DNA from: Escherichia coli | Lineage (GTDB): Bacteria; Pseudomonadota; Gammaproteobacteria; Enterobacterales; Enterobacteriaceae | NCBI RefSeq assembly: GCF_041886205.1 | Contig: NZ_CP169029.1 | Reading direction: 5' to 3' (one strand) | Length of the DNA stretch: 64,000 nucleotides | Shown: piece by piece, positions 1 to 64,000 of the stretch | How the letters are laid out: every line of letters starts with the position of its first letter | Position numbering within the stretch: the stretch's first letter is position 1 | The notes under the pieces: model-generated | Databases searched by the model: none | What the model was told of the DNA's origin: nothing | The model's input: the letters and a program-made list of their open reading frames with translations, nothing else | Position numbers and translations under genes: made by a program

Positions 1-229
1 GTTGCGCGACATAAATGACCGAGAAATCGCTGATGAGAAAACAATACGTCAGTACGCCAAAGGCGAGCAGCAGGAGCGCGAACTGCGCCAGAATGCCGAT
101 GCAAGTGAGTCGCATCATGGCAGGCCAGCGCAACCGCACTCCCGCAAAGGCCGTCAACGGGGTCAACACGTTGACCCCGAGACTTAATAACAACGCCAGA
201 AAACCGACTTCAGGAAGGAATACGTCCAG
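1..229 (-). CDS. nrfE: NrfE/CcmF-type haem lyase, N-terminal fragment (gene runs off the left edge)
   Basis: The minus-strand frame is open from about 229 to base 1. It reads ...FLPEVGFLALLLSLGVNVLTPLTAFAGVRLRWPAMMRLTCIGILAQFALLLLAFGVLTYCFLISDFSVIYVAQ, a hydrophobic CcmF/NrfE-like N-terminus directly downstream of nrfD. No canonical in-frame ATG/GTG lies near the 5' end, so the start is unresolved. Confidence 0.6.
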   Translation of the reverse strand, partial: MDVFLPEVGFLALLLSLGVNVLTPLTAFAGVRLRWPAMMRLTCIGILAQFALLLLAFGVLTYCFLISDFSVIYVAQ

Positions 230-248
230 AAACCACCTCTTTTCTGGC

Positions 249-1205
249 TTACGCCACCGTCAACTGTCCGGCGTAGAGAATGAAAAAGCGCAGCATCAAC
301 ACGCCGACCAGACTGGCCCCACACGCCGCCAGCACGGCAGGAATGCCGGAACTGCGATTGACCCACGGTTTGAGCAACATTGGCACAATCAGCCCCAGCC
401 CGGCGACACCAAGCCAGAACCACCACGTCCAGAAACCGCCACCCAATGCCGCCACCAGCGCACGCACTTTACCGTCATCGCCCAGCGCCAGACCGACAAA
501 AAACGCCACCAGCAGGAAGATTTCACCCCATACCACAGGGATTTCCATACGGTGAATAAAGTGCGCTTCCGTGGAATATGGATTTTTGCGTTGGCGTATC
601 GCCATGGCGATCAGCGCCACCGCCGCACCGGACGAGATGCCGGAGAAGAGGAACAGCACCGGCAGGATCGGGTTATTGAGGAACGGATACGATTTCAGCG
701 CCGACAGCAGAAAGCCGGTATAAGCCCCCAACAACACCGCCAACACCAGCATCAATGTTTCCAGTCCGCGATGAACGGGCGTCAGCAGGCTCAGAACCTT
801 TTGCACGATCCCCAGCTTCGGCAACCAGCGTTGTTGCAGGGCAAGCAAATCATGTTCAAAGATTTTCGCCAGCCACAGCACCAGCACCACCATGTAGAGC
901 TGAAACAGCATCACCCCCATCGACATCACCGAGGTAAAACTGTAGTGGAACATCAGCTTCCAGAAGGTCCACGGTCTTGTCAGGTGGAAGACGAGGATCA
1001 ACAGACCGAGGATCACCGCGCCCGGCCCGACAATCAGCGTGGTGCGCAGCAACGTACTGTCTGCACCGCCCGCCTGCGGGTAGAAGCGACGTAACAGCAC
1101 GGCCAGCGTCACCAGACCGGCAGAAATACCAATCAAAAACAGGTAGATGGCAATCGGCCAGTCCCACACCAGCGATTCAAAATGAAATGCGGAAGTCTGC
1201 GTCAT
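249..1205 (-). CDS. nrfD: NrfD, polytopic membrane quinol-oxidising subunit of the formate-dependent nitrite reductase
   Basis: 318-aa multi-TM ORF. Its start overlaps the nrfC stop. Synteny is nrfA-B-C-D. Confidence 0.93.
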   Translation of the reverse strand: MTQTSAFHFESLVWDWPIAIYLFLIGISAGLVTLAVLLRRFYPQAGGADSTLLRTTLIVGPGAVILGLLILVFHLTRPWTFWKLMFHYSFTSVMSMGVMLFQLYMVVLVLWLAKIFEHDLLALQQRWLPKLGIVQKVLSLLTPVHRGLETLMLVLAVLLGAYTGFLLSALKSYPFLNNPILPVLFLFSGISSGAAVALIAMAIRQRKNPYSTEAHFIHRMEIPVVWGEIFLLVAFFVGLALGDDGKVRALVAALGGGFWTWWFWLGVAGLGLIVPMLLKPWVNRSSGIPAVLAACGASLVGVLMLRFFILYAGQLTVA

Positions 1206-1873
1206 TGGCTCACCTCCCCGTATTTAAACGGTACGCGGTACAGCTTCGGTTTGGTTCCCAGCGCCAGCTTGTAGCGGTAAGTAGGCTTCTGGCGCAGCAG
1301 TTGCGAAATCTCACTGTTAGGATCGTCCAGATTGCCAAACGTCAGCGCCTTCGTCGGGCAAGCCTCAACGCACGCGGGCAGCTTACCGGCCTGCAAATTG
1401 GTCTTACGGCAGAAATCGCATTTGTCCGCTGTCTTCGTGACCGGATGGATAAAACGCACGCGGTACGGACAGGCGGCGATGCAGTACTGACAACCGACGC
1501 AGAGATCCGGGTTAACATCGACAATCCCGCTAGCGGCATCACGAAAAGAGGCACCCGTTGGGCAGACGTCAACGCACGGCGCATGATCGCAGTGCTGGCA
1601 AGACTTACGGAAGAAGCGATATTTCACATCAGGAAATTCGCCCTGCGGCTCGCTACGAATAATCGTCAGGCGCGAGACGCCTTCCGGCACCTTGTTCACT
1701 TCCCGACAAGCATCCATACAGGCGGTACAGCCGATGCATAACGACTCGTCATGCACCATGCCGTAACGTACCCCATTGATATTCAACGTTTTCGCCACCA
1801 CGCGTCCTGCGGTGCCGCTGACGGCTGCCAGCACGCCGACGCCGGTGAGAAACTGGCGACGAGACCAGGTCAT
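1202..1873 (-). CDS. nrfC: NrfC, 4Fe-4S ferredoxin-type subunit (Tat-exported)
   Basis: 223 aa. Twin-arginine signal SRRQFLTG. Several CxxCxxCxxxCP clusters ([37 protein letters not shown]). Confidence 0.93.
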
Positions 1874-2436
1874 GGCTGCTCCTTAAGCAACGGAACAGAC
1901 GCCGGGTTAAAGTTCGGATTGGTGCGCTGATCGCTGTGGCAATCGACGCAAATCTTAATCCGTCCTTTGTCACTTAACGTCTGCATCGTATCTTGCTGTG
2001 GATGCAGGGAATGGCAGCTGGCGCACGCCACTTTGGTTACGTGGACATCGTGCGGCCAGAACGCTTTTTGCAACTGTTCCGGCAGATGGCAGGACATACA
2101 GACGCTGTTCTGCTCTCCAACCTTGTACATCGGCTCGTTAAAGCGCATCACATCTTTCACCCCTTCGCGGTGTTGCGGTGATGGCTGGCCGTGACAGTTG
2201 GTGCAGGTGACCGGCAGTTTGTTATTCGGGTTGATAACGGAAGCATGTTTGCCATGCATACCTTCGGTATCTGGCTTATGACAGTCCAGACAGGCGGCAT
2301 CCGGGTTACGCTGCTGGGTAACTTCGTAGCGATCATCAGATGCCTGCGCCGCAGGGGTAGCGGTAATTCCGTTCAGGCTCCACATCAGGCCCGACGCCAG
2401 CACCCCGGCAGTTAATAACGAACGTAATACGCTCAT
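1870..2436 (-). CDS. nrfB: NrfB, periplasmic pentahaem cytochrome c
   Basis: Signal peptide plus five CxxCH motifs (CLDCH, CTNCH, CMSCH, CASCH, CVDCH). Start placed at MSVLRS. Confidence 0.92.
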
Positions 2437-2480
2437 ATTCACTCCATTGTGTTTTCCGCCCCTTGCGAGGCGGAACGGGG

Positions 2481-3959
<1,479 letters not shown>

Positions 3960-4044
3960 TTATTGTTTTTCACGACAGTAACCGCACCTACACTGTCATG
4001 ACATTGCTCGCCCCTATGTGTAACAAATAACCACACTGTGAATG

Positions 4045-4058
4045 TTGTCTTTAATCAA
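4045..4058. promoter_or_regulatory. Putative FNR site of the nrfA promoter
   Basis: The reverse complement reads TTGATTAAAGACAA, close to TTGAT-N4-ATCAA. It lies about 130 bp upstream of the nrfA start in the AT-rich nrfA/acs divergent control region. Confidence 0.45.
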
Positions 4059-4309
4059 TTGTAAGTGCATGTAAAATACCACTTTAGAGTTAGTCAGTAT
4101 CTTCCTCTTTTTCAACAGCATGCATAACTGCATGTTCCTCAAAGAATTAATCAACTTTTGTTGCTGACCTTCAAAAATTACCCTGCCGTTTATTTGCACA
4201 ATTCTACTTTTGCGTGATCTGTCGCCCAAATACTAAACAAAACTGCCAATACCCCTACATTTAACGCTTATGCCACATATTATTAACATCCTACAAGGAG
4301 AACAAAAGC

Positions 4310-6268
4310 ATGAGTCAAATTCACAAACACACCATTCCTGCCAACATCGCAGACCGTTGCCTGATAAACCCTCAGCAGTACGAGGCGATGTATCAACAAT
4401 CTATTAACGCACCTGATACCTTCTGGGGCGAACAGGGAAAAATTCTCGACTGGATCAAACCGTACCAGAAGGTGAAAAACACCTCCTTTGCCCCCGGTAA
4501 TGTCTCCATTAAATGGTACGAGGACGGCACGCTGAATCTGGCGGCAAACTGCCTTGACCGCCATCTGCAAGAAAACGGCGATCGTACCGCCATCATCTGG
4601 GAAGGCGACGACGCCAGCCAGAGCAAACATATCAGCTATAAAGAGCTGCACCGCGACGTCTGCCGCTTCGCCAATACCCTGCTCGAGCTGGGCATTAAAA
4701 AAGGTGACGTGGTGGCGATTTATATGCCGATGGTGCCGGAAGCCGCGGTTGCGATGCTGGCCTGCGCCCGTATTGGCGCGGTGCATTCGGTAATTTTCGG
4801 TGGCTTCTCGCCGGAAGCCGTTGCCGGGCGCATTATCGATTCTAACTCACGGTTGGTGATCACTTCCGACGAAGGCGTGCGCGCCGGGCGTAGTATTCCG
4901 CTGAAGAAAAACGTTGATGACGCACTAAAAAACCCGAACGTCACCAGCGTAGAGCATGTGGTGGTACTGAAGCGTACTGGCGGGAAAATTGACTGGCAGG
5001 AAGGGCGCGACCTGTGGTGGCACGACCTGGTTGAGCAAGCCAGCGATCAGCACCAGGCGGAAGAGATGAACGCCGAAGATCCGCTGTTTATTCTCTACAC
5101 CTCAGGTTCTACCGGAAAACCGAAAGGCGTACTGCACACTACCGGCGGTTATCTGGTGTACGCGGCGCTGACCTTTAAATATGTCTTTGATTATCATCCG
5201 GGTGATATCTACTGGTGCACCGCCGATGTGGGCTGGGTGACCGGACACAGTTACTTGCTGTACGGCCCGCTGGCCTGCGGTGCGACCACGCTGATGTTTG
5301 AAGGCGTACCGAACTGGCCGACGCCTGCCCGTATGGCGCAGGTGGTGGACAAGCATCAGGTCAATATTCTCTATACCGCACCCACGGCGATCCGCGCGCT
5401 GATGGCGGAAGGCGATAAAGCGATCGAGGGTACCGACCGTTCGTCGCTGCGCATTCTCGGTTCCGTGGGCGAGCCAATTAACCCGGAAGCGTGGGAGTGG
5501 TACTGGAAAAAAATCGGCAACGAGAAATGTCCGGTGGTCGATACCTGGTGGCAGACCGAAACTGGCGGTTTCATGATCACGCCGCTGCCTGGCGCTACCG
5601 AGCTGAAAGCCGGTTCGGCAACACGTCCGTTCTTCGGCGTGCAACCGGCGCTGGTCGATAACGAAGGTAACCCGCTGGAAGGCGCTACCGAAGGCAGCCT
5701 GGTGATCACCGACTCCTGGCCGGGTCAGGCGCGTACGCTGTTTGGCGATCACGAACGTTTTGAACAGACCTACTTCTCCACCTTCAAAAATATGTATTTC
5801 AGCGGCGACGGCGCGCGTCGCGATGAAGATGGCTATTACTGGATAACCGGGCGTGTGGACGATGTGCTGAACGTCTCCGGTCACCGTCTGGGAACGGCGG
5901 AGATTGAGTCGGCGCTGGTGGCGCATCCGAAGATTGCCGAAGCCGCCGTAGTAGGTATTCCGCACAATATTAAAGGTCAGGCGATCTACGCCTACGTCAC
6001 GCTTAATCACGGGGAGGAACCGTCACCAGAACTGTACGCAGAAGTCCGCAACTGGGTGCGTAAAGAGATTGGCCCGCTGGCGACGCCAGACGTGCTGCAC
6101 TGGACCGACTCCCTGCCTAAAACCCGCTCCGGCAAAATTATGCGCCGTATTCTGCGCAAAATTGCGGCGGGCGATACCAGCAACCTGGGCGATACCTCGA
6201 CGCTTGCCGATCCTGGCGTAGTCGAGAAGCTGCTTGAAGAGAAGCAGGCTATCGCGATGCCATCGTAA
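4310..6268 (+). CDS. acs: Acetyl-CoA synthetase (AMP-forming)
   Basis: 652 aa. Adenylate-forming motifs [11 protein letters not shown] and TRSGKIMRR. Followed by yjcH-actP. Confidence 0.97.
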
Positions 6269-6277
6269 CCCACAATT

Positions 6278-6380
6278 GCCGGATGCGAGTCGGTAACGGT
6301 TTGTAGGCCTGATAAGACGCGACAGCGTCGCATCAGGCATTGATTGCCGGATGCGGCGTATAACGCCTTATCCGGCCTAC
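6278..6380. repeat. REP/BIME element cluster
   Basis: GCCGGATGCG...CGCATCAGGC...GCCGGATGCGGCGT...CGCCTTATCCGGCCTAC imperfect palindromes between acs and yjcH. Confidence 0.85.
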
Positions 6381-6468
6381 ATTCGGCAAGGGTTACCCGA
6401 GCGTTAACCTTCTCCCATAAGGGAGCGGGAATTAAAACAATCCCTACATTACCTCTGGAGAATCTGTG

Positions 6469-8429
<1,961 letters not shown>

Positions 8430-8605
8430 TCTCTCCCCTTCCCCGGTCGCCTGACCGGGGAATACTCTTCCTCTCCAACATGCATCACCTTTTCCCATAA
8501 TATTAAACAAATAAACTTATTAAAAATGAGCGATTTTTGACAGTCGTAGAAAATGATAATGCAGAGAATATGCCTTTTCTTTCTTGTTAATTATAAGGAT
8601 ATTTT

Positions 8606-9898
8606 ATGCGCTATAATGGTTTAAATAATATGTTTTTCCCTCTTTGCCTGATTAACGATAACCACTCTGTCACAAGTCCATCACATACAAAGAAAACAAA
8701 ATCAGATAATTACAGCAAACATCATAAAAACACGTTAATTGACAATAAAGCCCTCTCTCTTTTCAAAATGGATGATCATGAAAAAGTGATAGGCTTGATT
8801 CAGAAAATGAAAAGAATTTATGATAGTTTACCATCAGGAAAAATCACGAAAGAAACGGACAGGAAAATACATAAATATTTTATAGATATAGCTTCATATG
8901 CAAATAATAAATGTGACGATAGAATTACGAGAAGAGTTTACCTTAATAAAGATAAGGAAGTGTCAATTAAGGTGGTATATTTTATAAATAATGTCACCGT
9001 CCATAATAATACTATCGAAATCCCACAGACAGTAAATGGTGGTTACGATTTTTCACACCTTAGCCTGAAAGGTATCGTGATTAAAGATGAAGATTTATCC
9101 AATTCGAATTTTGCAGGTTGCAGACTACAAAACGCTATTTTTCAGGACTGTAATATGTATAAAACGAATTTTAATTTCGCCATAATGGAAAAAATACTTT
9201 TTGATAATTGTATTCTCGATGACTCAAATTTCGCTCAGATAAAAATGACTGACGGAACTCTAAATTCATGTTCCGCTATGCATGTTCAATTCTACAATGC
9301 AACAATGAATAGAGCCAATATTAAAAATACCTTCCTTGATTATTCAAATTTTTATATGGCATACATGGCTGAGGTAAATCTTTATAAAGTAATAGCGCCA
9401 TATGTTAATTTATTTAAAGCCGACCTTAGTTTCTCTAAACTCGATTTAATTAACTTTGAAAATGCTGATCTGTCTCGCGTCAACCTGAACAAATCAATCC
9501 TCCAGAATATAAACTTAATTGATAGTAAACTCTTTTTTACACGGCTGACAAATACGTTCCTCGAAATGGTTATATGCACCGATTCTAATATGGCTAATGT
9601 TAATTTTAATAATGCCAATTTAAGCAATTGCCATTTCAACTGTTCTGTTTTAACAAAAGCCTGGATGTTTAATACCCGTCTCTATCGGGTTAATTTCGAT
9701 GAGGCTAGCGTCCAGGGAATGGGCATTTCCATTCTCCGTGGGGAGGAGAATATTCCCATTAACAGTGATACCCTGGTAACACTACAGAAATTCTTTGAAG
9801 AAGATTGTGCCACTCATACTGGCATGTCACAAACTGAGGATAATCTTCATGCAGTCGCTATGAATATTACTGCAGATATTATGCAACACGCAGATTGA
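8606..9898 (+). CDS. yjcF: Pentapeptide-repeat protein
   Basis: 430 aa. The C-terminal two thirds consist of tandem pentapeptide repeats (e.g. ANLSNCHFNCSVLTKAWMFNTRLYRVNFDEASV). The gene is visibly AT-rich. Position and length match K-12 yjcF. Confidence 0.85.
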   Translation: MRYNGLNNMFFPLCLINDNHSVTSPSHTKKTKSDNYSKHHKNTLIDNKALSLFKMDDHEKVIGLIQKMKRIYDSLPSGKITKETDRKIHKYFIDIASYANNKCDDRITRRVYLNKDKEVSIKVVYFINNVTVHNNTIEIPQTVNGGYDFSHLSLKGIVIKDEDLSNSNFAGCRLQNAIFQDCNMYKTNFNFAIMEKILFDNCILDDSNFAQIKMTDGTLNSCSAMHVQFYNATMNRANIKNTFLDYSNFYMAYMAEVNLYKVIAPYVNLFKADLSFSKLDLINFENADLSRVNLNKSILQNINLIDSKLFFTRLTNTFLEMVICTDSNMANVNFNNANLSNCHFNCSVLTKAWMFNTRLYRVNFDEASVQGMGISILRGEENIPINSDTLVTLQKFFEEDCATHTGMSQTEDNLHAVAMNITADIMQHAD

Positions 9899-10051
9899 GA
9901 TTAAGTCGAAGAACAGCCAATGAAATGACTTTAAAAGAGAGATAACTTATTTGTTTTAGAATCATGAATGTTAGCCCGAGCTAACCTGTTAAAGGTGCAA
10001 AAGATTGCACCTTTTTCAGATTACCTCGGGCCTGGTTACGTCGCTTTCGGC

Positions 10052-11701
10052 TTACTGATTTTCTTCAATCAACAACGCTTCAAGCAAATCGAGATCGTGC
10101 AGTAATTTTTGCAGCGTTTCGTTGCTGATCTCCCGCGTGGCGCGCAGGTGGTACAGTTCAGCACGTTCAGAACGCAATGCCGCCAGACGGAAGCGACGCT
10201 CAAGGTTCTCTTCCTGCACGGAACTTTCAACGTCGTTACGTCCATCGGCGCGACGACGCAGGTTACCAATGACGCGAGAACTGACCTCCGTAAGCAGCTG
10301 GTTATCGATATTCTCTTCGGTATCCGCCGCCAGACGCTCCTCCATTTTCTGGATCGCCACAATCGCCACTTCTGCCGTTGCCGCTCGCGCAATACGTTCC
10401 TCTTTCAATTGTTGCGAATGATCCGCGACTTCAATGTGTTGTAGCAGAATAGGCAACATCACCACGCCGACAAACAGCGAGAAGAGAATGACGCCAGCCG
10501 CCAGGAACACCAGCTCATAGCGCGCCGGGAAGACGTTACCATCCGGCAAGAGCAGCGGGATAGAGAGCACACCGGCCAGAGTGATCGCCCCACGCACCCC
10601 GGCGAAAGACGCGATCAGGATTTCTCGTGTGGTCCACGAACCAAACTCCATCGGCTTCTTCTTCAGGAAGCGGTTGCTGAACTTTTTCATCGTCCACAGC
10701 CAGCCGAAACGGACCAGCATCAGCGCCGCATATATCAGAATAATATCGGTAAACAGCATCCAGATTTCGACGTTAGGGTCGATTTCTGCCGCCATCAGCG
10801 ACGTCTCCAGAATACCCGGCAGCTGCAGACCTAACAGCAGGAACACCATGCCGTTAAAGACAAATTCCAGCATCGCCCAGGTGCTGTTTGCGCGCAGGCG
10901 CATTGCCAGCGGCGCACGGCGCATCACACCGGAGCGGGTGATGGTCATCCCGGCGGCAACCGCAGCGAGGATGCCCGAAACGCCAATATGTTCGGCAATC
11001 AGATAAGAAGCGAATGGCAGCAAGAACAGCAGAACAATCTGCGTCGCGGGTTCATCACCGCCCCAGCGGCTGAGGAATCGCAGCGAGCGACCATACAGCC
11101 AGCTCACCACAAAACCGGCAAGAATACCGCCAATGGCTACTTTCATAAATTCGACCGTCGCACCGCCGACGGTGAAGATCATCGTCCCCATCGCCACTGC
11201 CACGGCAAACTTCAACGACACCAGGCCGGAAGCGTCATTCATCAACGCTTCGCCCTGCAAAATGCCCATGATTTTTTTCGGGATGCGCCCTTCGCCAACA
11301 ATCCCGGAGAGCGCCACAGCATCGGTCGGAGAAAGTACCGCCGCCAGCGCAAAGGCGGGGATCAGCGGAATGCCCGGCACCACCCAGTAAATAAGGAAGC
11401 CAATGCCGACCACGGTGACCACCACCAGCGCCAGCGCGAGGCCGAAAATCTCTCGACCATGTTCGAGAAATTCACGGGTCGGCGTTTTCCAGCCATCAGC
11501 GAACAGCAACGGCGGGATAAACAAGACTAAAAAGAGTTCAGGATCAAACTCCACATGCAAACCAAACGTCGGCCACGCCAGTAGCGCACCGATGGCGATT
11601 TGCATAAGCGGAAGCGGGATCTGAAAGGGCATGACACGAGTGACCACCCCGGACAGCGAGACCACGAGGGTCATTATCAGTATGGTGAAGAAGATTTCCA
11701 T
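10052..11701 (-). CDS. yjcE: CPA1-family Na+(K+)/H+ exchanger
   Basis: 549 aa with a polytopic N-terminal domain and a soluble C-terminal tail. Synteny supports the call. Confidence 0.9.
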   Translation of the reverse strand: MEIFFTILIMTLVVSLSGVVTRVMPFQIPLPLMQIAIGALLAWPTFGLHVEFDPELFLVLFIPPLLFADGWKTPTREFLEHGREIFGLALALVVVTVVGIGFLIYWVVPGIPLIPAFALAAVLSPTDAVALSGIVGEGRIPKKIMGILQGEALMNDASGLVSLKFAVAVAMGTMIFTVGGATVEFMKVAIGGILAGFVVSWLYGRSLRFLSRWGGDEPATQIVLLFLLPFASYLIAEHIGVSGILAAVAAGMTITRSGVMRRAPLAMRLRANSTWAMLEFVFNGMVFLLLGLQLPGILETSLMAAEIDPNVEIWMLFTDIILIYAALMLVRFGWLWTMKKFSNRFLKKKPMEFGSWTTREILIASFAGVRGAITLAGVLSIPLLLPDGNVFPARYELVFLAAGVILFSLFVGVVMLPILLQHIEVADHSQQLKEERIARAATAEVAIVAIQKMEERLAADTEENIDNQLLTEVSSRVIGNLRRRADGRNDVESSVQEENLERRFRLAALRSERAELYHLRATREISNETLQKLLHDLDLLEALLIEENQ

Positions 11702-11852
11702 GCGTTCCCTGTTTGCGATGTTTTTTTATGATCTGAGAAAGGCGTTATGCCTGAATTCTCATTTTTTCAGAATATCGCAAAAGCTCACACAATGTGCGGA
11801 GAAAATAAAAACGGGCAGCCATTGCCACCCGTTTTCAGAATCCGATGAAAGA

Positions 11853-13202
11853 TTAGATAGCCCAGCCACCCGCATAGAAGGTCACCAGCGCCACGGCGAT
11901 AACGACCGTACCGATGTTCAACTTGCGCCATTCGCCGGAAACCAGACGACCAATCACCAGAGTCGCGAAGCCGATCATGATGCCTGTTACGATGTTACAG
12001 GTCAGCACGATGAATACCGCCGTAACCAGACCCGCCATCGCATCAACAAAATCAGCAAAGTCGATTTTCGCCACGTTGCTCAGCATCAGCAGGCCAACGT
12101 ACATCAGCGCCGGAGCCGTTGCATACCCCGGAACGAGGTAAGAGAGCGGAGAGAGGAACAGAATCAGCAGGAACAGCACGCCAACGGTGATAGCCGTCAA
12201 ACCGGTTTTACCGCCCGCCGCCGTACCCGCCGCAGACTCGATGTATACCGCTGCCGGAGCTGCACCCACCAGGCCAGAGAAAACGCTGCTCATGGAGTCA
12301 GTGGTCAGTGCTTTCCCACCGTCGATAATTTGCCCATCTTTATCCAGCAGGTTCGCCTGGCCGGCGACGGCACGGATAGTTCCGGTGGCATCAAATACTG
12401 CCGTCATTACCAGCGCCAGAACGCTTGGCAGGACTACAGGATTCAGCGCGCCCATAATGTCCAGGCTGCCAATCAGTGAGTTGCCGTTTTCATCGCTCAA
12501 TGAAGGCATGGCGAAAACGCCGGAGAAATGGACGTTAGGATCGAAGATCAAACCGACAATTGAGATACCGATAATGGTCAGCAGAATGCCACCAGGGACT
12601 TTCAGTTTTTCCAGGCCGATGATCACCGCCAGACCTACCAGTGACATAATCACCGGGAAGGTCGCGAAATCACCCAGCGCAACGGGCAGACCATCAAGCG
12701 GGTTTTTAATCACCAGACCGACACCGTTAGCGGCAATGAGCAGCAGGAACAGACCGATACCAATCCCCGTGCCGTGCGCCACACCGTGAGGCAAGTTGCG
12801 CAAAATCCAGCTACGGATACCCGTGGCAGAAATTACCGTAAACAGCACACCCATCAGGAACACGGCACCCAGCGCGACAGGTACGCTAATATGTTGCCCC
12901 AGCACCAGGCTGAATGCGGTAAACGCCGTCAGGGAGATGGCGCAACCAATCGCCAACGGCAGATTAGCCCACAGACCCATCACGATAGAACCGAGTCCGG
13001 CAACCAGACAGGTTGCAACGAAAACTGCCGCAGGCGGGAAGCCTGCTTTACCCAACATACCTGGAACGACGATGACCGAGTAGACCATCGCCAGAAACGT
13101 TGTTAACCCGGCAACCACTTCCTGACGGACAGTGCTTCCACGTTGTGAAATTTTAAACCAGGCGTCGAGTGAACCGCCGGTACGCGCTGATGGCGTAGAC
13201 AT
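11853..13202 (-). CDS. ghxP: Guanine/hypoxanthine permease (NCS2/AzgA family)
   Basis: 449-aa polytopic permease located between yjcE and soxR. Confidence 0.9.
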
Positions 13203-13615
13203 AAGAAAACATCCCCTGAGAGTTTAATTTTCGTCAAGATGCGTGGCGGACAATCCCCTGCCAGCGAAACGTTATCTTCCTGCTCCAGGTTTGCGACAAT
13301 TTGCTGCGTCGCAAAAAAGCAAACGTTTAGCTCCGCGCATACAAAACGGGTGGTAAAAAAAGCAAACGATTATCCGGCGATCATAGCGGCTTTTTCAACC
13401 GAAGTTTGCTGCTTTTTTCTCTTTTATTGTCTTGACGATGAAAAACCAGGCAATTGATGCGCAAACGTTATCGTCGGTGCGCAAGATTGCAGCGTTATCG
13501 AGCCGTATACCGTTCAGGATTGCGATAAAAAATCGTCTGAGATGACAAAAATATTGCGGTTAAAAAGTATACTTTTACACTGGCGAAGAAACGTCGGTGA
13601 CATACAATTAAAGCA

Positions 13616-13757
13616 TCAACACCAACCGGAACCTCCACCACGTGCTCGAATGAGGTGTGTTGACGTCGGGGGAAACCCTCCTGTGTACCAGCGGGATAGA
13701 GAGAAAGACAAAGACCGGAAAACAAACTAAAGCGCCCTTGTGGCGCTTTAGTTTTGT
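13616..13757 (+). ncRNA. sraL: Probable SraL (RyjA) small RNA
   Basis: The ghxP-soxR spacer holds a -10-like TACAAT at 13603-13608. A perfect 13-bp-stem terminator (AAACTAAAGCGCC/GGCGCTTTAGTTT, 13724-13754) plus T-run lies about 140 nt downstream and overlaps the soxR stop on the opposite strand. The known K-12 sRNA sits at this locus. Ends are approximate. Confidence 0.5.
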
Positions 13758-14212
13758 TCATCTTCCAGCAAGCGTGCGCCGGTACCTTCTTCTCCTAAGC
13801 GGTCGCCCGGGTTACGCAACGGGCAATCACTGCGCGAAAGGCAGCCACAACCAATACATCCGTCCAGTTCGTCACGCAGCGCCACTAAGGTATGAATGCG
13901 CCGATCCAACTCTTCTCGCCATTGGGACGAAAGCTGTTTCCACTCTTTCGCACTTAACGTATGCCCTTCGGGCAACACGCCAAACGCTTCACCAATGGTC
14001 GCCAGCGGAATGCCAATACGCTGAGCAATTTTGATAATTGCAACATATCGCAACACATCACGTTTATATCGCCGCTGATTGCCGCTGTTACGGATACTGG
14101 TAATCAACCCTTTACTTTCATAGAAATGCAGCGCCGATACCGCCACACCGCTGCGTTTCGCCACTTCGCCGGGGGTTAGCAGCGCTTTAATGCGGGGTAA
14201 TTTCTTTTCCAT
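13748..14212 (-). CDS. soxR: Redox-sensing MerR-family activator SoxR
   Basis: 154 aa. N-terminal MerR HTH and C-terminal [12 protein letters not shown] [2Fe-2S] motif. Confidence 0.97.
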
Positions 14213-14223
14213 AAATCGCTTTA

Positions 14224-14241
14224 CCTCAAGTTAACTTGAGG
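14224..14241. promoter_or_regulatory. SoxR operator within the soxS promoter
   Basis: Perfect palindrome CCTCAAGTTAACTTGAGG in the soxR/soxS divergent spacer. Confidence 0.9.
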
Positions 14242-14297
14242 AATTATACTCCCCAACAGATGAATTAACGAACTGAACACTGAAAAGAGGCAGATTT

Positions 14298-14621
14298 ATG
14301 TCCCATCAGAAAATTATTCAGGATCTTATCGCATGGATTGACGAGCATATTGACCAGCCGCTTAACATTGATGTAGTCGCAAAAAAATCAGGCTATTCAA
14401 AGTGGTACTTGCAACGAGTGTTCCGCACGGTGACGCATCAGACGCTTGGCGATTACATTCGCCAACGTCGCCTGTTACTGGCCGCCGTTGAGTTGCGCAC
14501 CACCGAGCGTCCGATTTTTGATATCGCAATGGACCTGGGTTATGTCTCGCAGCAGACCTTCTCCCGCGTTTTCCGTCGGCAGTTTGATCGCACTCCCAGC
14601 GATTATCGCCACCGCCTGTAG
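14298..14621 (+). CDS. soxS: AraC-family superoxide-response activator SoxS
   Basis: 107 aa with two HTH units. Divergent from soxR. Confidence 0.97.
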   Translation: MSHQKIIQDLIAWIDEHIDQPLNIDVVAKKSGYSKWYLQRVFRTVTHQTLGDYIRQRRLLLAAVELRTTERPIFDIAMDLGYVSQQTFSRVFRRQFDRTPSDYRHRL

Positions 14622-14623
14622 TT

Positions 14624-16210
14624 TTATTGCCCGCGCGTTAACTCCCGCGCGGGTAATTGCTCCATCCATTGCATAAACACCTGCGGCGGCATCGCCTTCG
14701 CAAAGAACCATCCCTGGCAATAGCGCACGCCGCGTTTGCGCAGCCAGTTAACCTGCTCCTCAGTTTCGACGCCTTCAGCGATCGTTTTTAACCCCAGGCT
14801 GTGCGCCAGCTCGATGATGTGTTCCGCAATCAAATGACTGGTTTTGTGGGTGGTCAGCGTTTCAACAAACGATTTGTCGATTTTCAAAATATCGACATTC
14901 AATGATTTAAGGTTATGCAAGTTAGAGTAGCCAATACCAAAATCATCAATTGCCACTTCGTAACCGGCCTGGCGGAAAGCCAGAATAATCGGCGTCATTT
15001 TGTCAACATCAAGAAATGCATGTTCAGTCACTTCAAATTTAATTTGCTGCGGACGCACCGCGTATTGCTCTGTTTTCTGATTGATTCGCGCTATCAACCG
15101 TGACGTATGAAAATCGGAGGCCGACAGGTTAATAGAAACATAGCGATCTGCATGTGTTGCCAGGTAATCGCCCAGATCGCGGAAGACATTATCAATAACA
15201 TAATCAGTTATCTGTTCTATCATCCCCTCCTTTTCTGCCAGCGGAATAAACTCTGCCGGATTCATTATTTGCCCCTGCTCACCAGGCCAACGTAACAACG
15301 CTTCAGCGCCGATACATTTTTCTGTTTTGATATCGATTATTGGCTGGTAATAAAGACAAAGTTGATGTTTTTCGAGGGCGCGTTGCAATTTACGTTTGGG
15401 AGATAAATAGTTTTGTCGAATACGTAGCCAGAGTAATAGCAGAACAAGACTCCCCAAAATACCGGCAGGCAACGCAAAAATAAGATGATTATAAAAATGG
15501 GTTATAAGACGTTGATATGAAGTCGCAACAATGGCTGCAATTGGGCGTTTTGTCGAATAAACTGTCGCATATAAATAGCCATTTCTTTGTACGGTTAAAT
15601 CCTTCAAATGAATCAGCGGAGAAAACGTTGCTGCCGAGGCCTCTTTGCTTAACGAGAAAAAGGTTTTCGTCACCGTATCATACACACCCCATTGCAATGT
15701 CGGGTCATCAGACATCACTTCACTCCAGAAGAGAGGGTTGATAACCGCCACATAATTTCCCCGCTGCATATAGGTCATTTTATAGCCAGAGAAAAAAGGC
15801 GTATCGCGGTAATAATAGATAGAAACGTTAGGTTCACGCTTATAATCGGCCGGTGCAATCGTATAGCCGTTTACAGGCGCTATCAGCGATGAGCATAAAA
15901 AATGGTTATCACGGGCATAGATCAATTCATTAATATAAAGATAGCCACGAATAATATTCAACATTCGCTTTTGATGGGCTGGAGTGCAAACTTGCCCCTG
16001 ATAGCGTTCAGCTGCATCGCTCACTAAATCTGCCTGGCGAATGACCAGCTCGGATTTATCCAGTGCCAGTTGAGCAAAGGTTCGGAGCTGATTATTCACT
16101 TCTGATTTTGCCCAAAGGAAGGCAATCCATAGCGAAAGAATGATGGGAAAGAGAACTAAAAAGATAATGCCCGGCAACGCCAGTAATTGGTGTCGTGCAC
16201 GATGACTCAT
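14624..16210 (-). CDS. pdeC: CSS-motif c-di-GMP phosphodiesterase (EAL domain)
   Basis: N-terminal TM, periplasmic domain, second TM, then an EAL domain ([10 protein letters not shown]...). Start placed at MSHRARHQ, giving 528 aa. Confidence 0.9.
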
Positions 16211-16639
16211 TGCTATCAATTTCCTGCCTGTTTATACCCGGCCATTGCAAGGTGAAAACCCTGGGTACCGACGTCTTTAGATAAATCTTACGGTATAAAT
16301 AGCACTTTTGCCTGATTTGAAATTGATACCTTTCTAATCGTCACCTGGATGAAAATAATTCATTGATATTCAAAATTAATTTCCTACAGGAATGCAGAGG
16401 CGGCGGGAAGATATGCCCTTAATGCCACTGAAAAACCACATAATCTGTACAGCAATAAAAGTCACGGCCTAATATGGCTAACAAACAATCAATTGTGATA
16501 TAGTTCACAAAATTAATGAAACAAACAGAGTGTTTCATTTTTGTGTTCTGCAAGCCCCGCGATAGCCAGAGTGTACCACGCCTCCCGTGAACAACGCCGC
16601 GCTGTCCAGGGCATCGGCTCTTTTCAGAGGAATTGTTTG

Positions 16640-16921
16640 ATGGCTACCCTCACCACTGGCGTGGTTCTTCTTCGCTGGCAACTTCTTAGTGCCGTAATGA
16701 TGTTTCTGGCCAGCACACTCAACATCCGTTTTCGTCGGTCTGATTATGTCGGGCTTGCGGTGATCAGCAGCGGTCTGGGCGTTGTTTCCGCCTGTTGGTT
16801 CGCAATGGGGTTGCTTGGCATCACAATGGCGGACATCACCGCTATCTGGCACAACATCGAGTCGGTGATGATAGAAGAGATGAATCAGACACCGCCACAA
16901 TGGCCAATGATTTTGACCTGA
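16640..16921 (+). CDS. yjcB: Small membrane protein YjcB
   Basis: 93 aa from MATLTTGVVLLRW. Hydrophobic. Followed by hairpin GAAGCCTCC/GGAGGCTTC plus T-run at about 16928-16957. Confidence 0.75.
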   Translation: MATLTTGVVLLRWQLLSAVMMFLASTLNIRFRRSDYVGLAVISSGLGVVSACWFAMGLLGITMADITAIWHNIESVMIEEMNQTPPQWPMILT

Positions 16922-17019
16922 TACGTAGAAGCCTCCATAACGGAGGCTTCTTTTTTATGGCTGGCAGATGCTTTAATCATCCACCTTAAAACAATATAAC
17001 CTATTGTTTTAATGACAAA

Positions 17020-17556
17020 TCAGAACGGAATGTCATCATCAAAGTCCATCGGCGGCTCGTTAGACGGCGCTGCCGGAGCGGACTGCTGCGGGCGAGACTG
17101 CGCGCCGCCGCTGAACTGATTGCCACCCTGCGGCTGCTGAGGCTGACCCCAACCGCCCTGCGGCTGACCACCACCGATATTGCCACCTGCCGGAGCGCCA
17201 CCACCCTGACGACCACCCAGCATCTGCATGGTGCCGCCAACGTTCACCACGACTTCTGTGGTGTAGCGATCCTGACCGGATTGATCGGTCCATTTACGGG
17301 TACGCAGCTGACCTTCGATATAAACCTGAGAACCTTTACGCAGATATTCGCTCGCCACTTCTGCCAGTTTGCCGAACAGCACAACGCGGTGCCATTCAGT
17401 CTGTTCTTTCATCTCGCCGGTCGCTTTATCACGCCAGGATTCGGAAGTAGCCAGCGTAATGTTGGCAACTGCGCCACCATTTGGCATGTAGCGTACTTCC
17501 GGGTCCTGACCCAGATTACCAACGAGAATAACCTTGTTTACGCCTCTGCTGGCCAT
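17020..17556 (-). CDS. ssb: Single-stranded DNA-binding protein
   Basis: 178 aa from MASRGVNKV. Gly/Gln-rich linker and acidic tip DFDDDIPF. Confidence 0.97.
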
Positions 17557-17706
17557 GTTCGTGTCTCCTGAAAAAAATCGTTCTGAATAAGTGTAAACGC
17601 GCGATTGTACCATTACCAATAGCGCTTTTACTATGTTGTGACCTCGGTTCCGGGAAACAAACCTGGCCAGACATTGTTACACAACACTCCGGGTAATGCA
17701 TTCCAA

Positions 17707-17726
17707 TACTGTATATTCATTCAGGT
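17707..17726. promoter_or_regulatory. LexA (SOS) box shared by the divergent ssb/uvrA promoters
   Basis: TACTGTATATTCATTCAGGT matches CTG-N10-CAG. Confidence 0.85.
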
Positions 17727-17809
17727 CAATTTGTGTCATAATTAACCGTTTGTGATCGCCGGTAGCACCATGCCACCGGGCAAAAAAGCGTTTAATCCGG
17801 GAAAGGTGA

Positions 17810-20632
17810 ATGGATAAGATCGAAGTTCGGGGCGCCCGCACCCATAATCTCAAAAACATCAACCTCGTTATCCCCCGCGACAAGCTCATTGTCGTGACCG
17901 GGCTTTCGGGTTCTGGCAAATCCTCGCTCGCTTTCGACACCTTATATGCCGAAGGGCAGCGCCGTTACGTTGAATCCCTTTCCGCCTACGCGCGGCAGTT
18001 TCTGTCACTGATGGAAAAGCCGGACGTCGATCATATTGAGGGGCTTTCTCCTGCCATCTCAATTGAGCAGAAATCGACGTCTCATAACCCGCGTTCTACG
18101 GTGGGGACAATCACCGAAATCCACGACTATTTGCGTTTGTTGTTCGCCCGCGTCGGCGAACCGCGCTGTCCGGACCACGACGTCCCGCTGGCGGCGCAAA
18201 CCGTCAGCCAGATGGTGGATAACGTGCTGTCGCAGCCGGAAGGCAAGCGTCTGATGCTGCTCGCGCCAATCATTAAAGAGCGCAAAGGCGAACACACCAA
18301 AACGCTGGAGAACCTGGCAAGCCAGGGTTACATCCGTGCTCGTATTGATGGCGAAGTCTGCGATCTTTCCGATCCGCCGAAACTGGAACTGCAAAAGAAA
18401 CATACCATTGAAGTGGTGGTTGATCGCTTCAAGGTGCGTGACGATCTTACCCAACGTCTGGCCGAGTCGTTTGAAACCGCGCTAGAGCTTTCCGGTGGTA
18501 CCGCGGTAGTGGCGGATATGGACGACCCGAAAGCGGAAGAGCTGCTGTTCTCCGCCAACTTCGCCTGCCCAATTTGCGGTTACAGTATGCGCGAGCTGGA
18601 GCCGCGACTGTTTTCGTTTAACAACCCGGCGGGGGCCTGCCCGACCTGCGACGGCCTTGGCGTACAGCAATATTTCGATCCTGACCGCGTGATCCAGAAT
18701 CCGGAACTGTCGCTGGCAGGTGGTGCGATCCGTGGCTGGGATCGCCGCAACTTCTATTATTTCCAGATGCTGAAATCACTGGCAGATCACTATAAGTTCG
18801 ACGTCGAAGCGCCGTGGGGCAGCTTGAGCGCGAACGTGCATAAAGTGGTGTTGTACGGTTCTGGCAAAGAAAACATTGAATTCAAATACATGAACGATCG
18901 TGGCGATACCTCCATCCGTCGTCATCCGTTCGAAGGCGTGCTGCACAATATGGAGCGCCGTTATAAAGAGACAGAATCCAGTGCGGTACGTGAAGAATTA
19001 GCCAAGTTTATCAGCAATCGCCCATGCGCCAGCTGCGAAGGAACGCGTCTGCGTCGGGAAGCGCGCCACGTGTATGTCGAGAATACGCCGCTGCCCGCCA
19101 TCTCCGACATGAGCATCGGTCATGCGATGGAATTCTTCAACAATCTCAAACTCGCAGGTCAGCGGGCGAAGATTGCGGAAAAAATTCTTAAAGAGATCGG
19201 CGATCGTTTGAAATTCCTCGTTAACGTCGGCCTGAATTACCTGACGCTTTCCCGCTCGGCAGAAACGCTTTCCGGCGGTGAAGCCCAGCGTATCCGTCTG
19301 GCGAGCCAGATTGGTGCGGGCCTGGTTGGCGTTATGTACGTGCTGGACGAGCCATCTATCGGCCTGCACCAGCGCGATAACGAGCGCCTGTTGGGTACGC
19401 TTATCCATCTGCGCGATCTCGGTAATACCGTGATTGTGGTGGAGCACGACGAAGACGCGATTCGCGCCGCTGACCATGTGATCGACATTGGCCCGGGCGC
19501 AGGTGTTCACGGCGGTGAAGTGGTCGCGGAAGGTCCACTGGAAGCAATTATGGCGGTGCCGGAGTCGTTAACCGGACAGTACATGAGCGGTAAACGCAAG
19601 ATTGAAGTGCCGAAGAAACGCGTTCCGGCGAATCCGGAAAAAGTGCTGAAGCTGACAGGCGCACGCGGTAATAACCTGAAAGACGTGACGCTGACGCTGC
19701 CAGTCGGTCTGTTTACCTGCATCACAGGGGTTTCAGGTTCCGGTAAATCGACGCTGATTAACGACACACTGTTCCCGATTGCCCAACGCCAGTTGAATGG
19801 GGCGACCATCGCCGAACCGGCACCGTATCGCGATATTCAGGGACTGGAGCATTTCGACAAAGTGATCGATATCGACCAAAGCCCGATTGGTCGTACTCCG
19901 CGTTCTAACCCGGCGACCTATACCGGCGTGTTTACGCCTGTGCGCGAACTGTTTGCGGGCGTACCGGAATCCCGTGCGCGCGGCTATACGCCGGGACGTT
20001 TCAGCTTTAACGTTCGTGGCGGACGCTGCGAGGCCTGTCAGGGCGATGGCGTGATCAAAGTGGAGATGCACTTCCTGCCGGATATCTACGTGCCGTGCGA
20101 CCAGTGCAAAGGTAAACGCTATAACCGTGAAACGCTGGAGATTAAGTACAAAGGCAAAACCATCCACGAAGTGCTGGATATGACCATCGAAGAGGCGCGT
20201 GAGTTCTTTGATGCCGTACCTGCACTGGCGCGTAAGCTGCAAACGTTGATGGACGTTGGCCTGACGTACATTCGACTGGGGCAGTCCGCAACCACCCTTT
20301 CAGGCGGTGAAGCCCAGCGCGTGAAGCTGGCGCGTGAACTGTCAAAACGCGGCACCGGGCAGACGCTGTATATTCTCGACGAGCCGACCACCGGTCTGCA
20401 CTTCGCCGATATTCAGCAACTGCTCGACGTACTGCATAAACTGCGCGATCAGGGCAACACCATTGTGGTGATTGAGCACAATCTCGACGTGATCAAAACC
20501 GCTGACTGGATTGTCGACCTGGGACCAGAAGGCGGCAGTGGTGGCGGCGAGATCCTCGTCTCCGGTACGCCAGAAACCGTCGCGGAGTGCGAAGCATCAC
20601 ACACGGCACGCTTCCTTAAGCCGATGCTGTAA
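17810..20632 (+). CDS. uvrA: Excinuclease ABC subunit A
   Basis: 940 aa. Two ABC modules ([18 protein letters not shown]; two LSGGE signatures) and zinc-finger CxxC pairs. Confidence 0.98.
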
Positions 20633-20637
20633 TCGTT

Positions 20638-20667
20638 AAGGCCGCTTTCTGAGCGGCCTTTTCCTTT
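20638..20667. terminator. Bidirectional terminator between uvrA and yjbR
   Basis: AAGGCCGC-TTTCTGA-GCGGCCTT hairpin followed by a T-rich run. Confidence 0.7.
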
Positions 20668-21023
20668 CAGAGTTGCACCAGCAATTTACGTTTTTCTTCC
20701 GGCAGTAAATTCACCGCCTGCTGATAAGACGCATCCACCAGATAATAGATTTGCGAATCTGGCAGCGAACCGTCGAGATACACGGTGCTCCAGTGCGCTT
20801 TATTCAGATGGCGGCTTGGACGCACATCGCTGTGCTGCTGACGTAGCAGCTCCGCCAGCTCCGGGCTGGTTTTCAGCGAAACAGCTGGGCGATTTTCTAC
20901 TTCTTTCACCATCGCAAACAGTACATCTTCCACTTTGATCTGCGTCGCTTTCCAGTCGTTATGCACGCTCTGTTCTGCGCCTGGTTTTGCCATGCAATAT
21001 TGTAGCAACTCCGAAATGGTCAT
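20667..21023 (-). CDS. yjbR: MmcQ/YjbR-family protein
   Basis: 118 aa. Synteny downstream of uvrA. Confidence 0.85.
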   Translation of the reverse strand: MTISELLQYCMAKPGAEQSVHNDWKATQIKVEDVLFAMVKEVENRPAVSLKTSPELAELLRQQHSDVRPSRHLNKAHWSTVYLDGSLPDSQIYYLVDASYQQAVNLLPEEKRKLLVQL

Positions 21024-21026
21024 TTT

Positions 21027-21443
21027 TTACTCCCCTTGTAGTGTCGCGATGATGCGACGCGATCCGCCGTGGATGCGATGTTCCCCCAGCCAAATGCCTT
21101 GCCAGGTGCCGGTCTGAATACGCCCTTTATGCACCGGCAATACAAGCGATGTTCCCAGCATTGAGGATTTGATATGAGAAGGCATATCGTCTGCTCCCTC
21201 ATAGTCATGCTCATAATTTCCGTTGTCGGGAACGGTGCGGAGGAAAAAACGCTCCATGTCGTGGCGTACGGTGGGATCGCAGTTCTCATTAAGTGTCAGA
21301 GAGGCGGAGGTATGTTGCAGCAACAGATGCAGTAAGCCGATGTTAACGCGCGGCATATCAGCCAGCTGATTCAGAATTTCATCCGTTACCAGATGAAACC
21401 CACGAGATTTGGCGCTAAGCGTGAGCGTCTTTTGATACCACAT
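21027..21443 (-). CDS. yjbQ: UPF0047/YjbQ-family protein
   Basis: 138 aa. Synteny supports the call. Confidence 0.85.
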
Positions 21444-21553
21444 GTGCTGCTCCTTGATAAAACTCTCTTAATCAGTTTGCAGCAAGACAGCGAAAGGATA
21501 AAGGTGTGATTAAAAAAACAGCATTCGGGAGAGCATCACGCTCTCCCGCTCTG

Positions 21554-22546
<993 letters not shown>

Positions 22547-22668
22547 TTAATGAACTTAATGATACAGCATTACAAAAACAATCGAAGTTTATAAAGATGA
22601 TTTCTGATTGACCAGCCCCCTACCCTACAATGGTGATTAATTTTATTACTCGCGATGGAGATGATGAT

Positions 22669-22872
22669 ATGAATATATCATATGTGAATAGCAACAAAAC
22701 GACATCTTTACCTGTTGAGCTAGATGCACTAAATAATAAAGATATCTCTTATGCCAAAGATTTCTTTTTATACATAGAAACACAGTTAAAAATTGCAAAA
22801 GATTTTTTAGACCTGGAGAAGAAGTATCAAGTTCTATTGCAAGTAAAGTTTTTCACGCATTTATTGATTTAG
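22669..22872 (+). CDS. yjbS: Small uncharacterised protein in an AT-rich islet
   Basis: 67 aa from MNISYVNSNK. Position between aphA and tyrB matches K-12 yjbS. Very AT-rich. Confidence 0.55.
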   Translation: MNISYVNSNKTTSLPVELDALNNKDISYAKDFFLYIETQLKIAKDFLDLEKKYQVLLQVKFFTHLLI

Positions 22873-22901
22873 TTAACAAAATCAGGGGTAAGAAAGACTT
22901 T

Positions 22902-23152
22902 ATGTATATTTGCACGCTTTGCTGTTTTGCCGAGGAGGTTAAAGGTGATTATTCTCATTACAGGACCTTTTTATTTGATATTGGTAATCAATATAAGGTT
23001 AAACTTACACAAAGCGGAAAAAAGAGTTCTCTTTAACATTAGAATTTAACGATACTATAATTGAATCTCAGAAAGTCACAGGCAATAAGGCAAAGCATAT
23101 TCTTGAGGATATAGAAATATTCTATCGTAACAAACCCGATACTTATTATTAA
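22902..23152 (+). pseudogene. Frameshifted small ORF (decayed gene) in the aphA-tyrB AT-rich islet
   Basis: The ATG at 22902 gives MYICTLCCFAEEVKGDYSHYRTFLFDIGNQYKVKLTQSGKK, then a stop at 23034. Shifting frame at the A-run 23018-23023 continues EFSLTLEFNDTIIESQKVTGNKAKHILEDIEIFYRNKPDTYY to 23152. Confidence 0.4.
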
Positions 23153-23373
23153 ATTTAATAATGGTTAGATGTGCAGAAATTATTACTCCACCCAAAAAAA
23201 CAGGATAAGGAATTCCAGATAATTGGGATAAACTTAACAATAAAAGAACTAACAACGTTTATTATCTCTCACGTAGAACGATGGCATCAAAAAAATCATC
23301 TATAAAGAAAGAGTGAAAGCGACGACAGTTTAATTTCACTGCAGGCTGGGTAGCTCCAGCCTGCTTTCCTGCA

Positions 23374-24567
23374 TTACATCACCGCAGCAAACGCCTTTGC
23401 CACACGTTGTACATTTGCCGTATTTAACCCGGCGACACACATGCGACCGCTGGCGATGAGATAGACACCAAATTCTTCACGTAGTCGGTCAACCTGAGCG
23501 GCACTTAAACCGGTATAACTGAACATGCCGCGCTGATTAAGCAGATAATCGAAATTGCGTTCTGGCATCTCTGTGCTTAATACCTTCACCAATTCCTGAC
23601 GCATTGCCAGAATGCGAGTACGCATCTCTTCTACTTCCGCCAGCCAGCTGGCTTTCAATGCCTCGTCATTCAGCACTGCAGCCACCACCTGCGCACCAAA
23701 ATTCGGCGGGCTGGAGTAGTTGCGGCGAACTGTTGCTTTCAATTGCCCCAGTACGCGGCCAGCGGCTTCGGCATCTTCACACATAACAGAAAGTCCGCCG
23801 ACGCGCTCGCCGTAAAGGGAGAAAATTTTCGAGAACGAATTGCTCACCAGAGCGGGTAATCCAGCGCTGGCAATGGCGCGAATAGCGTAGGCATCCTCTT
23901 CCATACCGGCACCAAATCCTTGATAGGCAATATCGAGGAATGGAATAAGCTCGCGGGCTTTGAGAATTTCAATCACCGCATCCCACTGATCATTAGTGAG
24001 ATCGGCACCCGTTGGGTTGTGGCAACATGGATGCAGCAACACAATACTGCGGGCAGGTAATGTTTTCAGCGTCGCCAACAGGTCATTAAAGCGCACGCCG
24101 TTAGTCGCTTCGTCATACCAGGGGTAAGTACTCACTTCGAATCCAGCCCCGGCGAATATTGCTACGTGGTTTTCCCAGGTAGGATCGCTGACCCAGACGC
24201 CTGATTCCGGGAAGTAGCGTTTCAGGAAATCCGCGCCCACTTTCAATGCCCCGGAGCCGCCAAGGGTTTGAATGGTTGCTACGCGCTGTTGTTTCAGTAC
24301 CGGATGGTCCGCACCAAACAGCAGCGGCGCAATGGCATGGCGATAGCTGTTAAGCCCTTCCATCGGTAAATAAAGCGAAGCGCCATGAGGCTGCGCATTC
24401 AGGCGCGCTTCCGCCTCCGCCACGGCTTGCAGTTGTGGAATAATTCCGTCTTCGTTGTAGTACAGACCGATACTTAAATTCACTTTGTCGCTGCGAGGGT
24501 CTTCTTTAAAACGCTCCATAAGCGTAAGAATCGGGTCGCCAGCGTAGGCGTCAACTTTTTGAAACAC
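23374..24567 (-). CDS. tyrB: Aromatic-amino-acid aminotransferase
   Basis: 397 aa from a GTG start (V)[19 protein letters not shown]. Class I aminotransferase with [19 protein letters not shown]-lysine region. Confidence 0.96.
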
Positions 24568-24763
24568 GCGATGGTTCTCCAGGTTTACGGGCAGGTGGTT
24601 AAAACACAATAAACCGGAAGAAGGCGAAGATCGAGTGGATGTTCAGGAGCGAACGGCAATTAGCAACAGAGTGAGACTCATGACAAACGTACATCCGCCA
24701 GAGGCACGACCTTTATAAGAGCATGAAAGAACATCAACTTATTGAATTTTTAGGATTTTATTG

Positions 24764-24793
24764 GCCGGATAAGGCATTCACGCCGCATCCGGC
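24764..24793. repeat. REP element
   Basis: GCCGGATAAGGCATTCACGCCGCATCCGGC palindrome between tyrB and alr. Confidence 0.8.
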
Positions 24794-24819
24794 ACAGACA
24801 ATCAAATATTACAGAACGA

Positions 24820-25899
24820 TTAATCCACGTATTTCATCGCGACCCTTGAAGTCAGGCGCGTAATAAGTTCGTAAGCGCTTACTTTCGTCATTTCAGCGAT
24901 ACGTTCTACGGGCAAACCTTCGCCCCATAAAATGACCGGATCCCCGGCTTTGTCCTGCGCCTGTGGACCTAAGTCTACGCAGATCATATCCATCGCCACG
25001 CGCCCGACAATCGGTACTTCGCGACCGTTCACCAGCACTGGCGTACCGGACGGCGCGGCGCGCGGATAACCATCGCCATAGCCCATCGCGACTACGCCAA
25101 GACGGGTATCACGTTCGCTTACCCAGGTTCCACCATAACCAACAGGCTCTCCGGCTTTATGCTCACGCACGGCAATCAGGCTGGAGGTTAGTGACATCAC
25201 TGGCTGACAGCCAAAATCGGCACCGGTGGAGCGATCTTCCAGCGGCGAGACGCCATAAAGAATGATGCCCGGGCGCACCCAGTCAAAATGCGACTGTGGC
25301 CACAGCAGAATGCCACCCGACGCGGCAATGGAACGTTGACCAGGTTTGCCTTCGCAAAAGGTATTAAAGATAGCGAGTTGTTTCTCGGTTGCGCCACATT
25401 TTGGTTCATCCGCGCGCGCAAAATGGCTGACGATATTCACCGGCTGACGAACGTTTTTGCACTGGGTCAGGCGATGATAAAACGCCTCAGCCTGTTCCGG
25501 CCTTACGCCCAGACGGTGCATACCGGTATCGAGTTTCATCCAGACGGTAACCGGCTCGTCCAGGCTAGCCTCTTCCAGCGCAGCCAGCTGTTCTTCGTTA
25601 TGCACGGCGGTATGAAAATGTTGCGCAGAAATCGTCGGCAGATCTCTGGCATCAAAAAAGCCTTCGAGTAACAGTACAGGTTTGGTGATTCCCCCCGTAC
25701 GCAGTCGCAGAGCTTCTTCGAGACGGGCTACGCCAAAGGCGTCAGCATCGGGGAGCGTTCGCGCGGTCTCAAGAAGACCGTGACCATAAGCGTTCGCTTT
25801 CACCACCGCAACCATTTTACTGGCAGGGGCCAGTTCACGAAGACGTTGCAGGTTGTGTCGCAGAGCGCGGCGGTTAATCACAACAGTTGCCGCTTGCAT
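24820..25899 (-). CDS. alr: Alanine racemase (biosynthetic)
   Basis: 359 aa with PLP motif [10 protein letters not shown]. Confidence 0.96.
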
Positions 25900-25951
25900 T
25901 TGTGTTCCTTGATAAGTGTTTGCTTTAATTACCTAATTCATAAAATAATTA

Positions 25952-27367
25952 TTATTCGTCGTCGTACTGCGGCCCCGCATAGTTGTCGAAGCGCGACCAT
26001 TGACCGTTAAAGGTCAGGCGTACCGTCCCGATTGGGCCGTTACGTTGTTTACCGATAATAATTTCCGCGATGCCTTTTAAATCACTGTTTTCGTGATACA
26101 CCTCATCACGATAGATAAACATGATCAAGTCCGCATCCTGCTCGATAGAGCCAGATTCACGCAGGTCGGAGTTGACCGGGCGTTTGTCGGCACGTTGTTC
26201 CAGAGAACGGTTCAACTGGGACAGCGCCACCACCGGCACGTTCAGTTCTTTCGCCAGTGCTTTCAGCGAGCGAGAGATTTCTGCAATTTCCAGCGTACGG
26301 TTATCGGAAAGCGCCGGTACGCGCATCAGTTGCAGGTAGTCGATCATGATAAGCCCGATGCCGCCGTGTTCACGGGCAATACGGCGTGCGCGGGAACGCA
26401 CTTCCGTTGGCGTCAGGCCGGAGGAGTCATCGATATAGATATTGCGTTTTTCGAGCAAAATACCCATGGTGCCGGAAATGCGCGCCCAGTCTTCGTCATC
26501 GAGCTGCCCGGTACGGATTTTAGTCTGGTCAACGCGCGACAGCGACGCCAGAGAACGCATCATGATCTGTTCTGATGGCATCTCCAGCGAGAAGATAAGT
26601 ACCGGTTTATCCTGCAACATCGCCGCGTTTTCGACGAGGTTCATCGCAAATGTTGTTTTACCCATCGACGGACGCGCGGCGACGATGATCAAATCCGACG
26701 GCTGCAAGCCAGCGGTTTTTTTGTTGAGATCGTCATAACCGGTGTTTACCCCGGTAACGCCATCGTGTGGCTGCTGAAACAACTGCTCAATACGCGCCAC
26801 GGTTGCGTCGAGCACATCGGCGATGTTCTTCGGCCCTTCGTCTTTGTTCGCACGACTTTCGGCAATTTTAAAGACGCGGGATTCAGCCAGATCCAGCAGA
26901 TCTTCGCTGGTACGCCCCTGCGGATCAAAACCAGCTTCGGCAATCTCATTCGCAACCGAGATCATCTCACGGACAACGGCACGTTCACGCACGATGTCCG
27001 CATAGGCACTGATGTTAGCCGCACTTGGCGTATTTTTTGACAGCTCTGCCAGATAAGCAAAACCACCGACGCTATCGAGTTGCCCCTGGCGTTCCAGCGA
27101 TTCCGCAAGAGTAATCAGATCGATAGGGCTACCGCTTTCCTGCAAACGCGCCATTTCAGTAAAGATATGACGGTGTGGGCGGGTGTAAAAATCGTCTGCT
27201 ACCACACGCTCGGCTACATCATCCCAGCGTTCGTTATCTAGCATTAAACCGCCCAACACCGACTGCTCCGCTTCGATCGAGTGCGGAGGCACTTTCAGCC
27301 CGGCAACTTGTGGATCGCGTTCGCGGGGTTCAGCCTGCTGTTTGTTGAAGGGTTTATTTCCTGCCAT
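25952..27367 (-). CDS. dnaB: Replicative DNA helicase
   Basis: 471 aa with Walker A ARPSMGKTTFAMN. DnaB N- and C-terminal domains. Confidence 0.98.
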   Translation of the reverse strand: MAGNKPFNKQQAEPRERDPQVAGLKVPPHSIEAEQSVLGGLMLDNERWDDVAERVVADDFYTRPHRHIFTEMARLQESGSPIDLITLAESLERQGQLDSVGGFAYLAELSKNTPSAANISAYADIVRERAVVREMISVANEIAEAGFDPQGRTSEDLLDLAESRVFKIAESRANKDEGPKNIADVLDATVARIEQLFQQPHDGVTGVNTGYDDLNKKTAGLQPSDLIIVAARPSMGKTTFAMNLVENAAMLQDKPVLIFSLEMPSEQIMMRSLASLSRVDQTKIRTGQLDDEDWARISGTMGILLEKRNIYIDDSSGLTPTEVRSRARRIAREHGGIGLIMIDYLQLMRVPALSDNRTLEIAEISRSLKALAKELNVPVVALSQLNRSLEQRADKRPVNSDLRESGSIEQDADLIMFIYRDEVYHENSDLKGIAEIIIGKQRNGPIGTVRLTFNGQWSRFDNYAGPQYDDE

Positions 27368-27449
27368 AGTGAATGGAGTTACCGAGATAAAGAATGGGTC
27401 GAAACTTTACCATATGAAGCAGACCCTGACGATACGTTCTGGAGGACAC

Positions 27450-28433
27450 ATGGCAACACGAATTGAATTTCACAAGCACGGTGGCCCGGAAGTACTTCAA
27501 GCCGTAGAGTTCACTCCTGCCGATCCGGCGGAGAATGAAATCCAGGTCGAAAATAAAGCCATCGGCATCAATTTTATCGACACATATATCCGCAGCGGCC
27601 TTTACCCGCCGCCATCGCTACCCAGCGGATTAGGCACCGAAGCAGCAGGCATCGTGAGTAAAGTCGGCAGTGGTGTAAAGCATATTAAGGCAGGCGATCG
27701 TGTAGTCTATGCGCAGTCGGCGTTAGGCGCTTACAGCTCTGTGCATAACATTATTGCGGATAAAGCGGCGATTCTGCCTGCGGCAATTTCTTTTGAGCAA
27801 GCTGCGGCATCCTTCCTGAAAGGCTTAACGGTTTATTATCTGCTGCGCAAAACCTATGAAATTAAACCCGATGAGCAGTTCCTGTTCCACGCAGCAGCTG
27901 GCGGCGTTGGCTTGATTGCCTGCCAGTGGGCAAAAGCCCTGGGCGCGAAACTTATCGGCACCGTAGGAACCGCGCAAAAAGCGCAGAGCGCGCTAAAAGC
28001 GGGCGCGTGGCAGGTTATTAACTATCGTGAAGAGAATCTGGTCGAGCGGTTAAAAGAGATCACCGGCGGTAAGAAAGTGCGCGTGGTGTACGATTCCGTG
28101 GGCAGAGACACCTGGGAACGGTCGCTGGATTGCCTGCAACGCCGCGGCTTAATGGTGAGTTTTGGCAACTCATCAGGTGCGGTTACCGGTGTGAACTTAG
28201 GCATTCTCAATCAGAAAGGCTCGTTGTATGTGACACGCCCTTCCCTGCAAGGCTATATCACCACGCGGGAGGAATTAACCGAGGCCAGTAATGAACTGTT
28301 CTCTTTGATTGCCAGCGGTGTGATTAAGGTCGATGTCGCCGAGCAGCAGAAATATCCGCTGAAGGATGCGCAGCGTGCGCATGAAATTCTGGAAAGCCGG
28401 GCAACGCAAGGTTCCAGCCTGTTGATTCCATAA
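27450..28433 (+). CDS. qorA: NADPH:quinone oxidoreductase (zeta-crystallin family)
   Basis: 327 aa from MATRIEFHKHGGPEVL. MDR fold with AAAGGVG nucleotide motif. Terminator hairpin GGGCTTCC/GGAAGCCC plus T-run at 28442-28471. Confidence 0.93.
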   Translation: MATRIEFHKHGGPEVLQAVEFTPADPAENEIQVENKAIGINFIDTYIRSGLYPPPSLPSGLGTEAAGIVSKVGSGVKHIKAGDRVVYAQSALGAYSSVHNIIADKAAILPAAISFEQAAASFLKGLTVYYLLRKTYEIKPDEQFLFHAAAGGVGLIACQWAKALGAKLIGTVGTAQKAQSALKAGAWQVINYREENLVERLKEITGGKKVRVVYDSVGRDTWERSLDCLQRRGLMVSFGNSSGAVTGVNLGILNQKGSLYVTRPSLQGYITTREELTEASNELFSLIASGVIKVDVAEQQKYPLKDAQRAHEILESRATQGSSLLIP

Positions 28434-28598
28434 AAGAAATAGGGCTTCCACCTGGGAAGCCCTTTCTTTTTATAGTTCGGCTGTATGTAGGGTACAGCAC
28501 GATGAATCTGTTAGAGGCGCAATAGTGACAGATTTGATTATCAATTCCTATTTTGTTCTAAGGATAAAACCTTAGGTTGTGATCATCCGCACAATCCC

Positions 28599-28841
28599 TT
28601 AGTAACGCCAGCGGTCATAACGCTGATATTTCGGCACTTTTGGTGCTTTAATCGCCTTAATAACCCACACCACCGCAATCGCCAGTAGTAACCACGGCAG
28701 CAACTTAATCATCAATGCCAGCATACCGCCGAGGAACATAATGGCCGTCGCCACAACCAGCGCGGCGATAATGCCCAGCAACGAAACGCCGGTGACCATC
28801 AGCATGACAAAAAAGCCAATCACAAAAAGTAGTTCCAGCAT
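28599..28841 (-). CDS. pspG: Phage-shock protein G
   Basis: 80 aa from MLELLFVIGFFVML. Two hydrophobic helices and a basic C-terminus. Confidence 0.88.
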   Translation of the reverse strand: MLELLFVIGFFVMLMVTGVSLLGIIAALVVATAIMFLGGMLALMIKLLPWLLLAIAVVWVIKAIKAPKVPKYQRYDRWRY

Positions 28842-28877
28842 GATGCACTCCCAAATATGAAATCTCTTGCTGGCATT

Positions 28878-28892
28878 ACAAGAATCATGCCA
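28878..28892 (-). promoter_or_regulatory. Putative sigma54 promoter of pspG
   Basis: The minus strand reads TGGCATGATTCTTGT (GG-N10-G(C/T) spacing of TGGCAC-N5-TTGC), about 40 bp upstream of pspG. Confidence 0.5.
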
Positions 28893-28974
28893 AAAATAAT
28901 CTATTGATTTAACAGCAAAACGCCCCGCGACGGTGCGCAGGGCGTGGTGAATTTGACTATTTTTTGGTGAAAAG

Positions 28975-30012
28975 TTAACGCTTATCCGCCACCAGTTTGA
29001 GCGCGTGTTCCAGCACATTAATGTCTGCACCCGCTTTATGGGCATTTTCACTTAAATAACGCCGCCACTGCCGCGCGCCAGGAATACCCTGGAACAAGCC
29101 CAACATATGCCGGGTAATATGACCGAGATACGTCCCCTGGCTGAGTTCACGCTCAATGTACGGATACATGGCGCGCACTACCGCCACCGGATCGGCATCG
29201 ATATCCGAGGAACCAAAGATCTCCCGGTCTACCGCCGCCAGAATACCCGGATTCTGATACGCCTCGCGCCCGACCATCACGCCATCCATATGTTGCAGGT
29301 GTGCTTTGGCCTCTTCCAGCGACTTGATACCACCGTTAATCGACATTGTCAGATGCGGAAAGTCACGCTTCAGTTGATACACACGCGGATAATCGAGCGG
29401 CGGGATCTCACGGTTTTCTTTCGGACTTAACCCCGAAAGCCAGGCTTTACGTGCATGGATGATGAACATCTCACACTCGCCTTTGCCGGAAACGGTGTTG
29501 ATGAAATCGCAGAGAAATTCATAGCTGTCCTGGTCGTCGATGCCAATACGCGTTTTCACCGTCACCGGAATCGACACCACATCGCGCATCGCTTTCACGC
29601 AGTCGGCAACCAGCTGCGCATTACCCATCAGACACGCACCAAACATGCCGTTCTGCACCCGGTCAGACGGGCAGCCGACATTCAGGTTGATCTCATCATA
29701 TCCACGCGCTTCTGCCAGCTTCGCACACTGCGCCAGCGCCGCCGGATCGCTACCGCCGAGTTGCAACGCTACCGGATGTTCTTCTTCACTATACGCCAGG
29801 TAATCACCTTTACCGTGAATAATCGCCCCTGTAGTTACCATTTCAGTATACAGCAACGTATTGCGGGAAAGCAGACGCAAGAAATAGCGGCAATGTCTGT
29901 CCGTCCAGTCGAGCATAGGAGCAATGCTAAACCGAGAATTCCAGTAAACACCAGTTTTTTCAGGCATCACGCTGGTTTGATTAATTTTTTGTGTTTCATG
30001 ATTATCGTGCAT
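28975..30012 (-). CDS. dusA: tRNA-dihydrouridine synthase A; its 5' end is probably supplied by the adjacent prophage
   Basis: 345-aa ORF. Dus TIM-barrel motifs ([22 protein letters not shown]). The intact ORF directly abuts a divergent integrase. Confidence 0.93.
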
Positions 30013-30100
30013 TTTTGAACATTTCAGGCTATTTTTCTCGCGTTAGGTTCCCGCACAGGTTCCCACGTTTTATGGGAACCCGAAATAACGAGGTCGTGTA

Positions 30101-31198
30101 ATGGCGTACTATAACATAGAGAAACGACTAAAATCCGATGGCACACCACGCTATCGCTGTAATGTGATTATCAAAGAAAAAGGTGTTATCACTTACAGGG
30201 AAAGCAAAACATTCCCTAAACATGCTCATGCCAAAACATGGGGCACACAGAAAGTGATGGAATTAGATCTATATGGCATTCCATCATCAAATGCAGTTGA
30301 CGGACTTACAGTCCGTGACTTACTACACAAATATTTAAATGACCCAAATGCCGGAGGTAAAGCAGGCCGTACTAAAAGATATGTGCTAGAACTGCTTATG
30401 GATAGTGACATCTCCGCGATCAAACTATCTGAACTGACAGAAAATGACGTAATTGAACATTGCAGGCTAAGAAACAACGCTGGCGCAGGTCCAGCAACAG
30501 TCAGCCACGATGTTAGTTATCTTGGTAGTGTTCTGGATGCGGCCAAACCTGTATACGGAATTAATTACACATCAAACCCGGCGAAAAGTGCTCGTCCATA
30601 TCTACTTAAACTTGGTTTGATTGGTAAATCAAACCGTCGTAATCGTAGACCAGCATCTGATGAACTGGACATGCTCATTGAAGGCCTTCAACAACGATCT
30701 ACTCATAAATGCTCAAAAATTCCGTTCGTTGATATCCTCAAATTTTCTGTGTGGTCCTGTATGCGAATCGGAGAAGTATGCCGGTTACGATGGGAAGATC
30801 TCGACCAGGAACAAAAATCTATACTCGTAAGAGACAGGAAAGATCCACGCAAAAAGGAAGGCAACCACATGAAAGTAGCCTTGCTTGGGGAAGCCTGGGA
30901 TATCGTCCAACGACAGCCCCAAAAATCGGAATTCATTTTTCCATATAACAGCACTTCTGTTACTGCGGGATTTCAGAGAGTAAGAAGCAAATTAGGTATT
31001 AAGGATCTGCGATACCATGATTTGCGTAGAGAAGGGGCAAGTCGCTTATTTGAGGCTGGTTTTAGTATTGAGGAAGTCGCCCAGGTTACAGGGCATCGTT
31101 CATTAAACGTGCTATGGCAGGTATATACCGAACTGTATCCGAAATCTTTACATAATCGTTTTGAAGAGCTCCAAAGGAGCAGAAATAAGATCCCTTGA
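30101..31198 (+). CDS. int: Tyrosine integrase, dusA-associated type
   Basis: 365 aa. C-terminal catalytic region HDLRREGASRLF...VTGHRSLNVLWQVYTELY (R..HxxR..H..Y). Divergent from dusA and 88 bp away. Confidence 0.9.
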   Translation: MAYYNIEKRLKSDGTPRYRCNVIIKEKGVITYRESKTFPKHAHAKTWGTQKVMELDLYGIPSSNAVDGLTVRDLLHKYLNDPNAGGKAGRTKRYVLELLMDSDISAIKLSELTENDVIEHCRLRNNAGAGPATVSHDVSYLGSVLDAAKPVYGINYTSNPAKSARPYLLKLGLIGKSNRRNRRPASDELDMLIEGLQQRSTHKCSKIPFVDILKFSVWSCMRIGEVCRLRWEDLDQEQKSILVRDRKDPRKKEGNHMKVALLGEAWDIVQRQPQKSEFIFPYNSTSVTAGFQRVRSKLGIKDLRYHDLRREGASRLFEAGFSIEEVAQVTGHRSLNVLWQVYTELYPKSLHNRFEELQRSRNKIP

Positions 31199-31246
31199 CA
31201 CTGTTTATCCATACAGTTAAAAATAATACTGTATACAAACACAGTA
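31195..31246 (+). promoter_or_regulatory. Promoter with two tandem LexA boxes upstream of the DinI-like gene
   Basis: TTGACA at 31195-31200. CTGTTTATCCATACAG at 31201-31216 and TACTGTATACAAACACAGTA at 31227-31246 both fit CTGT-N8-ACAG exactly. Confidence 0.8.
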
Positions 31247-31259
31247 TAGAGGGACTTTT

Positions 31260-31508
31260 ATGCGTATTGAAATCTGCATAGCCAAAGAAAAAATGACTAA
31301 AATGCCAACCGGTGCTGTGGATGCGTTAAAGGAAGAATTAACCCGACGCATCAGTAAGCGTTATGACGATGTAGAGGTGATCGTAAAAGCCACCAGCAAC
31401 GATGGGCTTTCAGTTACACCTACTGCAGATAAAGATTCAGCTAAAACTTTTGTGCAGGAAACTCTGAAAGATACCTGGGAGTCTGCTGACGAGTGGTTTG
31501 TTCACTAA
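31260..31508 (+). CDS. DinI-family (DinI/MsgA-like) damage-inducible protein
   Basis: 82 aa. [10 protein letters not shown]...LKEELTRRI...[16 protein letters not shown] matches the DinI family pattern (MRIEVTIAK...ILQETWESADDWF). Confidence 0.85.
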
Positions 31509-31511
31509 TTA

Positions 31512-31575
31512 GCACTATCGGAAGTTCACCAGCCAACCGCAGCACGTTTTTGCATACAACGTGCCTGCGGTTTTT
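31512..31575 (+). terminator. DinI-gene terminator hairpin; copy 1 of a ~63-bp direct repeat
   Basis: GCACTATCGGAAGTTCACCAGCCAACCGCAGCACGTTTTTGCATACAACGTGCCTGCGGTTTTT: stem ACCGCAGCACGT/ACGTGCCTGCGGT followed by T5. Repeated at 34181-34243. Confidence 0.75.
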
Positions 31576-31731
31576 CGAGACTATTCTGACCGTCATACTT
31601 ACACATCAACTTAGCGCCCATCCAGAGAAATTATCTTTTTTGCATTCCGAAGATTCAAAGAGTTAGCCTAATTTTCCAGATAGTTTTCTCGACAAATCTG
31701 AGGTATTTTGGTTATCGATATAGTGCTTTGG

Positions 31732-32788
31732 GGCTTTGTTGAATAAATCAGATTTCGGGTAAGTCTCCCCCGTAGCGGGTTGTGTTTTCAGGCAATACGC
31801 ACGCTTTCAGGCATACCTGCTTTCGTCATTTTGTTCAGCGCTCGTACCAGGGCCATAGCCTCTGCAACCTGACCATCGTAGTCACGCAGCGTCAGTGAAC
31901 CCCCGAACAGCTGTTTTACCCGGTACATCGCCGTTTCCGCTATCGAGCGACGGTTGTAATCTGTTGTCCATTTCCACCGCGCATTACTCCCGGTCATTCG
32001 CTGATTAGCCACTGCACGGTTACGGTCTGCATATTCACCGGGCCAGTAACCCGCACCTTTTCGGGGAGGGATAAGCGCGCTGATTTTCTTACGCCGCAGT
32101 TCATCGTGACATAGCCGGGTATCGTAAGCGCCATCGGCGGCGGCTGACCTGATTTTCCGGTGGGTTTGCCGGATTAACCCGGGGAAGGCCTCTGAGTCCG
32201 TAACGTTGTTCAGCGACAGGTCAGCGCAGATGATTTCATGTGTTTTACTGTCAACGGCGAGATGCAGCTTACGCCAGATACGGCGGCGTTCCTGGCCATG
32301 CTTTTTGACTTTCCACTCGCCTTCACCGAAGACCTTCAGCCCGGTGGAATCAATTACCAGGTGTGCGATTTCACCCCGGGTGGGCGTTTTGAAACTGACA
32401 TTAACCGACTTTGCCCGCCTGCTGACACAGCTGTAATCCGGGCAGCGTAGCGGAACGTTCATCAGAGAAAAAATGGAATCAATAAAGCCCTGCGCAGCGC
32501 GCAGGGTCAGCCTGAATACGCGTTTAATGACCAGCACAGTCGTGATGGCAAGGTCAGAATAGCGCTGAGGTCTGCCTCGTGAAGAAGGTGTTGCTGACTC
32601 ATACCAGGCCTGAATAGCTTCATCATCCAGCCAGAAAGTTATGGAGCCACGGTTGATGAGGGCTTTATTGTAGGTGGGCCAGTTGGTGATTTTGAACTTT
32701 TGCTTTGCCACGGAACGGTCTGCGTTGTCGGGAAGATACGTGATCTGATCCTTCAACTCAGCAAAAGTTCGATTTATTCAACAAAGCC
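31732..32788 (-). mobile_element. IS903-group (IS5 family) insertion sequence, 1057 bp
   Basis: Perfect 18-bp terminal inverted repeats GGCTTTGTTGAATAAATC at both ends. 9-bp target-site duplication GTGCTTTGG at 31723-31731 and 32789-32797. A single transposase ORF lies inside. Confidence 0.95.
31788..32756 (-). CDS. IS903-type DDE transposase
   Basis: ...AKQKFKITNWPTYNKALINRGSITFWLDD...DSTGLKVFGEGEWKVKKHG...AETAMYRVKQLFGG matches the IS903/IS102 transposase as remembered. The family start (307 aa) would be the GTG at 32711. Confidence 0.93.
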   Translation of the reverse strand: MKDQITYLPDNADRSVAKQKFKITNWPTYNKALINRGSITFWLDDEAIQAWYESATPSSRGRPQRYSDLAITTVLVIKRVFRLTLRAAQGFIDSIFSLMNVPLRCPDYSCVSRRAKSVNVSFKTPTRGEIAHLVIDSTGLKVFGEGEWKVKKHGQERRRIWRKLHLAVDSKTHEIICADLSLNNVTDSEAFPGLIRQTHRKIRSAAADGAYDTRLCHDELRRKKISALIPPRKGAGYWPGEYADRNRAVANQRMTGSNARWKWTTDYNRRSIAETAMYRVKQLFGGSLTLRDYDGQVAEAMALVRALNKMTKAGMPESVRIA

Positions 32789-32843
32789 GTGCTTTGGCTG
32801 AGGAACAGCATTAAATTCAACCATTTTATTCATAGGGATTAAA

Positions 32844-33848
32844 ATGCAAGATACAGACGTTTACGTATACATAGGCGATGTTCACCGCTCTGGTCATCAC
32901 GACATCACCAAAGCGATTAAAGAAAGAAAAACTAACCATGGTTTACAAAAAAATGTTCTTTTTTGCGTCGCTACCTATGGCGGTGATCCCAGCGCAGGAT
33001 ATAGAATTGGCCGCGCTTTGCAACACAACTATGAACACATCACCGTTCTAGTTGTTGGCCCTTGCAAAAGTGCTGGAACCTTGATGGCTGTCGCCGCTCA
33101 TAAGCTCGTGATTGGTGATATGGGTGAGCTTGGTCCTCTAGACATCCAACTTAAGAAAAATGATGAGATCGGCGAATTGAGCTCGGGCCTTGTTATCGCA
33201 ACGGCGATTGATGAAATAAAAGAGTGCGCTATTTCGACCTTTAGATCATACGTACTTGATATAAAGTACAGAAACCAAATTAGCACGAAGATGTCTGCAG
33301 ATATTGCTGCTAAGCTTACTGAAGCAATCATATCGCCGATGGCCTCACAGATAGACCCCATCAAACTCGGGGAGCATCAACGAGCAATGAACATAGCGCT
33401 TTCCTATGGGGAGCGTTTGAATAGTCACTCGAAAAATCTTAAGGAAAGCTCCTTAGGCAAGTTGATCGCTGGATATCCAGCCCATGGTTTTGTGATAGAC
33501 CGTAAAGAGGCGAGGGAACTATTCAACCATGTTGAGAGTCCTACAGACTTTGCAGCCAACCTGTACGAAGTTCTTGGTGAGATGATTTCGTCAGGCGAAA
33601 TCTCTATCTTCGACAAACCGGTGATTAAAGATTTAACTCCTAAAAAACAATATGAAACAACTAACGCAGAGGAAGATTCCCATGACAACAGCAGAATTCA
33701 GGAAGGAGATGAAATCTCTGACCAAAATTCAGGAAGAGCAGAACCGCCAAGGGATGAACCTGTCCAGGGAAGCGATGGAAAACATGCGGAAATTGAAGAA
33801 GAGGCTGGAACCTTACCAGCAGAGCAACCAGATGAAGGCACTCAGTGA
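32844..33848 (+). CDS. Orphan ClpP/SppA/SDH-fold serine peptidase with an acidic low-complexity C-terminal tail
   Basis: 334 aa. Contains VVGPCKSAGTLMAVAAHKLVIGDMGELGPLDIQ (Ser nucleophile in a G-x-x-S-A-G context typical of Clp-fold peptidases) and later AHGFVIDRKEARELF. The last ~70 aa are D/E/Q/P/G-rich. It has its own RBS (AGGGA) and a downstream terminator. Confidence 0.65.
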   Translation: MQDTDVYVYIGDVHRSGHHDITKAIKERKTNHGLQKNVLFCVATYGGDPSAGYRIGRALQHNYEHITVLVVGPCKSAGTLMAVAAHKLVIGDMGELGPLDIQLKKNDEIGELSSGLVIATAIDEIKECAISTFRSYVLDIKYRNQISTKMSADIAAKLTEAIISPMASQIDPIKLGEHQRAMNIALSYGERLNSHSKNLKESSLGKLIAGYPAHGFVIDRKEARELFNHVESPTDFAANLYEVLGEMISSGEISIFDKPVIKDLTPKKQYETTNAEEDSHDNSRIQEGDEISDQNSGRAEPPRDEPVQGSDGKHAEIEEEAGTLPAEQPDEGTQ

Positions 33849-33864
33849 ATATTGTAGTTTCTGA
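33682..33864 (+). CDS. Possible overlapping (+1 frame) small helical protein; uncertain
   Basis: The alternative frame is open over the protease tail. MTTAEFRKEMKSLTKIQEEQNRQGMNLSREAMENMRKLKKRLEPYQQSNQMKALSEYCSF is preceded by AGGAAG 6 nt upstream of its ATG and ends 3 nt before the terminator. The GA-rich sequence could keep both frames open by chance. Confidence 0.25.
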   Translation: MTTAEFRKEMKSLTKIQEEQNRQGMNLSREAMENMRKLKKRLEPYQQSNQMKALSEYCSF

Positions 33865-33866
33865 TT

Positions 33867-33900
33867 GAGGACCTCGGCTACTACGCCGGGGTCTCTTTTT
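33867..33900 (+). terminator. Rho-independent terminator of the protease cassette
   Basis: GAGGACCTCGGC-TACTAC-GCCGGGGTCTC imperfect hairpin followed by TTTTT. Confidence 0.65.
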
Positions 33901-34180
33901 ACATCACTGGGCAGTCATCAAACTCCGCATTCCTAGCATCGTGATGATGTACGTGATTGCTCCGAATATTGAGTGTGAGTAATTGTAGCCACCACCATCA
34001 TCTGGCAGTGCTTCCGTTCTCCAGATTTATCAGGTGGGACTAAGGATGAGTACGATATCGCTTAATCCTGAAACTCCATTTCAGACAGGGACCCTATTAC
34101 AGACCGAAAGACCACAGATAAGTAGTTTGTTCATAAATTAATGCGTAGAATCAATAACGGCTGGAAATCATTCAATACTC

Positions 34181-34243
34181 GCACTATCGAAAGTTCGCCA
34201 GCCAGCCGCAGCACGTTCTTGCATACGACGTGGCTGCGGCTTC
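34181..34243 (+). repeat. Copy 2 of the DinI-terminator repeat (no T-run)
   Basis: GCACTATCGAAAGTTCGCCAGCCAGCCGCAGCACGTTCTTGCATACGACGTGGCTGCGGCTT differs from copy 1 (31512-31575) at 7 positions over the 62 bp compared. One pair of substitutions is compensatory in the stem (A..T to G..C). Confidence 0.8.
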
Positions 34244-34280
34244 CAACATTAGACAAATAACTCTTTAAATTGCTTTTAAA

Positions 34281-34844
34281 TTATTTCGTTTGAATGCCAG
34301 TAACAGGAAATCGTTTATATAGGGTTGATAGCCCAACGTTATAGATACGTGCAACATAACGCCGTGATTTCCCTGCCGCTATGAGCGCTCCCATCTGTTG
34401 CCACTGCTCGTCGCTAAACTTCGGTCTACGCCCACCAATCCGGCCTTTGGATCTGGCAATAGCCAAACCAGCTAAAGTTCGCTCGCTATTCAAATCAGAT
34501 TCATACTGCGCAGCAGAAAGAATATTACGGAAATTATAGCGACCACTTGCTGTTTTCAGGTCTACACCATCTGTAATACTCCGAAAATTAACGCCTTTTT
34601 CGTGCAGATTTTGAAACATCAATAGCGCATGTAGCACATTTCTCCCTATCCGATCTAGCTTCCAGACAATCAACTCATCTCCACTTTTCATCACCGAAAT
34701 TAATTCCTTTAACACAGGGCGATTAGCTGTTCTGCCACTGGCATATTCTTCATAAATTCGCTCACAGCCAGCTGACTCAAGTGCAAGACGTTGCAACTCT
34801 GTATCCTGATGATTTGTTGATACACGAACATACCCGTAAATCAT
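34281..34844 (-). CDS. Serine-recombinase DNA invertase (Gin/Pin/Hin family)
   Basis: 187 aa. MIYGYVRVSTNHQDTELQ (catalytic Ser), ...DRIGRN..., and a C-terminal HTH GKSRRYVARIYNVGLSTLYKR. Adjacent to the invertible tail-fibre segment. Confidence 0.92.
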   Translation of the reverse strand: MIYGYVRVSTNHQDTELQRLALESAGCERIYEEYASGRTANRPVLKELISVMKSGDELIVWKLDRIGRNVLHALLMFQNLHEKGVNFRSITDGVDLKTASGRYNFRNILSAAQYESDLNSERTLAGLAIARSKGRIGGRRPKFSDEQWQQMGALIAAGKSRRYVARIYNVGLSTLYKRFPVTGIQTK

Positions 34845-34903
34845 GAGTGCTTCTCCTGTTGTAAAAACAGGAGAAGAGGCGAAATATCACCTGATTCAGA
34901 AAA

Positions 34904-34929
34904 ATATTTGAAAGGTTGGTTTGGGAGAA
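34904..34929. promoter_or_regulatory. Left inversion crossover site (gix/hix-like)
   Basis: ATATTTGAAAGGTTGGTTTGGGAGAA. Its 15 bp TTGGTTTGGGAGAAG (34916-34930) are an exact inverted copy of 36813-36827. Confidence 0.75.
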
Positions 34930-35415
34930 GGCTCAGCGTTACCCGTTGGTGTGCCTGTTCCGTGGCCTTCAGCCACACCACCAACAGGCTGGCTGAAATG
35001 CAACGGTGCACCTTTTTCTGCCGAAGAGTACCCAAAACTGGCAAAGGCTTACCCAAAGTTAAAATTACCGGATTTGCGCGGTGAGTTTATTCGCGGGTGG
35101 GATGATGGGCGAGGTGTTGATTCCGCGAGACTGCTGCTTTCAAGTCAGGCAGCATCTATCCTTGAACATAACCATGAAATGCATGGATGGACAGGGAACC
35201 CACTCATGGCTAGAGATGTTGGTGAATTAGGTACATCATCCGTATTTGCGGTGCAGTTGAGCATTGGCGATGGCGGGTTATTGTATTCGTGGAAGGATGG
35301 GAGTGGAACAACAAATGACAGTAAACGAATGGATAGAACAAATCATGTCAGTTCCGGCGCCGGTGATGGTAGCCCGCGAAACATTGCATTTAACTACATT
35401 GTGAGGGCTGCATAA
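34921..35415 (+). CDS. Silent alternative tail-fibre C-terminal cassette (Sv'-like, promoterless in this orientation)
   Basis: Begins inside the crossover site with no independent ATG or RBS. LGEGSALPVGVPVPWPSATPPTGWLKCNGAPFSAEEYPKLAKAYP... is the classic phage tail-fibre receptor-binding C-terminus. It would be fused to the constant part after inversion. Confidence 0.8.
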   Translation: MGEGSALPVGVPVPWPSATPPTGWLKCNGAPFSAEEYPKLAKAYPKLKLPDLRGEFIRGWDDGRGVDSARLLLSSQAASILEHNHEMHGWTGNPLMARDVGELGTSSVFAVQLSIGDGGLLYSWKDGSGTTNDSKRMDRTNHVSSGAGDGSPRNIAFNYIVRAA

Positions 35416-36018
35416 ATGGAACAGGCTATTTTGGGAAAAGACGGTTACGCTTTAAATGATGGGGAAATCATCGTACATAACTATGATGGCGAAACGCGGG
35501 AATATATTTCTACATCAACTGAATATCTCGCTGTCGGAGTCGGTATCCCGGCATGTTCCTGTCTGGATGCACCAGGTACACATAAAGCTGGTTATGCAAT
35601 CTGTCGCTCTGTAGATTTAAATTCATGGGAATATGTGCCAGACCATCGCGGTGAAACGGTCTATAGCACCAAAACAGGAGAATCAAAAGAAATCACCGCT
35701 CCGGGTGATTACCCTGAAAATACAACCACTATCGCCCCATTAACGCCATACGATAAATGGGATGGTGAGAAATGGGTGACCGATACTGAGGCACAGCATA
35801 GCGCCGCAGTAGACGCGGCAGAAGCACAGCGCCAGTCACTGATTGATGCTGCAATGGCTTCCATTAGTCTGATTCAACTGAAATTGCAGGCCGGACGTAA
35901 ACTGACGCAGGCAGAAACAACCAGACTTAACGCTGTGCTGGATTACATTGACGCGGTGACGGCAACAGATACCAGCACCGCGCCGGATGTCATCTGGCCT
36001 GAACTGCCGGAGGCGTAG
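35416..36018 (+). CDS. Tail-fibre assembly chaperone (Tfa/U'-like) of the silent cassette
   Basis: 200 aa. The C-terminal ...LIQLKLQAGRKLTQAETTRLNAVLDYIDAVTATDTSTAPDVIWPELPE is typical of the Tfa family. Confidence 0.85.
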   Translation: MEQAILGKDGYALNDGEIIVHNYDGETREYISTSTEYLAVGVGIPACSCLDAPGTHKAGYAICRSVDLNSWEYVPDHRGETVYSTKTGESKEITAPGDYPENTTTIAPLTPYDKWDGEKWVTDTEAQHSAAVDAAEAQRQSLIDAAMASISLIQLKLQAGRKLTQAETTRLNAVLDYIDAVTATDTSTAPDVIWPELPEA

Positions 36019-36442
36019 GCCATTCAATATCTGGCGCACTGGAGGTATCAACCAGCTCCAGTGCATCCAGATAATCCAGCCACAAATTATATTGCGCCAG
36101 TTCCTCACCTTTCAGACGACCAATAGCGGCTTTACCGGGCCATTGCTTACTGTTCATGTATTCGTTGGCCTGGTTAATTAGTAGCTGTCTTTCTGATTCA
36201 GTAATTTCAATAAGCTCTTCATGCGTGGGTGGAGGAATATCTGCCCACGCAGGCAGCCCATCATCTCCGGCAATACGGATTTTTCCTTGTGGCGGTTCAG
36301 CCATAAACTCACTGATAATATTTTGATTTACTTCCTTAGCGTCTGATAAATCCCATCCCTCTGATTTATATTTATCAATCATATCCACAGGGAAAAAAGC
36401 ATTATGCCTTGCGCTATAAACATATTCGTTCATATAAATCAC
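35990..36442 (-). CDS. Tail-fibre assembly chaperone (Tfa/U-like) of the expressed cassette
   Basis: 150 aa. ...LKGEELAQYNLWLDYLDALELVDTSSAPDIEWPTPP is the Tfa C-terminal motif. Convergent 29-bp overlap with the other tfa gene. Confidence 0.85.
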   Translation of the reverse strand: MIYMNEYVYSARHNAFFPVDMIDKYKSEGWDLSDAKEVNQNIISEFMAEPPQGKIRIAGDDGLPAWADIPPPTHEELIEITESERQLLINQANEYMNSKQWPGKAAIGRLKGEELAQYNLWLDYLDALELVDTSSAPDIEWPTPPAVQAR

Positions 36443-36453
36443 CCTGAATAAAA

Positions 36454-37116
36454 TTACTCACCAACAGCCCACCAACTGTAATTCATCGATACCGTGTCGC
36501 TGGTTGATGACGTTCTGTAAGCAGAATTAAAGCCGGTTAACGTTGGGCCTTCTGCAGTCATCACGAACCCTCGCCCAGCGCCTAAAGGCGCACCGCCATC
36601 ACCAGAATGAGTAAGCATGGCGCAGTCCGCTTTTTTGGGGAAAGGGATGCTGAATGTAATTCTCATTGTTTGCGTCGATAATGTCGGCGTAACCGCACCA
36701 CGACCATATTGCAGGATTTTCCCGTTGGGTAATTTCATCCATCCATCACCACTGGCAAAAGAGGCCATGTCCGGTATCTGATTTTCCCCTGTCCCCACAT
36801 CCCGTTTTGCCGCTTCTCCCAAACCAAGGTTTTCGAGAGCCGTTTTCACCGTGCCATCCGATTTGATATCGCCAAACGGATTCTTGCGGCTTAACAGCAG
36901 CGCACGAAGCGCGGTAAGCAGCTGGTCATGCCGCCCCTTCTCCAGGCTGGCACCGGATGCCTCCACCACGCTGCAAAGTTCCTCCTGCAACATGTCAAAG
37001 TAGTCATCATCCAGATCGGTGGCAGGCGTGCCGGTCTGGGGGTTACCACGGGTAAAACCGTTCTTACCCGCGCCGAACTTATCCTTCTGCGCGGTTTTCG
37101 TGTCTATACGATGCAT
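36454..37116 (-). CDS. Tail-fibre protein: constant N-terminus plus the currently expressed variable C-terminus
   Basis: 220 aa. The crossover site lies at codons ...ALENLGLGE. Upstream is the conserved phage tail-fibre N-terminus [47 protein letters not shown]. Confidence 0.85.
36814..36839. promoter_or_regulatory. Right inversion crossover site (gix/hix-like) inside the tail-fibre gene
   Basis: TTCTCCCAAACCAAGGTTTTCGAGAG resembles remembered hixL TTCTTGAAAACCAAGGTTTTTGATAA (12+2+12 with central AA). Confidence 0.8.
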
Positions 37117-37119
37117 GAA

Positions 37120-37704
37120 TTACTCCGGATATTTAAAAATTACGTAGGTATGCGACGGGCAGAGTTTGTTAAGCACACACTCGACAACGGTGTCGCCCCA
37201 GATACGCAGTGCGGAATCACAGGGATCGCCACATGTCATCCAGGTGGTGTTGGTGGCGGCTGGCATGTTGACCTGCCAGTAATACCGCCATTCCGGCGCA
37301 TTCACAGCGTCAGTGCAGGCTGATGAGCAGGTGAACGTGCTTTTGTCGTATCGCGTGATGGTAGCGTCTGGTCTGCCCAGGGCAGCAAGCTGTGCAAGAT
37401 AAAAATCCTCGTTGATGCCGCCCGCCAGGTTAACCTTCGCATCCAGCCGTTGCTGACGCTGGCGAAGGGTCTGTGTCCCTGCGGGAATACATTCATCCGG
37501 CAGACCGCACAGACGCTCCCAGCGGTTTATCAGTTCAGTGGTGGTGCGCGGATCCAGCTCCCGCATCAGGGCATCCGCACGCTGATGAACGCGGGTTAAT
37601 GACGGTGCCGCACCGGCAATCGCCGGATCGCTGGCTGACCACGCCGGACCGGGGGGCAACAGTGCCGACAACAGACGGATGTAATCATCGTTTGTCACGT
37701 CCAT
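37120..37704 (-). CDS. Baseplate/tail-fibre attachment protein (YmfQ/DUF2313, Mu gp48-like)
   Basis: 194 aa. N-terminal [15 protein letters not shown] motif. Sits between the baseplate J gene and the tail fibre. Confidence 0.7.
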
Positions 37705-38753
37705 GAAATCGTCCCCAGTACCGCCAGTTCATTTTTTGCAATGGAGATATTGTCTGCCGGTGCAAGCAACTGATGGCTGTATTCCCCGTTCGCACCGGAA
37801 ATCGCTTCACTGATACGCGACACCTTCAGTTCTCCCTGCGGATAACCATCACGCAGCAGGAACGAACGCAACTCGGCGGTGATGGCAGCCCGTATTTCTG
37901 GTGTATCCGGCGTCACACGGATATGAAAATCCACCGTATGCGCCACCGGCCTGAACACATACAAATCAGAGCCTGCCACCGGGGCCAGTGGCTCGATATG
38001 CAGCCTTGCCGCCGTTTCCGTTGATTCTTCCGGAATGGGATTAATCAGGTCGCTGCTGGCAATCATCACACCGACAGTCCCCGTTCCCATCCAGTGTCGG
38101 TATGTCCATGCGCGGGTAATGCCGGGAACTTCTTTAGCCCAGACGACATAGTCCCCGTCAGCCCCGCCCTGAGGCGTCCAGTAATACCGCTCAATGACGC
38201 GGGCGCGCCACATTTCCAGCTCTTCAGTATCAAATCCACCTGTCAGTGTATCTGCCACGCCGGAAGACGGCAGACCATTCACCGGCGTGACCAGGATTAA
38301 TGACGTACCGTCGTCAGCGTTACCGACCGCGCCTGCACTTGAGCAGGCGATCGGCACGCGCAGGACACCACCGGAGCTGGTTGCATCGGCAGTTGCCGTG
38401 TACTGCACCAGGTCATCGCGCTGAATAACACTCCCGGCGGTCACCTTCAGGCCATCGCTGACACCTTCCCAGCGCATATACCCGCTGGCAGCCGTGGCCC
38501 CCTTGCGCGGACACCGTTTCATCGCAGCATGTCGCGCCAGCCAGGACTCATCGCACAAGTCAGGCAGCATGTTCATTGCCAGATAATCGATGTACCCGTA
38601 AACCGTATGCAGCGCCGCCGCATACACCTTTGCCCGCACGTCTTCATCCATGCGCCGGAGCGTGTCGCTGACGTCCAGCCTGGCGAATAAATCGTTACGG
38701 AGCATACTGATATTTTCTGCCAGCGTCGGGCGCTGAAATTCACTGTCCGCCAT
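37695..38753 (-). CDS. Baseplate J-like protein (Mu gp47-like)
   Basis: 352 aa. Position in a Mu-type baseplate cluster, with overlapping coupled starts and stops. Confidence 0.75.
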
Positions 38754-39168
38754 GCGTTATCGCACTCCACAGATCATCAAAAGAAATCATTACCGGTCCG
38801 TCACGACGCCAGAGAGTGATACTGTTACCCAGTTCATTAATCCCGGTGCGGCGGATATCCAGATCAATACGGGACACCACGCCATCATCAATCATCCATT
38901 GCAGGCATTCGCGGATATACCCCCTTACCGTCTGCACCAGCTGATTGGTCAGTTTGCTGCGCTGAAGCAGCCACAGTCGGGAGCCGTAACGGTCATTCTG
39001 TACCGCAGGCCAGGTATCCCCCCACCATCCCATCGGGACGCCGGCGTTGTCATCAGGCTCCGCCCGCCGCCAGGTAAACAGGGAAATCACCACGGCGCGG
39101 GTCAGCGGATCCAGCGGTGCGCTGGCGCAGGTGCGTTTACCGTTCACCGTCAGCCACAGTTCCATCAT
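38740..39168 (-). CDS. Baseplate protein (Mu gp46-like)
   Basis: 142 aa. Position between the V-like and J-like genes. Confidence 0.6.
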   Translation of the reverse strand: MMELWLTVNGKRTCASAPLDPLTRAVVISLFTWRRAEPDDNAGVPMGWWGDTWPAVQNDRYGSRLWLLQRSKLTNQLVQTVRGYIRECLQWMIDDGVVSRIDLDIRRTGINELGNSITLWRRDGPVMISFDDLWSAITHGGQ

Positions 39169-39713
39169 GCCTCCATCGCTTTATCAGGTTTGTCGGTGTT
39201 ACTGCCCTGACCGTTCTCTCTGTGACGATGCCCGTTATAGGCAAGCCGCATCGCTGACATGGTGGTGCCGCCGGAGTCGCACAGGTCTTTCACCTGTCCT
39301 GTCACTTCCAGGTCCATTTCAAAACGTGCCTTAGGCGCATTGCGAAACGTGATCGTTTTACCAGCACCGTCCACCACGATCCCCTCCCGGGTCAGCGTCA
39401 CGGACTGCCCCTGATCGTCATAGACAGCCACCTCCCCAGTCTGCAGCCCTTTCAGGCGGTAGCGACGGTCCGACACCGTAACAACCACCGCATGAGAACG
39501 GTCGCCATCCGGAAACAACACCACCGCTTCCGCACCGCTGTTTGCCCTTGCGGTAAAACCGTAGGGTTCAAGATGTTCAACCCCGGCTTTGGGTTCACCG
39601 GCAATCAGGGACACATCCACGGTCTGACATTTCGTGGCGGCACTGATGCTTTTCACCACGGCCCGCCCAATCAGGCCGAGGAGTTGTCGCTGCATGGCTT
39701 CAATCGTCCTCAT
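39165..39713 (-). CDS. Baseplate assembly protein V / spike (Mu gp45-like)
   Basis: 182 aa. Motif ...EHLEPYGFTARANSGAEAVVLFPDGDRSHAVVV... is typical of gpV-family spikes. Confidence 0.7.
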   Translation of the reverse strand: MRTIEAMQRQLLGLIGRAVVKSISAATKCQTVDVSLIAGEPKAGVEHLEPYGFTARANSGAEAVVLFPDGDRSHAVVVTVSDRRYRLKGLQTGEVAVYDDQGQSVTLTREGIVVDGAGKTITFRNAPKARFEMDLEVTGQVKDLCDSGGTTMSAMRLAYNGHRHRENGQGSNTDKPDKAMEA

Positions 39714-40792
39714 CAGAACGGGTCCTCCTGTACTCTGGCTTTTTTCTTTTTCCGCGCGCCGGGGTCTTCAGGTTCAGGCAGATAAGCATCAGGCGGGCCG
39801 ACACGGATTTCCGTCAGGGTGCCGTTCTGGTCCTGAGTAAACGTGACTTCCGAAACAAGCAGTTCGGTATTTTCGAAACCACAGACCGGATCAAAGACAA
39901 TCACCCGCTGGTTGGGCTGCCACAGCGTACCGTTACCCTGTCGCCAGCCCTGCACCACATAGGTGGTTTCATCCGTCCGCGCCGCCCGTTGTCGGGCTTC
40001 AAAGTCCGCACGGGCAATACAGCCTGCCCCCGTAGCCTGCCCTGTCTGCCTGATATACATCGGACGGTAACGGGCAATAAATGCGTCCTCTGTGCGGGCC
40101 CGCAGCGCGGTGGTGGTGGCCTCACCGAAATCATCGTCGTTTCCGGCACGCTGCCCCGCCACCTGGTAAACAGAAAACCGCTCCCGGATACTCTTCTCCG
40201 TATCGCAGGAAAGGATGTTTTCCCCAAGTACCAGCGCGGTATGTGCCCGCGTTGAGCCAATACCGCCAATCACCAGCCTGCCGTGCGGGTCGTCATAAGC
40301 CAGCGCCTGCTGCTGACCGAGTATTTTGTTAATCACCTCGATCACCGTTTCACCGTGATCAGGCTGGACATCAGGAATAACACCCGACGGCGCACCGCTG
40401 TTCACCACCTCAATACCGAAGGGCGCAGCAAGCGCCTGCGCAATCTGTACCAGTGATCGTCCGTTAAACTGTGTCGGTTCGGCTGCACAATCAATCAGGT
40501 CAGCGGTCAGACTGCGTCCGGCAATACCGGTGCTGACCGAACGGGCATCGTAACGAACGGGCGTCGCCTCCACCCAGCCGGTGATCACCAGCTCATCACC
40601 AATCAGCACCTCCACTTTTGAACCGTTTTTAATGCGCGGCTGAAGCATGGTGATACCCTCATCACCCGGCCACTGGCGAGTGATCTCCACACTGAAATCC
40701 CGCGCCAGCCGTTCAATACCGGCACCGATGCGCACCGATGTCCAGCCATTCCACTCCCGGCCATTTACCCGTAGCGTGACATTGTCGTTCAT
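39713..40792 (-). CDS. Baseplate hub protein (Mu gpP/gp44-like)
   Basis: 359 aa. Begins MNDNVTLRVNGREWNGWTSVRI, as in Mu P-like tail proteins. Synteny supports the call. Confidence 0.7.
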   Translation of the reverse strand: MNDNVTLRVNGREWNGWTSVRIGAGIERLARDFSVEITRQWPGDEGITMLQPRIKNGSKVEVLIGDELVITGWVEATPVRYDARSVSTGIAGRSLTADLIDCAAEPTQFNGRSLVQIAQALAAPFGIEVVNSGAPSGVIPDVQPDHGETVIEVINKILGQQQALAYDDPHGRLVIGGIGSTRAHTALVLGENILSCDTEKSIRERFSVYQVAGQRAGNDDDFGEATTTALRARTEDAFIARYRPMYIRQTGQATGAGCIARADFEARQRAARTDETTYVVQGWRQGNGTLWQPNQRVIVFDPVCGFENTELLVSEVTFTQDQNGTLTEIRVGPPDAYLPEPEDPGARKKKKARVQEDPF

Positions 40793-42162
40793 TGCACTGG
40801 CACCTTCAGAGGGATCACCGGCACAAAGCCGGGATGCGTAATGGCATTACGCCGGATAATGTCCGCGTCACGCGCCGCGTTATCAAACCAGGTCGCTGCC
40901 AGCACCAGCGCGGGTAAAACCTCATCCGGTGTGCGCTGAATGATCCGTGCAGACTGTTCAAGGCGCGTGTTGATATCCGCATTCAGATCTGCTTTCACCC
41001 GGCGCAGCGCCAGAAACAGCGCATCACTGGTTGTACGGGACAACTCCTTATCAATTGCCGTATTCAGTGTGTCGCGAATGTCAGTCAGTTCTTCCCACGT
41101 CGGCAGGTCAACCGTGTTTTTCACCGCCGGTGCATTGTTCAGTGCCGGATGCGTGACGGAAGGCCAGCCAGTGCTCTGCGCGGGTGTTGTTGCCTGCCCC
41201 ACTGCGGAATTCTGCATCACCGCGGAAGTTGTTGGCGCAGGCAATCGGGTGACGGCATACGCCGCTTCGCTGATTGCGGTCGTACGAAGGGTGCTGGCAA
41301 CCACGTTACGCTGCTGCGTAGCCGTGGCGGTGGTTTTACTGTCCGTTTTCCAGACGCCGCGCGGTTGCAGATCGCTGCCGAGGCTGACACCGGAAAGCGT
41401 TTTGATCATGGTGACCAGGTCGCTGGCGTTACCATAAAGGCGTTTCCCGGTACGCCACATTTTCTGCACCTGCTCAACGAAATTTTTGCCTGACGATGGC
41501 GGCGGCAGAAGTACCGAGATATCCCCCTGTAACAGCCTGGCGGCATCCGATACGGCAGAATCCACCACTTTCATCGCATCAGAAACATACCCCAGCATTA
41601 TGCTGGCATTACCGATAACGTCGTTCTGCACGAAATCCGCCACACCATCGATACTGAAACCGCTGAAGCTGTCACTGATGCAGTCATCCAGTGCAGAACA
41701 GGATGACATCAGCGTCTGCGCCGTCGCCGCACCTGATGTGGGGTAAGAGAGCTCTCCTGCTTCGACAAACTTCAGGTCAAAGCGGACAATACGTCCTTCA
41801 CTTTTCGATGTGCTGACCCGAACTTCCCCGTCAACACAGACTTTCAGCTCACCGTATGTCGGATGGACAAGCGTGCCGGGACCGGGTTTATTCAGCGCGT
41901 CAATCAGGCGATCGCGCTGGTCAAAACAGTCATCTCCCACCACATAAGCCGTGATGGACGGGCGGAAAGTGATTTTCCCCAGGTCTTCGGTATAGGGTTT
42001 GTCGCGGTTCGGGTATTCATGTGTTTCTACACGGCGACCGGTTCCCGCACTTTCTTCTTCAACCTTAAACGGCACACCTCGAAATGATGCTTCAAGTAGC
42101 TTTTCACGCCAGCCACTTCGAGAATCAGAGGATAGGTACGAAGAAATATGAGAAAAATCCAT
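40789..42162 (-). CDS. DNA-circulation protein (Mu gpN/gp43-like)
   Basis: 457 aa. N-terminal ...ASFRGVPFKVEEESAGTGRRVETHEYPNRDKPYTEDLG motif of the DNA-circulation family. Located downstream of the tape measure. Confidence 0.75.
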   Translation of the reverse strand: MDFSHISSYLSSDSRSGWREKLLEASFRGVPFKVEEESAGTGRRVETHEYPNRDKPYTEDLGKITFRPSITAYVVGDDCFDQRDRLIDALNKPGPGTLVHPTYGELKVCVDGEVRVSTSKSEGRIVRFDLKFVEAGELSYPTSGAATAQTLMSSCSALDDCISDSFSGFSIDGVADFVQNDVIGNASIMLGYVSDAMKVVDSAVSDAARLLQGDISVLLPPPSSGKNFVEQVQKMWRTGKRLYGNASDLVTMIKTLSGVSLGSDLQPRGVWKTDSKTTATATQQRNVVASTLRTTAISEAAYAVTRLPAPTTSAVMQNSAVGQATTPAQSTGWPSVTHPALNNAPAVKNTVDLPTWEELTDIRDTLNTAIDKELSRTTSDALFLALRRVKADLNADINTRLEQSARIIQRTPDEVLPALVLAATWFDNAARDADIIRRNAITHPGFVPVIPLKVPVQ

Positions 42163-42177
42163 GGCGTCACCTCAAAT

Positions 42178-42204
42178 AAAAACCGCGTGTAAACGCGGTT
42201 TTTT
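42178..42204. terminator. Bidirectional-looking rho-independent terminator immediately after the moron
   Basis: AAAAACCGCG-TGTAAA-CGCGGTTTTTT. On the minus strand the hairpin is followed by TTTTTATTT. It lies 15 bp upstream of the DNA-circulation gene start. Confidence 0.75.
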
Positions 42205-42218
42205 ATTAGGTAATAAAA

Positions 42219-42707
42219 TTAACGATCATAATCAACATTATGAGTATCTATTCTACATGATGAATAAGTAATTCCGCTTTCACCACTAATATTTACGCCA
42301 GCCTTTACCTTCCCTGTTTTCGTAACATCAACAAAGAATTGCCCTCTTGGCATTTTAAATGCAAAAGAGAAACCAATAATTTCCGAGTCAAAGTTATTTT
42401 CATCCTCACTAATTGGTACAATAAAAGTCAATGGTGCAGATTGTGAGTTATTTTCAAAATCAAAAGCACCAATGCTTTTATTAAACTCGTAGGATGCTTT
42501 TTTTATTAAAAGAGTTCCACTTGCCGACTTTGCTGGGCATATTACATACAGTCTATTTATTCCCTCTACATCTAGATCTATATTCTTATCCGCTGAAGTT
42601 TTAACGTTATCTATAAAGTATGTAGCAAGCTGCTTTTCCGTTACTGGCTTCGCAAAGGAGTTTAATGGCAGTCCTACAGCCAACAACAATATAAACATTT
42701 TCTTCAT
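42219..42707 (-). CDS. AT-rich moron encoding a Sec-exported protein of unknown function
   Basis: 162 aa from MKKMFILLLAVGLPLNSFA/KPVTEK (signal peptide, no lipobox Cys), with RBS AGGAGA. Two Cys residues. Composition is clearly more AT-rich than the flanking tail genes. Confidence 0.7.
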   Translation of the reverse strand: MKKMFILLLAVGLPLNSFAKPVTEKQLATYFIDNVKTSADKNIDLDVEGINRLYVICPAKSASGTLLIKKASYEFNKSIGAFDFENNSQSAPLTFIVPISEDENNFDSEIIGFSFAFKMPRGQFFVDVTKTGKVKAGVNISGESGITYSSCRIDTHNVDYDR

Positions 42708-42771
42708 ATTCTCTCCTACATTCAGCACAAACTTTACCACTCAATAACCCTACTTGATTAAAGTAGTTATA

Positions 42772-44673
42772 TTATCGTCTGAATGGAGAATACCCCACAT
42801 CGTGCGTGATTTTCATCAGGGGATCGGCTTTGCCCGGTACATCAATTATCTTCATACCTGGCGGAGCATTCTCGAACGTGACTTTCAGCTCGCTGTGCTG
42901 TGTCATGGAAGAAGATGGATTCAACAGCGGAACATTGGGTTTGTACTGACTCAGGCTGGCCTGATACTGCTCGTACTCTTTACGATCAAAAAAAGGCGTC
43001 CAGTCTGAAGCCAGAAACAGCCCTTTATTATCCAGCCAGTTAACCGTATCTTCAGGAACAACACTTTCCAGAGTATCTTTAACCGGCTCATACATCAGGG
43101 TTCCCAGAAAACCATATACCCCGGCCTTCCCGATAAAGCCGCGCCCTTTCCCCATCAATCCCGTTTCTGCCGATACCTTCCCCAGCGTACGCATCTCTCT
43201 GGTCACTGCGGTAATGGATTTGGTAACGTCAGCAACCCATTTGGTTGCCATAAACAGGGCAATCGCTTTCAGAACAGTTTCCCATCCCCCCATCGCCTGC
43301 GCCGTTTCATCCACCACGTGCCAGACTTTTTTTATGACAGGACCTACGGTTTCCCAATTATCAATAATGAGGTAAGCGCCACCAACCAGAAGAGCAATCA
43401 GCCCCTTAGCAGGCGTCATATTCATCACACCGCCGAGAACTTTCATGATTCTGGACAAAGAGCCTGCAGCGGCCCCCACTGTCAGTAAAGCCAGACCGAT
43501 TTTAGCAATGGTCTTAACGAGCTCCGGGTTTTCACGGACAAACGTTCTCACTTCCTCAAGGAGCGGTTTTACCGCTTCAAGACCATCATTAACCTCAGGA
43601 AGAAACGTTTCCCCCAGAGTGGAAGAAATGGCATCAAGTTGATTTTGCAGAAGTAAAAGCTGGTTTTCCGTCGTCGCTGCCCTCGAAGCATATTCCTTCT
43701 GCATCGAACTGCCATACTGCTGGGAATCCGCAACCCGCCTGAAGTTGGTACGCAACAAATCAAGGTTAGTCAGCAGAGGTGCTATCGCGCCCAGAGACTC
43801 TTTCCCGAACAGGGCATTCAGCACAGCTGCCTGTTTTTCTTTAGGCACTTTAGACATCGCATCCAGTACAGACAGCATGGTTCCCCGGGCATCTTTCTGC
43901 ATATCAGCAGCTAATTTCTTCGGATTGATCCGCAGAAAACGTAATGCCTGTTTCTGCGATTTTGTCGCGGAATTTCCCGCGGTCAGGGAAAGCATGAAGT
44001 TCTTGATCCCTGTGGCGGCAATTTCTGACTCCACGCCCATCCCGGCAATGGTTGCCCCCATTGCCGCGATTTCGCCGGAAGCCACACCTGCAACACCACC
44101 TAAAGGACCAATACGCGTAACAATATCGGAGATTTTCTTCGCATTCGCCGGACCGGTATTACCAAGGTAGTTGATTTTGTCAGCCAGCCCGGCCACTTCA
44201 TCCTGCGTCATATTAAACGCAGTACGCCACTGGGCCATCATCTGCCCGGACTCTTCAGCCGTGGTATCAAAGGCCACGCCCATCTTCACCGCATCAGTGG
44301 CAAACTGCATCAGTTCATCACGTGCAATCCCGGCCTGACCGCCAGCCGCCACAATTTCCGCGATCCCGTCTGCAGACATGGGAAGCTCAGTAGACAAAGC
44401 GCGTACCTGCTCCGTCATGGCCTTAAACGCATCCGGCGTATCCAGACCGTCCACCACTTTGCGGACATCAGCCATCTTCGATTCAAGGGTGATGGCTGAT
44501 TTTACAGGGAGTGCCAGTGCCCCCATTATTGCAGTACCCGCCCCGGCAGCGCCCAGAGCAAGGCTGGAGACTTCTTTCTGAAACCCCTTAAGCTGACGCT
44601 GCATACCTTTAAGCGGGCCGGATAGCCTGTCAACGGCGGTGATGATGGCTTTCAGCTGAAAATTATCAGCCAT
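42772..44673 (-). CDS. Tail tape-measure protein
   Basis: 633 aa. Ala/Gly-rich helical and hydrophobic segments. Preceded by the chaperone/frameshift gene pair. Confidence 0.88.
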   Translation of the reverse strand: MADNFQLKAIITAVDRLSGPLKGMQRQLKGFQKEVSSLALGAAGAGTAIMGALALPVKSAITLESKMADVRKVVDGLDTPDAFKAMTEQVRALSTELPMSADGIAEIVAAGGQAGIARDELMQFATDAVKMGVAFDTTAEESGQMMAQWRTAFNMTQDEVAGLADKINYLGNTGPANAKKISDIVTRIGPLGGVAGVASGEIAAMGATIAGMGVESEIAATGIKNFMLSLTAGNSATKSQKQALRFLRINPKKLAADMQKDARGTMLSVLDAMSKVPKEKQAAVLNALFGKESLGAIAPLLTNLDLLRTNFRRVADSQQYGSSMQKEYASRAATTENQLLLLQNQLDAISSTLGETFLPEVNDGLEAVKPLLEEVRTFVRENPELVKTIAKIGLALLTVGAAAGSLSRIMKVLGGVMNMTPAKGLIALLVGGAYLIIDNWETVGPVIKKVWHVVDETAQAMGGWETVLKAIALFMATKWVADVTKSITAVTREMRTLGKVSAETGLMGKGRGFIGKAGVYGFLGTLMYEPVKDTLESVVPEDTVNWLDNKGLFLASDWTPFFDRKEYEQYQASLSQYKPNVPLLNPSSSMTQHSELKVTFENAPPGMKIIDVPGKADPLMKITHDVGYSPFRR

Positions 44674-44688
44674 GCTTCATCTCCTCAT

Positions 44689-45081
44689 TTATACGGACGG
44701 CCTCTGCCTCCAGATCAGCAAAGTGGGAAATAGCCGTCCGGCGAAGTTCAAGGGGGTTTAATTTCCAGAACCACGCGACATTGTAGAATCGCTTCCGGAG
44801 GTCTCTTCCGTCTCCAAGCCGGTAAAAAAACGCATTACAATCATGCCTGCCTTGAAAATATCCAGCTTCGTCATCTGCGCTGCAGACGAGCGCGGGATCC
44901 CGGCCAGAAGCGGGATATATTTCAGCGCTACCTGACTGTCCATTTTCATACCACCATCAGGCGAAACAGAGAAAGGGAACCCCAGCGCCTCAATCTCGTC
45001 ATACGTAGGCTCACGTATTTCCAGCACATGCAGTGTTTCTTTGTGGGCGATGATCGGTTTTTTAAGTACAAGCTCAATCAC
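44689..45081 (-). CDS. Predicted -1 frameshift extension product of the tail chaperone (GT-like)
   Basis: Slippery heptamer T TTT TTT (minus strand; forward A-run 44824-44830) in X XXY YYZ phase. The -1 frame then stays open for 44 codons (YRLGDGRDLRKRFYNVAWFWKLNPLNFAGRLFPTLLIWRQRPSV) to a TAA at 44689-44691, 15 nt before the tape-measure ATG. Confidence 0.6.
44758..45081 (-). CDS. Tail assembly chaperone (G-like, Mu gp41-like)
   Basis: 107 aa between the tube and tape-measure genes. Contains a T7 slippery run near its 3' end. Confidence 0.75.
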   Translation of the reverse strand: MIELVLKKPIIAHKETLHVLEIREPTYDEIEALGFPFSVSPDGGMKMDSQVALKYIPLLAGIPRSSAAQMTKLDIFKAGMIVMRFFTGLETEETSGSDSTMSRGSGN

Positions 45082-45434
45082 TGGTAATCCCCTTCTTCAC
45101 CGTGGAACTCAAGATCAACCGTACCTTCTTCGGCATTATGGTTCGCTTCGCCGTGCAGCCAGGCTGACGACAATACATAGACCTGACCGTTCGCCAGCTC
45201 GGCAGTGATGGTCATCTCATCAGACGAGGTGATTTTGCTCACCGGAAAATTCTTCGGCACCTTGAAGGTCCCTTTGACATAAGGCGCACGGTGAGTTTCC
45301 TTGCGGTCCACTGAACCGTCCAGGCCGATGATGTCATCATTGACCGTCCTGTTCATGGGCACCTCAATGCCGCCGGTCAGCGATAGCTGCTGACCGTCAA
45401 TTTTGAAATAACAGGTTCCCCCGATACGGGCCAT
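45078..45434 (-). CDS. Tail tube protein (Mu gpM-like)
   Basis: 118 aa, immediately downstream of the sheath gene and start-stop coupled. Confidence 0.75.
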   Translation of the reverse strand: MARIGGTCYFKIDGQQLSLTGGIEVPMNRTVNDDIIGLDGSVDRKETHRAPYVKGTFKVPKNFPVSKITSSDEMTITAELANGQVYVLSSAWLHGEANHNAEEGTVDLEFHGEEGDYQ

Positions 45435-46930
45435 TATGCAGACTCCTCTGAATACTGAAGACGGAACTGGTTAACCACGGCAAAGACACGCAACTGGTTA
45501 ACATAGTCAGGCGGGAACAGCGTGTTCAGGCGGTTCGGATCGCTGGCATCACGCTCCACAACCAGGTACTGCTTAAACAGTTCGTAGTTTTCCACGATCC
45601 CCGCACGCTCAAGCTGACGGTAGGTTGCCAGCAGTTCCCCTTTGATTACCGCCGGAGTGACAATCGCCTGACCGGGACCAAAGCGGGTACCGTCGCTGGC
45701 AAGCTTGTGACGCCCGTACTTACTGGTAATGACGGATTTCAGTTTGCGCAGTACATACGCACTGGTATGCAGCGTCTCGCTGTCGAGGTAGCTGTTATCC
45801 GCAACCCCGTAAGCATTTTTCCTGTACGTGGTGACATCACGCTGAATGCGCAGCACCCCGCTTTCGACATACGCCGTTGCCACGCCATGAGACAGCAGGG
45901 TCTGTTGCTCGGTCATCGTGAACCGTTTCCCCTTCGGCGCAGGCAGCATCCCCACCAGCTCACCGGTCTGCGTGGGACGTGCCGGATCGTTGCGAATAAA
46001 CACAGCTGCGCGGGCGGTACGGCTTGCCGCCAGCTCGTCGGCTGGCGTCTGAGTGTCTTTTTCGTATCCCGCCAGGGTAATGTGCTGCTGGTTAAACTGG
46101 TCACCTGCGGTCACCAGTTCTGACAGCGTGCCGATCTTTGCCGTATACACATGACCATACAGCTGACGCGCATAGCTCCAGCGACCGCTGGTATCGTTCA
46201 TCTCGGTCACCAGCGTGTTAACGGAGGCCGTGTCGTTGAACGGCAGGCCGATATAATCAAACGGCTCATCCGCCATTGCAGCCACCGCGCCGGTGAGAAC
46301 AGGAGCGCCCGTTCCGGCGGTACCCGTCGCCACGGCAATCTGTACGCCCGCTGGCAGCACTTCGCCCCCACCAAAGCCGTAGTAATTGAGGCTGACAGGA
46401 ATTTCATTCCCGCAAAGCCCCTTATGACGCGCGGTCAGTGTGACCACGCCTGCCGAAGATGAGGCCGTAAACGGCAGGGCCGGAACGGCATTAATGGCAT
46501 CCTGGATACTGCTGGCAATCGTCGCGACGTTATCGCCGTTGGTCACCGGTGCCTGCACGCGGGTACGTCCCACATAAACATTCACCGTGCCAGTTTCGGT
46601 TGCCGCCCCGGTCACCGTCAGCGTAACCGTTGCCGCCGCGCCTGTGGCTTCCGGAACGGCAATCACATACAGCTCGCCAAACGGGTCGGTCTGGCGATAA
46701 GCCTCGACCATACGCGCCAGCTGACTTCCCGCACCACAAATCTGGCGTGCATAGTCTGCCGACGGCATCAGCACCAGACTGTTGGCAACAATCTCTGCAC
46801 CGTTATTGGCGTGACCAATCAGCAACGATGCCCCGCTGTCCTGTGCAGTATTCGCCGCCTGGTTATCCATTTCCGCATAAAACAGCGGAACCAGCGTATT
46901 CGACGGAATGGTGTTAAAGCTTATCGTCAT
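45434..46930 (-). CDS. Contractile tail sheath protein (Mu gpL-like)
   Basis: 498 aa. Its size and position upstream of tube, chaperone and tape measure fit the sheath. Confidence 0.8.
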   Translation of the reverse strand: MTISFNTIPSNTLVPLFYAEMDNQAANTAQDSGASLLIGHANNGAEIVANSLVLMPSADYARQICGAGSQLARMVEAYRQTDPFGELYVIAVPEATGAAATVTLTVTGAATETGTVNVYVGRTRVQAPVTNGDNVATIASSIQDAINAVPALPFTASSSAGVVTLTARHKGLCGNEIPVSLNYYGFGGGEVLPAGVQIAVATGTAGTGAPVLTGAVAAMADEPFDYIGLPFNDTASVNTLVTEMNDTSGRWSYARQLYGHVYTAKIGTLSELVTAGDQFNQQHITLAGYEKDTQTPADELAASRTARAAVFIRNDPARPTQTGELVGMLPAPKGKRFTMTEQQTLLSHGVATAYVESGVLRIQRDVTTYRKNAYGVADNSYLDSETLHTSAYVLRKLKSVITSKYGRHKLASDGTRFGPGQAIVTPAVIKGELLATYRQLERAGIVENYELFKQYLVVERDASDPNRLNTLFPPDYVNQLRVFAVVNQFRLQYSEESA

Positions 46931-47084
46931 CGGTGTTCACCTTTTTATTCACGCGCCGGATATCACCCGCTGCTTCACGGCGCAGCCAGTAGTTGTTCTC
47001 GTCAACATTTCGCCCTTCGGTGGGCAAAAGGTCACCGCGGGCAGGGTCAGGCACTGACCGCCCTTTAACAGGTTTCACAAACAT
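46914..47084 (-). CDS. Small protein missed by the 60-aa ORF cutoff (DUF2635/Mu gp38-like)
   Basis: 56 aa: MFVKPVKGRSVPDPARGDLLPTEGRNVDENNYWLRREAAGDIRRVNKKVNTDDDKL. It fills the gap between 47093 and the sheath gene and overlaps the sheath start by 17 nt. Confidence 0.55.
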   Translation of the reverse strand: MFVKPVKGRSVPDPARGDLLPTEGRNVDENNYWLRREAAGDIRRVNKKVNTDDDKL

Positions 47085-47092
47085 GAAGATTC

Positions 47093-47653
47093 TCAGGAAG
47101 GAAGGGTTATTTCGGTGTGATGTTCGATATCGCCGTCAGGCCCGTTACCGGGATCGAGATAATCAACATCAATCGCCAGCGTTCGCAGTTCATCCAGACT
47201 GTTCAGGTCATCCTGCTGGCGGGTATCGTCTTCGGTCAGCTCGCTGATGACCGAAAAATCGAACTGATAAATCAGCTCATGACGATTCAGATCCAGCAGC
47301 GTGCCGCCGTCATAGTTAATCGGGTTACCGCACGCTTCCGGGTTCCAGCCCAGCAGGGCCTTAAAGAGCATCTGCCGGACATCGTCCACCACATCATACG
47401 AGGCAAACTGACCGCGCTCATCACGCCCGTTACTCAGTATGACAACCACGGAGAAGCCCTCTTTCAGCTCCTGCCAGTAGTCGGTATGGCTTTTGTTTTC
47501 TCCCGGAGAATCATCCCCCGGTACCACATATGCCGCCGGGAGTTTCAGCTTTCCGACCTCCGGCAGATTTTTGAACTGGGCCGCGCCTGCCACCCGGTTT
47601 TCAAAATACGGGCAGCGGGCACGCAGCGCAGCAATAACAGGCGTCAGTTTCAT
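47093..47653 (-). CDS. Tail completion/terminator-type protein (Mu gp37-like)
   Basis: 186 aa. Position between the head-tail joining genes and the sheath. Confidence 0.55.
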   Translation of the reverse strand: MKLTPVIAALRARCPYFENRVAGAAQFKNLPEVGKLKLPAAYVVPGDDSPGENKSHTDYWQELKEGFSVVVILSNGRDERGQFASYDVVDDVRQMLFKALLGWNPEACGNPINYDGGTLLDLNRHELIYQFDFSVISELTEDDTRQQDDLNSLDELRTLAIDVDYLDPGNGPDGDIEHHTEITLPS

Positions 47654-48204
47654 GTTTTTTTCCTTCTTACAGGACGTAATGACCGCTGTAACTCACGGGA
47701 CAGTAACTTTTGTGTCCAGTAACGACGCTGGTCGATGACATCAGCCATAAAGTTATTACGTGGTGCCAGCCGCCAGCGGGATGAATGCTGCTTTTTCTGG
47801 CGCTTATCCTTTTTGCTCATCCCGTATGCGGCATGACGCACACCGTAATACAGAAACGCCGGATAATACGCAGAACCTTCAGGAAAACGCCGGTTACCCT
47901 GCCCGTTTTTCTGGTTAGGGGAAATCCTGACCATCAGGCCAGAACGACGGGAGCTTTTACGGGGGACGTAATAACCTATAGAACGCGCAAGTCGTCCGGT
48001 CTGATAGCCGGGGTTTTCACCTGGAGCAGACCGACCACGTCGCATCACCAGCCGCCGGGCATCACGCATATAGACACGCCCGATTTGAACAAATGCCCTT
48101 CGGAGCCTGGCACGATTAAACTCCATCTCCTCCGGTTGTTTGAAATCAACGTGTAAAAATGCTGTCTGCTCCACTGCGTCCTCCCATTTGTTCTTCGGCA
48201 CCAA
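47650..48204 (-). CDS. Head-tail joining protein (HK97 gp10-like)
   Basis: 184 aa. Position fits. The start is uncertain because it overlaps the upstream ORF by 59 nt. Confidence 0.55.
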   Translation of the reverse strand: MVPKNKWEDAVEQTAFLHVDFKQPEEMEFNRARLRRAFVQIGRVYMRDARRLVMRRGRSAPGENPGYQTGRLARSIGYYVPRKSSRRSGLMVRISPNQKNGQGNRRFPEGSAYYPAFLYYGVRHAAYGMSKKDKRQKKQHSSRWRLAPRNNFMADVIDQRRYWTQKLLSRELQRSLRPVRRKKT

Positions 48205-48556
48205 GTTCCGTACACTCCAGCAGCAGAAAGCGCCGCGCCCCGTTCAGATCACGCTGACGTTTCACCCGGTACACACTGTCATCACAGACCACCTCATAAT
48301 CAGCAGTGATCCCCCGGCGGTAGCGAATGGTGATGTAATGGGTGATGGCGTCTCCGATCTGCGCGGTTTCCTGCCAGGTGGTGGCACTGGTCTGGATAAC
48401 CTTCGCCCATGCCCGGAACGCAACCGGGTATTGAGGCTCCACGCCAAAGTTATCCGCGGGCATATCCACCCGCTGGCGGATCAGGACGCGTTTATTCAGC
48501 TCGCCTGGGTCAGGCAGAATGTAGGTTGCGCTGGTCTGCGCCTGACGAATTTTCAT
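48146..48556 (-). CDS. Head closure / head-tail adaptor protein
   Basis: 136 aa. Pattern ...RVLIRQRV......FRAWAKV......ITIRYRRGI...YRV is typical of SPP1 gp16/HK97 gp9-type adaptors. Confidence 0.6.
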   Translation of the reverse strand: MKIRQAQTSATYILPDPGELNKRVLIRQRVDMPADNFGVEPQYPVAFRAWAKVIQTSATTWQETAQIGDAITHYITIRYRRGITADYEVVCDDSVYRVKRQRDLNGARRFLLLECTELGAEEQMGGRSGADSIFTR

Positions 48557-48876
48557 AGTGGTATAAGGCGATAAGGAGCAACCAACCAGTTAAAGCTCAT
48601 TGGCAACTCCATTTTCTCAACGTCTGTAACCGTTGAGCGGTTTTCGTAGAAATGGCTGACAAGTAGCAGGAGCGCCAGCTTCACATCATCAGATATCACA
48701 AGCCCATCAGGATCATCCGCAGGCCTGTCATCTGCGGTTGCATACAACGTACGGTTAAGGAAGTTTTCCGTCCGACTCTGAGCGGCCTTCCCAAGTAGTT
48801 CAAGCAACTCATCTTCATCAGAGAAATCATCATCCAGACGAAGCTGAAGCTTAATCTCTTCCATTTTTAACAGCAT
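48553..48876 (-). CDS. Head-tail connector protein (gp6-like)
   Basis: Start placed at MLLKMEEIKLQLRLDDDFSDEDELL with AGGAGG 4 nt upstream. Acidic N-terminal helix family. Located downstream of the capsid gene. Confidence 0.65.
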   Translation of the reverse strand: MLLKMEEIKLQLRLDDDFSDEDELLELLGKAAQSRTENFLNRTLYATADDRPADDPDGLVISDDVKLALLLLVSHFYENRSTVTDVEKMELPMSFNWLVAPYRLIPL

Positions 48877-48954
48877 AAAACCTCCTGTGCCCGCCAGAAC
48901 GCGGGCACAAAAAAACCGCATTACGCGGCGTGCTGTATTACGTAAAAAGACTAA

Positions 48955-50184
48955 TCAACCACCAACGCTACCTTTCCCCACCAGCGCTTTAATGGCAGAG
49001 GTGTCTTCCAGGATACAGTCAAAACGATGGAAGGCCAGAAAACCGGTCTGATCATATTCCGCGTAACGCTCAACCAGACGTTTAAGAATCATGTATCGCA
49101 CACGACGGATAATGAAGCGATCAAAGTCACCACAGAACATGAATTTTTTACCCGCCCCGATATCATCAATTTCCTGATCAATGACATACGGTACATTCAA
49201 CACTGAAGCAGGGGCCACACCAACAATATCCGGCAACCATAAAGGGCGTCCCTGACCGTCTTCCATCTCACTGATCAGTTTCAGCGTATTATCGTTAAAC
49301 GCCAGGCGGAATTTCGGTCCGCGACGATATGCAGGATCAATGCTGTGTTTCAGAGCCAGAATTTCCTGCCACTTCACAGCATTTGCCGCGGCAGTCTGTG
49401 TTGTGCCGGTCACTGATGCTGCCAGCCCTTTGGGTTGTTTAGGCGTACCAGCACCCGTCCCCTGAATCAGATAACGGGCTTCACCACGACCAATACGTTC
49501 AGCAATGCGACGGGCAAGATAAGCTTCCATATCGATCGCGCTGTCCTGCAGCAACTCATTAGACACACGAATTATTTTCGATGTCATTTTGAGCGCCCCA
49601 AGGCTTCCCATACCGAAATCGGTGTCTTCTTCACCGGCTTCTTCATTTTCGCCCAGCAGAACACCAACTTCGGAAGTACCATCAGCTGTTGCCCACTCCA
49701 TAGTGCGACCGTCAGAAGTGGTAAGAATCTGCGCCACACTGGCGATGCCACCGTAGGATTTCATCTTCTCAACAACTTTCGCCAGGAATGTTTCTGGTAC
49801 GGTATATCCACCCTTTTCATCCTGAGCTACGCCCTGGGCACGAAGTTCACGCAACGCCTTTCGTTCTTCTGATGTCAGCTCACTGGCACCGTGACGCATC
49901 CACTTATCAAAAACCTGAGCTCGTTTCTCATCCTGTTGTGGATTGTTTTCCGGATCAAGATTCTGACGCTGCTCTTCCTCATTGCTTTCAATGTACGCCT
50001 GATCCTGACGACGTAGTTCTTCTTCGCGAGCAATTCGTTCATCAAGCGCTTCCAGTTCGGATTTTGCTTTGTTCCACTCAGTGCGCTGCTCTTCCGTCCA
50101 TGCGTTATCACCAATTTTTTCATTCAGGGCGCGCATGTCAGTTGCGATAGTATTACGTTTCTGTTTCAGTTCATGCAGTTTCAT
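48955..50184 (-). CDS. Major capsid protein, HK97 family
   Basis: 409 aa. Coiled-coil delta domain (MKLHELKQKRNTIATDMRALNEK...), then the HK97-fold body. Preceded by protease and portal. Confidence 0.88.
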   Translation of the reverse strand: MKLHELKQKRNTIATDMRALNEKIGDNAWTEEQRTEWNKAKSELEALDERIAREEELRRQDQAYIESNEEEQRQNLDPENNPQQDEKRAQVFDKWMRHGASELTSEERKALRELRAQGVAQDEKGGYTVPETFLAKVVEKMKSYGGIASVAQILTTSDGRTMEWATADGTSEVGVLLGENEEAGEEDTDFGMGSLGALKMTSKIIRVSNELLQDSAIDMEAYLARRIAERIGRGEARYLIQGTGAGTPKQPKGLAASVTGTTQTAAANAVKWQEILALKHSIDPAYRRGPKFRLAFNDNTLKLISEMEDGQGRPLWLPDIVGVAPASVLNVPYVIDQEIDDIGAGKKFMFCGDFDRFIIRRVRYMILKRLVERYAEYDQTGFLAFHRFDCILEDTSAIKALVGKGSVGG

Positions 50185-50194
50185 GATGTTTCCT

Positions 50195-50812
50195 TTACGC
50201 GTTAAGAAGGGTCAGGACGCGTTCACGCGCCATACGTTGATTAATGGCTTTCTGTAGCGCGCCGCTGTTGCGCGCCTCCTGCCATGCTTTCATGGAGCGA
50301 ACAGCCGAGTCAGCCTCCTGATAGGCAGGATATGTCACAGGACTGACATCCAGCAGACGGGAAAAGCGGGTTATCTCGCGAATAACAACCCCGTCCTCAT
50401 CCTGATACCACTCCTCGCCGTCACGGGCGACACGGAAAGCAAAAGATGACTGGTTAATATCTCCACGTTGCATCGGGGCCAGCACCAGATCACGAATGGT
50501 CTGTGTCTCCGGAGCCTGGATGTCATAGCGCAATCCGCGCTCATCAACTGAAAGATTCAGCGTGCCTGCTGCACTACGCCCAAGAATAAAATTAGGATCG
50601 TGGTTAAACAGTGCGCGTACATCATCACCAAGCACATCGTCAAAAGCGCCGGGCCGGATGATTTCGCGGAATGAACCGAATATCAGCTCAGAACGACAGT
50701 CAAACACCGATCCATAACCGATAATGTGCGCCGGGTTATCGTCATGCCGCTCAGCACGCACCTCACCGCTGTAACAACGGATTTCACGGTCATTCATTGG
50801 TTTTTCCCTCAT
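50195..50812 (-). CDS. Prohead maturation protease, HK97 family (S78)
   Basis: 205 aa. ...HIIGYGSVFDCRSELIFGSFREIIRPGAFDDVL... Located between the portal and capsid genes. Confidence 0.85.
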   Translation of the reverse strand: MREKPMNDREIRCYSGEVRAERHDDNPAHIIGYGSVFDCRSELIFGSFREIIRPGAFDDVLGDDVRALFNHDPNFILGRSAAGTLNLSVDERGLRYDIQAPETQTIRDLVLAPMQRGDINQSSFAFRVARDGEEWYQDEDGVVIREITRFSRLLDVSPVTYPAYQEADSAVRSMKAWQEARNSGALQKAINQRMARERVLTLLNA

Positions 50813-52016
50813 CGTTTTTTGGGGGCTTAAAATCTCCTGCCGGGTTAGCAGCGTTCACGCTTACCAGCATCTCATCCAGCCCTTCAACCGGATTCATATC
50901 CTCGAATGCGCGGGCCTCATTACGGCTCATCCATCCATCGGTAATAGCGAAGTGATAGAATTGCGCGCGCTCCTGCGGAGTTCCGCGTAAAAGCCCCGTC
51001 AGATTGAACCTGACGTAATACCCGGCGGCTAACTCAGCGCGGGTAAACAAGCGACGGTTAAGCTCCTGCTCCCAGTTCGTCACCCACGGCATCATCGTGT
51101 AGCGGACAAACTGAATCGCCTGCGCAGAAATATTGGAGAAGGTGGCTTTTTCGAGGTCATTAATCATGTGCGCAGGAATATTGAAAATACCGGCAATCAT
51201 TGAACGGTTCAGTTTCATCATGTCAATGATCTGAGCGTCAACTGGCGACACAGTCAGTGCCTTGTAATCCAGATCGGCTGGCAGCAGCATGGTTTTGTTT
51301 TCCTGGCGGCGTAACGCCTGCGATGCCTTCTGCCACTGATCTTTAAGCCAGCCCCAGCTTTCCTTATTGAGTCCGCTTTTAACGGATACTATCCCCGCCG
51401 GACGGGCATTACCGCTGAAGAAGCTTTCTGTGTACTTCTGACCGCTCATCCCCATGCCTATTGTTTCGGCATGTTGCATAATCGGACTCAGCCCCATCTT
51501 CTGATTATTACCCAGCGCACGGATGTGGATCATATCGTCCGGACTGATCGCAAACGCCCCATATTCGTTGTACAAACCGTAGGTATATCGGCCACCAGTA
51601 TTCATCAGCGTCGTTTCCCACGGCATACAGCAATCCAGGGATATGACTTCACCGCGACGATTACGTTTCACCCAGGTATACCCATTCCCCCAGCCAAGGA
51701 TGTGACGTTGCTTCAGTTCGCGCCATTTGTAGCTGGTTTGCCAGGTATTGGGCTCATCATGAACCAGATAAAACGCCGGATGATCGCGTGCGGGTTCAAC
51801 CTTCCCCTTGTGCCTGCGCATAACATGCAACGGCATCTGGGCAAGGCTGGAAGACAGGACATAGATACAGGAATACACCGCAGCCAGTTTCATCGCAGTC
51901 TCAGGACTGACATAAACGTCTGCCCGGAACAGCCCATCAGTATCAACGGCATCACCGGTTATCGGGGTGGAAGGATTCTCCAGTGATTTACTTCTGAACA
52001 GAGCATCAAGCAGCAC
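50790..52016 (-). CDS. Portal protein, HK97 family
   Basis: ...SPETAMKLAAVYSCIYVLSSSLAQMPLHV... portal motif. Start placed at the GTG (V)[10 protein letters not shown] that overlaps the stop of the upstream small ORF; the longer ORF-track start is probably spurious. Confidence 0.85.
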   Translation of the reverse strand: MLLDALFRSKSLENPSTPITGDAVDTDGLFRADVYVSPETAMKLAAVYSCIYVLSSSLAQMPLHVMRRHKGKVEPARDHPAFYLVHDEPNTWQTSYKWRELKQRHILGWGNGYTWVKRNRRGEVISLDCCMPWETTLMNTGGRYTYGLYNEYGAFAISPDDMIHIRALGNNQKMGLSPIMQHAETIGMGMSGQKYTESFFSGNARPAGIVSVKSGLNKESWGWLKDQWQKASQALRRQENKTMLLPADLDYKALTVSPVDAQIIDMMKLNRSMIAGIFNIPAHMINDLEKATFSNISAQAIQFVRYTMMPWVTNWEQELNRRLFTRAELAAGYYVRFNLTGLLRGTPQERAQFYHFAITDGWMSRNEARAFEDMNPVEGLDEMLVSVNAANPAGDFKPPKNDEGKTNE

Positions 52017-52167
52017 GCGTCCCCCTTCTGGCCATAGCCAGTGCGCCCACCAGCAGTAAAGCACCGGACAAAATCAGAGCCGGAGCCATACCAAACTGCA
52101 GGTAAACCCCGCACGTAAGCAGGCCAAAACCAGCCAGCCCGATAACATCAGCAATTAGTGATTTCAT
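52006..52167 (-). CDS. 53-aa two-helix membrane protein between terminase and portal (below ORF-track cutoff)
   Basis: [53 protein letters not shown]. Its ATG overlaps the terminase TGA (ATGA), and its stop overlaps the portal GTG. Confidence 0.5.
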
Positions 52168-53897
52168 AGAATTAAGAGATCATCGTCCGGATCAAGAGAT
52201 GAGAGGAAATCGTCAGGTTCTTTGAGCATTGCCCGACCGATCGTCATAATCAGTGCAACCGCACCATCGATTTTGTTTTCCGCCTGCTCCTTGACGGGCT
52301 TCACTAAATCATCGTTACCTGGCATGTTTTTGCCGACCACATTACCGATACACCAGGTCATGATGGGATTGCCGTCATGATGAAAGCGTCCCGATTCAAT
52401 CGCTGCTTCCAGCTCTTTCATCGGATCGGACATATTGGCGAAGTTCTGGACGATAGTGACGGGATTCAGATCTTCATCAGCAAGGTCATGTGACAGCCCG
52501 GTCGCCCCGAAGGGGTCGATGGGTGACTCACTGACCGGGCTGATTTTGTTCGCCGCTTTGGCCTCCTCGAGGATGTAGCGATAATCCACCTCTGCACCAT
52601 CGGTAACGGTCAGGACGCCCATTTCCACCCATTTCTGAAAGCGTTCGGCTGTCCGTCTATCTTCATTTTTCTCGACGCTGTACACCGTGTCATACGGTAC
52701 CCAGAAGCGCGGGGCCACACTGTAGTAATGCGTTTTACCGTCAATCTCGCGGGTATAAAGTCGCGCCATGCTGTTCATATCCAGCTTACGCGCCAGGTCA
52801 AAGGCCAGAATGCACGGCTGCCCCTCGAACTGCTCAAGGGTCAGTGATTTATCCTCGCAGCTCTGCCAGCTCACCAGGTTGAAATACGCCGAACGCGCCG
52901 ACACCCAGATATTGAGGTGTTTTGTTTTAAAGACGTTTGCCAGACGGGCGTTATTTTTCGCACGCTGCTGCTGACTTAACAAAAATTCGCGATAAACCGA
53001 CACGCCAATATTTGGATTGGCTTTTTCCAGCACCTGCGGGTCGGTCCAGTCGTCACCTTCATCAACGGTATAGATGATCCCGAACAGTTCATCGTTAGGC
53101 ACCGAGCCGTTGAGCATCTCGATGACTTCCCGCCGCTTGTCGTAGCACGGCCCCTCAATGTTGTACCCGGCGGTGGTGATGGCCCACATCAGTGGCTGAC
53201 GTCGCGCCCCCATCCCTGTAAGCATTGTGGTATAAAGCGCATCGGTGGCGTGCTCGTGATATTCATCAACCACGGCACAGTGGGGTGATGAACCATCACC
53301 GGGATTGCCGATCAGCGGTTCAAACCGCGCGCCATCCTCCGGACGGTTCATGTTTGAGGCGTTAACCTCAATCCCGAACGCTTCCGTCAGCATGGGTGTG
53401 CGTTTACACATCAGTCGCGCCGGGCGAAAGACTTCCCACGCCTGTTTCTCTGTCGTGGCACCGGAATACACTTCCGCGCCAAACTCGTTATCACAGGCAA
53501 AACAATACAGGGCAACACCGGCAGAGATTGCTGATTTGCCGTTCTTACGGGGGATTTCGGTGTACACCTCCCGGAAGCGGCGCAACCGGGTGCCTTTATT
53601 GACCCAGCCAAACGCACAGCAGATCACAAATAGCTGCCACGGCTCCAGCGTGATGGGCATCCGTTTGAATGCCCACTCCCCCTTGGTGTGCGGCAACAGC
53701 TGAATAAATTTCGCAGCCCGTTCAGCCAGGTCCTTATCGAAGCGGTAACGAAACGACTTACTTTTTTCCGCCATCAGGTCATCAAGATGGCGCTGGCAGG
53801 CCTGAATCACAAACTGGCAGGCAACAATCTTTCCGCGCACGACATCCCGGGCATACTGATTGGCAGCATTTACGTTGGGGTAAGATTTCCGGCTCAT
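52164..53897 (-). CDS. Terminase large subunit
   Basis: 577 aa. Its size, its position downstream of a small terminase subunit and HNH gene, and an ATPase region (...[13 protein letters not shown]...) all fit. Confidence 0.88.
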
Positions 53898-54388
53898 GAC
53901 TCGATGATTTTCAGAAACGGGTTAGTGGCTTTCTTCTGCCCCGCCAGGCCAATCAGACGCTGGCGGCTGCTGGGGTCGAGTCCGAGCATTGCCCCCGTGC
54001 TGCTCATCTCGGACTCCTGTTCTTTCTTGGCGGTCAGCTCCGGGTTTTTGACCCTGCCGCCCATTGCACCGGTAATGGTGTTGCCCTGGCTGGCAATATT
54101 TTTCACGGCACGTCGCCAGAACTCATAGGCCACGCACCACCGCTCAAGCACCGCGAGGTCAGTCACGCACAGCAGGCCCTGACCGCAGAGTTCTTTGGTT
54201 GTCAGTTGCCACATGATCGTGGCGAGAGGGAGATCTTCTTCAGCGAACCATTCCGGTGGCTCAACACCTTTGATGGGCGTAAAAACAGGTTCATCTTTAT
54301 TCAGGGCTCGCTTGCCGGGGTTTCCGGCCAGCGCCTTGCGCGCCGTTGGCTTGGGGCGACGCCCGGAACGCCCCGCCGTTCCAGCCAT
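53894..54388 (-). CDS. Terminase small subunit (P27 family)
   Basis: [34 protein letters not shown] is the typical P27-family N-terminus. AGGAG lies 8 nt upstream of this ATG. Confidence 0.8.
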
Positions 54389-54514
54389 ATGCGGCACTCC
54401 TGGTTAAATTTCATTTTTCGCGGGTATAAAAAAACGATGGGGCGGGCAGTCCGGAAGACGTCAGGTCACAGGGATTTGACCCGCCCCTCCCTCACAGACA
54501 GTTGAGAATTATTA

Positions 54515-54865
54515 TCACTTTAACCGTTCACGGGCCGTCTTCGCCTTATGGCAGGGCCAGCACAGACTCTGCAGATTACTGTCGGCATCAGTGCCGCCAT
54601 GCGCTTTAGGGATGATGTGGTCAACGGTTTTCGCCTCGCGCACCACACCAGCACGCAAACACAACTGACACAGGCCTTTGTCACGCTTCAGTACTCGCAC
54701 CCGGATACCGTCCCACTTCGAACCATAACCACGCTGATGGCGGGACTGGCCCGACTTGTATTGCTTCCAGCCCTCGCTTTTGTGGCTTTCGCAGTAGCCT
54801 GACGGGTCAGTCGTGGTATTGCGGCAGCCGCGAACACGGCAGGCTTTTGGGATTCGAGGAGGCAT
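54515..54865 (-). CDS. HNH endonuclease (packaging-associated)
   Basis: 116 aa. CQLC...VDHIIPKAHGGTDADSNLQSLCWPCHKAKT HNH motif. Immediately upstream of the terminase genes. Confidence 0.88.
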   Translation of the reverse strand: MPPRIPKACRVRGCRNTTTDPSGYCESHKSEGWKQYKSGQSRHQRGYGSKWDGIRVRVLKRDKGLCQLCLRAGVVREAKTVDHIIPKAHGGTDADSNLQSLCWPCHKAKTARERLK

Positions 54866-54891
54866 AAATATATTCCTGTTCTTTGTCCAGA

Positions 54892-55164
54892 CTATTTGCC
54901 TGCTGCCAGCAAAGCGTTACGGCGCATCTCGATACTTCGAATTCCCGCTTTGTCAATATTGCATTGTCCCAACGCTGACAACAGACTCACATTCAACTCC
55001 AGACTGGCACCATACGTCAGCGGATTGGGTATAAACGGTACAGGAGTATCAGAAGTCAGGCTGGCTGGCAGTGGTGCCACCGGAACGCTCACGTAAACCG
55101 TTCGCGAATTTCCGCAACCGGTCAGCAGCGGCAGCAGGCACAGGACGTGAAGCACAATCATCAT
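54892..55164 (-). CDS. o-spanin (Rz1-like outer-membrane lipoprotein), overlapping the i-spanin gene
   Basis: From MMIVLHVLCLLPLLTGC (lipobox LLTGC). Overlaps the 3' part of the i-spanin gene in another frame. Confidence 0.75.
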   Translation of the reverse strand: MMIVLHVLCLLPLLTGCGNSRTVYVSVPVAPLPASLTSDTPVPFIPNPLTYGASLELNVSLLSALGQCNIDKAGIRSIEMRRNALLAAGK

Positions 55165-55441
55165 CCGCAACAGCCACTTTGATATCTTCCTGGGTTCTCT
55201 GTGACTCCAGTGCGATCTGCTGTTTTGCATGTTGATTCGCCTCCTGAATGATGTTCGTTATTGCCATAGTACGCAGAACATTCGCGGTGATAGCCTCAGT
55301 AGAATCAGCTCGCTGTTCCGCAGCGTCAGCACGCTTCTGTTCCTTCAGAAACTTTCCGTGGTAGTGATTAGCTGACCAGACAAGACCACCAGCAATACAA
55401 GCAATAAACGTTAAAATGAGCGCCCAATAACTCATCTTCAT
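55049..55441 (-). CDS. i-spanin (Rz-like)
   Basis: 130 aa. N-terminal TM YWALILTFIACIAGGLVW followed by a coiled-coil periplasmic domain. Downstream of the endolysin. Confidence 0.78.
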   Translation of the reverse strand: MKMSYWALILTFIACIAGGLVWSANHYHGKFLKEQKRADAAEQRADSTEAITANVLRTMAITNIIQEANQHAKQQIALESQRTQEDIKVAVADDDCASRPVPAAAADRLRKFANGLRERSGGTTASQPDF

Positions 55442-56052
55442 ACCAGCAGCGCCGCCCGCGCCTTGTTGTATCGAACCTTACGATCCTCAATACCGTTCAG
55501 ACCGCCGTTAATGATGCGCGTAACACGATTAATATCAGCACCGTAGACCATGCAGCCTTTAGAGGTGTAGAACCATGCAGCTGAGCGCGCGGCCTGTAGC
55601 TCCTGCTCCAGTTGTTCAGGTGAGGTCACCAGATCTAACTTCAGCGCCGCGCCACAGATGCGATAATTATGAAGGCCAGTGATTTGAATTAATCCTCTAC
55701 CACGATATTTCCAGCCATCACCGGGTGCTTTGTTACCCAGTCGGTTGCTATACACCAGATTGGCAATAGCATCCTGACGAGCTGCATGTCCGGATGTTCT
55801 GCCAAGGGCATCAGCCTGCTGCTGTGTGATCCTCTTTCCGAACGTCGCCACCAGCGCAGATGGTGTGTAGTTAAAATTTTCAACTACGGCGCTAAACCCC
55901 ATCGACTCATGGCCTACCTGAGCGATAAACATTGCCTGATCCGCTGGTGCTGTAATGCCGAATTCCTTCATCGCCGCATCAATGTGCGGAAACCAGCGCG
56001 CAGCCAGCCCGGCGCTAATACCAGCCGCCTTTTGAAATAATTGTTGGTTCAT
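55438..56052 (-). CDS. Endolysin, glycoside hydrolase family 19 (chitinase-like)
   Basis: 204 aa. ...FIAQVGHESMGF...YRGRGLIQITGLHNYR... GH19 catalytic motifs. Confidence 0.85.
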   Translation of the reverse strand: MNQQLFQKAAGISAGLAARWFPHIDAAMKEFGITAPADQAMFIAQVGHESMGFSAVVENFNYTPSALVATFGKRITQQQADALGRTSGHAARQDAIANLVYSNRLGNKAPGDGWKYRGRGLIQITGLHNYRICGAALKLDLVTSPEQLEQELQAARSAAWFYTSKGCMVYGADINRVTRIINGGLNGIEDRKVRYNKARAALLV

Positions 56053-56333
56053 TAGTGCCTCAGATGATCAACCAGACGTGCAACGTTGCCTCTGACGGCC
56101 ACCAGCACGGAAAGAAAAATAGTGTTCGCCACGATAATGGGCCATGAGGAATGAGGATAAATCCCACAGAGATAGGCCAACGGAACAGCACTGTATGTAA
56201 CAGTAATCAGCCAGGCTAAACGTGAAACCCAAGGACGATGCCGCGAATCACCACGACGATAAAACATCAGAGTAATAACAACACAAGCACATAACAGCGC
56301 ATTTATAGTTGCTGTCGGGTCATTTAGCTCCAC
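56052..56333 (-). CDS. Holin-like membrane protein
   Basis: 93 aa with three hydrophobic segments, directly upstream of the endolysin. Confidence 0.65.
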   Translation of the reverse strand: MELNDPTATINALLCACVVITLMFYRRGDSRHRPWVSRLAWLITVTYSAVPLAYLCGIYPHSSWPIIVANTIFLSVLVAVRGNVARLVDHLRH

Positions 56334-56706
56334 CTGAACCTCCCCGGCGCGTTATGAGCGCCACCAGCGAGCCGATATCCTGATTATTCAGGAACGTCAG
56401 GATCTTAACGGCTAAAGCAGAGACGATTACGGCACCAATAGCATCCAGAGGTTTATCACTGTATCCGGTCAAGTTCGCCAGCTTGGAGCCAACCAACCCA
56501 GAGCAAAGAATCCCGGCAATATATGACACGATAAAATATGCCAGTCGGCGCGATGCACTCAGATCTGCTGCTGTTGCTATGTAGAATACAGCCCCTGCAA
56601 ATGCGCCAAATACAACGCCGTAATCAGTTCCGGTCAGCAGTCCATAAACACTGGCACCCGTCAGGGCACCACCAGCCAGCCCAGTACCGGAAATCGGATC
56701 GGACAT
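56320..56706 (-). CDS. Holin-like membrane protein
   Basis: 128 aa. Gly/Ala-rich TM helices. Second member of the holin/antiholin pair position. Confidence 0.6.
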   Translation of the reverse strand: MSDPISGTGLAGGALTGASVYGLLTGTDYGVVFGAFAGAVFYIATAADLSASRRLAYFIVSYIAGILCSGLVGSKLANLTGYSDKPLDAIGAVIVSALAVKILTFLNNQDIGSLVALITRRGGSGGAK

Positions 56707-56785
56707 TTAGCCCCCTCTTAATTGCTGTTGGTCCTCTCAGATATGAGGGGAAGGGATCTTAATGACAGTCTGTTTATTATTTCAG

Positions 56786-57043
56786 TCAAATACTACCCTG
56801 TTGATGATTTCTCAGAAGCGAACTTGACTCCCAGGGGAAACTCAACTTTCCGTTAAAACCACCAGCAGACATTCGTTCAATTTCCACAGAAATATCACTG
56901 AGCCGTTCTTCAAGCTCTGCTTTTTCTTTTACCAGACGGTTATAGCGGCTTAGATGAAGCTTTTGCTGCTCCAGCCAGTCTTCAAGCTGTTCAACAGTCA
57001 TACCAGGGTTAAAAAAATATGGCTGCTGCTTTTCGCCCTGCAT
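56786..57043 (-). CDS. Hypothetical coiled-coil protein, first gene of the late operon
   Basis: 85 aa from MQGEKQQPYFFNPGMTVEQLEDWLEQQK, with GGAGG 7 nt upstream. The longer ORF-track start would lie inside the terminator. Confidence 0.55.
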   Translation of the reverse strand: MQGEKQQPYFFNPGMTVEQLEDWLEQQKLHLSRYNRLVKEKAELEERLSDISVEIERMSAGGFNGKLSFPWESSSLLRNHQQGSI

Positions 57044-57060
57044 TATTGACCTCCAGAAAA

Positions 57061-57086
57061 GCAAAAACCCCGCCGAAGCGAGGTTT
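57061..57086 (-). terminator. tR'-like terminator between the late promoter and the late genes
   Basis: The minus strand reads AAACCTCGC-TTCG-GCGGGGTTTTTGCTTTT: a GC-rich hairpin with one G-U pair, followed by a T-run. Confidence 0.7.
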
Positions 57087-57125
57087 GTTATGATTTCGTT
57101 AACGGCAGACATACAAAGCCCATCG

Positions 57126-57162
57126 TTAGGAGAATCCTAACCATATTTTTTGAAAAATGCAA
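57126..57162 (-). promoter_or_regulatory. PR'-like late promoter with a promoter-proximal AACGAT pause-type element
   Basis: The minus strand reads TTGCAT-17 nt-TAGGAT-TCTCCTA-ACGATGGG. It has the same spacing and the same ACGATGGG start as the remembered lambda PR' (TAAATT-TGACTCA-ACGATGGG). It lies between the Q-like gene and the terminator. Confidence 0.55.
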
Positions 57163-57193
57163 GCATCATGTCGCCATCTTCGGCGAAAATCAT

Positions 57194-57946
57194 TTATCTT
57201 GTCACTTTTCTCAATTGTGTCTCTGCATATGCTTCTTCCTGCCAGCACTTTGTAACCAGTTTATCAATGACATCTGCATATCCTTTGTACCACTGATAAT
57301 CCGTCAGGTCTGGTACCAGCTTCTGGACATGATGCCGCGCCAGTGTGGTTGGTAAACGGCTAAACCGGTTTCCATTGCAACGCCCACAAATCTTATAAAC
57401 AGGCGTGCCATGAAGCCGGGTCCTTTTTTCATCCAGGACAATACCTTTACCCTTACACCCTCTGCACGCTGTGCTGACTTCTCCCTTACCATGACAATGC
57501 TGACATAGTTCCTTCACCCACTCTTCCTTGATAACAGATTCCCCGCTTCTGGAGTGTTTCACCACTTCGCGCAATACATTATGAAATCCAGTACCAGCAC
57601 AATGCTCACAGCGAGCCTTACTTGCCGCAGACCTGGAATAATCAGCAAAGGCAAAATTCACAAGGTAAGGAATAATCTGTAGCCGGGTTTCTTCACTCAA
57701 TTTATTCAATGTCGGGCTATCCAGTGCCATCGCGTAATTGAGCAGACCTTCAATCGCAAACTGAGGATCCTGAACACCAACTTTTGCCAGGAATAAGGCA
57801 AACCCAAGCGGTGCTTTCGACTGCACCATCCCCTGCGCAGCCATCACATCCGTAATTGTTAAACCACCAGAGCCTGTCGCCGGTGCGTCATCGCTCAATT
57901 TTGGAGATTTTGGGGAGTAATATTTCGGTAAGGCTTCAAGGTTCAT
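57194..57946 (-). CDS. Putative late-gene antiterminator (Q-like) with four CxxCxGxG zinc motifs
   Basis: 250 aa. CEHCAGTG, CQHCHGKG, CRGCKGKG, CGRCNGNR. Immediately upstream of the PR'-like promoter/terminator and the lysis genes. Confidence 0.6.
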   Translation of the reverse strand: MNLEALPKYYSPKSPKLSDDAPATGSGGLTITDVMAAQGMVQSKAPLGFALFLAKVGVQDPQFAIEGLLNYAMALDSPTLNKLSEETRLQIIPYLVNFAFADYSRSAASKARCEHCAGTGFHNVLREVVKHSRSGESVIKEEWVKELCQHCHGKGEVSTACRGCKGKGIVLDEKRTRLHGTPVYKICGRCNGNRFSRLPTTLARHHVQKLVPDLTDYQWYKGYADVIDKLVTKCWQEEAYAETQLRKVTR

Positions 57947-57959
57947 GCTCGTTCTCCAC

Positions 57960-58955
57960 TTACGCCAGTACGCCTATTGCCAGCGCACGATCGATAAAAC
58001 GAAATATCAGCTCCAGCTGGGAGCCATACTTCTCTTCAAATGCCACGGTATCCGCATGCAGCTCGTCGTGATGCTTTCTGCACAAAGGCAACACAAAGAG
58101 GTCATGCGCTTTTGTTCCCATTCCACCCTGACCGTGACCTATCAGGTGGTGGGGATCATCAGCAGGCTTTCCACAACATGCACACGGCTGTGTCTTAACC
58201 CAGCGCGTGTACTTTTCATTAACCCAGCGGCGACGTTTTGGGCGTAACATAAAAGACTCCGGCGACTCCGGATCCACTTTCAGCGCCAGCACCTTTTTCG
58301 CTTTATCCTGGATAATGCTGGTGGCAGGAACCGAAGGCACAAGGTCACTTTCCCGGGTGACAGACGGCACAACAGGTTTCGGTAATCTCAGTGCCTTACG
58401 GGCTGCGCTTTCAGGTAAGGCATCCGCCAGGTCATTACGAATCAGCCACCAGCACAGTTCCGGCATTGTCACGGCATGGTTATCATCAAAACCGAGATCC
58501 CGACGGACTACAGACAACACCCAACGGGCACAGTTATCCGTTGCCATTGATTCCAGCCGCTCCGTGAACTGATCACGTAACTGATTATCGCAGTGCCAGC
58601 ACAAACGGATTGCTCCCGGCGCGTGACGCATTGTGGTCATGTTCTCGCTGTGCCAGTCGGAATGAGGCCACTGGCAGCCTTTTTCACGAAGTAACCAGCT
58701 TTCAAGACATTCCACGCCACCAGCACGACGGATCACTGCCTCATTGCGGAACACGGCCCGAACGGCAGGATCATCCGCCAGCGGTTGTGATGCCGCCGGA
58801 ACGGCACCACTGGCGAAAGATGAATAACGCTCCGGCTCAGGCTCCAGCAGGACACGCCCCTGCATAAACAGGGGCATCAGCTCTGAACCTGGCCTGAACA
58901 ATACGATCCCCATACGCGGGGCAATTTCAGGGGTCAGTAGTGCTCTCACGGTCAC
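57960..58955 (-). CDS. DUF968-family protein (YdfU-like, nin-region)
   Basis: 331 aa. C-terminal CCGKPADDPHHLIGHGQGGMGTKAHDLFVLPLCRKHHDELH motif of DUF968. Confidence 0.75.
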   Translation of the reverse strand: MTVRALLTPEIAPRMGIVLFRPGSELMPLFMQGRVLLEPEPERYSSFASGAVPAASQPLADDPAVRAVFRNEAVIRRAGGVECLESWLLREKGCQWPHSDWHSENMTTMRHAPGAIRLCWHCDNQLRDQFTERLESMATDNCARWVLSVVRRDLGFDDNHAVTMPELCWWLIRNDLADALPESAARKALRLPKPVVPSVTRESDLVPSVPATSIIQDKAKKVLALKVDPESPESFMLRPKRRRWVNEKYTRWVKTQPCACCGKPADDPHHLIGHGQGGMGTKAHDLFVLPLCRKHHDELHADTVAFEEKYGSQLELIFRFIDRALAIGVLA

Positions 58956-58956
58956 C

Positions 58957-59766
58957 TCAATGAACGGTATCGAGCAGCTTTAACAGCTCAGGGAATCGGG
59001 ATTCGAAGAAATGCGGCTGCGTCTCGCGCGGATTTGCGGGACTGGTGATGTTCTTGCCGAACATGCAACCTTTCGCTGTCAGCGACCAGAATTTTTTGAT
59101 GTTGTTAATCGCGGTACGGCTGTATCGTTCGCGCTGCTCGACGATCCCCAGCTTCACCATCTGGTGATATGCCTGATTAGCCGTCAGGCGGATACCATAC
59201 TGTTTCAGCAGTGCACTCAGTGACAGTGTCGGGCGACTTGAGCCATCAGGCGCGTCAGCAGGAGCATCAATGGCATAGCGCGGTGCCAGATTCGGTAAGC
59301 CAACAGCCTCCTGGAGTTTCTGACAGGCCCCAAGCACAGATGAGTTAGACAGGTTTAACTCCCGACGCATAAAGTCCAGCAGAATCACACCAGCCTGCAT
59401 CTTGTCAGCAGCCTGTCCGGATAATTTTTCCGGTGCACTGGTTACCATATCGAAAGTACGGATCACCTTCAGATGGAATGACGGGCTGATCCACATTGCA
59501 TAGGCATACACCAGTTCTTTGCAGACATACGTCCCCTGGTTATTTCCGCCATTAATGACGCTAACTGGTTGATTTTGTTCCAGAGGCGTAATTCCACCCT
59601 CGGTGAAAAGTTGTTCAATCAATTCACAGGTTTGCTTATTGGAGAGCCAGTATTTCGGGCGGTTTTTTTGTTCTCCCCCGGCTGCCCTGTGCAGATCGTT
59701 CAGGCTGTAACGCCCATAAGCATCACGACGAACTTCAATACCATCAATGACCATCAGATTATTCAT
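58957..59766 (-). CDS. KilA-N domain protein / antirepressor-like
   Basis: 269 aa. N-terminal ...IDGIEVRRDAYGRYSLNDLHRAAGGEQKNRPKYWLSNKQT... KilA-N pattern. Confidence 0.7.
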   Translation of the reverse strand: MNNLMVIDGIEVRRDAYGRYSLNDLHRAAGGEQKNRPKYWLSNKQTCELIEQLFTEGGITPLEQNQPVSVINGGNNQGTYVCKELVYAYAMWISPSFHLKVIRTFDMVTSAPEKLSGQAADKMQAGVILLDFMRRELNLSNSSVLGACQKLQEAVGLPNLAPRYAIDAPADAPDGSSRPTLSLSALLKQYGIRLTANQAYHQMVKLGIVEQRERYSRTAINNIKKFWSLTAKGCMFGKNITSPANPRETQPHFFESRFPELLKLLDTVH

Positions 59767-59785
59767 ACTTCGTTTCTCCTCTTAA

Positions 59786-60175
59786 TCAGGCGGCTGCACC
59801 CGCCGTTTTCTCGTACTTACTGATAGTGATCTCGACCTTCCCTTCCGGGATAACCGGTCCCCACTCCACCAGCATTCTTTTCACCTGGCTGTCGTCTTCC
59901 CACACACCCGCGTGGGTCAGGGCGTCAAACAGCGCCTTGTTATAGTTGTCCAGATCGCGGATCCGGTTATCCGGAGGAAACAACACGATCTCCACTGAAG
60001 CAAGTACCGACGTTGGTTTTGGCAGACGACGTAACTGCTCAACTATTGCTGCGCACGCCGCGCTCTGGAATTTTCGCCCCGCCGCGCTTATCAGGCTCTT
60101 ACCAGCAAACGCCCCTTTGTTGGGGTGTCGCCAGTACGTGTTCACGCTGGGCGGAAAAGGCAGGATCAGCTTCAT
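59786..60175 (-). CDS. rusA: Holliday-junction resolvase RusA
   Basis: 129 aa. MKLILPFPPSVNTYWR...IRDLDNYNKALFDALTHAGVWEDDSQV RusA motifs. Confidence 0.9.
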   Translation of the reverse strand: MKLILPFPPSVNTYWRHPNKGAFAGKSLISAAGRKFQSAACAAIVEQLRRLPKPTSVLASVEIVLFPPDNRIRDLDNYNKALFDALTHAGVWEDDSQVKRMLVEWGPVIPEGKVEITISKYEKTAGAAA

Positions 60176-60498
60176 ACTTTCAGGCCCCTCTCATGTAACC
60201 AGTGGGTTGCACGCAGCCTTGCGTTTTCCTCACCGGCAAGCAGTGCGCGGATAATCCCGACCGCCTCGCTGTCGTCGTCCTTCACCGCGGTATGAAGCGT
60301 TATCCCCCGGGCCACGCCACGCTTTATCGTGATGACGCCTTTTTTCTCCAGTGCGCGAAGATGCTCTACCGCTGCATTCACTGAACGGTATCCCAGCATG
60401 GTTGCCACCTCCTGATTGGTTGGCGGAAAGCCACGCTCTTTCTGATAAGAAATCAGCATATCCAGCACCTGCTGCTGGCATTGAGTTAACGTCGTCAT
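60172..60498 (-). CDS. LexA N-terminal DNA-binding-domain-only protein (no S24 peptidase domain)
   Basis: 108 aa from MTTLTQCQQQVLDMLISYQKERGFPPTNQEVATMLGYRSVNAAVEHLRALEKKGVITIKRGVARGITL. It aligns along its length with E. coli LexA residues 1-70 ([68 protein letters not shown]). It ends after a short helical tail. Confidence 0.75.
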   Translation of the reverse strand: MTTLTQCQQQVLDMLISYQKERGFPPTNQEVATMLGYRSVNAAVEHLRALEKKGVITIKRGVARGITLHTAVKDDDSEAVGIIRALLAGEENARLRATHWLHERGLKV

Positions 60499-60992
60499 TA
60501 CGCCCCCACGTAATTCCCTGACAGATACCACTCATCACTCGATACAGCGCGCTTGCTGCTTTTCCGTAAACACTGCTCACGACGCGCCAGAAAATTGTTT
60601 CGTTCTGGCTGGGAGTGGCTTTCACGGAATGCCGCCATCCACACCGTTGCAGCACGACGGTATAAGCCCCTGGACTCCAGTTCTTCAGCCTGGCGGGTCA
60701 GGCACAAAATCTCCCGCGGGTCGTTAGTGCCGACATAGAAATTGCGCACAGGTCTGGTTTCACGAACTGGTTGCGGTTCTGCCTCCTGCGCTCTCTCAGT
60801 CAGGCGCGGGAAATGTCTGCGTGTATCCCCTTCACAACGGTGAGCCACACGACCACTCTGACGTAACTTGCTTGCTGACTGCAGAACGCGCTGCCGTGAG
60901 TAACCTGCAAAAGCATCCGCAATGTCTCTGGAAGTACACCCCGGATGGGCTTCAATGTATTTCTGAACTTCATTCAAAAGACTCATGATCAC
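60498..60992 (-). CDS. Hypothetical regulator with a C-terminal PerC-like motif
   Basis: 164 aa. ...RQAEELESRGLYRRAATVWMAAF... resembles the PerC/Pch family core. The N-terminus looks like a winged helix. Confidence 0.4.
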   Translation of the reverse strand: MIMSLLNEVQKYIEAHPGCTSRDIADAFAGYSRQRVLQSASKLRQSGRVAHRCEGDTRRHFPRLTERAQEAEPQPVRETRPVRNFYVGTNDPREILCLTRQAEELESRGLYRRAATVWMAAFRESHSQPERNNFLARREQCLRKSSKRAVSSDEWYLSGNYVGA

Positions 60993-61990
60993 CCCCTGAA
61001 TCCTGCTGGGATCTGGCTGTAGTCCACGTTGTCGTAACTGGCTTTGAAGTACGGGTCTTCGCGTTTTTCTGTGTACGTGCTGACGGACGGCGATAAGCGC
61101 AGGGAAAGCTCATCCCATTTTTCCCGCAGCTTCGACGGGCTGAGCACGTTACGGCACCAGAACGGATCGCGGCTGACGCGGCTGTACATCTCGCAGATTT
61201 GTTTGTGAGTACGACCATCCTGCACACACATCAGGCGAATTTCGTTTGCCCAGGCTGTCCAGTTCGGTTCTTTGGGACGAACCACCTCGCCGTCACATTC
61301 GGCAGCCTGCTCGTACAGGGCGATGATTTTTTTCCAGAGCCACTGTGCGCAGGTCAAATCATCCTGCGTCCCCCACTGGCGCTTTTTAGGGCTGAATACA
61401 ACCGCATCAGGATGGCGAGTTAAAAAATCCTGTTCAGCCGTCTGCGTGTCCGGTTGCGAAGAGTCCGGACGAGAAGGTTTTTTATCTGACGGATCATGTT
61501 TTGATTTTACTGACGGATCCCCGCCAGATTCTGACGGGTGAAAACCCGCTTTTTTGCCAGATTTCGACGCATCAAATTTTGACGGGTCAGATTTTGATGC
61601 GTCAGATTTTGACGGGTCAGATTTTGATGCGTCAGATTTTGACGGGTCAGATTTTGATGCGTCAGATTTTGACGGGTCAGAATCTGACAGTTGAGAAAAT
61701 GCCGCTGCCTGAAGCTTCGCAACGTTAAGCTGATAAACATTCGACGCATTGCGGTTACCCTGGCGACGCGCCTTACGCGTTAACCAGCCTTCTGCTTCCA
61801 GCCGTGCGATAGCCGTTCTGACGGTACTCATCCCCGCGCCAATCTGGCGTGCAATGGTTTCAATTGATGGCCAACACACACCTTCGTCATTACTGAAATC
61901 AGCCAGGCGGGCCATAATTGCCACGCTGGATAGCTTCATGCCTGACGCAGCGCAACCATCCCATACATAGCCGGTTAATTTAGTGCTCAT
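60989..61990 (-). CDS. Replication initiator (O-like: N-terminal wHTH, internal iteron-encoded repeat, C-terminal domain)
   Basis: 333 aa. N-terminal HTH ...CWPSIETIARQIGAGMSTVRTAIARLEAEGWL. Central (SDPSK/SDASK)n stretch encoded by the tandem DNA repeats. Position is downstream of cro/ymfL/ymfM. Confidence 0.75.
   Translation of the reverse strand: MSTKLTGYVWDGCAASGMKLSSVAIMARLADFSNDEGVCWPSIETIARQIGAGMSTVRTAIARLEAEGWLTRKARRQGNRNASNVYQLNVAKLQAAAFSQLSDSDPSKSDASKSDPSKSDASKSDPSKSDASKSDPSKFDASKSGKKAGFHPSESGGDPSVKSKHDPSDKKPSRPDSSQPDTQTAEQDFLTRHPDAVVFSPKKRQWGTQDDLTCAQWLWKKIIALYEQAAECDGEVVRPKEPNWTAWANEIRLMCVQDGRTHKQICEMYSRVSRDPFWCRNVLSPSKLREKWDELSLRLSPSVSTYTEKREDPYFKASYDNVDYSQIPAGFRG
61556..61690. 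repeat. Tandem 15-bp iterons (probable phage replication origin) inside the initiator gene
   Basis: Nine contiguous 15-bp units of type GTCAGATTTTGA(C/T)G(G/C). Units at 61586-61675 form three exact 30-bp repeats. Degenerate extra copies lie at about 61501-61537. Confidence 0.8.
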
Positions 61991-61999
61991 GACCGACCT

Positions 62000-62338
62000 C
62001 TATTTCCCTGAATTTACGACGAAACTGTTCGAGCGGGCTGAAGCACTCATGCTCATAGCCTTCGCGGAGGTAGATAACCCGTTGTGTTTCCGGTTCCCAA
62101 CGAATGACTCTGACGGGCACTCCGTAGTGATCTTTGAACCAGCGGTTAACTTGTTGCAAAGGACTGTCTCCTTCTGCCGGTTGAAATCACCCACAGCCCA
62201 CTCTGCAAAGCTGTGGGTTACAATTTCCCTGTCACCTGGTACATTCACTGCATAGCAATACTCCACCTTCGCTTTTCCACCCGGTACAGGAAGCGCAATC
62301 AGTTGCGAGCGACGGTAGTGTGTTGTTAAACTGTTCAT
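62000..62338 (-). CDS. Hypothetical early protein (e14 YmfM-like by size and position)
   Basis: 112 aa, coupled to the upstream YmfL-like gene. The assignment rests on synteny with e14 cro-ymfL-ymfM. Confidence 0.45.
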
Positions 62339-62919
62339 GCGTTAGTTTCTCCACAACCAGAAGCAATCGACGCCACGACGCCCGGAGCTGCACACTCGCG
62401 GGCGTTACTCTTTTCCGGCGCACAAAAAACACGAAATAACAGTGTTAAATGCTCCTGCCACTTCGCCATTACTTGGTAGCTGTTCTCTTCGATTTGCTCA
62501 CGCTCAGCCTGGTCAATAACTCCATCAGCAGTTGCCTTGCGTAAGTACTGGGAATGCTTGCCAATCCATTCTATTGACTCCATCAGCCGCTGATTAATGT
62601 CACCATTGTCAATGTCATCAATGACCACCAGCGGCACAAACACCCCATTACTACGACGGGCTATTGCATCTGTTACATGCCTGGTACCACTGGCATCCTG
62701 TAAAACCATGGCCCACTCAAGTGGAAAAATTTGATCCCCACCGCTACGCAGTCTGTTATGCAATTGATCTTTTGCTGGGGTGATATCATCAGATTTATAC
62801 AAACCAAGAATTTCTGCTGCTTCCTCATAGCCATGAGGTAAATCAGCAATCGTTCTTCGTATTGCTGCCACCAGCCATGCTGGTTGTTTATCAACTTTCC
62901 ATTCAGGTTCTTTACCCAC
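62335..62919 (-). CDS. Hypothetical early regulator (e14 YmfL-like by size and position)
   Basis: 194 aa, second gene of the rightward-equivalent early operon after cro. Confidence 0.45.
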
Positions 62920-62946
62920 GGTTAATTCCTCATTTCTGTGGTGTTT

Positions 62947-63144
62947 TTATGCCGCAGCACTGTTAGTCTTTTGATATAAAGACACGTCAACTTTCAGTTT
63001 CCCGTTAGTAATTTTTTCTAACTGGTACGCTCGGCCTTCAGGAATAATCTCAGGCCACTCTGAAACAGACGGATGCTTAATACCTAGGGCTTCGGCGGTT
63101 TTACAAACTCCGCCGAAATAATTAATCACGTCGGATTTCCGCAT
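62947..63144 (-). CDS. Cro-like HTH repressor (YdaS/DUF1019 type)
   Basis: 65 aa. ...VINYFGGVCKTAEALGIKHPSVSEW... Divergent from the cI-like repressor across the operator region. Confidence 0.75.
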   Translation of the reverse strand: MRKSDVINYFGGVCKTAEALGIKHPSVSEWPEIIPEGRAYQLEKITNGKLKVDVSLYQKTNSAAA

Positions 63145-63177
63145 TTCTGTCTCCCGTTAAATTACGTTAAGCAGAAA

Positions 63178-63240
63178 TGTAGGATATCCAACATGCAAAT
63201 GTCAAGAATCCTACATGGGCATGTGGTAGGATTGCCTACA
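63178..63240. promoter_or_regulatory. Tripartite operator region with divergent early (PR-like) and maintenance (PRM-like) promoters
   Basis: Three 16-bp sites of type TGTAGGAT-ATCCTACA: 63178-63193 TGTAGGATATCCAACA, 63200-63215 TGTCAAGAATCCTACA, 63225-63240 GGTAGGATTGCCTACA. On the minus strand, TTGACA (63200-63205) and TACATT (63176-63181) with an 18-nt spacer face cro. Confidence 0.7.
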
Positions 63241-63893
63241 TGATGAACATGAGTGATCGTATTCGCCAAAGGCGAAAAGAACTGAACCTGACACAACAAG
63301 CACTGGCTGATTTGACTGGTGTGAACCGTGTCACGGTTACTGGATGGGAAAAGGACGACTACCAACCAAATGGAGCCAACCTTCAAGCCCTAGCCAACGC
63401 ACTTAAATGCGATCCTCTGTGGCTTGTTAGCGGAAAAGGCTCGCCTGAACCAAAGATAAATCTAAAACCTGAAATATTCGCAGTTAAAAAAGTCCCCCTA
63501 ATCTCGTGGGTTCAGGCGGGTTCATGGACAATGACGGAGCCTGGTGTCAGGAAAGAAGATGCTGAAGAGTGGGTTTATACTACCGCCCTTGTATCAGAAA
63601 TGGCATTTGCACTACGGGTCCGTGGTGATTCAATGACCAATCCCCTCGGCTCACCATCGATACCAGAAGGTTCTATCGTTATCGTAGAGCCAGATATTAT
63701 TGATACAGAGTGTATTAACGGAAAAATCGTTGTTGCCCATATCAATGGTGGGCAAGAAGCGACACTCAAAAAATTTGTTGAGGACTGGCCGAACAGGTAT
63801 CTCGTCCCACTAAATCCTAACTATAAAACTATTGAATGCGGTGAGAACTGCAGAATAGTTGGTCTTGTCAAACAAGTAATAATGGATTTTTGA
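63240..63893 (+). CDS. CI-like prophage repressor (HTH_XRE plus S24 LexA-type autopeptidase)
   Basis: 217 aa. N-terminal IRQRRKELNLTQQALADLTGVNRVTVTGWE. C-terminal ...FALRVRGDSMTNP... (S24 Ser) and a later Lys region. Confidence 0.88.
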   Translation: MMNMSDRIRQRRKELNLTQQALADLTGVNRVTVTGWEKDDYQPNGANLQALANALKCDPLWLVSGKGSPEPKINLKPEIFAVKKVPLISWVQAGSWTMTEPGVRKEDAEEWVYTTALVSEMAFALRVRGDSMTNPLGSPSIPEGSIVIVEPDIIDTECINGKIVVAHINGGQEATLKKFVEDWPNRYLVPLNPNYKTIECGENCRIVGLVKQVIMDF

Positions 63894-63913
63894 CACATCT
63901 TCCTCACTATCGC

Positions 63914-63939
63914 AAAACCGGGGTATCCCCGGTTTTTTT
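63914..63939 (+). terminator. Terminator of the repressor gene
   Basis: AAAACCGGGG-TAT-CCCCGGTTTTTTT. Confidence 0.8.
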
Positions 63940-63956
63940 ATGAGCCTATCTTTTTA

Positions 63957-64000
63957 TGTAGGATAACCAACATAAACTCTTGACACTCACATGTTGGATA
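63957..64000 (+). promoter_or_regulatory. Second operator cluster with an outward TTGACA -35 (OL/PL-like), truncated by the window edge
   Basis: TGTAGGATAACCAACA at 63957-63972 (same operator family), TTGACA at 63980-63985, and the start of another site TGTTGGATA at 63992-64000. Confidence 0.6.

Follow-up and report, generated by a model that had tools for sequence, protein, structure and literature searches.

A prophage in the 5' end of Escherichia coli dusA and the candidate arm-type integrase sites next to it

How much of a dusA gene that adjoins a tyrosine integrase gene belongs to the host, how much of it was brought in by the integrated element, and what lies in the short spacer between the two genes? 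These questions are raised by a 64,000-nucleotide stretch of DNA from Escherichia coli (RefSeq assembly GCF_041886205.1, contig NZ_CP169029.1), which was analysed as a whole and is called the window here. An earlier note on this DNA had proposed that a prophage is integrated in the 5' end of dusA and provides the gene with a surrogate N-terminus and promoter. The dusA reading frame (28975-30012, minus strand, 345 aa) was taken from the ORF list and identified by its match to the Pfam Dus family (PF01207, 2e-104) and by the dusA annotation in near-identical genomes. It is intact, as the note had stated, and a gap of 88 bp (30013-30100) separates it from the divergent tyrosine integrase gene. 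The chromosomal genes before the prophage (tyrB, alr, dnaB, qor, pspG, dusA) belong to a standard stretch of the E. coli chromosome, and foreign DNA follows. We consider it very probable that the reconstruction given below is correct as a whole, i.e. that the locus is the attL of a temperate SfV-like myovirus with an integration module of the dusA-associated integrase (DAI) type that is nearly identical to the module of phage mEp460.

The position of the junction was determined by alignment with prophage-free strains. The window is near-perfectly similar to K-12 up to position 29916, about 78% identical in 29917-30015 and without similarity past 30015. The continued identity up to 30100 that would be expected if the junction lay elsewhere is thus absent; similarity drops at 29917 and ends at 30015. 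The whole dusA-int junction was present in 739 of 5426 complete E. coli genomes, and the others match only to 30015 or 29925. At the protein level, nine of the first 30 residues differ from K-12 DusA (residues 3, 5, 7, 15, 21, 23, 25, 26 and 30), whereas the 315 residues beyond contain a single difference (I271T). The impression recorded in the note, that about 30 N-terminal codons are unlike K-12 DusA and the remainder is alike, was therefore accurate.

A four-way alignment of the window attL, the attL and attR of the related TUM9754 prophage and the attB of K-12 contains only one block that is common to all sequences, TCGAGCAT (29909-29916, dusA codons M33-L34-D35). To the right of this block, attL carries the divergent segment and attR a segment of the K-12 type. 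We designate the block, which the attP alignments also delimit, as the common core in which crossover occurs, and it agrees with the published core region TCCAGTCGAGCATGGGAGC (PMC6328086). Free phage mEp460 has an intact attP, in which 96 bp resembling dusA separate the core from int, and this attP matches the one that we reconstructed from the two ends of the TUM9754 prophage. Together, the attL/attR/attB alignment and the mEp460 attP place the crossover in codons 33-35 and identify the dusA 5' end as phage DNA. The comparison therefore shows, at the level of sequence, both the position of the junction and the phage origin of the divergent segment: the prophage is integrated in the 5' end of dusA and supplies a surrogate for it, which bears out the origin that the note had suggested.

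Judged by these alignments, dusA in the window is a hybrid gene, composed of a host-derived body and a phage-derived 5' end. The host-derived part (codon 36 to the stop, 28975-29908, minus strand) extends to the core and differs little from K-12 dusA (identity about 97-100%). The phage-borne segment dusA' (29917-30012, minus strand, 96 bp) provides surrogate codons 1-32 with about 78% nucleotide identity to K-12 and has the same length as the native segment that it replaces. The remainder of the region between dusA and int (30016-30100), where the similarity of prophage-free chromosomes has stopped, is purely phage DNA and is designated as the P' arm of attP.

The 5' end of dusA also varies among E. 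coli genomes in another way. A third, short type of 5' end with zur directly upstream, and without yjbL and yjbM, was seen in 1123 of the 5426 genomes, among them the type strain ATCC 11775 (an example is SCU-122, locus positions 810-960). Its similarity to the K-12 type breaks off exactly at the integrase core (TCAAGCAT). Beside these genes we found no integrase, no arm repeats and no displaced fragment. The idea that the K-12-type 5' end and yjbLM are remnants of an older island was not supported, since no displaced 5' fragment of the B2 type is found next to zur. A seemingly phage-like 5' allele in the prophage-free strain BE2-5 turned out on inspection to be of the plain K-12 type.

Within the 64-kb window, neither the K-12 dusA 5' region nor the core was found a second time, and the prophage, which begins at 29909, consequently runs off the window end at 64000. 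Its far end was therefore sought in relatives. The TUM9754 prophage is 98.6% identical over 97% of window positions 40000-64000. At the far end of this 39-kb element, a gene of the PrtN family is followed by two small genes on the reverse strand and by a dusA 5' pseudogene of 105 bp, after which come yjbM and zur. The pseudogene is of the K-12 type and is annotated as 'tRNA-dihydrouridine synthase, missing C-terminus'. From the alignment with TUM9754, the attR of the window prophage is predicted to lie about 5.7 kb past the window end, and, judged by the relatives, the whole right end (rdfN, P arm and attR) is outside the window. In O157:H7 the element is degraded to 11 kb and has these ends as well, an attL and an attR with the displaced dusA 5' fragment. 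The two reverse-strand genes of TUM9754 are located between rdfN and attP (locus positions 42947-43990), and one of them encodes a Panacea domain. This pair at the attR end may be a toxin-antitoxin system or defence cargo; mEp460 and O157:H7 have other small genes in its place.

The part of the prophage that is inside the window contains the late genes of an SfV-like myovirus along with genes for lysis, Q, replication and cI. Downstream of int follow a DinI-like gene (31260-31508, plus strand, PF06183), which is a conserved neighbour of int in the mEp460, TUM9754 and O157:H7 elements, an IS903-like insertion 0.5 kb from int, an ORF for a ClpP-fold protease and a Pin-type invertase gene with tail-fibre genes. 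Further on, a complete set of genes for a myovirus tail, an HK97-type head, terminase, lysis, Q and replication, and finally cI (63240-63893), extends to the window edge. Shigella phage SfV covers 68% of the late region with 97% identity, and Escherichia phage SKA5 covers 86% of it with 97.8% identity. The combination of an SfV-like body (39000-63900) with a dusA-targeting module that is shared with the lambda-like mEp460 represents an exchange of int/attP modules between unrelated phage bodies.

Some components of this region deserve a separate description. The IS903-like (IS5-family) element comprises 1057 bp (31732-32788). Its ends are inverted repeats (31732-31764 and 32756-32788), and its transposase ORF is on the minus strand (31788-32756); the insertion separates the dinI-like gene from the ORF that follows, and the TUM9754 prophage lacks it. 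A comparison with an IS5 terminal repeat gave no match, and the inverted repeats are IS903-like. In the next ORF (32844-33848, 334 aa), a match to PF01972 that stays below the cut-off (27 bits) gives the signature of a ClpP-like serine protease of the SDH type; the C-terminal tail of the protein is acidic. Another genome has the annotation 'SDH family Clp fold serine proteinase' for this ORF, which looks like prophage cargo. The gene for the Pin/Gin-type serine invertase (34281-34844, minus strand) is located beside oppositely oriented ORFs for tail fibre and tail-fibre assembly, and 34281-36442 is likely an invertible host-range segment.

The integrase gene (30101-31198, plus strand, 365 aa; PF00589, 7.5e-21) is preceded by a GAGG ribosome-binding site that was read from the sequence (30090-30093, plus strand), 7 nt before the ATG. 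Int is predicted to consist of a beta-beta-beta-alpha N-terminal domain (residues 1-58, modelled with a pLDDT of 83), a core-binding domain (about 72-165) and a catalytic domain (189-346). The R-H-R-H tetrad (R222, H306, R309, H332) and the nucleophile Y342 are invariant in an alignment of 16 sequences. Residues 1-70 do not match any Pfam family, and in NCBIfam the protein matched only Xer and integron models, far below threshold. A GCC-box fold has been reported for the N-terminal domain of lambda Int. The window Int shares 98.9% identity with the mEp460 integrase and 34% with those of Burkholderia phages DC1 and AH2, all three of which were named among the phage-borne DAI homologues (Farrugia 2015, PMC4482086). 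This homology shows Int to be a member of the published DAI family, and the note's proposal that a dedicated integrase family acts at the 5' end of dusA agrees with the near-identity to the mEp460 enzyme.

To place the locus in its family, we assembled 80 loci from Gammaproteobacteria with integrases 52-99% identical to Int. A divergent dusA is found immediately upstream of int in 56 of them, with a gap of about 87-90 bp in the Enterobacterales loci. The other 24, among them loci from Xenorhabdus, Serratia, Providencia, Raoultella and Buttiauxella, are without dusA upstream; a few of these have flanks too short to tell, and the rest are presumably inserted at other targets.

The note had remarked that no Xis-like small ORF accompanies int, and this holds for the entire 64-kb window, which stops at cI and contains neither a Xis- or RdfN-like ORF nor a PF11112 homologue. 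The missing Xis is not an anomaly, since DAI elements use RdfN, which is encoded across attP and would thus lie at the far end of the prophage, beyond the window. RdfN is a PrtN-like protein that has been shown experimentally to be the directionality factor and is encoded across attP from int (Durand 2021, PMC8409611). A PrtN homologue is present in 64% of DAI islands, and excision of a dusA element as a circle after mitomycin C has been described (PMC4482086). For the mEp460-type module, the intact attP of the free phage is indirect evidence of such excision. In TUM9754, mEp460, O157:H7 and Klebsiella phage Kp4886-1, we found a gene with the PF11112 (PrtN) domain at the expected place next to attP; NCBIfam gave no match for RdfN.

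The spacer between dusA and int contains the octamer AGGTTCCC at 30045-30052 and again, 12 bp further, at 30057-30064 (both plus strand), and an inverted copy GGGAACCC, which agrees in 7 of 8 bases, at 30074-30081 (minus strand). All three repeats, including the inverted GGGAACC(C) at 30074, are located where the note had reported them. Based on the layout in the whole family, we propose that they are arm-type Int sites and call them P'1, P'2 and P'3. P'2 and P'3 form a perfect 8-bp inverted repeat (30058-30065 and 30073-30080). The octamer occurs only three times in the 64 kb (1.6 occurrences expected), once outside the spacer, and two exact copies at a distance of 12 bp are thus not a chance pattern. 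When the reconstructed attP (808 bp) was searched with at most one mismatch allowed, only five copies were found, all of them within 175 bp of the core. Relative to the core, two are in direct orientation at -62 and -51, two in direct orientation at +136 and +148, and one is inverted at +165. On the rdfN side, the similarity between mEp460 and TUM9754 starts right at the first of these sites.

The same arrangement recurs in related loci. In the 100 bp before int, a perfect direct pair of 8-mers with a spacing of 10-13 bp was found in 50 of 78 loci and a pair with 7/8 matches in 24 more, so that a phased direct pair is present in 74/78. Such pairs were found in shuffled sequences with a frequency of 0.6% (8/8) or 7% (7/8), and in windows from int coding sequences with a frequency of 0.6% (8/8). 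An inverted third copy is frequent in these upstream regions. In a minority of the 78 loci, the best-scoring pair is another, AT-rich repeat spaced by 10 bp and not the C-rich motif. The motif varies by lineage (AGGTTCCC, AGCACCCC, AGTACACC, AGGACACC, GGTATCCC, AGTACCCC and others), while the layout is constant. Klebsiella phage Kp4886-1 has its own motif on both arms, as has a Vibrio tectivirus-like element, in which the pair is located at exactly -62 and -51. The two-arm layout is kept in phages DC1, AH2 and F1Pa, whose integrases are only 34-37% identical to Int; in phage YL2, within the same range of identity, the P'-arm repeats are clear and the P arm is less obvious.

The class of the motif also tracks the third predicted strand of the Int N-terminus, with KY[IV]YREN accompanying AGCACCCC and KH[LI]HRET accompanying AGTACACC. 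In a partial Mantel test, motif distance correlated with the distance in Int residues 1-60 when the rest of the protein was controlled for (r 0.52, permutation p 0.0005), a correlation that ancestry partly confounds. The converse, a correlation with the rest of Int when residues 1-60 were controlled for, did not hold (r -0.15). Because the motif is found on both arms, because phased pairs occur across the family and because the motif covaries with the N-terminal domain of Int, the spacer repeats are most likely arm-type sites to which Int would bind. The suggestion of the note that they might be integrase arm sites thus gains strong support from sequence comparison (both arms, 74/78 loci, covariation with the N-domain).

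Two further observations concern the same regions in other loci. All loci examined in the group without upstream dusA (Xenorhabdus, Serratia, Providencia, Raoultella and Buttiauxella; one locus was too short for analysis) have kept a phased pair of the AGCACCCC type, and the arm layout thus seems to be independent of the core target. Marine loci have additional GAATTnC(G/C)TT repeats in a 10-bp phase 60-100 bp upstream of int, i.e. upstream of the arm sites. These repeats are within or near the surrogate dusA 5' region and might be sites of a second binding protein or an element of bent DNA.

In the searchable literature, no paper ties the term 'arm-type' in substance to dusA integrases, and the term is absent from Durand 2021. 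A publication on an sRNA of mEp460-like prophages turned out to deal with something other than this locus. With some reservation, we favour the view that attP has a family-wide design that is undescribed in this literature: a pair of sites spaced by 11 bp on the rdfN side (at -62/-51 in Enterobacterales and Vibrio elements), the core, dusA', and two direct sites and one inverted site upstream of int, with a motif that co-evolves with the Int N-domain and with Int occupancy as a factor that could set the expression of int and hybrid dusA. Most of the 88-bp divergent region is taken up by the P' sites, and hence their occupancy by Int could also tune the expression of both genes in lysogens.

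The following mechanism would account for the locus. In the attP of the phage, the 8-bp core TCGAGCAT matches dusA codons 33-35 and directly adjoins the 96-bp copy of codons 1-32. Crossover by Int in the core splits dusA and joins the host body in frame to the phage copy at attL, as seen in the window, and the native 5' end with its upstream region ends up at attR, where it forms the 105-bp pseudogene that relatives have on the other side of the prophage. The three RGGTTCCC repeats in 30045-30081 are most likely P'-arm binding sites for the N-terminal domain of Int, with a pair of the RGGTTCCC-type motif, 62 and 51 bp on the other side of the core, as their P-arm partner. Excision would be expected to require the PrtN-like RdfN, encoded just inside attR, and in this copy it may be affected by the IS903-like insertion 0.5 kb from int.

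Everything upstream of 30015 is phage DNA, so that a promoter for dusA would have to be supplied by the phage, and the hybrid gene is probably transcribed from phage DNA. A scan for sigma-70-like promoters (at least 9/12 matches) gave no hit on either strand in 29700-30500. When the scan was loosened, the best candidates on the minus strand were more than 760 bp upstream of dusA, with nothing nearer, and a weak TTGATT-17-GATTAT was found on the int strand at 29977-30005. K-12 has a candidate native dusA promoter about 170 bp upstream of the ATG, which would be displaced to attR by integration. For a related island in E. coli dusA, a dusA'-lacZ fusion was expressed at a reduced level, with a new promoter and an N-terminus of the same length (PMC8409611). 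Putative promoters after integration were noted for DAI islands, in which the replaced segment restores the first beta strand of the TIM barrel (PMC4482086). The proposal that the phage supplies the dusA promoter therefore stands in so far as the upstream region is wholly phage DNA and a related element provides a precedent, but a sigma-70 consensus that would represent this promoter was not found. In 53 of the 56 dusA-linked loci, dusA' can be read without interruption from a start codon that is located upstream of the core, and in Enterobacterales the frame has exactly the native length, which argues for selection on a restored dusA.

Three other explanations have to be weighed. The spacer repeats might not be arm sites at all, but operators for RdfN or a repressor, or Int sites that only repress the integrase's own promoter. 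Their location 20-56 bp upstream of the int ATG is the usual one for operators, and a perfect 8-bp palindrome such as that of P'2/P'3 is typical of dimeric regulators. Against this reading, the motif is found again on the other arm: in mEp460, TUM9754 and the Vibrio element it forms a phased pair there whose distance from the core is fixed, and it also recurs there in phages with integrases only 34-37% identical. The motif moreover tracks the N-terminal 60 residues of Int specifically, and autoregulation can coexist with arm function. We thus regard it as unlikely that the repeats are regulatory sites only, and arm-type Int sites remain our preferred reading.

Still less probable, in our estimate, is that hybrid dusA is silent or inactive in lysogens and that dusA' is maintained merely as a part of attP, for its spacing and core flanks. 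This would be in line with the lack of a promoter consensus upstream of the gene, with the nine changes in 30 N-terminal residues and with the finding that dusA is dispensable in laboratory deletion libraries (PMC4482086). It is difficult to reconcile with a frame that has stayed open in nearly all dusA-linked loci and has native length in Enterobacterales, with the expression, at a reduced level, of dusA'-lacZ in the related element (PMC8409611), and with the supply of the first TIM-barrel strand by the replaced segment (PMC4482086). Finally, the divergent 5' end could be the product of allelic variation or gene conversion, with the true junction elsewhere and the integrase merely adjacent. 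The third, short 5' end without an adjacent integrase in 1123 genomes demonstrates that such variation exists. The segment in question, however, is contained in the attP of free phage mEp460 and co-occurs with int, and its K-12-type counterpart is displaced to attR in lysogens; the attL/attR/attB alignment and the mEp460 attP refute allelic variation, and we assign it practically no probability. We therefore retain the reading of the locus as an attL with a surrogate 5' end of dusA.

The locus is a well-delimited case in which a phage repairs the very gene into which it inserts, and it allows the core and the surrogate segment to be placed exactly in E. coli. As the junction is present in about one seventh of the complete E. 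coli genomes (739/5426), many strains would make a DusA with a phage-encoded N-terminus, the expression of which would depend on the phage. This phage-borne N-terminus is relevant to studies of DusA and dihydrouridine. The map of arm sites can be used as a design for footprinting experiments and for vectors that integrate into dusA by means of an Int and arms matched to each other.

The biology of the junction is already known, having been published in 2015 and supported by experiments in 2019 and 2021. What is added here is small, namely the comparative definition and layout of the arm sites, which we did not find in searchable papers. The DAI elements (Farrugia 2015, PMC4482086) share with our locus the insertion in the dusA 5' end, the replacement 5' end and a PrtN homologue at the other end (here seen in relatives); Escherichia was listed as a well-represented host, and nothing essential is different here. 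Phage mEp460 has a lambda-like side tail fibre, whereas the window phage has an SfV-like contractile tail; since the phage bodies differ, it is the integration module that is common to both and not the whole phage. The Stx2 phage phi-stx2dact / phi1720a-02 (Balasubramanian 2019, PMC6328086) is likewise inserted about 100 bp into dusA, with the core region TCCAGTCGAGCAT..., int adjoining attL and an in-frame dusA' ORF, and its attP was detected after induction. It differs in its phage backbone and in its dusA', for which a longer ORF (184 bp) was described. IMEVchUSA3 and the dusA-specific SGI1-like islands (Durand 2021, PMC8409611) have the same target and the same layout of int, attP and rdfN, but IMEVchUSA3 is a mobilizable island under the control of AcaCD from IncC plasmids, whereas the window element is a phage. 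ICE SXT, which is integrated in prfC (cited in PMC8409611), is unrelated in both its integrase and its target.

The proposed arm sites and the predicted small N-terminal domain are reminiscent of the heterobivalent integrases of the lambda type, which also have a separate domain of this kind, repeated non-core arm motifs on both sides of the core and an excision directionality factor. The arm sites in lambda attP are P1 and P2 on one side and P'1-3 on the other. In the dusA module, however, int is located downstream of attP and not upstream, and the directionality factor is PrtN-like and no homologue of lambda Xis. Int itself is not close in sequence to lambda Int; its closest characterized relatives are the Rci shufflon recombinases.

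Follow-up and report, generated by a model that had tools for sequence, protein, structure and literature searches.

The two direct repeats that bracket a protease gene in an Escherichia coli dusA prophage are probably the ordinary scar of phage-to-phage recombination at a moron hot spot equipped with a conserved recombination anchor, rather than the signature of a new cassette system. The repeats appear to be different alleles of a single conserved non-coding element located 3' of an SOS-regulated dinI-like gene at the prophage end of Escherichia temperate phages. This element is made up of a spacer of 40 bp, a box of 24 nt and a bulged hairpin of 14 bp. The normal state of the dusA prophage would be int-dinI-element-pin; here it would have received a donor block that brought along a dinI of its own, an element lacking the spacer, a leader, the protease together with a dedicated terminator, and the stump of a repressor gene. 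An illegitimate join some 25 nt short of the stop codon of a resident-type dinI probably attached the right end of this block, and the resulting stump, spacer and hairpin would now constitute copy 2. Later homologous crossovers within the element may have replaced what lies downstream (pin with Mu-like tail fibres in this prophage, tail fibres of lambda-like type in GXU-23-25-310), the insertion of IS903B into the leader being the presumed latest event.

Anatomy of the locus

The features of the locus are given below with positions in the window, i.e. the whole 64-kb stretch of DNA that was analysed.

30101..31198, plus strand: dusA-type tyrosine integrase at the prophage left end (365-aa ORF; 'tyrosine-type recombinase/integrase' beside dusA in loci L001, L132 and L133)
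31201-31216 and 31229-31244, plus strand: two LexA-box matches upstream of dinI (CTGT-N8-ACAG)
31260..31508, plus strand: DinI-like gene, putative donor allele 'A' (Pfam DinI, 68.5 bits)
31512..31575, plus strand: repeat copy 1 (24-nt box 31512-31535, stem-loop 31535-31572, T run 31571-31575; 66.6 bits)
31576..31731, resuming at 32798-32843 beyond the IS, plus strand: leader (from alignment)
31723..32797, minus strand: IS903B (31732-32788) including its target duplications (inverted ends; 9-bp duplication GTGCTTTGG on both sides)
32844..33848, plus strand: ClpP-fold serine protease-like cargo gene, 334 aa (name of RefSeq homologue; weak family scores)
33869..33904, plus strand: the protease's own terminator-like hairpin and T run (10-bp stem with 7 G-C pairs, then CTTTTTACAT)
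33899..34101, minus strand: stump of an S24/LexA-type repressor gene, putative right end of the donor block (97.4% identity to APEC O78 up to 34101)
34102..34116, no strand: putative illegitimate junction between donor block and truncated resident dinI (three-way comparison: APEC O78 homology over by 34101, dinI homology from ~34117)
34117..34180, plus strand: last ~25 nt of a second dinI (34117-34140) and 40-bp spacer (34141-34180), from alignment
34155..34195, no strand: interval holding a homologous crossover in copy 2, donor-type to the left and resident-type to the right (sequence comparison)
34181..34242, plus strand: repeat copy 2, the resident element (box 34181-34204, stem-loop 34204-34241, no U tract; 69.2 bits)
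34281..34844, minus strand: Pin-type serine DNA invertase, the right-hand neighbour (187-aa ORF; 'recombinase family protein' in loci L004, L132 and L133), with tail-fibre genes next

The repeat reported by the initial annotation, with 7 mismatches over 62 bp, is real: 31512-31573 and 34181-34242 align without gaps at 55 of 62 positions (E = 4e-20 in a BLAST comparison of 301 x 301 nt), and a 24-nt piece of the repeat used as an anchor has exactly two occurrences in the window and none in 100 shuffles. Its proposed extent of ~63 bp is too short, homology resuming upstream past a 40-bp indel, where 17 of the 20 positions of 34121-34140 agree with the final 20 nt of the dinI region (31492-31511). 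The intervening 34141-34180 is the 40-bp spacer seen after dinI in nearly all relatives, and copy 1, which lacks it, is the atypical copy. Copy 2, which keeps this spacer and ~25 nt of dinI 3' end, is on this alignment the stump of a second dinI module. The interval between the copies was said to contain only the IS903, the protease gene and an untranslated spacer; it also includes the leader, the protease terminator, the S24/LexA-type repressor stump and the dinI 3' stump. The two sites upstream of dinI are the only CTGT-N8-ACAG sites of the window, and LexA control is documented for phage dinI homologues (PMC3121763).

The cargo product is related to the proteins named 'SDH family Clp fold serine proteinase' in RefSeq, with family scores below the cut-offs (27 bits against 31.3 for Pfam SDH_protease; 35.9 bits against 250 for the NCBIfam model), and a PADLOC search for a defence function returned no match. 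The gene is followed by its own terminator hairpin at 33869-33894 and CTTTTT, and the GC content of the cargo is the same as that of its flanks. The first ~125 nt of the leader (31576-~31700) are common to the upstream region of a GIY-YIG cargo gene; leader matches at ~75-80% occur in 464 E. coli genomes, and the two contexts inspected both lie upstream of 'LEM-3-like GIY-YIG' genes. No sigma-70-like site was found on the plus strand of 31576-32843, and the leader is now interrupted by IS903. This IS is 99.7% identical to annotated IS903B and displays the inverted repeats (31732-31764 and 32756-32788), transposase (322-aa ORF) and 9-bp duplication of the IS5 family. It is a secondary simple insertion 55 bp upstream of the protease start, and the IS-free leader site is present in loci L001 and L007.

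When 50,697 phage records were searched with the protein, the only hits were a 59%-identical Klebsiella phage protease, encoded beside the immunity region, and a 38% match in a Burkholderia phage. As the collections searched yielded no donor phage with an intact repressor beside the protease, we can only infer where the block came from and in which order the events took place.

Cargo-free sites, crossovers and alternative cargo

The search for single-copy genomes recommended by the initial annotation was positive. The one-element arrangement int-dinI-spacer-hairpin-pin, devoid of cargo, is present in the same dusA prophage of 63 complete E. coli genomes and was confirmed at dusA in H10407 and wlxctx60; a prfC relative (F404) also has a single-copy empty site. 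Among the matches listed, the empty site spans 1,668-1,672 bp in 30 genomes, for a query of 1,632 bp from which the spacer had been left out. From 34155 onward, the window shows no base difference from H10407, wlxctx60 and F404, the empty-site genomes examined, so copy 2 is the resident one. Up to 34195, the window equals GXU-23-25-310, including dinI allele A, which has several differences from the empty-site genomes. Copy 1 probably came with the donor block, together with dinI, hairpin, leader, protease and repressor stump. The two copies are thus not the equivalent cassette flanks that had been envisaged.

One homologous crossover maps to 34155-34195, in the spacer/box of copy 2, and another within the hairpin of the APEC O78 lineage (20 genomes). 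In this lineage, dinI, spacer and box are followed by a hairpin combining a resident 5' arm with a donor 3' arm; past it, leader, protease and stump are joined to a truncated pin, and there is no second copy. The APEC O78 counterpart of the repressor stump is a frameshifted partial 'S24 family peptidase' in RefSeq. The right-hand join at 34102-34116 is, judging from the three-way comparison, an illegitimate junction that severed a second dinI gene. The window form and the APEC O78 form agree within ~15 bp on where the block ends at the right, and their partners differ; this weighs against our reading in that it requires either that one form derived from the other by deletion or that the block has a defined end. 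More generally, 92% of 3,028 pairwise alignments through the element stop at or before the hairpin 3' end. For this mapping, we relied on gapped alignments, since ungapped mapping was misled by 1-nt indels.

Different genes were also found between two copies, as the initial annotation had anticipated: other two-copy loci carry a GIY-YIG gene, a SAM methyltransferase or a 419-aa ORF, and in the GIY-YIG type the second copy consists of the hairpin alone, joined at the stem base. In a sample of 119 elements, the sequences downstream of the hairpin fall into 38 unrelated clusters, encoding GmrSD, NleG, NleC, an NEL E3 ligase, an acyltransferase, an alpha/beta hydrolase and a methyltransferase. Further inspected loci have a restriction-modification pair, a diguanylate cyclase or T3SS effectors after the element, some loci holding EspM/EspW effectors besides NleG, NleC and NEL.

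How the cargo is exchanged could be viewed in several ways. The proposal of a recombination-swappable cassette stands insofar as recombination does use these sequences (34155-34195; APEC O78 hairpin), and fails insofar as the flanks are not equivalent, the right join is illegitimate and no excision product appears among the listed matches. A stricter version would be a dedicated system, in which the hairpins act as integron attC-like sites and a site-specific recombinase inserts and excises the genes between them. Four cargo types bracketed by hairpin copies, the bare second hairpin of the GIY-YIG type joined at its stem base, the conserved bulged base of the stem and the proximity of a tyrosine integrase as well as a Pin invertase are all compatible with such a system. 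However, the junctions fall at five or more different places, none of them fixed: the spacer/box (34155-34195), the hairpin 3' arm (APEC O78), the stem base (GIY-YIG), dinI (34102-34116) and pin (APEC O78). Moreover, two-copy loci reside in prophages with differing integrases, with or without pin. The integrase of the window is a dusA-type prophage enzyme scoring 24.1 bits against the integron-integrase model TIGR02249 (cut-off 265), no RYYYAAC...GTTRRRY core sites flank the hairpin in the window sequence, and the listed empty-site genomes contain no excision products. We consequently consider a dedicated system highly improbable. The copies would also be poor substrates for excision because their longest perfect match is only 12 bp.

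Local duplication of the hairpin in place, by slippage or tandem duplication and with cargo landing between the copies later, would fit direct repeats that share one orientation and lie 2.7 kb from each other. It is nevertheless refuted by the allele pattern, and we give it hardly any credence: the copies are different alleles, copy 2 being 100% identical to the empty-site genomes examined and copy 1 matching GXU; they differ at 7 of 62 bases and by the 40-bp indel; and the dinI stump in front of copy 2 would not be created by duplicating a hairpin. Exchange between phages, the explanation that we favor, requires no enzyme recognising the element and may proceed through a phage Rad52-type or RecA pathway. 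The element would act as a recombination anchor because it is among the few stretches common to otherwise unrelated phages. Phage recombinases have been reported to perform crossover on ~30 bp and to tolerate 12% divergence (PMC3945230).

The hairpin and its conserved core

In each copy the fold is a stem of 14 bp, interrupted by a single bulged base and closed by a 9-nt loop (-22.3 kcal/mol and z = -3.2 for copy 1; -23.9 kcal/mol and z = -2.3 for copy 2). The paired substitution described previously, AACCGCAG...CTGCGGTT in copy 1 becoming AGCCGCAG...CTGCGGCT in copy 2, was confirmed. Within the family, the substituted pair is A-U in 26, G-U in 19 and G-C in 4 distinct sequences; the A-U to G-C change is allelic, with G-U hybrid hairpins arising from inter-allele crossover. 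In a comparison of 55 distinct sequences, paired cells make up 80.7%, against 30-43% with the partners slid, and double-sided changes affect 22 cells in 5 pairs, versus 7.2 in shuffles, none of 500 shuffles reaching 22. Alignments by MAFFT mis-registered bulge-less sequences and a covariance model, which leaves some mis-registration, was used. Since the alignment is fitted to this model and the sequences are related, the covariation lends modest support to a hairpin maintained by compensatory change.

That both copies were functional terminators, as had been deduced from the paired change, does not follow, the pair varying between A-U, G-U and G-C within the family, with G-U forms common, and copy 2 being without a U tract. 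Both have the stem-loop of an intrinsic terminator (-22 to -24 kcal/mol), and the U run is present in copy 1, which continues with TTTTT, and absent in copy 2, which continues with CTTCCAAC. The identical hairpin of the empty-site genomes examined has no U tract either, and a T run of at least 4 is found in 15 of the 55 distinct hairpin variants. The hairpin of copy 1 begins 27 nt past the dinI stop, while copy 2 is preceded only by a gene stump. Neither was called by a simple terminator scan, because of the 9-nt loop and the bulged stem. From these features, copy 1 looks like a real intrinsic terminator and copy 2 is predicted to be more likely a stabilising stem-loop. The hairpin is most likely a 3'-end structure of the dinI transcript, although its RNA role is not settled because most variants have no U tract.

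The 24-nt non-coding stretch that precedes the box is strongly conserved (pi of 0.013 versus 0.097 at dinI third positions, P = 2e-5), i.e. ~seven-fold less diverse than dinI synonymous sites. Such conservation exceeds the need of a passive linker, a point that weighs against our reading. It could be proposed that the ~100-nt unit after prophage dinI is a selected RNA module, with a conserved single-stranded core (AACGGCTGGAAATCATTCAATACTC plus box) and a covarying hairpin, which might work as an SOS-induced sRNA derived from the 3' UTR or as an mRNA-stability element and, being kept by many Escherichia phages, double as a portable boundary for the exchange of defence and virulence cargo; we consider this rather unlikely. 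On such a view, spacer core and hairpin would form a functional RNA gene whose copies are selected even without dinI, the bracketing of cargo being a by-product. Besides the core diversity and the covariation, the presence of the element at 59 of 62 dinI-like genes, the lack of a dinI-length ORF before the element in ~45 of 106 cases and the two LexA boxes upstream of dinI (counted here as driving dinI) speak for it. Conversely, neither an Rfam family nor a published sequence match exists for the element, no promoter is evident for orphan copies, and the U tail expected of Hfq-type sRNAs is absent in 40 of 55 hairpin variants. In addition, the exact core is restricted to Escherichia and Shigella, where recent spread could partly explain its conservation, and copy 1 of the window follows an intact dinI, yet has lost the core. 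On balance, an RNA gene is a doubtful candidate, and recombination at a shared element remains our preferred reading. The Rfam scan of 30000-36000 (E <= 1) yielded nothing beyond noise (CssrB, with 22 bits versus a 76-bit cut-off, and a microRNA), and the element sequence is absent from the supplement of the Pas sRNA preprint. The known EHEC prophage sRNAs AgvB and AsxR are located at the PR' moron site instead.

Two other candidates were rejected. In-frame read-through of dinI into the spacer was discarded as the spacer substitutions have no codon pattern. The minus strand of the box (GCTGGTGA) matches 7 of the 8 Chi bases, and two variable box positions break this match in many variants, including copy 2.

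Relation to known systems

Morons of temperate phages were reportedly described by Juhala et al. in 2000 and are the subject of a review entitled 'The moron comes of age' (PMC3594210). As in a moron, the extra gene has its own terminator and is inserted between two conserved phage genes, it is missing at the same position in close relatives (the 63 cargo-free genomes), and the site holds many accessory genes across phages. In contrast to a moron, no convincing own promoter was found, the leader being split by IS903, and the gene came in a larger block including a second dinI and with the same GC content as the flanks. The PeSL 'mobile regulatory cassettes' of T4-type phages, attributed to Arbiol, Comeau and Krisch (2010), are reportedly another case where repeated regulatory stem-loops flank variable genes and act as crossover points. 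PeSLs are promoter plus stem-loop units of lytic phages for which circular intermediates were reportedly detected, whereas the present element is a 3' hairpin of temperate phages, for which neither circles nor excision products are known. Exchangeable effector loci at lambdoid prophage ends of E. coli O157 were reportedly described by Tobe et al. in 2006 and occupy the same prophage region (tail-fibre genes to end), with NleG, NleC, NEL and EspM/EspW also found in some of our loci. However, the dinI 3' element is not known to have been singled out there as left-hand anchor, and the present cargo is not an effector. Integron cassettes likewise have variable genes separated by imperfect hairpins with a bulged base, unlike our locus in their integron integrase, core sites and fixed crossover point.

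A further parallel is provided by the mosaic joints that relaxed homologous recombination generates between prophages and temperate phages (De Paepe et al. 2014, PMC3945230), a theme also associated with Martinsohn et al. 2008, as cited in PMC3945230. Here too, the segments over which exchange takes place are short and partly diverged, identity rises and falls stepwise to either side of the crossover point, and one block is found with unrelated partners. The differences are that a specific ~130-bp non-coding element is reused and that one join of the window is illegitimate.

The locus reveals no new mechanism. It offers a base-level example of accessory genes moving between unrelated temperate phages, with a single short non-coding element, conserved downstream of an SOS gene, as the recurrent left-hand crossover point of a hot spot. 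The cargo of this hot spot includes restriction systems, nucleases and T3SS effectors, and in the present prophage a protease. This element also provides a practical landmark for cargo genes at Escherichia prophage ends. Finally, annotators should be aware that the small 'capsid protein' ORFs across the element are probably artefacts: the minus-strand ORF so named in RefSeq (41 aa over copy 2, 51 aa over copy 1) was rejected as coding, its frame and start shifting with hairpin length and its substitutions being RNA-compensatory.

The bracketed block and its repeats

A prophage inserted in dusA has its left end here, beside a chromosomal flank with 99% identity to E. coli. The features along the site are listed below.

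Features of the site, by coordinate
28975-30012, minus strand: dusA, host gene
30101-31198: tyrosine integrase, dusA type
31201-31216 and 31229-31244: two LexA-box matches, directly 5' of the DinI-like gene
31260-31508: DinI-like gene (Pfam DinI, 68.5 bits)
31512-31573: repeat copy 1
31732-32788: IS903B, with the 9-bp duplication GTGCTTTGG
32844-33848: ClpP-fold protease-like gene, 334 aa
33869-33894: terminator-like hairpin of the protease gene itself
34181-34242: repeat copy 2
34281-34844, minus strand: Pin-type invertase, then invertible tail-fibre genes

The seven mismatches over 62 bp counted between the direct repeats in the initial annotation were recovered, the copies agreeing at 55/62 positions without gaps (E = 4e-20). 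Either copy folds as a hairpin whose 14-bp stem contains a single bulged base and whose loop measures 9 nt. The repeat coordinates hold, but the homology is longer than had been described. Alignment with relatives gives the usual order after a dinI-like gene as stop codon, 40-bp spacer, 24-nt box (GCACTATCGRAAGTTNNCCAGCCA) and hairpin. The spacer is missing from copy 1 and present in copy 2 (34141-34180), where a remnant of the last ~25 nt of dinI precedes it (34117-34140; 17/20 identical to 31492-31511). Among ORFs found 5' of the box, the gap between dinI-like ORF and box is 3 nt in only two cases, the window and strain GXU-23-25-310, and 42-43 nt in about 50. Since it follows a spacer and a dinI 3' end, copy 2 is what remains of a second dinI module and not a bare terminator.

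CTGT-N8-ACAG sites number only two in the 64-kb window, both directly 5' of the DinI-like gene, so that a leaky hairpin would place the downstream cargo under SOS induction. The protease-like protein reaches 27 bits with Pfam SDH_protease (cut-off 31.3) and 35.9 with NCBIfam (cut-off 250), below the threshold in each case. Its final ~70 residues are acidic and of low complexity, and its closest phage homologue (59%) comes from a Klebsiella phage, where it adjoins the immunity region. IS903B (31723-32797 including the duplication) lies 55 bp 5' of the protease start and parts the gene from its leader; it may silence or re-drive the gene. On the other side of copy 2, pin and the opposed tail-fibre and tail-fibre-assembly ORFs that follow it (34921-36018, plus; 35990-36442, minus) are the usual invertible host-range segment (34281-36442).

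Empty sites, the resident copy and crossovers

Single-copy genomes, proposed earlier as a check, exist. A synthetic query of 1,632 bp, joining the integrase 3' end, dinI and copy 1 to the post-copy-2 sequence and pin, is covered without cargo in one place in 63 complete E. coli genomes; the span is 1,668-1,672 bp among the 30 matches listed, the additional 40 bp being the spacer. ETEC H10407 and wlxctx60, both inspected, read dusA-int-dinI-element-pin-tail fibres, and a related prophage of F404, located at prfC, is arranged in the same way. From 34155 rightwards, through pin, the window matches these three base for base, and their dinI allele differs from that of the window at several sites, which makes them unoccupied sites; the differing allele rules out their origin as excision products of copies 1 and 2. 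Copy 2 is thus the resident copy. In all three, the invertible tail-fibre segment has another orientation or version than in the window. The longest perfect block common to both copies is 12 bp; these are scars and between-phage anchors rather than an excision device.

GXU-23-25-310 carries the same block at dusA, with both copies and without IS903, and continues after copy 2 into lambda-like tail genes. It is identical to the window over 32789-34195 and diverges inside the hairpin. Together with the empty-site identity from 34155, this places a homologous crossover in the window within the 41 bp common to all (34155-34195), to the left of which copy 2 is of donor type and to the right of resident type. 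On its right, the donor block ends in the stump of an S24/LexA-type repressor gene (33899-34101). The join of the block to the dinI stump (34102-34116) is illegitimate, because the donor side offers no homology. A tandem dusA double lysogen with a single deletion would give exactly the arrangement of the window.

The APEC O78 lineage (prfC, 20 genomes) shows dinI-spacer-box-hairpin-leader-protease-stump, then a truncated pin, and lacks the second copy in all 20. Its hairpin is a hybrid with a resident 5' arm (AGCCGCAG), a donor 3' arm (CCTGCGGTT) and a donor leader, i.e. a crossover inside the stem-loop that gave a G-U pair. At its locus L007 (7285-8965), the pin C-terminus is lost at the cargo-block junction and IS2 adjoins; this prophage has probably lost tail-fibre inversion.

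A hot spot for cargo

Scanning viral contigs with the box pattern yielded 120 loci. Of 3,028 pairwise gapped alignments through the element, 92% stop at or before the hairpin 3' end, and on the left most stop within 60 nt of the box. Clustering the 600 bp 3' of the hairpin in 119 elements gave 38 groups unrelated to one another, whose products include GmrSD, NleG, NleC, an NEL E3 ligase, an acyltransferase, an alpha/beta hydrolase and a methyltransferase. Other loci carry a restriction-modification pair, a diguanylate cyclase or type III effectors, and elsewhere pin and tail-fibre genes follow directly. Different genes are indeed found between two copies, as had been anticipated; the site serves as a hot spot for cargo in general, and hairpin bracketing recurs.

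Same-strand two-copy loci found with a covariance model of the hairpin
Protease (window, L001, L044, L075): second copy is dinI stump, spacer, box and hairpin
257-aa GIY-YIG protein (L020, L028, L047, L054): second copy is the hairpin alone, directly 5' of pin in L028
222-aa SAM methyltransferase (L019, L033, L055, L062, L084): second copy is partial box and hairpin
419-aa ORF without Pfam family (L108): second copy is a partial hairpin

A leader of ~125 nt right after the first hairpin is common to the protease and GIY-YIG types, which diverge 50-80 nt before the start codons. Its well-conserved 45-nt core (ATTCAAAGRGTTAGCCTMATTTTCC...) lies 5' of two unrelated cargo genes (31576-31700; L020, L028, L129, L130). 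The leader is a candidate promoter, 5' UTR or operator. Sequence related to it is present in 464 E. coli genomes, and both contexts inspected place it 5' of a GIY-YIG gene with a hairpin copy after its 3' end.

The proposed recombination-swappable cassette is partly sustained by empty sites, other bracketed cargo and crossovers within the element, but not as regards excision by the copies. The anatomy of the window fits the moron concept (PMC3594210), cargo loci at lambdoid prophage ends and mosaics from relaxed homologous recombination, where phage recombinases require ~30 bp and accept sequences diverged by 12% (PMC3945230). Stem-loop-flanked gene shuffling in T4-type phages is alike in concept only, and the defining tests of an integron-like system exclude the site. 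The bracketed cargo is real and instructive, yet of an ordinary, known kind.

The conserved core and the hairpin

A second scan, anchored in dinI instead of the element, found the element after 59/62 distinct dinI-like genes. A dinI-length ORF is absent 5' of about 45/106 box-anchored elements with enough upstream sequence.

Diversity (pi) along the element
dinI third codon positions: 0.097
spacer, last 24 nt: 0.013 (P = 2e-5 by resampling)
box: 0.062
hairpin arms: 0.14-0.23
after hairpin: 0.60

The 24-nt stretch ahead of the box (AACGGCTGGAAATCATTCAATACTC; 34157-34180 in the window) thus shows about one-seventh of the diversity of dinI synonymous sites over 53 distinct loci; it also occurs in comparison loci L002-L007, L132 and L133. 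Of 185,579 species representatives, only those of Escherichia and Shigella contain the 27-nt core exactly, and no match to it was found in Rfam or in published sequences. A 3'-UTR RNA function is possible, and recent spread with frequent recombination could contribute to its low diversity.

In 55 distinct hairpin sequences, 80.7% of pair cells hold standard pairs, against 30-43% with partners slid, and double-sided changes number 22 against 7.2 in column shuffles (0/500 reach 22). These figures lend modest support to a maintained stem, in an alignment that leans towards the model. The paired substitution singled out in the initial annotation is A-U in 26, G-U in 19 and G-C in 4 sequences across the family; it is allelic variation via a wobble pair, and recombination produces such hybrids directly. 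A T run of at least four follows the stem in 15/55 variants, including copy 1. Neither copy 2 nor the resident hairpin identical to it has one, leaving the idea that both copies were functional terminators unsupported for copy 2. A 35-aa RefSeq 'capsid protein' (elsewhere 'nucleocapsid protein') spans the hairpin on the minus strand (34131-34256, 31441-31596; L001 7866-7973); as its frame varies between hairpin variants, it appears to be a false gene prediction that has spread over many genomes.

Follow-up and report, generated by a model that had tools for sequence, protein, structure and literature searches.

The gene described here encodes a ClpP-fold serine protease and is carried as cargo by an Escherichia coli prophage; its most plausible role, which we hold at about even confidence, is in phage exclusion or anti-phage defence. 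It was found in assembly GCF_041886205.1 (contig NZ_CP169029.1), in a 64,000-nt stretch of DNA that is called the window below. The ORF is intact, and its soluble 334-aa product, which contains both of the motifs quoted in an earlier note on this DNA (VVGPCKSAGTLMAVAAHKLVIGDMGELGPLD and AHGFVIDRKEARELF), is 100% identical to protein cluster P0001 and to the IS-free copies at two other loci (L002 and L189). Features of the locus are collected in Table 1.

Table 1. Features of the protease locus, with positions in the window
Feature	Position	Strand	Remarks
dinI 3′-flank repeat, left copy	31492..31573		repeat families D1, D5
9-bp target-site duplication GTGCTTTGG, left copy	31723..31731		
IS903-like element, 1,057 bp	31732..32788	-	33-nt imperfect terminal inverted repeats; DDE transposase ORF 31788-32756
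9-bp target-site duplication GTGCTTTGG, right copy	32789..32797		ends 46 bp before ATG
Shine-Dalgarno-like AGGGA	32833..32837	+	6 nt before protease ATG
Complete ORF, SDH-type ClpP-fold serine protease	32844..33848	+	stop codon 33846-33848
Folded protease core, residues 1-267	32844..33644	+	ClpP-like alpha/beta core 1-105 plus helical region
Ser76 codon (CKSAGT), predicted nucleophile	33069..33071	+	invariant in 25 homologues
Asp100 codon (GELGPLD), predicted triad acid	33141..33143	+	invariant in 25 homologues
His214 codon (YPxHxFVIDRxEA), predicted triad base	33483..33485	+	invariant in 25 homologues
Disordered acidic tail, residues 268-334	33645..33845	+	pLDDT 34-38 (AlphaFold2)
Intrinsic terminator	33869..33904	+	10-bp stem with 7 GC pairs, then CTTTTTACAT; also in uninterrupted allele
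S24-peptidase (LexA/cI-like) gene remnant, carried with cassette	33899..34072	-	RefSeq pseudogene coordinates from APEC O78, 97% identical region
dinI 3′-flank repeat, right copy	34121..34242		joins dinI directly to pin in cassette-free prophages

Fold, active site and family of the protease

The earlier note had proposed a Clp fold with a serine nucleophile, an idea it would have given up had no Clp-fold match emerged. A ClpP-like alpha/beta fold, the nucleophile turn and the oxyanion loop were all found, and Clp-fold matches were returned by profile searches and by structure search with Foldseek alike. The best Foldseek match in the PDB was SppA (4kwb), and the best viral structural matches were to 'serine dehydrogenase proteinases'. 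When the family profile was searched against PDB sequences, the matches were marginal at best (E 0.24-0.74); a comparison of folds was needed. The structure model is an AlphaFold2 monomer, which shows neither triad geometry nor oligomeric state; in its helical region, helices at residues 115-144, 148-168 and 172-196 are followed by residues 203-250. No membrane segment is apparent, the highest 19-residue Kyte-Doolittle mean (1.59) falling at the active-site strand.

Residue invariance was judged on 25 homologues of 39-85% identity. Ser76 aligns with the nucleophile Ser of ClpP (AASMGT) and of 1510-N (AASAGT), and the oxyanion loop TYGGDP, which is invariant in this set, aligns with TPGG (T-x-G-G). 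Asp100 lies ~24 residues past Ser76, and would thus stand roughly where ClpP has its His, while His214 is the sole invariant His. The order Ser76, Asp100, His214 matches the Ser-Asp-His definition of the SDH family, and these three residues probably form the catalytic triad. Lys75 is invariant and Lys105 nearly so, and either would be a candidate counterpart of the general-base Lys of SppA and 1510-N.

Within the SDH Clp-fold family, which is already known, the protease belongs to a divergent branch. Pfam SDH_protease (PF01972) matches with an E-value of 2.9e-6 and 27.0 bits, under the curated cut-off of 31.3, and NCBIfam Clp_like_SDH (NF047768) with an E-value of 5e-9 and 35.9 bits, under a cut-off of 250, both matches being limited to residues 20-106 (N-terminal 70-87 residues). 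The match to Pfam CLP_protease is likewise below its cut-off (16.1 vs. 20.2 bits), and that to NfeD is also sub-threshold. Many homologues hold a precomputed PF01972 match, which is graded 'weak' wherever a strength is given. The earlier note had not recognised the architecture, which already carries names: RefSeq labels these proteins 'SDH family Clp fold serine proteinase', PHROGs includes the protease in phrog_21683 (listed as function unknown), and DefenseFinder holds a model called FS_HP_SDH_sah. Weak PHROG and NCBIfam matches also extend to ClpP-related head maturation proteases, though only over 60-85 residues around the nucleophile, and could point to an additional protease for prohead or scaffold processing, of the same ClpP/S49 type as lambda gpC. 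However, the prophage has a canonical, HK97-type S78 prohead protease at 50195-50812, between portal and capsid, no morphogenesis neighbour recurs in ~180 homologous loci, and sister prophages that share the structural module lack the gene. The separate S78 gene and the homologue contexts effectively refute a morphogenetic role, which we consider exceedingly improbable, in agreement with the earlier note.

The C-terminal tail bears 20 Asp/Glu vs. 5 Lys/Arg, giving a net charge of -15 and a pI of about 4.05. Among 120 homologues, 107 have a tail of at least 40 aa, although the tail sequences show no conservation; the net charge of the tail is acidic in 68 homologues and close to neutral in 49. 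The acidic, disordered tail of the earlier note is therefore real (net -15, pLDDT below 40), whereas its suggested action as a nucleic-acid mimic fits poorly with a charge that is only partly conserved and a sequence that is not. The disordered stretch of ~67 residues may serve as an autoinhibitory or self-processed pro-region. SppA, which according to the title of PDB entry 4kwb binds and trims its own C-terminus in the active site, offers an analogy for this tail rather than evidence.

The cassette, its insertion site and the IS903-like element

The gene resides in an inserted cassette of ~1.5 kb that separates dinI from the pin invertase in a prophage integrated at dusA, and two directly repeated copies of the dinI 3′ flank (~88% identical; 85-89%) stand on either side of the cassette. 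The same slot is empty in the sister prophage of E. coli SM107, where the dinI-pin gap is 143 bp. Moreover, the same cassette occurs in two distinct prophages, one at dusA with a lambda-like tail and the other at prfC with a Mu-like baseplate. The protease allele is present in 20 of 5,426 complete E. coli genomes and a 59%-identical paralogue in 28, and plasmid carriage is negligible (4 of 72,556 records, two of them 4-Mb and chromosome-sized). The gene is thus solidly identified as prophage cargo, a moron, as the earlier note had it. That note had also reasoned that universal conservation beside morphogenesis genes would speak against its proposal, and the empty slot of the sister prophage and the lack of a recurrent morphogenesis neighbour point to no such pattern. 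In e14, mcrA is indeed flanked by pinE and the end of the prophage, so the note's analogy between the two slots holds, if loosely. As for the S24 gene remnant that accompanies the cassette, no intact ORF was found at its position in the window, and when the 280 bp that follow the protease gene were compared by blastx with the cI-like genes of homologous loci, no significant match emerged; the assignment is therefore that of the RefSeq pseudogene call solely.

The protease gene runs opposite to the lytic unit, as noted earlier, the structural genes lying on the other strand from ~36.4 kb to 62.9 kb. With 43-45% GC vs. 55-60% in the baseplate and tail genes (37-40 kb), it is indeed more AT-rich than the structural genes, but its neighbours int, dinI and pin are just as AT-rich. 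The ribosome-binding site and terminator attributed to it were also found, as an AGGGA and as a hairpin with a T-run (33869-33894); the further claim that the gene has expression signals of its own is undercut by an IS903-like element, which severs the ORF from 214 bp of native upstream sequence.

This element, which we take to be related to IS903 from its length and end sequence, lies between dinI and the protease gene, ends 55 bp before the ATG and carries a transposase ORF with DDE_Tnp_1 and DDE_Tnp_1_5 domains. Neither the element nor the bracketing dinI repeat had been remarked on in the earlier note. The IS is missing from otherwise identical alleles in GXU-23-25-310, APEC O78, and loci L105/L106 and L189, and the 5,426 complete E. 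coli genomes lack the IS-interrupted arrangement (best coverage 91%). Since the ORF is unbroken and does not differ from the uninterrupted copies (100% identity), any inactivation would be recent.

The protease copy in this strain may have been silenced or re-wired by the IS. A gene that lost its promoter to the IS, and is now a silent passenger or is transcribed aberrantly from an outward promoter within the IS, is a serious prospect that we place just short of an even chance. The IS and its 9-bp duplication sit exactly between the ORF and the native upstream region, the remaining 46 bp hold no promoter-like site, and the arrangement is absent from the complete genomes. Against silence, the native promoter was not located in the uninterrupted allele and may lie on either side of the insertion point, and IS elements are able to activate adjoining genes. 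A scan of both the window allele and the uninterrupted allele found no sigma-70 consensus promoter upstream of the protease gene, which leaves expression in lysogens conjectural.

Homologue neighbourhoods and the possible role of the protease

A scan of one genome per species across 185,579 species, with two strict motifs, confirmed 238 homologues, and 940 clusters (at 50% identity) match the protease at E <= 1e-30, the family extending across phyla. At 44 of 78 species-level loci the neighbours do not resemble those on viral contigs, and the upstream neighbours there belong to housekeeping-type families; in Neisseria dumasiana, for example, the homologue lies between a fimbrial operon and aromatic-catabolism genes. 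Such a spread, often among ordinary metabolic genes and with no sensor or effector partner, would be expected of a phage-unrelated cargo that benefits the host by lysogenic conversion, through protein quality control, stress tolerance, or the processing of host or virulence factors. Yet the distribution is sparse and patchy, with under 1% of E. coli genomes positive in addition to the low count across species, and homologues are strongly enriched on viral contigs right behind the repressor, a slot whose characterised genes (rexAB and bstA) act against other phages. We therefore regard a housekeeping-like role as unlikely.

The partner-gene search, an all-against-all clustering of 690 neighbour ORFs from the 78 species loci, identified a single recurrent neighbour, a cI/LexA-like repressor at 12 loci. 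No conserved partner gene other than repressors was found among the 690 ORFs, and Pfam scans of 76 and 38 neighbours agree; the scan of the 38 additional ORFs, from IMG/VR loci, revealed five further S24 genes. A 71-aa ORF that overlaps the start of a Klebsiella phage homologue was considered as an 'HP' partner and rejected, as it occurs at near-identical loci only and is frameshifted in one of them. On viral contigs, homologues lie immediately downstream of a co-oriented cI repressor in at least 40 of 80 cases (IMG/VR loci, BLAST). The order around the E. coli homologue is cro, divergent from cI, then cI, protease, N, cIII, kil, gam, bet and exo, with protease and N reading in the direction of cI; homologues in Klebsiella, Morganella and Bartonella prophages likewise follow cI directly and in the same orientation. 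A cI-linked paralogue is found, for example, in E. coli UMNK88 (NC_017641.1, 2848941-2849942). At the cI-linked locus the gap between cI and the protease gene is without a terminator, and a strong terminator follows the protease gene. The repressors themselves vary, being HTH-only proteins of 127-155 aa in Klebsiella and HTH plus S24 proteins elsewhere. In Klebsiella phage ST13-OXA48phi12.4, the homologue is divergent from an XRE regulator and ImmA/IrrE protease pair.

This recurrence immediately 3′ of cI/LexA-like S24 repressors raises the question whether the protease serves regulation, in the lysis-lysogeny decision or the SOS response; it would then tune induction or the establishment of lysogeny by degrading or processing cI or its cleavage fragments, cII-like proteins, antirepressors or the LexA/RecA/DinI axis. 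The divergent pair in ST13-OXA48phi12.4, the proximity to dinI both here and in APEC O78, and the S24 gene remnant that travels with the cassette would all suit such a function. However, the same gene pairs with unrelated repressor types, has been relocated in this window as a single gene outside the immunity region, and occurs in apparently non-prophage chromosomal contexts, which is unexpected for the dedicated regulator of one phage circuit. In addition, S24 repressors cleave themselves and need no extra protease. A regulatory role thus seems to us quite improbable, even more so than a benefit to the host.

A role in phage exclusion remains the best inference. The interval between cI and N is a known hotspot of mosaicism, occupied by rexAB in lambda and by bstA in BTP1; the two are abortive-infection systems (PMC8585504). 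That homologues are found repeatedly in this slot downstream of cI strengthens the idea of defence or exclusion, in the merely probabilistic way that gene position can. The protease, cytoplasmic and of ClpP/SppA fold with a predicted Ser76-Asp100-His214 triad, is probably a ring-shaped oligomer, as are its structural relatives. Its gene forms a one-gene moron that travels between temperate phages and in many of them lies straight behind cI, where it is probably co-transcribed with the repressor in lysogens; in this prophage, the cassette instead entered between dinI and pin, near the dusA attachment site. Most likely the protease would shield the lysogen from other phages, by superinfection exclusion or abortive infection, through cleavage of an invader protein or of a host protein that the invader needs. 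Against an anti-phage function, many distant homologues lie among ordinary chromosomal genes, and the window copy stands apart from cI, which in this prophage is at 63240-63893. The PADLOC check proposed in the earlier note gave no support, as none of the PADLOC-DB v2.0.0 HMMs matched the protease (0 families at E <= 1). Likewise, no functional account was found in literature on SDH or PF01972 proteases, on SDH proteins of phage-inducible chromosomal islands or on SppA- or ClpP-like prophage defence, and papers on phage defence that were consulted mention no such protease. More tentatively still, and as something rather less likely than not, the family may constitute an uncharacterised, widespread one-gene anti-phage system, an analogue of RexAB and BstA that is expressed from the repressor operon, held latent by its tail and triggered by an infecting phage to cleave a phage or host protein, which would exclude the invader.

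If exclusion is indeed the role, the protease would be a one-gene and easily testable candidate for protease-based phage exclusion in the rexAB slot, would give the SDH branch of Clp-fold proteases its first biological function, and would extend the short list of proteolytic anti-phage effectors by a self-compartmentalising protease, with variants in many bacterial phyla. If this role is wrong, the locus is still a clear mobile prophage cargo cassette that was freshly disturbed by an IS.

Comparison with known systems

With the SDH family (PF01972, NF047768; related to MEROPS S49) the protease shares the ClpP/crotonase fold, the G-x-x-x-S-A-G turn and the Ser-Asp-His order; it differs in scoring under both cut-offs and in having a long three-helix region and a disordered tail of ~60-67 aa. 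We know of no demonstrated biological function for either SDH branch. The nucleophile and oxyanion-loop motifs (CKSAG and TYGGDP) also align with those of ClpP (S14), in which, however, the order is Ser-His-Asp and the His follows ~25 residues after Ser, where the protease has Asp100. SppA and the NfeD protease 1510-N (S49) are membrane-anchored enzymes that use Ser-Lys dyads. The protease has neither a ClpX/ClpA partner nor an apparent membrane anchor, and is 9-18% identical to ClpP, SppA and 1510-N.

Among defence systems, the nearest by name is FS_HP_SDH_sah, which reportedly comes from the cargo of phage-inducible chromosomal islands described by Fillol-Salom et al. in 2022 (Cell 185:3248) and is said to consist of two genes, for a hypothetical protein and an SDH. 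PF01972 presumably once bore SDH_sah as its Pfam identifier, in which case FS_HP_SDH_sah would be an SDH-type anti-phage system on a phage-related element, a comparison by name and description only. It departs from the present case in its second gene (HP), whereas the protease loci are without a conserved partner and an IS lies upstream here. A DefenseFinder system model of this name is confirmed in PMC13532340.

RexAB and BstA are alike in position, as homologues of the protease fill the same slot from cI through the gene and its terminator to N, and the protease, like BstA, is encoded by one gene and has some relatives outside prophages. Neither RexA, RexB nor BstA is related to the protease in sequence or fold, and the window copy lies at the int/dinI end. 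The prophage e14 encodes Lit, a zinc metalloprotease that responds to a phage cue by cleaving a translation factor of the host. Although the fold of Lit is unrelated to that of the ClpP-like protease, it too is the protease cargo of an E. coli prophage of the e14/Mu-like-tail type, and so provides a conceptual precedent.

Fold, active site and tail of the protease

The 334-residue ORF and the motifs that an earlier note had quoted for it were verified, as were the ribosome-binding site and terminator claimed for the gene. A Shine-Dalgarno-like AGGGA lies 6 nt 5′ of the ATG and a terminator follows the ORF (see table). The AT-richness seen earlier holds relative to the baseplate and tail genes at 37-40 kb (43-45 vs. 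55-60% GC), but int, dinI and pin beside the gene are equally AT-rich.

The product is a soluble Clp-fold serine protease of the SDH (Ser-Asp-His) type, representing a divergent subfamily. Sequence-profile matches were all confined to approximately residues 20-106, and the best were sub-threshold (Pfam SDH_protease, 27.0 bits, E 2.9e-6, vs. a curated cut-off of 31.3; NCBIfam Clp_like_SDH, 35.9 vs. 250 bits); the NfeD1b_N, CLP_protease and ClpP-related head protease models scored more weakly and also missed their cut-offs. In an AlphaFold2 model built with 25 homologues as input, residues 1-267 are confident and residues 270-334 disordered. When this model was searched with Foldseek against solved structures, the top match was Bacillus subtilis SppA, which bears out the Clp fold proposed earlier. 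Among the predicted viral structures of BFVD, the closest matches were "serine dehydrogenase proteinases" of giant viruses (Marseillevirus, Mimivirus and Klosneuvirus lineages) and not phage head proteases. Family-profile alignment placed CKS76AGT on the nucleophile turn, and TYGGDP on the TPGG loop, of ClpP and 1510-N. S76, D100 (in GELGPLD) and H214 (in YPxHxFVIDRxEA) are invariant in the 25 homologues (39-85% identity), and their order is the one that defines the SDH family; these residues would form the catalytic triad. No membrane segment was apparent (highest 19-residue Kyte-Doolittle mean, 1.59), and the protein is probably oligomeric and may assemble into a ring. The family is already catalogued, as "SDH family Clp fold serine proteinase" in RefSeq and as phrog_21683, function unknown, in PHROGs (E 2e-198), so the architecture is not the unrecognised one that it was first taken to be.

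That the gene encodes a second head protease is effectively excluded, because the prophage has a separate S78 (HK97-type) morphogenetic protease gene between portal and capsid, as the earlier note had argued. The window protease is likewise not to be identified with that S78 enzyme, which is the product of another gene.

The tail (residues 268-334) is acidic and disordered as described, with 20 D/E vs. 5 K/R, a net charge of -15 and pLDDT below 40. Among the 120 best homologues, 107 have a tail of at least 40 aa, always of low hydrophobicity and unconserved in sequence; net charge is -5 or lower in 68 and near neutral in 49. The conserved trait is a disordered appendage and not acidity, which disfavours the specific nucleic-acid-mimic role once suggested. 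An autoinhibitory or self-trimmed pro-region would be compatible with these features by analogy with SppA, in which the active sites hold the enzyme's own C-termini (title of PDB 4kwb). Enterobacterial tails, otherwise unconserved, have a common motif near the C-terminus (about residues 318-330 of the window protein in the homologue alignment), approximately G-[TA]-[LIV]-[PS]-x-[EQDK]-x-P-D (e.g., GTLPAEQPDE and GTIPSEQPDE), which may serve for docking or self-cleavage.

A mobile cassette between dinI and pin

The prophage is integrated at dusA. Its dinI-pin interval measures 2,772 bp vs. 143 bp in E. coli SM107, which has the same dusA-int-dinI-pin order. Two direct copies of the dinI 3′ flank, of 85-89% (roughly 88%) identity and each consisting of the dinI 3′ end and a terminator-like flank, bracket an IS903-like element and the cassette; prophages lacking the cassette have a single copy that links dinI to pin. 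The make-up of the ~1.5-kb cassette is single-gene: ~215 bp of upstream sequence, the protease ORF, its terminator and a convergent S24-peptidase gene remnant. This LexA/cI-like remnant is a hint that the immunity region of another phage was the source of the cassette. The cassette, 97-99% identical, adjoins dinI in two different prophage backbones: the first occupies dusA and has a lambda-like tail, the second occupies prfC and has a Mu-like baseplate. Only 20 of 5,426 complete E. coli genomes carry it. The protease gene is therefore a mobile accessory gene, in agreement with its earlier description as cargo.

Features of the prophage in the window
Feature	Coordinates	Strand	Remarks
dusA	28975-30012	-	
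Integrase	30101-31198	+	
dinI	31260-31508	+	
dinI 3′-flank copies	31492-31573, 34121-34242		
Target duplication copies	31723-31731, 32789-32797		9 bp, GTGCTTTGG
IS903-like element	31732-32788	-	1,057 bp, IS5-family DDE transposase
Protease ORF	32844-33848	+	334 residues, quoted motifs present
Intrinsic terminator of protease gene	33869-33894		10-bp stem
S24-peptidase (LexA/cI-like) gene remnant	about 33899-34072	-	Degenerate; RefSeq frameshifted-pseudogene call in APEC O78
pin invertase	34281-34844	-	
Invertible tail-fibre segment, tail/baseplate genes	34921 onward	mixed, then -	
Tail-fibre C-terminus and assembly gene sets	34921-36018, 35990-37116	+, -	Opposed
S78 (HK97-type) morphogenetic protease	50195-50812		Between portal and capsid
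CII/CP76-like gene	62335-62919	-	
HTH+S24 cI-like repressor	63240-63893	+	

The IS903-like element, flanked by its target duplication, inserted 46 bp 5′ of the protease ATG and is missing from every other cassette copy examined (GXU-23-25-310, APEC O78, two IMG/VR contigs and the homologue locus L189). It is conceivable, at somewhat below an even chance, that the insertion silenced or re-wired this copy, independently of the role of the family. The sequence is no guide here, since no consensus promoter was found in the window allele or in the uninterrupted one.

Beside the cassette, the pin-type serine invertase and an apparent invertible tail-fibre segment (34281-37116) form a layout of the kind known from e14, Mu and P1. 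The right-hand extreme of the window is taken up by the immunity region of the prophage itself (62335-63893), and the rexAB-equivalent slot 3′ of its cI extends past the window end.

Homologues and their repressor-adjacent position

Though of modest size (940 clusters at 50% identity with E ≤ 1e-30 among 1.84 billion representatives), the family is very widely spread, with members in Proteobacteria, Chlorobi, Chloroflexi, Cyanobacteria, Acidobacteria, Planctomycetes and others. A 59%-identical E. coli paralogue occurs in 28 of 5,426 complete genomes. Family members are not all phage-borne: the Neisseria dumasiana homologue is flanked by fimbrial and aromatic-catabolism operons, and in 44 of 78 species loci none of the neighbours resembles a protein from the viral contigs. 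A fitness protease unrelated to phages is an unlikely reading in our estimation. Only four homologue matches were found in 72,556 plasmid records; a 9.8-kb Methylovorus glucosotrophus plasmid carries a 45%-identical homologue (NC_012972.1, 3948-4634). Only two isolated phages in INPHARED carry the family. One of them is the P2-like Burkholderia phage vB_HM387, where a 38%-identical homologue (6914-7984) directly past the integrase, close to where the deposited record stops, marks a further accessory-gene position.

When 690 ORFs from the 78 species-level loci were clustered, the single recurrent neighbour was a cI/LexA-like repressor (12 of 78 loci), which with a single exception was co-oriented with the homologue and upstream of it; the remaining upstream neighbours were unrelated and of housekeeping type. 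This pattern is the dominant one on viral contigs: a cI-like gene lies directly upstream and co-oriented in at least 40 of 80 IMG/VR loci, with typical gaps of 16-170 bp, and a Pfam scan of 38 further neighbour ORFs from these loci yielded five more S24 genes. In E. coli lambdoid prophages the paralogue occupies the exact place of rexA and rexB in lambda (cII, cro ← → cI → protease → N, cIII, kil, gam, bet, exo), and the same repressor-protease arrangement is found in Klebsiella, Morganella and Bartonella prophages. The cI-protease interval has no terminator-like site and a strong terminator lies 3′ of the protease gene, consistent with a bicistronic lysogenic operon in which the two genes would be co-transcribed. 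The cI-N interval is a known hotspot of mosaic diversity, where lambda has rexAB and BTP1 has bstA, an abortive-infection gene (Owen et al., PMC8585504). Adjacency to cI and dinI would also suit a protease regulating the lysis-lysogeny or SOS circuit, but the gene is portable between unrelated immunity modules and homologues occur in non-prophage contexts, and we consider such regulation quite improbable.

A different arrangement is seen in Klebsiella phage ST13-OXA48phi12.4 (L003, 5815-7996), where the protease gene is divergent from a gene pair for a regulator of the XRE family and a metallopeptidase of the ImmA/IrrE (M78) type; loci L113-L117, L119 and L132 share it. A 71-aa ORF overlaps the protease start codon in this lineage and is confined to near-identical loci.

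Proposed role and comparison with known systems

We propose that the gene provides an accessory protease expressed in lysogens, self-contained and with no partner gene, whose selective value would be the exclusion of competing phages through cleavage of a phage protein or of a host protein needed by the invader. The chances of an anti-phage role appear evenly balanced. The earlier interpretation holds in part, and its suggestion of defence, exclusion or host modulation is sharpened by the homologues in the rexAB slot; against it, PADLOC gave no match for the protease as a defence gene.

The enzyme is predicted to work like ClpP/SppA-type proteases. It is not ClpP, because its triad runs Ser-Asp-His and that of ClpP Ser-His-Asp; nor is it demonstrably a Ser-Lys enzyme like SppA. 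Its membership of the SDH family is loose, in that it shares the triad order and falls short of the curated score thresholds. Of the named defence systems, DefenseFinder's FS_HP_SDH_sah comes nearest. PF01972 formerly had SDH_sah as its Pfam identifier, and the system reportedly stems from the phage-inducible chromosomal islands of Fillol-Salom et al. in 2022. Its name implies two genes, whereas the protease loci have, apart from cI-like repressors, no second conserved gene (78 species loci; the 71-aa ORF is restricted). Matches to the SDH_sah gene of this model have been reported in oral phage contigs (PMC13532340). Set beside these systems, the protease is a readily testable cloning candidate rather than a categorically new entity.

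What the first reader, a model, noticed from the sequence alone, without database searches (positions are those of the whole stretch)
42163..42771. AT-rich secreted-protein moron with its own terminator, inserted between the tape-measure and DNA-circulation genes
In Mu-type tail clusters the tape-measure gene is followed directly by the DNA-circulation gene. Here a ~600-bp block of clearly lower GC content interrupts them.

**The encoded protein**
- 162 aa with a Sec signal peptide (MKKMFILLLAVGLPLNSFA/KP).
- No lipobox.
- Two Cys residues, consistent with a periplasmic disulfide.
- No family that I recognise.

**The terminator**
A strong hairpin terminator (42178-42204) follows, only 15 bp before the next tail gene.

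This is the classic moron layout. Precedents such as HK97 gp15 show that morons embedded in tail regions can encode superinfection-exclusion proteins acting at the envelope or DNA-entry step. A periplasmic product next to the tape-measure gene is a good candidate for such a role.
Basis: partly seen in the sequence, partly recalled or inferred. Interest (0 to 1): 0.6.

Follow-up and report, generated by a model that had tools for sequence, protein, structure and literature searches.

The report
Exported-protein moron in prophage tail operon
A small, AT-rich extra gene for an exported beta-barrel protein sits between two tail genes of an E. coli prophage, in a slot where related prophages carry other exported-protein genes or nothing; it is probably a phage-exclusion or host-benefit gene, but its function is untested.

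Summary
A 162-aa ORF (42219-42707, minus strand) has GC 0.34 against 0.52-0.58 in its flanks. It has a Sec-type signal peptide and two cysteines. A strong hairpin plus U-run lies 15 nt before the Mu-N-like DNA-circulation gene.

The block is accessory. SfIV is 98.7% identical on both flanks but lacks it. Only about 8% of E. coli copies of this tail cluster carry it.

The family is tiny: 17 hits among 1.84 billion representatives, and no Pfam, NCBIfam or PADLOC match. The two cysteines are conserved. The predicted fold is an N-terminal helix plus an eight-stranded beta-barrel (pLDDT 85) with no close structural relative.

Five diverged members (31-49% identity) follow the tape-measure gene in Mu-type tail clusters. 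Three others lie in the maintenance region of phage-plasmid-like elements.

The same slot holds three other unrelated AT-rich cargo genes, each with a hydrophobic N-terminus that looks like a signal or membrane anchor. One matches a PHROG annotated "Sie-like".

No convincing own promoter was found. Superinfection exclusion is plausible but untested. I rate it a new member of a known kind (a moron).

The parts
42219..42707 (-). Cargo CDS: a 162-aa precursor with signal peptide residues 1-19 (42651-42707) and a mature protein of 143 aa (about 15.8 kDa, pI 5.2). Cysteines at 57 and 151. Predicted fold is an N-terminal helix plus an 8-stranded beta-barrel.
   Evidence: Translation. phrog_5586 matches full length, E 7e-85, function unknown. 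AF2 model pLDDT 85, pTM 0.78. Family alignment.
42711..42716 (-). Shine-Dalgarno GGAGAG, 3 nt upstream of the ATG (spacer AAU).
   Evidence: Read from the sequence. In the fold it pairs with the UUCUCC of the last TMP codons.
42178..42204 (-). Intrinsic-terminator-like hairpin with a U-run, 14 nt after the cargo stop codon and 15 nt before the N start.
   Evidence: Fold -20.5 kcal/mol, z -3.8. Sub-threshold Rfam hits to terminator-containing models only. Non-homologous hairpin-plus-U-run elements sit in the same place after the P0012 and P0007 homologues.
42115..42785 (.). Whole divergent cassette relative to SfIV. It comprises the last few TMP codons, the 64-nt spacer, the cargo gene, the terminator, and the first 17 or so codons of the N gene.
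   Evidence: Three-way alignment of the window, SfIV and vB_EcoM-720R4. N-terminal N sequences differ by cassette type.
42731..42739 (-). Weak candidate extended -10 element TGGTAAAGT. It is the only promoter-like feature upstream of the cargo and is unverified.
   Evidence: Found by eye in the sequence. Consensus scans found no sigma-70 promoter. A chance occurrence in AT-rich DNA is plausible.
42772..44673 (-). Tail tape-measure gene (633 aa), upstream neighbour.
   Evidence: PF10145 E 1e-42 and phrog_28. 99% identical to the SfIV TMP.
40789..42162 (-). Mu-N-like DNA-circulation / baseplate hub gene (457 aa), downstream neighbour.
   Evidence: PF07157 E 2e-33 and phrog_184.
57194..57946 (-). 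Q antiterminator of the same prophage, at the head of the minus-strand late operon. It would allow late transcription to read through the cargo terminator.
   Evidence: PF03589 E 1.9e-53. Holin lies at 56320-56706 and endolysin at 55438-56052 downstream.

Best explanation
**What is shown**

This is a horizontally exchanged accessory cassette (a moron) in the late tail operon of an SfV/SfIV-like, Q-regulated prophage with a Mu-type contractile tail. It lies between the tape-measure gene and the Mu-N-like gene. It encodes a protein that is exported through Sec and cleaved after NSFA. The mature protein is predicted to fold as a small N-terminal helix plus an eight-stranded beta-barrel.

**What is inferred about the protein**

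The barrel is probably soluble and periplasmic. The conserved Cys57-Cys151 pair probably staples the first strand to the last. Neither point was checked on coordinates.

**What is inferred about transcription**

The terminator confines any transcript made in the lysogen to the cargo gene. Q-modified polymerase reads through it during lytic growth, so the baseplate genes are still expressed.

**What is inferred about function**

The protein most likely acts in the cell envelope for the benefit of the lysogen. The most probable role is superinfection exclusion. The protein would bind either a component that incoming phages eject into the periplasm (the tape-measure or tail-tip proteins of contractile or long-tailed phages) or an envelope factor those phages need. 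This would block DNA entry without affecting virion assembly, which takes place in the cytoplasm.
For: **Accessory nature**
- SfIV is 98.7% identical across both flanks but lacks the block.
- The block occurs at 101 places, against 1231 places for the adjacent N gene, in 5426 complete E. coli genomes.
- It is present in 15 of 80 IMG/VR loci whose N protein is at least 95% identical.

**Foreign composition**
- Low GC holds in every lineage examined: cargo 0.34-0.40 against 0.42-0.58 in neighbouring genes.

**Terminator**
- Predicted in the window.
- Hairpins of different sequence but the same position follow the 48-49% identical homologues.

**Read-through**
- A Q antiterminator is present in the window.

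**Export**
- The signal peptide and the AxA|K cleavage site are conserved across the family.

**Real protein**
- Confident AF2 fold.
- Both cysteines and several motifs are conserved at 25-49% identity.

**Envelope or lysogen-benefit role**
- The same slot holds three other unrelated AT-rich cargo ORFs, each with a hydrophobic N-terminus that looks like a signal or membrane anchor.
- One of them matches phrog_8545 'superinfection exclusion Sie-like', E 1.5e-49.
- Distant family members P0018, P0020 and P0022 lie next to ParA, a cI-like repressor and toxin-antitoxin genes of phage-plasmid-like elements. That is among genes expressed in the carried state.
- Cargo dN/dS is 0.8-0.9, against 0.04-0.15 for TMP, N and P in the same loci.

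**Precedents**
- HK97 gp15 (PMC3594210).
- TP-J34 Ltp, which targets the TMP (cited in PMC10883804).
- T4 Imm, which binds the TMP (preprint 10.64898/2026.03.06.709160).
Against: - No sigma-70 consensus promoter lies upstream, so expression from the repressed prophage is not supported by sequence.
- In one relative (L088, P0015) the gene is packed 16-17 nt from both neighbours with no terminator, like an ordinary operon member.
- There is no similarity to any known Sie or defence family.
- A dN/dS near 1 among close variants rests on only 11-14 substitutions and is also compatible with relaxed constraint.
- SfV has a terminator-like hairpin in the empty slot, so a hairpin at this junction is not unique to cargo.
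- The PHROG 'Sie-like' label on the allelic cargo is an annotation, not a test.
Confidence: 0.45

Rival explanations
1. It is a lysogenic-conversion factor aimed at the host's environment rather than at phages. Possible roles are a periplasmic binding or inhibitor protein, such as a PliC/MliC-like lysozyme inhibitor or a ligand-binding calycin-type barrel, that improves survival in animals or under stress.
For: - The protein is exported, has a conserved cysteine pair and is an accessory prophage gene.
- It is found in human, animal and pathogen isolates, including ETEC H10407 and Shigella.
- An SASG motif partly recalls the MliC/PliC SxSGAxY motif. This rests on my recollection of that motif and was not tested.
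Against: - Structural scores are at the level of generic 8-stranded barrels.
- There is no Pfam MliC hit.
- The profile search against PDB sequences finds no such protein.
- This reading gives no explanation for the repeated placement next to the tape-measure gene.
Confidence: 0.22
2. It is a late-expressed phage function, transcribed only with the tail operon. The protein is exported during lytic growth to alter the envelope of the dying cell. It might mask the receptor so that progeny are not lost on debris, as T5 Llp does, or it might modulate lysis.
For: - The gene is co-oriented with the Q-dependent late operon and embedded in it, and no recognisable promoter of its own was found.
- The L088 homologue is tightly packed in the operon with no terminator.
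Against: - Terminators follow the gene in three diverged lineages, which makes sense mainly for a transcript made without antitermination.
- In the predicted fold of the read-through RNA, the Shine-Dalgarno sequence pairs with the end of the TMP ORF. This would disfavour translation from the late transcript, though the evidence is weak.
- Distant relatives lie in maintenance regions, not late operons.
Confidence: 0.18
3. It is a decaying or neutral passenger ORF with no current function. It persists because it hitch-hikes between essential tail genes.
For: - dN/dS is 0.8-0.9 among close variants.
- Internal-deletion variants P0002-P0004 occur in metagenome assemblies.
- The family is very small.
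Against: - The ORF is full length in all 15 IMG/VR loci, and every listed E. coli match is an annotated CDS.
- Across 25-49% identity the signal peptide, both cysteines and the core motifs are conserved, and the AF2 fold is confident.
- The gene is retained intact in Shigella, where IS1 has cut the adjacent N gene.
Confidence: 0.08
4. It is a tail structural or assembly component specific to this tail variant.
For: Its position is inside the tail gene cluster, next to the TMP, in five diverged members.
Against: - A cleavable Sec signal sends it out of the cytoplasm, where tails assemble.
- It is absent from SfIV, whose TMP is 99% identical, and from about 92% of E. coli copies of this cluster.
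- Its composition is foreign.
- Relatives occur outside tail modules.
Confidence: 0.03

Closest known systems
HK97 gene 15 moron (gp15 superinfection-exclusion protein; Juhala et al. 2000, Cumby et al. 2012, as summarised in PMC3594210)
   Same: - Extra gene of deviating GC, absent from close relatives.
- Embedded in the tail operon of a lambdoid, Q-regulated temperate coliphage, directly next to the tape-measure gene.
- Envelope-targeted product.
   Different: - gp15 is a small inner-membrane protein of the YebO family, placed upstream of the TMP, with a defined promoter and a tested exclusion phenotype.
- Here the product is a 143-aa secreted beta-barrel with no sequence relation to gp15.
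- It lies downstream of the TMP in a contractile Mu-type tail module.
- The promoter is not identified and no phenotype is known.
Envelope Sie proteins that target the tape-measure protein: TP-J34 Ltp (cited in PMC10883804) and T4 Imm (preprint 10.64898/2026.03.06.709160)
   Same: - Phage-encoded proteins located outside the cytoplasm that would meet the incoming TMP or tail tip.
- The T4 case shows that this works against contractile tails.
   Different: - Ltp is a lipoprotein built from helical repeat domains, and Imm is a membrane protein.
- No sequence or structural similarity was detected here.
- No TMP interaction was tested.
Lambda lom and bor (morons for envelope proteins in or near the tail region). 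This comparison rests on my own knowledge.
   Same: - Lysogen-expressed accessory genes for exported envelope proteins in a lambdoid late region.
- Lom is an 8-stranded barrel.
   Different: - Lom is an outer-membrane Ail/OmpX-family barrel with long strands and a C-terminal aromatic signal. Bor is a lipoprotein.
- The protein here has short strands (5-10 residues), a hydrophilic C-terminus, a conserved cysteine pair and no Pfam OMP hit.
- These features suggest it is soluble, but that is an inference.
PliC/MliC periplasmic lysozyme inhibitors
   Same: - Small exported eight-stranded beta-barrels.
   Different: - No sequence-family match.
- The structural score is no better than for avidins or designed barrels.
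- An extra N-terminal helix is present.
phrog_5586 (PHROGs v4)
   Same: Full-length match, E 7e-85. This is the family the protein belongs to.
   Different: The PHROG has no assigned function, so membership gives a name but no mechanism.

Membership tests
Moron (Hendrix/Juhala sense) | Extra DNA absent from otherwise closely related phage genomes | tested here: met
   - SfIV is 98.7% identical on both flanks and lacks it.
- 101 against 1231 places in E. coli genomes.
Moron (Hendrix/Juhala sense) | Base composition different from surrounding genes | tested here: met
   GC 0.34 (GC3 0.26) against 0.52-0.58 in the flanks. The same holds in diverged homologue loci.
Moron (Hendrix/Juhala sense) | Own factor-independent terminator downstream | tested here: met
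   - Hairpin plus U-run at 42178-42204, -20.5 kcal/mol, z -3.8.
- Analogous elements follow the P0007 and P0012 homologues.
- This is a prediction only. The consensus scanner missed it.
Moron (Hendrix/Juhala sense) | Own promoter upstream | tested here: inconclusive
   - No sigma-70 consensus site was found.
- Only a weak extended -10-like TGGTAAAGT lies at 42739-42731.
Moron (Hendrix/Juhala sense) | Expressed from the repressed prophage | not testable with these tools
   No transcriptome data were accessible. Literature searches for the accessions found nothing.
Known superinfection-exclusion or defence protein families | Sequence membership in a described Sie or defence family | tested here: not met
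   - PADLOC gives 0 hits, and NCBIfam gives 0.
- Pfam gives none above threshold.
- The PHROG hit has unknown function.
Known superinfection-exclusion or defence protein families | Exclusion phenotype (block of adsorption or DNA entry) | not testable with these tools
   This requires plating and DNA-entry assays.
Sec-exported periplasmic protein | Cleavable N-terminal signal peptide and no further membrane segment | tested here: met
   - The n, h and c regions and S-F-A|K are present. No other hydrophobic stretch and no lipobox were found.
- The feature is conserved in the family.
- This is a heuristic check, because no SignalP run was available.
PliC/MliC lysozyme inhibitors | Match to the family profile and its conserved motifs | tested here: not met
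   - No Pfam hit.
Outer-membrane 8-stranded barrels (Lom/Ail/OmpX) | Family profile match, long transmembrane strands and a C-terminal aromatic beta-signal | tested here: not met
   - No Pfam hit.
- Predicted strands are 5-10 residues long.
- The C-terminus ...HNVDYDR is hydrophilic.
Mu-type tail structural or assembly proteins | Conserved in all relatives with the same tail and made in the cytoplasm | tested here: not met
   It is absent from most relatives, and it carries a signal peptide.

The most novel reading that the evidence does not exclude
The junction between the tape-measure gene and the Mu-N-like gene in SfV/SfIV-like tail modules is a dedicated exchange slot for envelope-acting exclusion genes. 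At least four unrelated cargo families with signal- or anchor-like N-termini occupy it. Together they would fill about a third of the E. coli copies, if every genome match lies in the slot. On this reading, the family described here is a previously unrecognised class of soluble periplasmic beta-barrel Sie protein. It would bind the tape-measure or tail-tip complex that contractile-tailed phages eject into the periplasm.
Probability: 0.3. Interest if true: 0.6.

Novelty: new member of a known kind. Interest (0 to 1): 0.4.

Why it matters
**Value if the exclusion reading is right**
- Very few soluble periplasmic proteins are known to block DNA entry, and none that I know of is known for Mu-type contractile tails.
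- A positive result would give a handle on what these phages expose in the periplasm during injection.

**The slot observation**
- Four alternative cargo genes with signal- or anchor-like N-termini occur at one junction.
- One of them is already annotated Sie-like.
- Together they make a compact, testable panel for comparing envelope-level exclusion in common E. coli and Shigella prophages.

**Value if it is not exclusion**
- It remains an ordinary uncharacterised moron.

Tried and rejected
**Structure and fold searches**
- AF2 with a 3-sequence alignment gave an unusable model (pLDDT 41). Only the 14-sequence alignment worked.
- Foldseek against afdb50 was not available.
- Foldseek against PDB and BFVD gave nothing below E 0.02.

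**Sequence searches**
- The profile search of PDB sequences gave only an insignificant Calx-beta similarity (E 0.12). I rejected it as spurious because the predicted fold is a barrel, not a sandwich.
- The genome-contig scan with the full family alignment failed for lack of a conserved stretch. A narrower alignment found only 3 loci.
- A second profile search of the 5.8-billion-protein set added no annotated relatives.
- Literature searches for the protein accessions and the PHROG id returned nothing. Searches for morons at this junction found no prior description.

**Ideas tested and dropped**
- Promoter scans with the tool and with a relaxed script found no credible sigma-70 site.
- I checked whether pairing of the Shine-Dalgarno sequence with the TMP 3' end is conserved among homologues. 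It is not consistently predicted.
- I considered that cargo type tracks TMP type for functional reasons. I rejected this, because it is explained by physical linkage, and because family members occur next to both TMP lineages.

**Correction to my own assumption**
- I first assumed the window was strain RM9088. The window differs from RM9088 near the integrase and in the Q-to-lysis region, so Q was re-identified in the window itself.

Full report

Yes. On the minus strand, 42219-42707 encodes a 162-aa protein starting MKKMFILLLAVGLPLNSFA|KPVTEK. A GGAGAG Shine-Dalgarno sequence precedes the ATG. RefSeq annotates the same CDS in the near-identical prophage of E. coli RM9088.

The ORF has GC 0.342 and GC3 0.26. 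The neighbouring genes are much richer: tape-measure (TMP, 42772-44673) 0.52, Mu-N-like DNA-circulation gene (40789-42162) 0.55, and sheath 0.58. It is the only stretch below 0.40 GC in the prophage part of the window.

The neighbours are identified by Pfam and PHROGs: PF10145 at E 1e-42 and PF07157 at E 2e-33.

The hairpin at 42178-42204 folds at -20.5 kcal/mol, z = -3.8, and no shuffle folds as well. It ends 15 nt before the N start codon. The consensus scanner did not report it. I infer that this is because the stem can extend into the flanking A and U runs. Rfam gives only sub-threshold hits, to models that contain terminators.

**2. What kind of prophage is this?**

The window carries a lambdoid-regulated prophage with a Mu-type contractile tail, of the SfV/SfIV type. 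All late genes are on the minus strand, in this order:
- Q antiterminator (57194-57946, PF03589, E 2e-53);
- holin, endolysin and spanin;
- HNH and terminase;
- HK97-like head genes;
- sheath, tube, chaperone, TMP, the cargo gene, N, and the baseplate and fibre genes.

The window is close to RM9088 but not identical to it. It differs near the integrase and between Q and the lysis genes.

**3. The block is accessory and travels as a cassette.**

Phage vB_EcoM-720R4 carries it at 99% identity. Shigella phage SfIV is 98.7% identical on both sides but lacks it, with only 24 bp between TMP and N.

The three-way alignment shows that divergence from SfIV begins in the last few TMP codons and ends around codon 17 of N, roughly 42785 to 42115. 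It is therefore a replaced junction cassette, not a clean intergenic insertion.

In 5426 complete E. coli genomes the N gene occurs at 1231 places, but the block occurs at only 101, about 8%.

**4. The slot is a hot spot.**

I surveyed 80 IMG/VR loci whose N protein is at least 95% identical to the window's. Occupancy of the junction was as follows:

| Occupant | Loci | Place matches in complete E. coli genomes |
|---|---|---|
| Empty (15-27 bp gap) | 32 | not counted |
| This cargo gene | 15 | 101 |
| 164-170-aa ORF, MRIFVFFISALLSFNLAAEEC... | 14 | 86 |
| 176-aa ORF, MKGYITASVILGAAAIFSSLIISG... | 12 | 183 |
| 148-aa ORF on the opposite strand, MKKLLKWILYIFIGLVIIGYFAGNN... | 4 | 74 |

The remaining loci could not be scored, or in one case had a split TMP gene.

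- The three other cargo ORFs are unrelated to this one. They are AT-rich (GC 0.31-0.38). Each has a hydrophobic N-terminus that looks like a signal peptide or membrane anchor; I judged this by eye from the translations and ran no prediction on them.
- The opposite-strand cargo is a PF12869 OB-fold protein and matches phrog_8545, annotated 'superinfection exclusion Sie-like' (E 1.5e-49). The other two fall in PHROGs of unknown function.
- The 176-aa and opposite-strand cargo types also have terminator-like hairpins downstream.
- For the E. coli counts I did not check that every place lies in this slot.

**5. The protein family.**

The family has a full-length match to phrog_5586, which has no assigned function. 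It has no Pfam, NCBIfam or PADLOC family.

An exhaustive profile search of 1.84 billion representatives found only 17 proteins. The word-indexed searches found 10-15 clusters, all labelled 'hypothetical' and from Escherichia, Shigella and Pantoea. A scan of one genome per species found three loci.

The alignment shows several conserved features:
- a signal peptide with an AxA|K-type cleavage site;
- an N-terminal helix;
- both cysteines;
- motifs such as SASG, YEF.K, FKMPRGQFFVDV and AGVN..GESG.

With this 14-sequence alignment AF2 gives pLDDT 85 and pTM 0.78. The model has a helix at residues 24-41 followed by eight strands.

Cys57 follows strand 1 and Cys151 lies in strand 8. In an up-and-down barrel those two strands are usually neighbours, so a barrel-closing disulfide is plausible. 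This is an inference, because I had no access to the model coordinates.

The short strands, the hydrophilic C-terminus and the cysteine pair argue for a soluble periplasmic protein rather than an outer-membrane barrel. This too is an inference.

**6. Where relatives live.**

Most diverged members keep the same position. Identities below are global alignments to the window protein, except P0013.

| Member | Identity to the window protein | Context |
|---|---|---|
| P0007 | 49% | Directly after a TMP; the N start that follows is cut by IS1 |
| P0012 | 48% | Between a TMP and a DNA_circ_N gene |
| P0013 | 42% | Between a TMP and a DNA_circ_N gene |
| P0015 | 36% | Between a TMP and a DNA_circ_N gene |
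| P0019 | 31% | After a TMP and a HIRAN-domain gene |

- In these loci the cargo is again much lower in GC than most of its neighbours. It is also far more diverged than they are: cargo 48-49% against sheath 82-86%.
- The P0007 and P0012 genes are each followed by a GC-rich hairpin and U-run of unrelated sequence, just before the N start.
- The P0015 gene has 16-17-nt gaps on both sides and no terminator.
- Three distant members (P0018 from Pantoea, P0020 and P0022) are not in tail modules at all. They lie beside ParA, a cI-like repressor, toxin-antitoxin pairs and, in one case, an IncFII RepA of phage-plasmid-like elements. That is among genes expressed in the carried state.
- Family members occur next to both TMP lineages. 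The cargo-TMP association within E. coli is therefore best explained by physical linkage.

**7. Evolutionary rate.**

I compared the window with variants at 94-96% protein identity. The cargo shows 8.5-10.5 non-synonymous and 2.5-3.5 synonymous differences, giving dN/dS of 0.8-0.9. TMP, N and P in the same loci give 0.04-0.15 at similar dS.

The counts are small. The pattern fits either diversifying or relaxed selection. Deep conservation of the fold core argues against simple decay.

**8. Transcription logic.**

One step is partly shown. A terminator-like hairpin separates the cargo from N, and the prophage has a Q antiterminator.

One step is inferred from established lambda biology. Q-modified RNA polymerase reads through intrinsic terminators. 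Late expression of N and the baseplate genes is therefore preserved, while any transcript made without Q stops after the cargo.

One step is not shown: a promoter. Neither the tool nor a relaxed scan finds a sigma-70 site in the 64-nt spacer or in the last 180 nt of TMP. The only candidate is an extended -10-like TGGTAAAGT at 42739-42731. The upstream regions of the homologues share no obvious promoter.

In the predicted fold of the read-through RNA, the cargo Shine-Dalgarno sequence (42716-42711) pairs with UUCUCC in the last TMP codons (42790-42785). The fold scores -23 kcal/mol, z = -3.5. This pairing is not consistently predicted in homologues, so I record it only as an unexplained detail.

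**9. Interpretation.**

The cassette is a genuine moron-type accessory gene for an exported protein. A virion structural or assembly role is very unlikely for three reasons: it has a signal peptide, it is absent from phages with a 99% identical TMP, and its composition is foreign.

The most probable function is an envelope-level benefit to the lysogen, and superinfection exclusion is the leading candidate. Four lines of evidence support this:
- alternative occupants of the slot also appear envelope-targeted, and one matches a PHROG annotated Sie-like;
- distant relatives sit among maintenance genes;
- the protein evolves fast;
- there are precedents of envelope proteins that block the tape-measure step, namely HK97 gp15 (PMC3594210), TP-J34 Ltp (cited in PMC10883804) and T4 Imm (preprint 10.64898/2026.03.06.709160).

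None of this is a functional test. A host-directed periplasmic factor, or a purely late-expressed envelope function, remain real alternatives.

**10. Novelty.**

I found no paper describing this family or this junction as a cargo slot. The SfIV genome paper describes a moron elsewhere, between Q and the lysis genes.

The kind of element is well known, so I rate it a new member of a known kind with moderate interest. Its main value is that it provides a compact set of testable candidates for envelope-level exclusion.

Noticed in passing
L037:3353-3991, L034:3312-3949, L073:3442-3985 (IMG/VR loci; same TMP-N junction as window 42163-42771): Three other unrelated AT-rich cargo genes with signal- or anchor-like N-termini occupy the same junction in close relatives. 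The opposite-strand one is a PF12869 OB-fold protein that matches a PHROG annotated 'Sie-like'. They occur at 86, 183 and 74 places in complete E. coli genomes.
   Followed up: partly
L004:5355-5412 and L092:5480-6310: In Shigella flexneri and one E. coli strain, the N gene downstream of the 49%-identical homologue is cut about 30 nt after its start by what looks like IS1. I recognised the terminal inverted repeat by eye, and a 167-aa InsB-sized ORF is present. The cargo gene itself is intact (389 member sequences).
   Followed up: partly
window 42711-42725 pairing with 42779-42790 (minus strand): In the predicted RNA fold, the cargo Shine-Dalgarno region pairs (6+6 bp) with the last codons of the TMP gene. 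Those codons lie inside the cassette-specific sequence. The fold scores z = -3.5. The pairing is not consistently predicted in homologues, and its meaning is unknown.
   Followed up: partly
L003:5625-5660 (phage SfV, TMP-N gap): SfV has a terminator-like hairpin plus U-run (GUCCCACUCCGGUGGGAUUUUUU) in the 45-bp gap between TMP and N, although it carries no cargo gene there. It could be a remnant of a lost cassette or a general punctuation point.
   Followed up: partly
window 31515-34121: About 2.6 kb next to the integrase end is absent from the otherwise similar RM9088 prophage. It holds a DDE transposase (31788-32756, minus strand) and a 334-aa ORF (32844-33848) with only a weak hit to a ClpP-like SDH protease.
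   Followed up: partly
window 34281-36442: A resolvase/invertase-family recombinase (34281-34844) lies next to oppositely oriented tail-fibre and fibre-assembly ORFs. This looks like a Gin/Cin-type invertible host-range segment.
   Followed up: no
window 54866-57964: The Q-to-lysis region differs from RM9088. It has a different Q type (PF03589 with a DnaJ-like zinc finger), a Phage_holin_8 holin, a GH19-like endolysin, and a 108-aa ORF (56786-57112) with no family between Q and the holin.
   Followed up: partly
P0002, P0003, P0004 (metagenome-derived variants of the cargo protein): These variants lack 18-30 internal residues around FENN...DENNFDSE, which would remove about one or two predicted beta-strands. 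They may be repeat-mediated deletions or assembly artefacts.
   Followed up: no
P0007 N-terminus (L004:4825-4890): The Shigella homologue has a lipobox-like LTSC as well as an AQA|K signal-peptidase-I site. It might be a lipoprotein, unlike the window protein.
   Followed up: no
L090:2387-2974: In one distant locus a HIRAN-domain gene sits between the TMP and the cargo homologue. This suggests that the slot can hold more than one accessory gene.
   Followed up: no
window 8351-10100 and 22101-23550: There are two further low-GC islands (0.36-0.37) in the chromosomal part of the window, outside the prophage.
   Followed up: no
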